Shown: positions 1-18,014 of the stretch, piece after piece
Numbering within the stretch: the stretch's first letter is position 1
Layout: the number at the start of each line of letters is the position of its first letter
Source of the DNA: Candidatus Nanohalobium sp.
Lineage (GTDB): Archaea; Nanohalarchaeota; Nanosalinia; Nanosalinales; Nanosalinaceae
Direction: 5' to 3'
DNA length: 18,014 bases
Assembly: GCA_042216335.1 (NCBI GenBank)
Contig: JBDGTY010000049.1
Location: 1-18,014, forward strand
Made by a program: the position numbers and the translations under genes
The notes under the pieces: model-generated
The model's input: only the letters and a program-made list of their open reading frames with translations
Database searches by the model: none
Told to the model about the DNA's origin: nothing

Positions 1-23
1 TTTGTCTGGTGTGTGGGAGTGTG

Positions 24-1268
24 TTATATGTGTGTTAGTAGGAGCCAGAGCGGTATTTTTTGTTTTTCTCTGTCTAGCGTGTTTTTGGTTATCTGTAGTG
101 TTTCTGCTTCAGGGTGTTCTTCATGGAACTTTTCAAAGTCTGTTCCTGTTTCCTGGTTCCGGTATTTAATTTCGAAACCTTTCAGTTCTTCATCTTGTTT
201 GAGTATGATGTCTATTTCGTCCTGTTTTTTTCTCCAGTGACCTGTTTTCCCCAGTGTTTTAAGGTGGTTGTAGGTCATTGTCTCAGCTTTCAGTCCTTTT
301 TCCGTGTTTTCTAACTGGCAGAAGCTGTGTTCTCCTGTGTAAAGTTTGGGTCTTTTCTTGTATTCCTGCAGTTTGTTGTTCTGTAGTCTACGGCTTTTTT
401 CTATCAAAAAACTTTGTTCCAGTGCGTCTATGTATTTTCTGACTGTTTTGTACTGTGCGTCCAGGTTTTTGCCGAGCTTGTTGTAGTTTACTGTGTTTCC
501 TGAGGTTTCTGTTATTGATTTGAATATCGCTTCCAGTAATTCCGGCCGCCCTATCCCAAACAGTTCCACTACATCCCGGTAAAGTGTTAAGTCGAGTATG
601 TCGTTCAGTCTTTCCCGTCTAATGTTTTCCTCTTTGTCTATAAGTCCGGGAAATCCGCCGGTTTCCAGGTATTCGGAGAGTTTGGGTTTTATCTGGTTAG
701 AGTTTTCAGGCATCGGAAGTTCTTCAAAGTTTTTCTCTGGAAGTTTTATGCCGCGGTGTTTAAGGAACTCTCTGAATGTGAAAGCGGTTAACTGGTGCAG
801 GCTGATCCGGCCTACCAGGCTTTCACCGCTGCCTTTTCGGATGTTGGCTGATGAGGAACCTGTGACTATGAATTTCAGGTTCTCGTACGAGTCGTGGTAG
901 GCTTTGACCTGGTCGCTCCAGTCGTCGATTTTCTGGACTTCGTCAAGGAAAATATAGGTCTTTTCAGCGCTTTCCGGGCTCTCATTTTCTATTTCCTGAA
1001 AATAAGTGTCCAGAATGTCTTTTACTTCTGCTTTCTCTATATCAAAAGAGTAGTAGAAAGTTCTCTTATCTTCTTCCTCTAAGTCATCGATTATCCTCTG
1101 CATTAATGTGGTTTTTCCAACCCTCCTCATTCCTGTTATTGCGGTGATGATGTCTTCATCCAGTTCGGATTTTATTTCTTCTTCCTTTTCTCTTTCAACC
1201 GTGTTATCGACAAGTTTTTGTCCTCTCCACTGAGGATTCTGCCGGATAATCTCGTCTTCCAAACTCAT
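24..1268 (-). CDS. AAA+ ATPase (AAA_14 plus DUF4143 family, with wHTH and C-terminal PD-(D/E)xK-like region)
   Basis: Walker A GMRRVGKTT, Walker B IFLDEVQ, 'VTGSSS', 'SLVGR', 'YLETGGFP', 'KRPKLY' and C-terminal 'EIDII...FEIK'. ATG at 1268 is preferred over TTG at 1274 because a TATA-like TTTTTTAT lies 24-31 nt upstream. Confidence 0.88.
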   Translation of the reverse strand: MSLEDEIIRQNPQWRGQKLVDNTVEREKEEEIKSELDEDIITAITGMRRVGKTTLMQRIIDDLEEEDKRTFYYSFDIEKAEVKDILDTYFQEIENESPESAEKTYIFLDEVQKIDDWSDQVKAYHDSYENLKFIVTGSSSANIRKGSGESLVGRISLHQLTAFTFREFLKHRGIKLPEKNFEELPMPENSNQIKPKLSEYLETGGFPGLIDKEENIRRERLNDILDLTLYRDVVELFGIGRPELLEAIFKSITETSGNTVNYNKLGKNLDAQYKTVRKYIDALEQSFLIEKSRRLQNNKLQEYKKRPKLYTGEHSFCQLENTEKGLKAETMTYNHLKTLGKTGHWRKKQDEIDIILKQDEELKGFEIKYRNQETGTDFEKFHEEHPEAETLQITKNTLDREKQKIPLWLLLTHI

Positions 1269-1278
1269 AATCAAATAA

Positions 1279-1346
1279 TGGAACTAAATACATAAAAAAC
1301 TGGTGAAACAGTGGAACTATTTACACTCTTTTCGATGAAAAGTGTG
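1279..1346 (-). promoter_or_regulatory. Promoter region of the AAA ATPase: TATA-like element with flanking direct repeat and an inverted repeat
   Basis: TGGAACTAwwTACA at 1279-1292 and 1312-1325; minus-strand TTTTTTAT at 1292-1299; inverted repeat CACTCTTTTC-GAT-GAAAAGTGTG at 1324-1346. Confidence 0.5.
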
Positions 1347-1408
1347 GAGGCGGATGAAGCAAAACCTGGTTTTTGGACTGGACTCCTTTGAATTTGTTCT
1401 TTCAGGGC

Positions 1409-2530
1409 CTAGTAACTTATCTCCGGACTTTCCTCCCTATCCCATAACCTCATCAACTTGTTCAGCTTGGCGATCCTTATGTCGGCGATTCCGGCTTTGA
1501 TGATGGGGCAGGTCCATTCCAGCGCCAGGTCCGAGATTGTGGAGTCGCAGGTTTCTCCGGAGCGGTGTGAGATAACCGGTGTGTAGTCGTATTCCTGTGC
1601 CAGTTCTACTGTTTCTTTGGCGTCTGAAACTGTTCCTATCTGGTTGGGTTTGACGATCAATGAGTTGCATGAGCTCATGTCGATTCCCTCCTGTAGCCTG
1701 TCTTTGTTGGTTGTGAATAGGTCGTCGCCGCAGATCAACACATCGGGATTCTTAGCCGTGAGCTTGGCGTGGTTCCTGAAGTCCTCCTGGTCGAAAGGAT
1801 CCTCGACATACACCAGTTCGAATTCGTCGATCAGTTCCTGCACGAAGTCAAGCTGCTGTGGACCTGAGTTTACTTCTCCGAGTGATTCCATCCTGTACTT
1901 GCCGTCCTCGTAGAACTCTGAGGCTGCGATATCCAGGCCTATCCTTGCGCCGTGTTCATCGGCCACATCTTTCAGGGCTCGCAGTGTCTCCCGGTCGTTC
2001 ATCGATGTTATCAGGGCGCCTTCGTCGTTCATGCCTTTGATCCTCTGGCTGTACCTTTCCTGCAGCTCCTGGTAGATAGAAGTATTGATTTCAAGTGCTT
2101 CGGGGAATGTTTCGGCCTCCACGGGAAGCACGAGGAACTCCTGGATGCTTGTGTTGCCGCCATGTTCTCCTCCGCCTATGACGTTGCTTAGCGGCAGAGG
2201 GAACTCTTTTCCGCGGTCGAAGCCGGCCGCATTTTTGAAGGCGAAGCTCGAAGCGATGGCTGCGGCGCCGAGACGAGAGAAGTCGTCCGATCCGTCCACC
2301 TCTTCCAGTTCTTCGTCGAACTCTTCCTGTGTCAGGTCCCGACCCTCGAACCGGTTCTTCAGTAGTTCCTCTATCTCGTCGAGGTGCTGTGGTACGTGGC
2401 AGCTGGCTTCGTGTTCACCGGTTGAGGCTCCTGAAGGCGCCTTTCCATAGCTTCCGTTGATCTCTGCCTCAATTGTGGGTTTGGTCCTCGAGTCGATTAT
2501 CTGCCGGAGCTCTAGGCTCTCGATCCTCAT
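1409..2530 (-). CDS. eno: Enolase (compact, 373 aa)
   Basis: DSR.PTIE, PSGASTG, GGGEH, IQEF, DEGA, LDIAASEF, VEDPF, GDDLFTTN, KPNQIGT, SHRSGET and IKAG motifs. Confidence 0.95.
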   Translation of the reverse strand: MRIESLELRQIIDSRTKPTIEAEINGSYGKAPSGASTGEHEASCHVPQHLDEIEELLKNRFEGRDLTQEEFDEELEEVDGSDDFSRLGAAAIASSFAFKNAAGFDRGKEFPLPLSNVIGGGEHGGNTSIQEFLVLPVEAETFPEALEINTSIYQELQERYSQRIKGMNDEGALITSMNDRETLRALKDVADEHGARIGLDIAASEFYEDGKYRMESLGEVNSGPQQLDFVQELIDEFELVYVEDPFDQEDFRNHAKLTAKNPDVLICGDDLFTTNKDRLQEGIDMSSCNSLIVKPNQIGTVSDAKETVELAQEYDYTPVISHRSGETCDSTISDLALEWTCPIIKAGIADIRIAKLNKLMRLWDREESPEISY

Positions 2531-2599
2531 GCAGTGAAGTTCGGTTAGCTGGAATAAAAAGAACCTGCTGGAGTAAATTAAAGGGAAGAAATATGTGGT

Positions 2600-2764
2600 C
2601 TATTTCCTGACTGTCAGTGGAAGCGTGCCTTGCTCCATCTCCCTTTCAGCGATCTGCATCGGCTGCTCATCTCCCTCTACATCGACGAACGCCGGTGCAC
2701 CCATCGCCAGCTGGAGGCTGCGTGCTCCCAGAATCCTTGCCTTCTCGTAACGTGTGTAACTCAT
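2600..2764 (-). CDS. rpoK: DNA-directed RNA polymerase subunit K (Rpo6)
   Basis: Not in ORF track. Hand translation MSYTRYEKARILGARSLQLAMGAPAFVDVEGDEQPMQIAEREMEQGTLPLTVRK (54 aa) carries the TxYExARIxGARxLQxxMGAP signature. Confidence 0.96.
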   Translation of the reverse strand: MSYTRYEKARILGARSLQLAMGAPAFVDVEGDEQPMQIAEREMEQGTLPLTVRK

Positions 2765-2773
2765 AATATCAGT

Positions 2774-3535
2774 TTATCCGATGTACCCGAGGTCGGAACT
2801 CTGCTGTTCTTCCTCAGGCTTCTGTGATTTTTTCAGGTTCTGAAGCTTTTTAAGTACCTCCTGCGACTCCTCGACCTTCTCGTCAAGCTTCGAGTAATCC
2901 AGGTCAAGCTCGAGGACATCCTCAAGAACCTGCAGAACTGCCTCTGTACTTTTCGGATCGCTCAGCAGGAAGCCGGGTGTCTCGCCCAGAAGGCAGAGGC
3001 CGTCCATATCTCTGTCCTGTGCCAGTCCGATCAGCAGTCCTGAGATGCCGACCACCTGGCCGACATCGTGCTCGAACTCGATACCTGCACTGTACTTCTC
3101 CTTCATGTCCTCCGTGGAGACGGCGCCGAACACGCTCGGGTCCTCTACGACGTCGCCGGTGCCGTATCCTCCGACAGTTATAATCTCCTCGGCTTCCTGC
3201 TCCTCGATGAAGTTCATGACTTTTTCCGCGACCTCGTGGTGGCCTTCAGGAGTTCCTGCCTGGGCATTACCTTCGAGAAGGATGATATCTCTTCCTTCGT
3301 CACGTGAAAGTGCGTAGATTTTGTTTTTGATAGGTTCAACTGTTTTATCATCGTTTACGATCGTGTGAGGAGGAAAGTGGTGGCTTGTTATCTCTCCTAC
3401 CTGTTCAGCACCTGTCTCATCCGCTATATAGCTTACGGTGTTCCGGCCGATATGTCCGATCCCGGCCAGTCCCTCTACGAATACAGGGTTTTCAGTTTCC
3501 AGTTCGCTGTCTATCTTGATCCTTGTCTTCTCCAT
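2774..3535 (-). CDS. Proteasome assembly chaperone family protein (PAC2)
   Basis: 'EGLAGIGHIG', 'GNAQ', 'ITVGGY', 'VGISGLL' and 'CLLGETPG..SDPKS'; canonical position after nop10; GGTGA Shine-Dalgarno-like site upstream. Confidence 0.92.
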   Translation of the reverse strand: MEKTRIKIDSELETENPVFVEGLAGIGHIGRNTVSYIADETGAEQVGEITSHHFPPHTIVNDDKTVEPIKNKIYALSRDEGRDIILLEGNAQAGTPEGHHEVAEKVMNFIEEQEAEEIITVGGYGTGDVVEDPSVFGAVSTEDMKEKYSAGIEFEHDVGQVVGISGLLIGLAQDRDMDGLCLLGETPGFLLSDPKSTEAVLQVLEDVLELDLDYSKLDEKVEESQEVLKKLQNLKKSQKPEEEQQSSDLGYIG

Positions 3536-3546
3536 AAAATCACCTT

Positions 3547-3693
3547 TTAATCTCCGCCTTTTTTGGCTTTACGCCGATACTTTCCATACCTGTCCGGGAA
3601 AGAAAACTTCGGCGGCCGAGCTTTCTCCGAACCTTCCCCACAGTGCTCATCCTTCAACGTAAAATTTCCGCACTCGGTACATTTCCGAATCAT
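3547..3693 (-). CDS. nop10: H/ACA RNP protein Nop10
   Basis: Not in ORF track. Hand translation MIRKCTECGNFTLKDEHCGEGSEKARPPKFSFPDRYGKYRRKAKKGGD (48 aa) has the RKC..CG..TLK and PPKFS..D.YG.YRR signatures; lies between aIF2-alpha and PAC2. Confidence 0.93.
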   Translation of the reverse strand: MIRKCTECGNFTLKDEHCGEGSEKARPPKFSFPDRYGKYRRKAKKGGD

Positions 3694-3695
3694 CC

Positions 3696-4451
3696 TTACG
3701 CACGCGAGAACTCGAATCTTCCATCTTTTTCATCAGCTCTGCTCCGGATCTTGTCGACTGCCTCATCCATCCTCTTCTTCGCCAGGTCTTGGGTACGTCC
3801 CCAGGACGTGATGGAGTACTCAGGAGCGGAAACGTACTTTACCTCGACACCGTCGCCGAGATCCTCGAAACAGTCCCTGATCTTCTCGATACCGTTCTCT
3901 GACATGAACTCGAGTTCGATCTCGCCTTCAAACTTCTCCTGCTTCAGGTCGATGTTTTCTTTCGCGACTTCCTGGATTTTCTCCACGACCTCATCATTAA
4001 GGAACTCCTTCAATCTTTCCTCTTCCGCAGTTGAGATCTCGAATCCATGGAACGCTGAGCCAAGCTCGCGCTGCATAGGGAAGACGACTTCCTCGTACAT
4101 CTCATTCTCATCCATGTCGAGGTCTTCCAGAAGGTCTTCGATGAACTTCTCCGCCTTCTGCTCCTTGTTCCAGCGGCCCATCGCCTCCTTCTTATTCTTA
4201 TCATTTACACGCTTCAATGAAAGCGTAACAGTATCGTCATCAGCATCGATAACCTGGGCAACAGTCTTCTCGCCCTCATCTATCTCCTTGGTCAAATCCT
4301 CAACCCAGCTACGCGACGCCTCACTGATGTGAATCAAACCACTCACATCTTCATACTCATCAAGGTCCGCGTAAGCCGAATTCCTGTCAACATCCGAAAT
4401 CGTGACAACCACAAGGTCGCCCTCATCCGGCCTATCCTTATACCAGCGCAT
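3696..4451 (-). CDS. eif2a: Translation initiation factor 2 subunit alpha (aIF2-alpha)
   Basis: S1 domain 'PDEGDLVV...AYADLDEY...GLIHISE...WV', 'LSLKRV' and C-terminal 'YVSAPEY'. Confidence 0.95.
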   Translation of the reverse strand: MRWYKDRPDEGDLVVVTISDVDRNSAYADLDEYEDVSGLIHISEASRSWVEDLTKEIDEGEKTVAQVIDADDDTVTLSLKRVNDKNKKEAMGRWNKEQKAEKFIEDLLEDLDMDENEMYEEVVFPMQRELGSAFHGFEISTAEEERLKEFLNDEVVEKIQEVAKENIDLKQEKFEGEIELEFMSENGIEKIRDCFEDLGDGVEVKYVSAPEYSITSWGRTQDLAKKRMDEAVDKIRSRADEKDGRFEFSRA

Positions 4452-4487
4452 ACAGAGAAAAGGAGAAGTGATTCTTAAAAAGCAATT

Positions 4488-4889
4488 CTAATTATCCCAA
4501 TAATTCCACGTAGACATAAATTCTTCCATACTAGTGGCTTGGGAACCTAGGGACTTGAAGAACTGTTGTTGAGCTGCTGGATTATTCTGTAGTTCAATCA
4601 TCGATTTGTTTTCACTTTCTGCCATTATCTGTGCGCTCATTTGTAGGAACCAATATGCATCTGAATCCTCTTTTAATCTGTATTTCTCTGAACTATCGTC
4701 CTGTTTAACTTCTAGCATATCCATTTCCTCCATTTCTTCCAAGACTTCTTTTGGAGGATTAGTCCCAGACAGTCGAGCAAGATCTGACCTGTCGATATAA
4801 TTATCTCTCTCGCTCTTCAGAGCTTCAAGTGTTCTGGTGAAACTGGGGTCTTTCAGATTATCTAAAATCCTTTCGTTGTTGTTTTCCAT
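4488..4889 (-). CDS. Hypothetical protein, probable winged-helix fold; AT-rich insert
   Basis: 133-aa acidic ORF; 'IDRSDLARLSGTNPPKEVLEEMEEMDMLEVKQ...KYRL' resembles a wHTH pattern; lower GC than neighbouring genes. Confidence 0.6.
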   Translation of the reverse strand: MENNNERILDNLKDPSFTRTLEALKSERDNYIDRSDLARLSGTNPPKEVLEEMEEMDMLEVKQDDSSEKYRLKEDSDAYWFLQMSAQIMAESENKSMIELQNNPAAQQQFFKSLGSQATSMEEFMSTWNYWDN

Positions 4890-4906
4890 TCTTTCGATAT
4901 ATTCGT

Positions 4907-5062
4907 TTACAAATTCATCATGTCTTCTTTCTCATCAAAGTAGTGTACAAGGAATGTGTTTTCAGCATATGGCCTCTGTGGGATATCAACAACTTCTCCC
5001 TCAACTAGAACCGATCCTCTGTCCCAGTCAATCTCTTGGAAAGACTCAAATTCATATTCCAT
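4907..5062 (-). CDS. Hypothetical 51-aa protein, possibly the frameshifted N-terminus of the 4488-4889 ORF
   Basis: Not in ORF track. Hand translation MEYEFESFQEIDWDRGSVLVEGEVVDIPQRPYAENTFLVHYFDEKEDMMNL; acidic like the rest of the proteome and fills the gap. Confidence 0.55.
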   Translation of the reverse strand: MEYEFESFQEIDWDRGSVLVEGEVVDIPQRPYAENTFLVHYFDEKEDMMNL

Positions 5063-5150
5063 TAAGTAGAAAATTAAACTCAAACTTTCATATTTCTGGA
5101 TATGCCTGCTAGAATAGAATACTATCCGCAGAACAAAGTAAAAGAAAAAT

Positions 5151-5324
5151 TTACTCTACTTCTAACGTCTCAATGATCTCTGCGTTCAGCTCTGCCTTGC
5201 CGCCTGTCGGCTTTGCGATTGGAGTCGAACAGATCATGCAGTCGACTTCTGTTGCGGTCCTTGAGAATACTGTCTGTTCGTTTCCGCATTCTGCGCATGA
5301 GACTCTGAAAAAGTTACGTGCCAT
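5151..5324 (-). CDS. rps27e: 30S ribosomal protein S27e
   Basis: Not in ORF track. Hand translation MARNFFRVSCAECGNEQTVFSRTATEVDCMICSTPIAKPTGGKAELNAEIIETLEVE with CxxC...CxxC and PTGGKA; GAGGTGA Shine-Dalgarno site upstream. Confidence 0.96.
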   Translation of the reverse strand: MARNFFRVSCAECGNEQTVFSRTATEVDCMICSTPIAKPTGGKAELNAEIIETLEVE

Positions 5325-5378
5325 TTACTGGCTCACCTCGTGTGTCAGTTTGAGAAAATCTTGCATTTTCGATTACCT

Positions 5379-5681
5379 CTATCTTTCTATCTCGAATTTT
5401 GCTGCTCTTGGCTGGTTTCTAGGCTTCCAGGCCTTTCCACACTCCTTGCATGAGAACTGAAGGTCGTGCTTGCTGGAGGTCGGATTACTCTTTCCTCTGG
5501 CCAGGTGTGAAGGGTCTTCGAACGGGAAGCTTCCGTATCCGTTGTCGATCTTTCTCTGGCGCTTCCTGTGCTTCTTGCTCCAGGGACTGGCACTCTGGTT
5601 AGTCGCCTCTTTCACTGTTTGCTCCGTGTGCTCATCGCAGTTCGGGCAATACCTTCTCTGCTCTTTCGGAATCTTTACCAT
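5379..5681 (-). CDS. rpl44e: 50S ribosomal protein L44e (eL42)
   Basis: MVKIPK...RYCPNCDEHT, GYG and CKECGK; adjacent to S27e. ATG at 5681 has TTTTTAAA 24-31 nt upstream. Confidence 0.94.
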   Translation of the reverse strand: MVKIPKEQRRYCPNCDEHTEQTVKEATNQSASPWSKKHRKRQRKIDNGYGSFPFEDPSHLARGKSNPTSSKHDLQFSCKECGKAWKPRNQPRAAKFEIER

Positions 5682-5720
5682 ATCAAACAACTCCCCGGTT
5701 AAACTTTAAAAACACTCTAC

Positions 5721-6179
5721 TCAAAGGCCGGATTTCTCGATAGCCAGTAAGCAGGCATCCCGCACATTTTCAGGAATTTCCTCAAGTTCCTCTAACTCTT
5801 CTTTTGAGAACCATTTCTGGCCGTCGTGTTCATGGCTGTGCGTTGCCTCAACCTTCTCAACTGGCCTGGCCAGGTAGTTGAAGTCGCAGTGCATATGGTT
5901 CTCGGAGATGCTGTGCAGATTTACATTGAACGGAGACGGCAGATTATCGCTTTCCTCGGATTGAATCTCTGGCCTGTCCAGGAACTTGATTTTCACGCCG
6001 ACTTCTTCCCGAGTCTCTCTTCTTGCTGCCTCTTCCGGAGTCTCACCTTCTTCGATATGGCCGCCGGGCTGAATCCACTCTCCAAGCTTTGAATGCTTCA
6101 TCAACAGAACTTCGGAATCTTCGTTCACAATGAATGCCGAAGCAGTAAAGTCCTGGTCAGCGTCTTCAGGTACTTTCAT
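5721..6179 (-). CDS. Nudix hydrolase
   Basis: Nudix box GGHIEEGETPEEAARRETREEVG; 'FTASAFIVN', 'HSKLGEWIQPGGH' and 'HMHCDF'. Confidence 0.93.
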   Translation of the reverse strand: MKVPEDADQDFTASAFIVNEDSEVLLMKHSKLGEWIQPGGHIEEGETPEEAARRETREEVGVKIKFLDRPEIQSEESDNLPSPFNVNLHSISENHMHCDFNYLARPVEKVEATHSHEHDGQKWFSKEELEELEEIPENVRDACLLAIEKSGL

Positions 6180-6598
6180 AGGTCTTCACTTTCAAGCAAC
6201 TCTATTATTCCTTCGGTCGTTTTGACTTCTACTCTGTTCTGTTTCCGGAGGTCTTTGTCGTCGCTCCAGATTCTGCATTCTTTGTGGAGGGCTGCTGCTA
6301 TGAAAGGAACATCTTTGATGTCTTCTTCGCCTACCAATTTCTCTGCTTTGTCCAGTTTATCTTCGTAGCTTTCGATAGGTAGAAACTCTACTTCTCCGAG
6401 AACCAGGTCTAGGAGTGTTTCAACCTCGTCTTCCTTCAAACCGGATTTCTCCTTCATTAGGTCCCTGTACTTCTCTATCTCGGTTCTCAGGAACTCTGGT
6501 GCATAGAATCTATAGTTGGAGTCCAGAATTATCTTCCTCGTTGAACTGTCTCTGATCAGGGCAGAGATGACTATGTTGCTGTCAACTACTAGTTCCAT
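6176..6598 (-). CDS. PIN-domain toxin (VapC-like)
   Basis: 'LVVDSNIVISAL', 'APEFLRTEI', 'DIKDVPFIAAAL' and 'IWSDDKDL' acidic PIN motifs. Confidence 0.9.
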   Translation of the reverse strand: MELVVDSNIVISALIRDSSTRKIILDSNYRFYAPEFLRTEIEKYRDLMKEKSGLKEDEVETLLDLVLGEVEFLPIESYEDKLDKAEKLVGEEDIKDVPFIAAALHKECRIWSDDKDLRKQNRVEVKTTEGIIELLESEDL

Positions 6599-6822
6599 CA
6601 GTTCAAACTGTGTTTCTCGGCGATTCCCTGCTTCACTTTTTCTCCAATCTCCTGAACATCATCTTCAGTAAGTTCGCTATCTGAAGCTATGGAATCCGCC
6701 AGTTCAAGTTTCTTAATTTCCTCTCTAAAAGCCTCTCTGGCTATTTCACTCCAGTTAATCTTTCCGTGCTCTTCCATCGACTCTTTCAGATCATCCGGGA
6801 CTCTAACCGAAACCTTCGACAT
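6598..6822 (-). CDS. Ribbon-helix-helix antitoxin (VapB/CopG-like)
   Basis: 'VSVRVPDDLKESME..INWSEIAREA' RHH pattern; stop overlaps the PIN gene start (TGATG). Confidence 0.87.
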   Translation of the reverse strand: MSKVSVRVPDDLKESMEEHGKINWSEIAREAFREEIKKLELADSIASDSELTEDDVQEIGEKVKQGIAEKHSLN

Positions 6823-6827
6823 GGTAT

Positions 6828-6853
6828 ATACATGTATGGACAGAAATTTAAAT
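6828..6853 (-). promoter_or_regulatory. TA operon promoter with TATA box and candidate operator palindrome
   Basis: ATTTAAAT at 6846-6853, 24-31 nt upstream of ATG 6822; perfect 10-bp palindrome ATACATGTAT at 6828-6837. Confidence 0.6.
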
Positions 6854-6868
6854 CTTCGTAAAATACAC

Positions 6869-7504
6869 TCAGTAAGTGATCTTCGTGCCTTCGGCCTCTT
6901 CAGGATCTTCCAGATTCTCCAGAGTTCCTTCCATGACTTTTGCTGGTATACCGGATCTCTCGATTATCTCTAGCGCAGTCTTGTCGATAAGTTCGTATGT
7001 GCCGGCCTCGCTGCTGTTTCCACTGACTATCTCCCTCAGCTTTTCTACTGAAACTTCGCCAAGCTTCTCCGCATCGTCTTTCTCCGGATTTTCTGTGTAA
7101 ACTCCATCTATATCCGTCGTGATGTAGAGCTCGGCGTCCAGAAGTTCTGCTGCGATCGCTGCCACCGCATCAGTCGAGAAACCTGGGTTCAGTCCACCCA
7201 TAACTATATCTTCTCCGGTCTGAGCTACTTCCTTGATTTCTTCTGCTGTTTCCGGGGTCTTTGGATGTGCATCCATCTGTGTTCCCAGCGTCCGTGCGTT
7301 CAGACGTGTGGCCTGTATCCCTATCAGGTCTTTATCCGCCTGCAATGCTTCGACTGCGTTGATGTTCTTTTTCAGTTCTCCTGCGCCCACAACCACGCAT
7401 ACCGGGCTGTACTGCTTCAGTGCCTCCGCCATTTCGGGAGTTTGCTCTATTTTAGATGTATAAATCGATCCGCCGACTGCAAAGACTTTTTCGTATTCTG
7501 ACAT
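6869..7504 (-). CDS. pyrH: Uridylate kinase (archaeal-type UMP kinase)
   Basis: 'VGGS', 'VVVGAG', 'DLIGIQATRLNA', 'MGGLNPGFSTDAVAA' and 'TDIDGVYTENP'. Confidence 0.88.
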   Translation of the reverse strand: MSEYEKVFAVGGSIYTSKIEQTPEMAEALKQYSPVCVVVGAGELKKNINAVEALQADKDLIGIQATRLNARTLGTQMDAHPKTPETAEEIKEVAQTGEDIVMGGLNPGFSTDAVAAIAAELLDAELYITTDIDGVYTENPEKDDAEKLGEVSVEKLREIVSGNSSEAGTYELIDKTALEIIERSGIPAKVMEGTLENLEDPEEAEGTKITY

Positions 7505-7509
7505 CGTAT

Positions 7510-8187
7510 TCAGCTCAGCTGTTCTGCGTTTCCGCGGTTTACAAGTATTTCAGCGTTATCTTCGGGTATTTCTGCCTCCTCGCCCTCCTCGAAAGGTCCG
7601 TACGCCTCGAGGTCTGTTCCCATGAACTCCGGAACTTCAGAGGTTATCTCAACTATCTCGTATCCGTCTTCGGGGTCGTAATCCTCCTCTTCTCCCCTAT
7701 CTTTATCTTCTTCTGGTTCGGAAGGTTCTTCTACTTCTGCAGTAGATCCTTCAACTTTGCTTGTCTCTGGCTCAGACCTTCTCTTCTCTGCCGATTCTTC
7801 TATCTCTGGCTCGCTGTTTTCTGTCTCGACGGCCTGGCCTTCTGTCACTTCCTCCACTCTGTCTCTGTGTTGATTGAACTGTTTCTTCATATCTCTGAAG
7901 AGCTCCTCTTCTCTTGGAAGCATGTTCAGCTCGGAGGGCTGGATGTTGGATTTCAGGCTTAATCGAGCGTTCTTTACTATTTTGTCTTCCCGGAGACTGA
8001 GGATCTTCCTGAAAACTCTTTTGGCATTCTTGTACTCCCGACTGTCCTCATCGATATCTTTCTTTCTCTCCAGGTAGTCGCGTACCTGCAGGAAGAAGTT
8101 CTGGTCGAGTTCCGTCAGTTCCTCCTCTCTGCGCTCTGTCTTCTGTATCTTTCTCAGTTCCGAGAATGTCAGTGCCTCGTCGCTCAT
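7510..8187 (-). CDS. gins51: DNA replication complex GINS subunit (Gins51/Gins15 type)
   Basis: Helical A domain ('LRKIQKTER...LTELDQNFF', 'LREDKIVKNA', 'NMLPREEELF'), acidic linker and B domain 'VPEFMGTDLEAYGPF..GE..EIPEDNAEILV.RG.A'; directly downstream of primase. Confidence 0.9.
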   Translation of the reverse strand: MSDEALTFSELRKIQKTERREEELTELDQNFFLQVRDYLERKKDIDEDSREYKNAKRVFRKILSLREDKIVKNARLSLKSNIQPSELNMLPREEELFRDMKKQFNQHRDRVEEVTEGQAVETENSEPEIEESAEKRRSEPETSKVEGSTAEVEEPSEPEEDKDRGEEEDYDPEDGYEIVEITSEVPEFMGTDLEAYGPFEEGEEAEIPEDNAEILVNRGNAEQLS

Positions 8188-8227
8188 CTACCTGAAACTT
8201 CCCTGAGAAATCTTTTATTGTGGAAGG

Positions 8228-9616
8228 TCACGAGATTTTCCTGACTTCTCCGTCGCCATCGCACTCCTGGACGTGCTGCCTGTAGTAGTGCTCGCTCTTG
8301 TACTCCTTCCCACAGTATGGGCACTCCATCTTCTCATCGTCCTCATCGGAACTTTCCGAATTTTCTCCTCCAGTCCGGTTCGCCTTCCTGAACGCATAGC
8401 TCACAGGATTCGGCACCTGCTCCTCCAGGTTGTCGCCCTCATACACCTGCATATCCCTGTAGTATCCGTTGGCATCGTAGTTCGGCGGGGGAACGTCCTC
8501 GTCGCGGTTCTCATGCCAGTTCAACTGGGATTTGACGTAAGCCTCCCGGAGCGGCTCCTTGTTCTCATCGTTCCACGCCCACACCTTCGAACGGATCTCC
8601 TCCCACGAGTATCCGAGACACCGGAAAAAATTGATCAATATGAACAGCCCGCGCTTCCTGCCGTCCTCCAGACCCTCCAGGATATTGTTTATCGTCGGAG
8701 GGAAGTACTTCTCCGGTATCGCATCATCCGGCCGTTCAAACTCCCTGTCCTTCTCGATCCGCTCCTCTTTCCGCTCCTTCCTTCTGGACTCTATGAAGTC
8801 CATGGCCTGGATCGCCAGGTTCGCGGCCTCTCCCTCCTCATACTCTTTCAGGAAGCTCTCCTCGAACTCTATCTCATCCATCTCCGCCTCCGACTTCTCA
8901 AAATCTATGATATGGCTAGGTTGAATCGGCTTCGACACGAGCCAGGAACCGTCATGCAGCGAGTAGGGCATCCTGAAGAGGTGGCGCTGACCCCAGTCGT
9001 TCTCTATATCCGCGACCTGGAAGGGATCCTCGCCATCTTCGGTCTGGATCTCCTCCTCGAAGCCGTACTCTTCGACTTTCCGGATAAGCTCCTCCTCCAC
9101 GTTCTCCCTGATGTAATCAACGATGCCACGGCCCAGGTTCGGGTACAGCTGGGAGAATTTTTCGCCGCCGATCTCCTCGGGGAACGCCTCTCCCCTGACA
9201 CCGATGTGGAAGCCTCTGTTGCCGGAGAACTTTACGCTTATGTTTTCTATTCCGTGCTGCCGCAGCTCCTCGACTACAAGAACGGCAGTCTCTTTGGAAA
9301 GCTCGAAGCTCTCGTCGCAGTCGATGTCGATGACCAGATCCCAGTTCTCTCTCAAGTCGTCCAGATCTGACACATTGTCGATGAGGAGAGGGTTCCTCCA
9401 TCGCTCAACGGAGGCATGAAAAGCAACTGCGCCATTATTTACAAAGTCAAGAAAGTCGCCAGGAAAGTTTATCGCATCCGGCCTCCTGCCGTACCCGTTG
9501 GGATATGTCGGGGCTACCTCGCGGTACTGTGCTGTCTCGACGAATATCTCGACGAGTTCGTCCTGCTCGTAGTACTGTCTTATCTTCCACTCGCGTGGTT
9601 CCCCGTCCTCCCCCAT
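8228..9616 (-). CDS. Fused DNA primase PriS-PriL (DPANN type) with C-terminal zinc finger
   Basis: AEP motifs 'WDLVIDID', 'KFSGNRGFH' and 'RHLFRMPYSLH', then PriL-CTD-like 'FPPTI..IL.GLEDGRKR.LFIL.NF...PPPN...NPVSY', then CPYC-x12-H-x3-C. Confidence 0.92.
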   Translation of the reverse strand: MGEDGEPREWKIRQYYEQDELVEIFVETAQYREVAPTYPNGYGRRPDAINFPGDFLDFVNNGAVAFHASVERWRNPLLIDNVSDLDDLRENWDLVIDIDCDESFELSKETAVLVVEELRQHGIENISVKFSGNRGFHIGVRGEAFPEEIGGEKFSQLYPNLGRGIVDYIRENVEEELIRKVEEYGFEEEIQTEDGEDPFQVADIENDWGQRHLFRMPYSLHDGSWLVSKPIQPSHIIDFEKSEAEMDEIEFEESFLKEYEEGEAANLAIQAMDFIESRRKERKEERIEKDREFERPDDAIPEKYFPPTINNILEGLEDGRKRGLFILINFFRCLGYSWEEIRSKVWAWNDENKEPLREAYVKSQLNWHENRDEDVPPPNYDANGYYRDMQVYEGDNLEEQVPNPVSYAFRKANRTGGENSESSDEDDEKMECPYCGKEYKSEHYYRQHVQECDGDGEVRKIS

Positions 9617-9647
9617 ACTCTGAGTTTCTCAACTTAATCCTAAAATA

Positions 9648-10064
9648 CTAGTCCTCTTCCAGGAAGGTCTCGATGAAGTCCGCAGTACTGTCGTTTATGT
9701 CAAGCTCTTCCAGAGCCTCTCTAGGGTCGATCCAGGTATAGTCCACTGCTTCTCTCTGATCCAGCTCGACATCAGTTGTTTCGGCCCGGCACACGAAGTT
9801 CAAGAAGATGAAATGCGTATCTCTTTCGAAGTCGTCAGGGTTGCCGCCGTCCTTGACTTCAGGAAGCTCGATGTCTGAAACTTCCAGATTAGTCTCCTCC
9901 TTGATCTCCTTCCTGACGGTCTCTTCCATCGAGTCGCCTTTCTCGACTTTGCCACCAGGCACAAGCCACTGATTCTCCCATTTAGGGCTTTTCATGAGAA
10001 AGATTTCGTCATCTTCGTCTAGGATTAGTGCGCCTGTTGCCGGGACTGCGTATTCTTCGGTCAT
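9648..10064 (-). CDS. Nudix hydrolase (NudF-like position between PCNA and primase)
   Basis: Nudix box GGKVEKGDSMEETVRKEIKEETNL; 'KSPKW..W.VPGG' and 'HFIFL'. Confidence 0.92.
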   Translation of the reverse strand: MTEEYAVPATGALILDEDDEIFLMKSPKWENQWLVPGGKVEKGDSMEETVRKEIKEETNLEVSDIELPEVKDGGNPDDFERDTHFIFLNFVCRAETTDVELDQREAVDYTWIDPREALEELDINDSTADFIETFLEED

Positions 10065-10084
10065 GTTGTAGATAAGATTTCCAT

Positions 10085-10414
10085 TTATTCAAGATTGTCC
10101 TTCAGTTTCTCTTTGATATCTTCCCAGTCTTCCTGTGAAGCTATGTCCCATCTTGGGGTCCCGCCGTCCCATATCTGATTGAGATAACCCAGGTCTGATT
10201 TCAGGCCTCCAAGTACCTGTCCTGTATACATCTCACTGATTTCAGCTGCCTTCGCTATCTCCTCTGTTGAGTACAAACTGTCGCCGTAGCCTTTTCCCAC
10301 TCTGGTTTTTAAGGTGTCTAGGGCATCAATTACTTCTTCGTAAATTCCTGTCTTGAAGGCTTCTCTCCGCAGTTTCGGCATCTCTTCAATCTTTTCCGAA
10401 ATTTCCTTACTCAT
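10085..10414 (-). CDS. Hypothetical protein (possible wHTH)
   Basis: 109-aa acidic ORF co-oriented with the operon; 'YSTEEIAKAAEISEMYTGQVLGGL...GYL' resembles an HTH. Confidence 0.65.
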   Translation of the reverse strand: MSKEISEKIEEMPKLRREAFKTGIYEEVIDALDTLKTRVGKGYGDSLYSTEEIAKAAEISEMYTGQVLGGLKSDLGYLNQIWDGGTPRWDIASQEDWEDIKEKLKDNLE

Positions 10415-10439
10415 GACCTTCTCACAGGGTTTCCAGTTT

Positions 10440-11204
10440 TCACTCTTCCTCTATGCGTGGCGCCAGCACGAAGTTGAGTTCGACTTCGTCCGGTCGGATG
10501 AACTCCATCCTCATCGGGAAGTCTTCGCCCAGTTTGACTGTGACAACGTCTGTCAGCTTCTTGGCGCCGATCATCTTTGAGAGGTAGTCGAGGCTGAACA
10601 TCGAGCGGGCGTCGCTGCCGTTCATCTCGTGGACTCCTTCTGCTCCTTCCTCTACCGTGAAGTCTACTCCTGACTGATCTCCTTCGGCTGATATCTCGAG
10701 CTGTGAGCCGGTTGCGGAGACTGTAACTGCGTCGGATACGACCATCGCGTCCTTGATGGCTCCTTCAAGTACCGAGGTGTCGAGTTCTGCGTCGAACGTG
10801 AACTGGTCGAGGTCGCCGACGCTCGGAATATCGTCCTCGGAAAGGTTGAGGATCGGTAGTGAGAAATCTCTTGTAGAACTGTTCTCCATGGTGATCTTGA
10901 ACTTGGAGGAGTCCTCATCGACCTCCAGTGTGATGGTATCGCCCGAGTTTGCTCTTCTCAGAATCGAGTAAAAGTTTTCGATATTTAATCCGACTTTCTG
11001 TTCTTCATCTATCTCGTATGTTTCGAACACGTCTTCTTCGAGTGTGAAGTCCACGAGCCCGACCATTGCAGGGTCTGCTGCCACTAGATGGATTCCATCC
11101 TCCTTCAGCTGAAACAGGCCCTCGCTGATCAGGTCGCTTATGGTTTTCATCGAGTCCTTCAGAAGTCCGACTTCCTCTATTTCCGCTTTGAACATTTCAA
11201 CCAC
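10440..11204 (-). CDS. pcn: DNA polymerase sliding clamp (PCNA)
   Basis: 'LISEGLF...GI.LVAADPAMV.LV', 'SMFSLDYL', 'LGEDFPM' and 'FVLAPRIEEE'. Start is GTG 11204 or ATG 11195. Confidence 0.96.
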   Translation of the reverse strand: MVEMFKAEIEEVGLLKDSMKTISDLISEGLFQLKEDGIHLVAADPAMVGLVDFTLEEDVFETYEIDEEQKVGLNIENFYSILRRANSGDTITLEVDEDSSKFKITMENSSTRDFSLPILNLSEDDIPSVGDLDQFTFDAELDTSVLEGAIKDAMVVSDAVTVSATGSQLEISAEGDQSGVDFTVEEGAEGVHEMNGSDARSMFSLDYLSKMIGAKKLTDVVTVKLGEDFPMRMEFIRPDEVELNFVLAPRIEEE

Positions 11205-11209
11205 TTATG

Positions 11210-11539
11210 TTACTGTGAAGTGTTAACTACTTTTTTAACTCTGTCGTGAAGCTTCTGATCTACGTCGGAGAAGTCCTGTACGATTTCTCCCTGGATCTCG
11301 AAGCTGTCGGGCGTCGGCAGCACTCTTCCGAGAACCCGGATTCTCTGGTTCTCCTCGACGTCTTCAAGATCCTCGTCTTCCAGGAATACCTCGACCGTTC
11401 CCGTTCCGTCATCCAGGCTGACGGAGTCTTCCTCGACTGATAGTACGGTTCCGACTATCCTTACACGGATGTCGCTCTGTGGCTCGATTTCGTCTATGTT
11501 TTTCGGCCTGGCCGGCGCTCTCCTCTGATTCTCTGGCAT
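11210..11539 (-). CDS. Small single OB-fold protein, replication protein A small-subunit-like
   Basis: From ATG 11539: MPENQRRAPA...IRVRIVGTV...LDDGTG.VEV...IRVLGRV...EIQGEIVQ. The longer track ORF (to 11896) extends into the antisense of the next gene. Confidence 0.8.
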   Translation of the reverse strand: MPENQRRAPARPKNIDEIEPQSDIRVRIVGTVLSVEEDSVSLDDGTGTVEVFLEDEDLEDVEENQRIRVLGRVLPTPDSFEIQGEIVQDFSDVDQKLHDRVKKVVNTSQ

Positions 11540-11541
11540 GT

Positions 11542-11595
11542 AAACGACTGGTCGGTAAAACGTTTTAACTGGATGCGGTCTCCGAAGTTTGAAAT
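11542..11595. promoter_or_regulatory. Divergent promoter region between the OB-fold gene and the coiled-coil gene
   Basis: Perfect 12-bp palindrome TAAAACGTTTTA at 11556-11567; CGAC-TG-GTCG at 11545-11554; TTTGAAAT at 11588-11595, 24-31 nt upstream of ATG 11619. Confidence 0.5.
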
Positions 11596-11618
11596 ACCGG
11601 CTTCGCCAAGTCAAAGGT

Positions 11619-12197
11619 ATGGACGTTCTCGGGAAGGAAGGTGAACAGGCAGCGGAGGCAGTGCAGAACCTTTCGCAGCGGCTGGAAGACCTTGAATCCC
11701 ACCTCAACGCCGTCGACTCTGCAGTCCAGGACAACTCCGAGACCACACGTGAACTAGCCCAGAAGAACAGGCAGCGAGTGGCCGAGATAGAGGAGATGCT
11801 GGTCGAACTAACCGAAATCCAGAAGAACAGCATGAAAGAAATCGACGTAGAGGATGGAAAAGAGGCCAGACTGGAGAAGAAAGTCGACGCTCTCAAAGAG
11901 AAACTGAGAAGAATGAAGGAGAACCAGGAGGAGATCGAGACCCGTCTGGAGAAACTGGACAGACAGCTTAACAGGAAGATGGGGAAGATCGAGAAGAAAG
12001 TCTTCAGGACCGAGGACGAGTTAACTCAGGAGATCGAGTTGAACACTGGCCGAATCGGCGACCTGTCAGACGTCAAGGTCGACAGGAAGACTCACGAAGA
12101 CGATATCCAGGAACTGAAGAAGGATATCTCGAAGCTCAGGACTTCCGTGAACGCTCTGGCTACGGAGCTTGAAGACGAAAATATCAGGGTCGAATAG
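11619..12197 (+). CDS. Hypothetical coiled-coil protein
   Basis: 192 aa from ATG 11619; E/K/L-rich heptad-like pattern throughout, no prolines; codon style matches core genes. Confidence 0.8.
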   Translation: MDVLGKEGEQAAEAVQNLSQRLEDLESHLNAVDSAVQDNSETTRELAQKNRQRVAEIEEMLVELTEIQKNSMKEIDVEDGKEARLEKKVDALKEKLRRMKENQEEIETRLEKLDRQLNRKMGKIEKKVFRTEDELTQEIELNTGRIGDLSDVKVDRKTHEDDIQELKKDISKLRTSVNALATELEDENIRVE

Positions 12198-12290
12198 TTA
12201 GGAGTTATCAGTGCTTTTTCTGCTGAATCTCTGAGTAATCTGTTTCTTGGTCTTTTCAGCGGCTTTCTTGCGTAATCTCATATCTGCCCC

Positions 12291-12623
12291 TCAGTCGTAT
12301 TCTTTGTGGACGTTCCCGCAGTCGGTGCATCTGTAGAACCTTGTCGGTGGCTCGTCGCTGGCTCGTGTCTGTTTCATCCAGAACTCGCATTCCATGTTTC
12401 CGCATGCCGGGCATTCTTTCTCGGTGGTAGGGTGCTCCGTTTCGTCGTTGTCGCCTTCGTTGACGTTGAGGCGGTCCATAGGGTCTTCCTCTTTTTCATC
12501 AGTCACCTTCATGTCGTCGGCGTCTACATCCTGGTATTCTCCGCAGCTGCGGCACTTCATCACCGATTCGCCATCCTTCTTCTCGGAGACAAGCATGCCT
12601 CCGCATTCATCACAGAACTCCAT
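12291..12623 (-). CDS. tfs: Transcription factor S (TFS)
   Basis: MEFCDECG...CRSCG N-terminal ribbon; C-terminal CPACGN...QTRASDEPPTRFYRCTDCG with the catalytic DE pair. Confidence 0.95.
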   Translation of the reverse strand: MEFCDECGGMLVSEKKDGESVMKCRSCGEYQDVDADDMKVTDEKEEDPMDRLNVNEGDNDETEHPTTEKECPACGNMECEFWMKQTRASDEPPTRFYRCTDCGNVHKEYD

Positions 12624-12660
12624 GTTTGACACAGTTAGAAGAGGAAAAGTTAAAAACTAT

Positions 12661-13392
12661 CTACCCTCTACAGGAGTAACTGTTCTCGATGACTACTGGG
12701 GCGTTGCCCGGCTGGAAACCTATGAGGTCCATCGCCAGAAGCTTCACGGCGCCGACCCGTGGAATTTTGAACATCGTCGTGCCGTGGATCTGGAAAGGCC
12801 GGACACTTGACTCGAAGTCGAGTTGACCGGAGTTGGCGTCTCCTTTGGTCTCAAGATGGTCCTCACTCTTGCTTATGACTCTGTGGACGACCGGGATGGG
12901 CATAGCTGAGATCCTTTCGACCTTCAGCCTCGCACCGTTAACCGAGACGCTTCCACCATCAGTCACAGTGACTTTCTCTCCCTCGATTGAGAGCAGGGCT
13001 CTGTCATTACCGGTCTTGAGATTGGCCTCAGCTTCCAGAAGCTGTACAGTCCCGACGCTGGTTTCAACCGAGGTGTTGTACATCGGAGAGTTCTTCTCCA
13101 AGGTGTAGCTTTCCCCGTTCAGTGTGAAGTCGATCCTGTCCGGCACCCTGTAGATCACGACATCACCTTCCTCTATCTCGGAATAATCCATTCCATCCAC
13201 AACCAGAATATCACCTTTCTGGTACTCCGGATACATCGAACACGAAACCACGGAAACGACAGGCTTGTCGGTTTGCAGAACGGTGCCCGTGGTTTTGATG
13301 GTGCCGAACGCCAGGATCAGCGCGAGCGAAAGGAAATAGAACCATTCAAACAGTTCGCTTTCCCCGTCCATTATATTTTCAAAGAACTCCAT
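12661..13392 (-). CDS. Signal peptidase I (archaeal Sec11 type) with internal insertion
   Basis: N-terminal TM segment, 'VVSCSMYP...KGDILVV', 'GDVVIY', 'PVVHRV', 'TKGDAN' and 'KIPRVG'. Confidence 0.9.
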   Translation of the reverse strand: MEFFENIMDGESELFEWFYFLSLALILAFGTIKTTGTVLQTDKPVVSVVSCSMYPEYQKGDILVVDGMDYSEIEEGDVVIYRVPDRIDFTLNGESYTLEKNSPMYNTSVETSVGTVQLLEAEANLKTGNDRALLSIEGEKVTVTDGGSVSVNGARLKVERISAMPIPVVHRVISKSEDHLETKGDANSGQLDFESSVRPFQIHGTTMFKIPRVGAVKLLAMDLIGFQPGNAPVVIENSYSCRG

Positions 13393-13405
13393 GGAACTGG
13401 TTTCC

Positions 13406-13951
13406 TCACTCAGGATTTAAAGCCCTTCCTACCATATCCGCGACACGAATCGACTCCGGAACCTGGCCGTGAACTATGTTCTTCCTCACGAAACCCTCCG
13501 CATCTTTCCTGGAACAGCCCGAGAACTGGATGAAACACTTTCCGTCCTCCAGCTCGACTTCGACAGCTTCTTCAAACTTCTCGAACCTTTCATCGTAGTT
13601 ATCCGTCCTCTTCATCGCCTTCCTGAAGCCTCTCCTGTCCGGCCGGTTCTTCGTTACGGCCACGACTGGTTTACCTATCTTCTCCGCCACTTCGTCGATG
13701 TCTACAAGGTTGAAGCCGCCGAAAGCTATGCCGTCGGTCAGAACTGCCTTGATCTGCTGGTGGTTGGAGAATTCCTCGTAAAGTTCCAGAACCTTCTCTG
13801 TGGCATCCTCCCCGTCAACCTCTACTTCAATACTCTGGATGTCCTCGATGAACTCGCTTCCTCTGTAGACGACGCCGGTGAGAAAAGTTTTCTCCGACTC
13901 AAATTCGAAGGATGCATCGTCAATGCCGAGAACCCTGATGCCGTCTTTCAT
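13406..13951 (-). CDS. DUF99 family endonuclease V-like protein
   Basis: 'IRVLGIDD', 'GVVYRG', 'VDGEDAT', 'DGIAFGGFNLVD', 'KPVVAV' and 'VPESIRVA'. Confidence 0.9.
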   Translation of the reverse strand: MKDGIRVLGIDDASFEFESEKTFLTGVVYRGSEFIEDIQSIEVEVDGEDATEKVLELYEEFSNHQQIKAVLTDGIAFGGFNLVDIDEVAEKIGKPVVAVTKNRPDRRGFRKAMKRTDNYDERFEKFEEAVEVELEDGKCFIQFSGCSRKDAEGFVRKNIVHGQVPESIRVADMVGRALNPE

Positions 13952-14298
13952 AGCTTTCTAGTCTTTATCTGGTCTTCTCTAGCGATTACTAAGTTGCCTT
14001 CTATCTTGTCTCCGTGGTTTTCCAGGATGTTCTCAAGCACTTTCTTCTTGTTCTCCGGTGTCTCCAGCTGAAGCCGCAGAAGCAGTATTCCTTCCGCATC
14101 TCTTCCCTCTCTTATGGTGAGTTCTCCGAAGTCCTTGTCGTTAGTAACTATGATCCTTTTTTCTTCCAGAGCTCTCTCCATTATCTCGGAGTCGCTCGCA
14201 GACTTCATCTCCGCTCCGACAAAGACAGTATCGTAGCCTCCTTCTTCAAGGAAATCGGCGATGCTTTTTCCTGTACTTTCGTCAACTATGAACTTCAA
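13948..14298 (-). CDS. DUF5615 (Mut7-C/PIN-like) toxin
   Basis: 'MKFIVDES', 'L...GYD', 'SDSEI...A..E.RIIVTNDKDFGEL' and 'GILLLRL'. Confidence 0.88.
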   Translation of the reverse strand: MKFIVDESTGKSIADFLEEGGYDTVFVGAEMKSASDSEIMERALEEKRIIVTNDKDFGELTIREGRDAEGILLLRLQLETPENKKKVLENILENHGDKIEGNLVIAREDQIKTRKL

Positions 14299-14524
14299 GG
14301 TCTCCGCCCTCTGCAGGATAGACTGACACCTCTTCGAGCGTTTCCGCAGCGTATTCCAGTGCAGCCCTTACATCTTCCTCCTCAAGGTTGGGATACTCCT
14401 CAAGTATTTCTTCGACTTCCAGGCCGTGGGCCAAGAGCTTGACGATCTTCTCCACAGGTATTCTCGTACCCTTGATCACAGGCTTGCCTGTCATCTTCTC
14501 CGGATCAACTTCAACTCGCTCCAT
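14282..14524 (-). CDS. DUF433 family antitoxin
   Basis: From ATG 14524: 'VDPEKMTGKPVIKGTRIPV..I..LLA.G...EEILEEYP.LEEEDVRAALEYAA'. Confidence 0.92.
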   Translation of the reverse strand: MERVEVDPEKMTGKPVIKGTRIPVEKIVKLLAHGLEVEEILEEYPNLEEEDVRAALEYAAETLEEVSVYPAEGGDLEVHS

Positions 14525-14609
14525 AACTAGAATTTTTCTGGACAGAGTCAAAAGCCTTACCTTTTCAGGCGAAGAGTTTTTACGAGAAAAGAAGCAATAG
14601 TGAAGAAAT

Positions 14610-14852
14610 TTAGACCTGTTCTTCCAGGTCGTTCATCCATTCCCGGGCGGTCTCGATCGCGTCTTCGAGTGTCTGTTCCGGGTTGTCGTCTTTGATGACG
14701 AGGTTGGATTCGTCGCCGAGCGGGTGGCCTTTGTCGTATCCCGCTTCTCCGTCGTTCGCCCATATCGCCTTCCTGATCAGGTTGGCGAGGGTATGGTTTT
14801 GCTGCATGTCGACGATAAGCCGGTCCTCTTTCTCCACGGTCTCAAGTTCCAT
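14610..14852 (-). CDS. rpoL: DNA-directed RNA polymerase subunit L (Rpo11)
   Basis: 'HTLANLIRKAI...AGY...HPL' signature, 80 aa. Confidence 0.9.
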   Translation of the reverse strand: MELETVEKEDRLIVDMQQNHTLANLIRKAIWANDGEAGYDKGHPLGDESNLVIKDDNPEQTLEDAIETAREWMNDLEEQV

Positions 14853-14858
14853 TGGTTA

Positions 14859-15449
14859 TCAAGTTCTCCTTGTTATTATCAGGTCTACAGGGGTTTCACG
14901 GCCTTCCTCGGTGTGAAAGCCGTAGCTCGCAGGCAAAACTATTTCGTATTCCTGCACACCCTCAAGTTTATGGTTAGAACTTCGGACCAAACTTTTTATA
15001 CTGTCACGGGCGTCCCGTGGAGAAATACCATACACTGCATCAGAGACCTCGATGGCCTTCTCCCAGAACGAAAGCCCGGTATCCGAGTGAATGGAGAACG
15101 GAGGGTTCATGACTGCGGTGTCTGTGCTTCCATTGAAGTCTCCAACATCTTTTTCGACAAAATTTACTTCAGCTCCGGCCTCTTCAGCGTTCTTCTTGGC
15201 GATCTCCAGTGCTTCACTGTCCTTCTCCACGGCCGTGACTTCGCCGCCGACTTTCGCCGCCCCGATTGCCAGAATCCCTGTACCTGTTCCAAGATCCACG
15301 ACCTTTTTCTCCTCGATATCGTCCTGCATATACGCCGTGTAGATTAAATCTGCGGCCAGTGCTGGAGGCGTGATGTACTGCTCCAGTTTTATTCTCGGGT
15401 CTTCAAAGTCGCTGACCTTTGAGAGGACTTGACGTAGCTGGTTTTTCAT
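14859..15449 (-). CDS. METTL5-like SAM-dependent N6-adenine RNA methyltransferase
   Basis: 'P.IKLEQYITP', 'VDLGTGTGILAIGA', 'MNPPF' and 'LPASY.FH'. Confidence 0.92.
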   Translation of the reverse strand: MKNQLRQVLSKVSDFEDPRIKLEQYITPPALAADLIYTAYMQDDIEEKKVVDLGTGTGILAIGAAKVGGEVTAVEKDSEALEIAKKNAEEAGAEVNFVEKDVGDFNGSTDTAVMNPPFSIHSDTGLSFWEKAIEVSDAVYGISPRDARDSIKSLVRSSNHKLEGVQEYEIVLPASYGFHTEEGRETPVDLIITRRT

Positions 15450-15470
15450 TTCTGGTTCCTCATCAGACCT

Positions 15471-15578
15471 TCAATCGATCTTCTTCCACATCTCGTCCTC
15501 AAGCTCCGTTGAGGTCTTGTCGCTGTTGATGACGCCAACGAGGCTGCTCCAGTCCACTTCTTCCTGTTCTTCTTCCAT
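15471..15578 (-). CDS. Small acidic peptide (35 aa), antitoxin-tail-like
   Basis: MEEEQEEVDWSSLVGVINSDKTSTELEDEMWKKID; minus-strand TTTAA at 15602-15606, about 24-28 nt upstream of the ATG. Confidence 0.5.
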   Translation of the reverse strand: MEEEQEEVDWSSLVGVINSDKTSTELEDEMWKKID

Positions 15579-15710
15579 GCTTTCTTTTTGATTGTTCAGA
15601 GTTAAATCTGGTTTGGTATGGGCCGGGTCGTCGAAATGTTCTCCGACTTCAGCTTGGCTTTCAGCTCCGCTTATTGACTGTTTTAAAGCTTTGTGTCTAA
15701 CGGTAGAGGC

Positions 15711-17330
15711 ATGCCAGAGGAAAACTTGGAGGAGCTTTCTAAGGACGAGTTGATCGACAGACTGAAAAACCAGGTAGTGTTCTTCGAGCCGCAGAGAGAA
15801 ATTATACTTTCTAACCCGGACCGGGAGACGTTGAACGAGGTTTCTTCTCTTGCGCATATGGAGACTTCTTCGGGTGAGCATTACAAGTTCGAGGTCCAGG
15901 AGATGGATATCTGGAACTCTGACAAATCGCTGGAGGAGATGAAGGAGGTCTATACCAGAGTAGTCGGAAGCTATCCACGTTTCATGGAGTGGTTGGAAAG
16001 AACCTACACTAAACAGGAGATGTTCTCCATTGAGCATCGGGGCCGCTACCACTCACTCGTCGCTGAGGACCCGGAACGGATGGACTGGGCCCGAAGCATA
16101 GACAAGGTCAGGCAGAACCTGTCAGTGGACCTCTCCGATACAGAGTCGCGTATCGCAATGGGGTCCAAGAGCAGGGCAGAGATCAAGGAAGCACTGCTGA
16201 AGAAAGGTTATCCGGTAGAAGACAACTCCAAGTTCAGGGAATCGGACGAGAAAATCGGAGCAGACCTGGCGGAAGATATCGAGCTAAGAGACTACCAGGA
16301 GGAGTACGTGGAAAAAGCATACGAGAAGAAGGCCGCAGTCCTCGCGAACCCTGCAGGAAGCGGTAAAACGGTTACCTCCATCGGATTGATGGCGAAGATC
16401 GATGCACCGACGCTAATCCTGGTGCCGCAGAGGAACCTGGTTGGACAGTGGAAGAGGGAAATCCTCGACAAGACGACGCTGACAGAAGATCAGATCGGAG
16501 AGTACCACGGCGATGAGAAGGAGATGAACGACGTGACGATCGCCACGTACCACATGGCCGGTGAGAAAACCAACATATTCAGGAAGGAATGGGGGCTTAT
16601 CATCTTCGACGAAGTGCACCACATCCCGTCCAAGCTGTTCAGGAAGACGGCCGATCTACAGAGTACAAGGAGGATTGGGCTCTCCGCTTCTCCTGTCAGA
16701 GAGGACAGCAAGGAGAGGGAGATATTCGCGCTTATCGGTCAGGAGATCGGCAGTGACTGGGCCCGATTCTTCGCGGAAGGACATGTAGTCAAGCCGGATG
16801 TTGAGATCCAGCTGGTGGAGTGGGCGTCTGACCACTACCGGCATAAATATGAGGAAGCTTCAGGCATCAAAAAGGCGATTATCGCGTCGAAGAACCCGGC
16901 GAAGAAGCAAAACCTTGAGGAAATCCTTGACAAGCACCAGGATGAGAAGACGATCATTTTCTGTGACTGGATTGACCAGGGAGAAACCCTGAGCGAGGAG
17001 TATGATATCCCATTCGTCTCGGGCGAGACAGACTTTGAGGACAGGGAGGATTACTTCGAGAAGTTCAGGAACGACGAGCTGAACACCATCATCGTCTCCA
17101 GGATCGGCGATGAAGGCCTAGACCTTCCGGACGCAGAGATCGGAATCGTTATGTCTGGACAGGGAGGCAGCCGTAGACAGGCCACGCAGAGAGCTGGAAG
17201 GGTCATGAGGCCGTTTGGAGACGCACAGGTCTACATGGTTGCCACCAAAGGTAGCAACGAGGAAGACTTTGTCAAACAGCAGGTAGAACTCCTTAAGGAA
17301 AAGGGCGTGCCGGTGACTGTGAAGGAGTGA
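15711..17330 (+). CDS. xpb: XPB/Rad25 superfamily II DNA repair helicase
   Basis: Q motif LRDYQ, Walker A PAGSGKT, DEVH, GLSASPVRED, 'SRIGDEGLDLPDA', 'GSRRQATQRAGRVMR'; N-terminal extension resembles the XPB N-terminal domain. TTTTAAAG lies 23-30 nt upstream of ATG 15711. Confidence 0.92.
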   Translation: MPEENLEELSKDELIDRLKNQVVFFEPQREIILSNPDRETLNEVSSLAHMETSSGEHYKFEVQEMDIWNSDKSLEEMKEVYTRVVGSYPRFMEWLERTYTKQEMFSIEHRGRYHSLVAEDPERMDWARSIDKVRQNLSVDLSDTESRIAMGSKSRAEIKEALLKKGYPVEDNSKFRESDEKIGADLAEDIELRDYQEEYVEKAYEKKAAVLANPAGSGKTVTSIGLMAKIDAPTLILVPQRNLVGQWKREILDKTTLTEDQIGEYHGDEKEMNDVTIATYHMAGEKTNIFRKEWGLIIFDEVHHIPSKLFRKTADLQSTRRIGLSASPVREDSKEREIFALIGQEIGSDWARFFAEGHVVKPDVEIQLVEWASDHYRHKYEEASGIKKAIIASKNPAKKQNLEEILDKHQDEKTIIFCDWIDQGETLSEEYDIPFVSGETDFEDREDYFEKFRNDELNTIIVSRIGDEGLDLPDAEIGIVMSGQGGSRRQATQRAGRVMRPFGDAQVYMVATKGSNEEDFVKQQVELLKEKGVPVTVKE

Positions 17331-17647
17331 CTGAGGAATACAGAGAACTTTACTATTTTCTGGATGATGAGTTTAATAACCTGGGGAACCTTAAGGACGT
17401 CTTGAAAGGCCTCGGCGAACGGGAAAGCGTCGATAGCTCCCTACGTCACATCATGGACTGCTATGTCCGGAACTCGAACCTGGAATACTCTGAAGTAAAA
17501 CATAAGTATGGCTACAGGTTGGAAAATGGTTCGGACGCTGCACTCTTCGAGACCGATCAGGGTCTCTTCGTTGTATCGAACTCCCGGTACATAGAGCAGA
17601 ACTCCCGTTCAATTTCATCGAGGAGCACCAAAAGCATAGTGAAATAG
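17327..17647 (+). CDS. Hypothetical protein
   Basis: 106-aa ORF whose GTG start overlaps the XPB stop (GTGA); fills the gap to the next gene. Confidence 0.6.
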   Translation: MTEEYRELYYFLDDEFNNLGNLKDVLKGLGERESVDSSLRHIMDCYVRNSNLEYSEVKHKYGYRLENGSDAALFETDQGLFVVSNSRYIEQNSRSISSRSTKSIVK

Positions 17648-17688
17648 GTATATCTAACCTATTAAGAAGTGGAGTCGAAAAGCAGGAT

Positions 17689-18014
17689 ATGACGCTCATC
17701 AAATCAGAGGACCTCTCCAAGACCTTCCGCATCTACCAGAGAGGCGAAGGCATCAAGGGATATCTCAAATCCTTCGTCAAGCGGGAGTACGAGGAAGTTC
17801 ACGCAGTCGAAGACCTGAATCTGGAGATAGAAGAGGGTGAGATGATTGGGTACATCGGCTCGAACGGAGCAGGGAAAAGTACTACGGTCAAGATGCTCAC
17901 CGGTATCCTCGAACCGACTTCCGGAGTGATCGAGGTAGACGGCAGGAACCCGCACCATGAACGGAAGAAGAACGCGATGAACATCGGCGTGGTTTTCGGC
18001 CAGAAAACACAGCT
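17689..18014 (+). CDS. ABC transporter ATP-binding protein (partial, runs off the window)
   Basis: Not in ORF track. MTLIKSEDLSKTFRIYQRGEGIKGYLKSFVKREYEEVHAVEDLNLEIEEGEMIGYIGSNGAGKSTTVKMLTGILEPTSG...IGVVFGQKTQ contains Walker A and the Q-loop region. Confidence 0.93.
   Translation, partial: MTLIKSEDLSKTFRIYQRGEGIKGYLKSFVKREYEEVHAVEDLNLEIEEGEMIGYIGSNGAGKSTTVKMLTGILEPTSGVIEVDGRNPHHERKKNAMNIGVVFGQKTQ

Follow-up and report, generated by a model that had tools for sequence, protein, structure and literature searches.

The monomeric primase NEQ395 of Nanoarchaeum equitans holds a [4Fe-4S] cluster through C289, C364, C376 and C384, and the protein is brown, with absorbance at 410 nm. Each of its single Cys-to-Ala mutants still primes, and the report describing these experiments terms the contribution of the cluster 'enigmatic' (PMC10250227). 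The S. solfataricus primase has been described as functional without the PriL Fe-S domain, and in the same system residues 72-RKR-74 of the PriX subunit contact the triphosphate (PMC5700102). What the [4Fe-4S] cluster does in archaeo-eukaryotic primases is disputed, one view being a redox switch that works by DNA charge transport and the other a structural element. Prior evidence for cluster-free priming consists of in vitro work on engineered mutants and chimeras, together with the case of PriX, a subunit that acts beside a cluster-bearing PriL. Here we analyse a single-chain primase of a DPANN archaeon that has non-cysteine residues at all four ligand positions and that, judging from its sequence and structural models, very probably primes DNA synthesis without an iron-sulfur cluster.

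The primase gene and its product

The window is a stretch of 18,014 nt (positions 1 to 18,014) of contig JBDGTY010000049.1 from Candidatus Nanohalobium sp. (GCA_042216335.1), a draft genome of 1.02 Mb in 74 contigs that is 96.2% complete. The product of the gene studied belongs to a type already known from DPANN archaea, the single-chain PriS-PriL(CTD) primase, and a search with it gave 2257 homologues. Along the chain follow an AEP catalytic domain, a linker helix, a PriL-CTD-like domain, an acidic linker and a predicted C2HC finger (Table 1). A sequence-only reading of the window had proposed a fused PriS-PriL protein, and this identity is supported by Pfam matches to PriS and PriL, by a profile search of the family (319 representatives at E <= 1e-30, with E down to 1e-176), by a profile of the CTD and by the predicted fold. 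The AEP domain, the fused CTD, the placement of the protein, its RxR...F motif and the lack of separate PriS or PriL genes all agree with the monomeric PriS-PriL family of DPANN archaea ('Nanostetteria') represented by NEQ395.

Residues D97, D99 and H137 of the catalytic domain (DxD and sxH motifs) are invariant across a 123-sequence alignment (A3). A Foldseek search with the whole AF2 model (pLDDT 93.3) retrieved Prim-PolC, LigD-pol and PriS chains at E values from 8e-9 to 1e-5; these are matches to the AEP catalytic domain alone, and hence uninformative on the CTD. The linker is weakly conserved, with 3 of the 33 columns spanning residues 263-295 invariant in 19 nanohaloarchaeal sequences.

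Within the 96.2%-complete genome, this gene is the sole match to PF01896, to PF04104 and to the CTD profile A4. No separate PriS or PriL was found with these three models, the two-subunit primase being replaced by a single chain, and a model search gave no Toprim_4 (DnaG-type) match. The gene is placed between those of PCNA and Gins51, a replication context.

Table 1. Features of the primase gene and its neighbours, in window coordinates
Feature	Position	Strand	Basis
Gins51 gene, downstream neighbour	7510..8187	-	PF22090 E 1.7e-15, PF05916 E 1.8e-4
Single-chain PriS-PriL(CTD) primase, whole gene, 462 aa	8228..9616	-	ORF list and translation
AEP (PriS-type) catalytic domain, residues ~10-262	8831..9589	-	PF01896 E 1.3e-5, PF21686 E 1e-5
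Catalytic D97/D99 in DIDCD	9314-9334	-	invariant, alignment A3
Catalytic H137 in SGNRGFH	9206-9208	-	invariant, alignment A3
Long charged linker helix joining both domains, residues 265-290	8747..8824	-	AF2 model
Helical PriL-CTD-like domain lacking the cluster ligands, residues 296-419	8360..8731	-	AF2, VIA-align, profile match
T308, ligand-1 column (FPPC in 4-Cys relatives)	8693-8695	-	family alignment, codon verified
R320-K321-R322 basic motif, followed by F325; predicted holder of initiating nucleotide or 5' triphosphate	8651..8659	-	phylum rows
Y380, ligand-2 column (PPNC in 4-Cys relatives)	8477-8479	-	family alignment, codon verified
Y392, ligand-3 column (VCxPD in 4-Cys relatives)	8441-8443	-	family alignment, codon verified
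E398, ligand-4 column (C five residues before NP, xxCxxxKNP, in 4-Cys relatives)	8423-8425	-	family alignment, codon verified
Predicted C2HC zinc-finger module C432, C435, H448, C452, residues 430-453, after acidic linker 411-429	8258..8329	-	motif and model
PCNA gene, upstream neighbour, same strand	10440..11204	-	PF00705 E 6e-20, PF02747 E 8e-8

Ligand columns and fold of the C-terminal domain

The family alignment comprises the query and 150 representatives (151 rows). A [4Fe-4S]-binding PriL CTD has four cysteine ligands, and at these columns the protein carries T308, Y380, Y392 and E398. The alignment and the verified codons thus bear out the claim, made from the sequence alone, that all four ligands have been lost; that reading had placed T, Y, Y and E or a neighbouring residue at the ligand positions, and in the alignment it is E398, and no adjacent residue, that occupies the fourth column. 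The span 8390-8710 in which it located the loss corresponds to residues ~303-409, and the segments that it quoted (YFPPTINNIL..., VPPPNYDANGYYRDMQVYEGDNLEEQVPNPVSY and FRCLG) are all present there. There are five cysteines in the 462 residues (C100, C333, C432, C435 and C452). The only one in the CTD, C333 of FRCLG, had been called off-pattern, and its column is variable across 67 rows (T 32, C 13, H 10, A 4, Q 4, S 2, N 1, gap 1).

Over the whole family alignment, four ligand cysteines are found in 111 rows, none in 26 and a partial set in 10, the remaining 4 rows being incomplete. The ligand-2 column is aromatic (Y, F or W) in 26 of the 26 cluster-free representatives, and the space of the cluster is probably filled by side-chain packing in these forms.

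The domain is confidently modelled as a PriL-CTD fold (pLDDT 93-98). VIA-align matched the CTD model to the yeast PriL Fe-S domain (Z 8.6), S. solfataricus 5of3 chain C (Z 7.5) and the human PRIM2 C-domain (Z 7.5), the next match being at 4.9. The tool cautions that helical models can by themselves yield Z scores as high as these (7.5-8.6), although all of the top three come from primase entries. Foldseek with the same model returned nothing at E <= 0.001, and its top-ranked matches were PriX (4wyh, E 1.4) and yeast PriL-CTD (E 1.7-2). At the sequence level, profile A4, which covers the CTD only, matched P. abyssi PriL (9f26_B) at E 3.8e-7, spanning the FPPC and the PPNC...C.PD..C...NP..Y motifs. 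The PF04104 match of the protein itself is weak (E 0.046), and the whole-protein profile A1, run against PDB sequences, gave weak zinc-finger and PriS matches (E 0.004-0.01) and none to PriL.

The RKR motif is kept in all 66 phylum rows that cover the site, and F325 in 63 of them; G319 and R322 are invariant in alignment A3. The spacing of RxR...F from ligand column 1 equals that of R301/R303/F306 from C289 in NEQ395 as numbered in PMC10250227; we placed the ligands and RxR of NEQ395 through their motifs and distances, with no sequence alignment to it. P0205 (394 aa) was considered as NEQ395 and rejected, its cysteines lying at 296, 367, 379 and 385, which differ from the published NEQ395 numbering. 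The CTD likely still grips the initiating nucleotide or the primer 5' end through RKR, as NEQ395 and PriX do.

Distribution of the loss and its genomic setting

A CTD match was found in 66 of the 70 species genomes of the window's GTDB phylum. The other 65 genomes contributed 66 stretches, and 63 of these are non-Cys at all four columns; two partly covered ones (L152 and L154) are non-Cys wherever scored, and one (L143, from genome G001) reads C-C-C-C. Counted by genome, 64 of the 65 have no Cys at any scored ligand column, several single-contig genomes among them, and G001 alone keeps four. Most of the phylum inherited the loss from a common ancestor, one family, f2 (G001), keeping the four cysteines, and given this recurrence it is neither chance nor an assembly error.

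Of 585 confirmed stretches with this primase, 80 were kept. The query clusters with loci named as Nanohaloarchaea; the other named loci belong to Aenigmat-, Woese-, Pace-, Nano- and Undinarchaeota. By parsimony, at least 12 changes are needed on a FastTree tree (215 rows) and at least 13 on an IQ-TREE quick tree (90 rows). A single clade for all cluster-free forms was rejected by an AU test on the 90-row set (34 cluster-free rows, delta lnL 731, p 4e-88), in which the cluster-free group was defined by the trait after the first tree had been seen. Since canonical PriL has four cysteines at the same motifs, the changes are losses, not gains, and the case described here adds to a series of such losses, each all-or-none and independent of the others, within the family.

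The genome encodes SufB/SufD and a SufS-like desulfurase, so a loss of the cluster following a loss of Fe-S biogenesis is rejected for this genome; no Fer4 domain was found in it. Fer4 was scored in 39 genomes and SufBD in 27. In two independent contrasts, the genomes with cluster-free primases are poor in Fer4 and carry SUF, and those of their 4-Cys sisters carry Fer4 and lack SUF, while the pattern is neutral or reversed in two of the four phylogenetic contrasts; the association of Fer4 and SUF content with a cluster-free primase is suggestive only. Cluster-free forms are also found in MAGs whose isolate names hint at groundwater or soil (L075, L044 and L055), and cluster-free L021 belongs to a lineage named Nanoanaerosalina. 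The loss had been rationalized from the sequence by life in oxic brine. The kept SUF genes and absent Fer4 fit that idea suggestively, but the groundwater- and soil-named MAGs, Nanoanaerosalina and the two neutral or reversed contrasts make it insufficient in its simple form.

A broader reading, which we put forward as possible while leaning somewhat against it, is that chromosome replication in vivo can dispense with the cluster, which was dropped with all four ligands at least 12 times in DPANN, preferentially on a shift from a ferredoxin-using, SUF-less (anaerobe-type) state to a ferredoxin-free, SUF-bearing (oxygen-tolerant-type) one. If this were true, the primase cluster would be a weak point towards oxygen or an expense in iron and not a required redox switch, and the phylum would hold a natural before/after pair, family f2 with four cysteines versus all other families without.

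Alternative explanations and comparison with known primases

Because the sole detectable primase lacks the four ligand cysteines, replication is likely started without a cluster. It could be supposed instead that a redox-active metal centre is still present, held by C432, C435, H448 and C452, the finger replacing the cluster. The three cysteines and one histidine that remain there might in principle serve as ligands of another kind of metal centre, such ligation is used by some Fe-S proteins, and the four residues are invariant in the 19 nanohaloarchaeal sequences and present in about 54-56 of the 67 phylum rows. However, a classical zinc finger fits the spacing (C-x2-C-x12-H-x3-C), the AF2 model (two short strands and a helix, beta-beta-alpha, after a low-confidence acidic linker), the weak Pfam zf-C2H2 match (E 0.019 and 15.9 bits, under the 25.2-bit cut-off) and the VIA match, with Z 4.1 across 33 residues, to the CCHC finger of MOZ (1m36). 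Further, the module stands beside all four ligand cysteines in G001 and in at least ten named 4-Cys loci, six labelled Aenigmatarchaeota, and is missing from cluster-free L019, L021 and L022, so its distribution is independent of ligand loss and we regard a substitute metal centre as very unlikely. The sequence-only reading had itself raised the C-terminal CPYC/HxxxC as cysteines that might prove to sit at the ligand positions. They lie in a separate predicted finger past the acidic linker and, being shared with 4-Cys relatives, are no stand-in for the lost ligands. The finger probably binds zinc and is likely an accessory module unrelated to the loss.

A cluster might otherwise be supplied in trans by an unrecognised Fe-S partner, as by the PriL that accompanies PriX in the Sulfolobus PriSLX complex (PMC5700102), and in a 96.2%-complete draft of 74 contigs a highly divergent partner could evade profile searches. 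Against this, PF04104 and profile A4 match this gene alone in the genome, the CTD is cluster-free in 64 of the 65 other matching genomes of the phylum, including the single-contig ones, and NEQ395 is reported to function as a monomer (PMC10250227), so that such a partner seems very improbable indeed. The least probable account, and one we strongly disfavour, makes the CTD a decaying remnant not needed for priming, its cysteines lost by general erosion in a reduced genome. The genome is small, DPANN proteins evolve fast and ten partial-ligand rows occur in the family alignment, yet the CTD is the most conserved part of the protein, with 49 of 115 columns invariant in the nanohaloarchaeal sequences versus 89 of 253 in the catalytic domain. 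Its dN is 0.04-0.16 with saturated dS (of eight pairs, dS was computable in two, with omega 0.03 and 0.09, and saturated or undefined in the other six, so that dN and these two omega values are what is usable), RKR is never lost where covered, and deletion of the CTD in NEQ395 has been reported to abolish priming (PMC10250227).

Cluster-free priming by the sole detectable primase of cellular organisms, lacking the four ligands across nearly a whole phylum and under strong purifying selection, would offer a natural test of the cluster's purpose. The 4-Cys close relative within the phylum and the many independent repeats elsewhere provide matched natural pairs for biochemistry, which also let one ask what changes in the cell accompany cluster loss. 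A literature search gave no paper that states this ligand loss.

Like the primase described here, NEQ395 has an AEP domain helix-fused to a PriL-CTD, carries RxR...F and serves a reduced DPANN genome as its only primase (PMC10250227), but it has four Cys ligands and a cluster where all four columns are non-Cys here. As it is reported to comprise residues 1-393 and its last ligand is C384, it has no room for a counterpart of the ~50 residues that make up the acidic linker and C2HC finger of the present protein. PriX (4wyh; PriSLX, 5of3) resembles our CTD as a cluster-free PriL-CTD relative with RKR, and it shows that the cluster is not needed for priming; as described, however, it is a separate subunit beside an Fe-S-bearing PriL (PMC5700102), whereas the CTD here shares a chain with the catalytic domain and no PriL was found in the genome. 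The match to 5of3 chain C (107 residues), taken as PriX by its size, covers residues 8-100 of the CTD model only. The CTD here also retains what follows the PPNY loop (helix 404-419), and model residues 1-121 align with 316-512 of the yeast Fe-S chain.

With the canonical PriL C-terminal Fe-S domain (yeast 3lgb/6di2, human p58C, P. abyssi 9f26_B; PF04104) the CTD shares FPPx, DG+K/R-R, PPNx and NPxxY. Unlike the protein here, the canonical form has four cysteines and a buried [4Fe-4S] cluster, lacks a zinc finger, and sits in a large subunit of its own whose N-terminal domain binds PriS. For the remark in the sequence-only reading that some archaeal PriL lineages lack ligands, the only precedents that we could document are PriX and the PriCT domains (PMC5700102, PMC5862659). 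Finally, the PriCT-1/PriCT-2 helix bundles (pRN1 ORF904) are likewise cluster-free and AEP-fused, and are regarded as homologues of PriL-CTD that initiation requires (PMC5862659). As described there, they belong to mobile-element enzymes, and their kinship with the PriL Fe-S domain is confined to its N-terminal sub-domain, whereas the protein described here is a chromosomal replicative primase carrying the motifs of the full domain.

The primase gene and its ligand columns

The primase is part of an island of replication genes on the minus strand (7510-11204), which also contains PCNA, a 109-aa ORF, a NUDIX gene and Gins51. Pfam matches to the protein are sub-threshold or borderline: PriS (PF01896, residues 97-231, E 1.3e-5), LigD Prim-Pol (PF21686), PriL (PF04104, residues 274-341, E 0.046) and a C2H2 zinc finger (residues 431-450, E 0.019). 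NCBIfam gave weak PriS matches alone. A word-indexed search found 2257 relatives, the best 120 of which are 64-88% identical and, where a source is named, all bear the label Nanohaloarchaea, Nanohalobium, Nanosalina or Nanohalococcus. Among 1.84 billion cluster representatives, a profile search picked out 778 relatives, 319 with E <= 1e-30. The protein is the monomeric PriS-PriL primase type of Nanoarchaeum equitans (NEQ395) and other DPANN archaea, a type described in PMC10250227, PMC3914693 and bioRxiv 10.64898/2026.06.17.729505. In some family members, which reach 600-1000 aa, the primase is fused to sizeable additional regions at the N- or C-terminus (P0149, P0161, P0188, P0208, P0230, P0231, P0234 and others). 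In the genome of the window (1.02 Mb, 74 contigs, 96.2% complete), PF04104, PF01896 and our CTD profile each match this gene alone, and a search for DnaG-type Toprim_4 found none, all 14 control genomes being positive; it is the sole detectable primase of this genome.

Genes of the replication island and its neighbour in the window
Feature	Coordinates	Strand	Remark
PCNA	10440-11204	-	replication gene island
109-aa ORF	10085-10414	-	no Pfam match; between PCNA and NUDIX
NUDIX gene	9648-10064	-	between 109-aa ORF and primase
Primase ORF	8228-9616	-	462 aa; encloses the segment described in the sequence-only reading
Gins51	7510-8187	-	after primase
Amino-acid-kinase-family gene	6869-7504		next after Gins51

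We aligned the protein with its 150 best representatives. Most of the 151 rows read FPPC ... PPNC ... (V/I)CxPDxxC ... KNPxxY; at the four Cys columns our protein has T308, Y380, Y392 and E398, with codons verified. Cys stands at all four columns in 111 rows, at none in 26 and at some in 10, while 4 rows are incomplete, and the ligand state is therefore nearly all-or-none. The columns are spaced by 72, 12 and 6 residues, close to the 75, 12 and 8 of NEQ395 (mapped by motif and spacing, without the NEQ395 sequence), whose ligands C289, C364, C376 and C384 are experimentally proven (PMC10250227). Of the five cysteines in the protein, C100 belongs to the catalytic DIDCD; the others are C333, C432, C435 and C452. 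The position of C333 varies among relatives (T, C, H, A, Q, S or N). The sequence-only reading, which had described T, Y, Y and E or a residue next to it at the ligand positions and an off-pattern Cys, was correct in every particular.

Between one and three of the ligand Cys survive in the ten partial representatives and also in three named loci (examples are P0173, P0232, L077, P0130 and P0262), and several such primases have His beside the lost positions. They may be intermediates or users of alternative ligation.

Domain identity and the C-terminal zinc finger

A profile built from 80 CTD sequences had one match among solved structures, PriL of Pyrococcus abyssi (9f26_B, E 3.8e-7), in an alignment that runs over both motif stretches, FPPC and PPNC...C.PD..CK..NP..Y. 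AlphaFold2, run on the whole protein with a 123-sequence alignment, gave a mean pLDDT of 93.3 (93-98 in the CTD); the CTD alone gave 86.3, pulled down by an acidic linker. Foldseek with the CTD model returned no significant E-value, its first ranks being PriX, a primase subunit of S. solfataricus (4wyh, 5of3_F), and yeast PriL-CTD (3lgb and others). In an independent search of 48,161 chains the top three all came from primase entries, namely 6di2_A, the Fe-S domain of yeast PriL (Z 8.6, rmsd 3.8, 111 aligned), 5of3_C of S. solfataricus (Z 7.5, 90 aligned) and human PRIM2 in 8d0k_E (Z 7.5, 117 aligned), although for helical models a Z under about 13 is not always specific; sequence motifs, profile match and fold ranking are therefore taken jointly as the case for a PriL-CTD. 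After a gap below the primase chains came photolyases (Z 4.5-4.9), a likeness already published for PriL-CTD itself (PMC2852410).

The protein ends in a putative finger, C432-x2-C435-x12-H448-x3-C452, which follows a variable acidic linker (pLDDT 40-57), is modelled as two short strands and a helix, and resembles a CCHC finger structure (Z 4.1). Such cysteines could in principle have stood in for the ligands. The finger coexists with all four Cys in 6 of 111 four-Cys representatives, in the primase of G001, a genome of the same phylum, and in ten named four-Cys loci (L027, L028, L037, L039, L041, L042, L068, L071, L072, L076; six labelled Aenigmatarchaeota, four unclassified archaea), and it is missing from cluster-free L019 (Asbonarchaeum), L021 (Nanoanaerosalina) and L022. 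It is very probably no substitute for the cluster ligands, which answers the refuting test that the sequence-only reading had set for itself. The primase is a natural, conserved and predicted cluster-free variant of a known family; the ligand-column observation holds, and the original suggestion of a cluster-free CTD is supported.

Distribution and repeated loss

The GTDB phylum of the window holds 70 species genomes, 66 with a CTD match; the four without are 69-90% complete. We scored every matched stretch from the 65 genomes other than the window's own, 66 in all. Non-Cys residues occupy all four columns in 63, and the covered columns in L152 (three) and L154 (a fragment, two); L143, from G001 (family f2), has Cys at each column (C-C-C-C) along with the finger. 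The replacements are T/S-Y-Y-E in family f1, T-W/F-Y-T in f5, P-F-I/L-L/I in f4 (with zero Cys in the whole fetched stretch) and P-Y-P-E in f3. We also sampled 80 named loci of 585 confirmed stretches from 185,579 species genomes. In this sample, all 19 complete loci with at least 47% identity are cluster-free (labelled Nanohaloarchaea, Nanohalarchaeota, Asbonarchaeum, Nanoanaerosalina, unclassified archaeon or euryarchaeote), as are seven labelled Woese-, Pace- or Nanoarchaeota, of which one bears the label Omnitrophota; those labelled Aenigmatarchaeota or Undinarchaeota are all four-Cys.

A MAG labelled Omnitrophota bacterium (L044) and four labelled Methanosarcinales (L054, L060, L069, L079) hold DPANN-type monomeric primases, and two labelled Nanohaloarchaea (L024, L053) hold four-Cys primases of 38-39% identity, outside the nanohaloarchaeal clade; these MAGs have probably been mis-binned or given wrong labels, a remark that the 2026 bioRxiv preprint also makes about some MAGs. 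One genome, G051, has two cluster-free CTD copies on contigs C83 and C60 (72% and 67% identical to ours), likely two strains in one bin with a listed contamination of 7%.

In a FastTree tree of 215 rows (incomplete rows and proteins above 620 aa left out), all 28 nanohaloarchaeal rows are cluster-free and group in a single clade (support 83), to which P0124, with four Cys and the finger, is sister (support 91). This tree requires at least 12 changes between 0 and 4 Cys, or 23 with partial states counted; a quick IQ-TREE tree (LG+G4, 90 selected rows) gave 13 and placed P0146 outside the nanohaloarchaeal clade. For a single origin of the cluster-free forms, the best tree that keeps the 34 cluster-free rows of the 90-row set together was rejected by the AU test (delta lnL 731, p 4e-88). 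We read the 0/4 changes as losses because canonical PriL has four Cys at the same motifs. One four-Cys clade sits nested in a cluster-free grade (supports 46-63), for which regain is a less likely explanation than an error in the tree or additional parallel loss.

Iron-sulfur context and retained functional residues

The genome of the window has SufB/SufD, a SufS-like desulfurase and one radical-SAM gene, and therefore presumably still makes clusters. Fer4 (PF00037, E <= 0.001) was absent from it and present in all 14 controls. Fer4 is zero in 10 of 12 genomes with cluster-free primases (G000, the window's own, G040, G002, G004, G013, G070-G076), at least 1 in 22 of 24 four-Cys genomes (G001, G080-G102), and 0, 7 and 0 in three partial-ligand genomes. 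SufBD (PF01458) runs in the reverse direction, being present in 8 of the 12 genomes with cluster-free primases versus 4 of the 12 four-Cys genomes covered here (G001, G080-G089 and G093). Two independent contrasts show this reciprocal pattern: Nanohalarchaeota f1/f5 versus G001, and a Pacearchaeota-type cluster-free clade (G070, G072-G075; Fer4 0, 0, 0, 0, 1; SufBD 4/5) versus four-Cys neighbours (G081-G086; Fer4 1-3 each; SufBD 0/6). Two others are neutral or reversed (L082 versus L046; L048/L064 versus L063/L066), and family f4 (G004, 93% complete) has neither domain. Since kin are non-independent, Fer4 scales with genome size and the completeness of G070-G102 is not given, we take the pattern as a lead, and not a result, on why the ligands were lost.

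The SufB frame of G000, outside the window (contig C58, 20167-21996; L083, L085), is 890 aa long, and its PF01458 match is split in one open frame (profile 1-32 and 26-232, about 1.1 kb apart), which looks like an intein. Similarly long SufB frames, of 852 aa and 870 aa, occur in G079 and G087, respectively.

Already in the literature are the fusion primase, its occurrence in Nanohaloarchaea and the finding that the cluster can be dispensed with in vitro. Our full-text searches found no statement of ligand loss in nanohaloarchaeal or other DPANN monomeric primases, although the supplementary alignments of PMC10250227 and the 2026 preprint could already show it. The present analysis contributes a tally across the phylum, in which one family keeps four Cys, and the replacement patterns typical of each family; it also formally rejects a single origin, shows that the zinc finger is independent of the loss, and provides the Fer4/SUF lead.

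Catalytic D97, D99 and H137 are invariant in 123 family members. A comparison of 19 nanohaloarchaeal sequences shows conservation to be highest in the CTD, where 49 of 115 columns are invariant; the catalytic domain has 89 of 253 and the linker 3 of 33. For the core of the CTD, comparison with eight relatives gives a dN of 0.04-0.16; dS is saturated and could be computed for two pairs only, with omega of 0.03 and 0.09. R320-K321-R322 and F325 lie 12, 14 and 17 residues past ligand column 1 (R320, R322 and F325, respectively), and among the 66 phylum rows covering the motif RKR is kept in 66 and F325 in 63. In PriX, 72-RKR-74 touches the triphosphate of the initiating nucleotide (PMC5700102). 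R301, R303 and F306 of NEQ395 follow C289 at spacing identical to that of R320, R322 and F325 after column 1, and their mutants are crippled in initiation and not in extension (PMC10250227).
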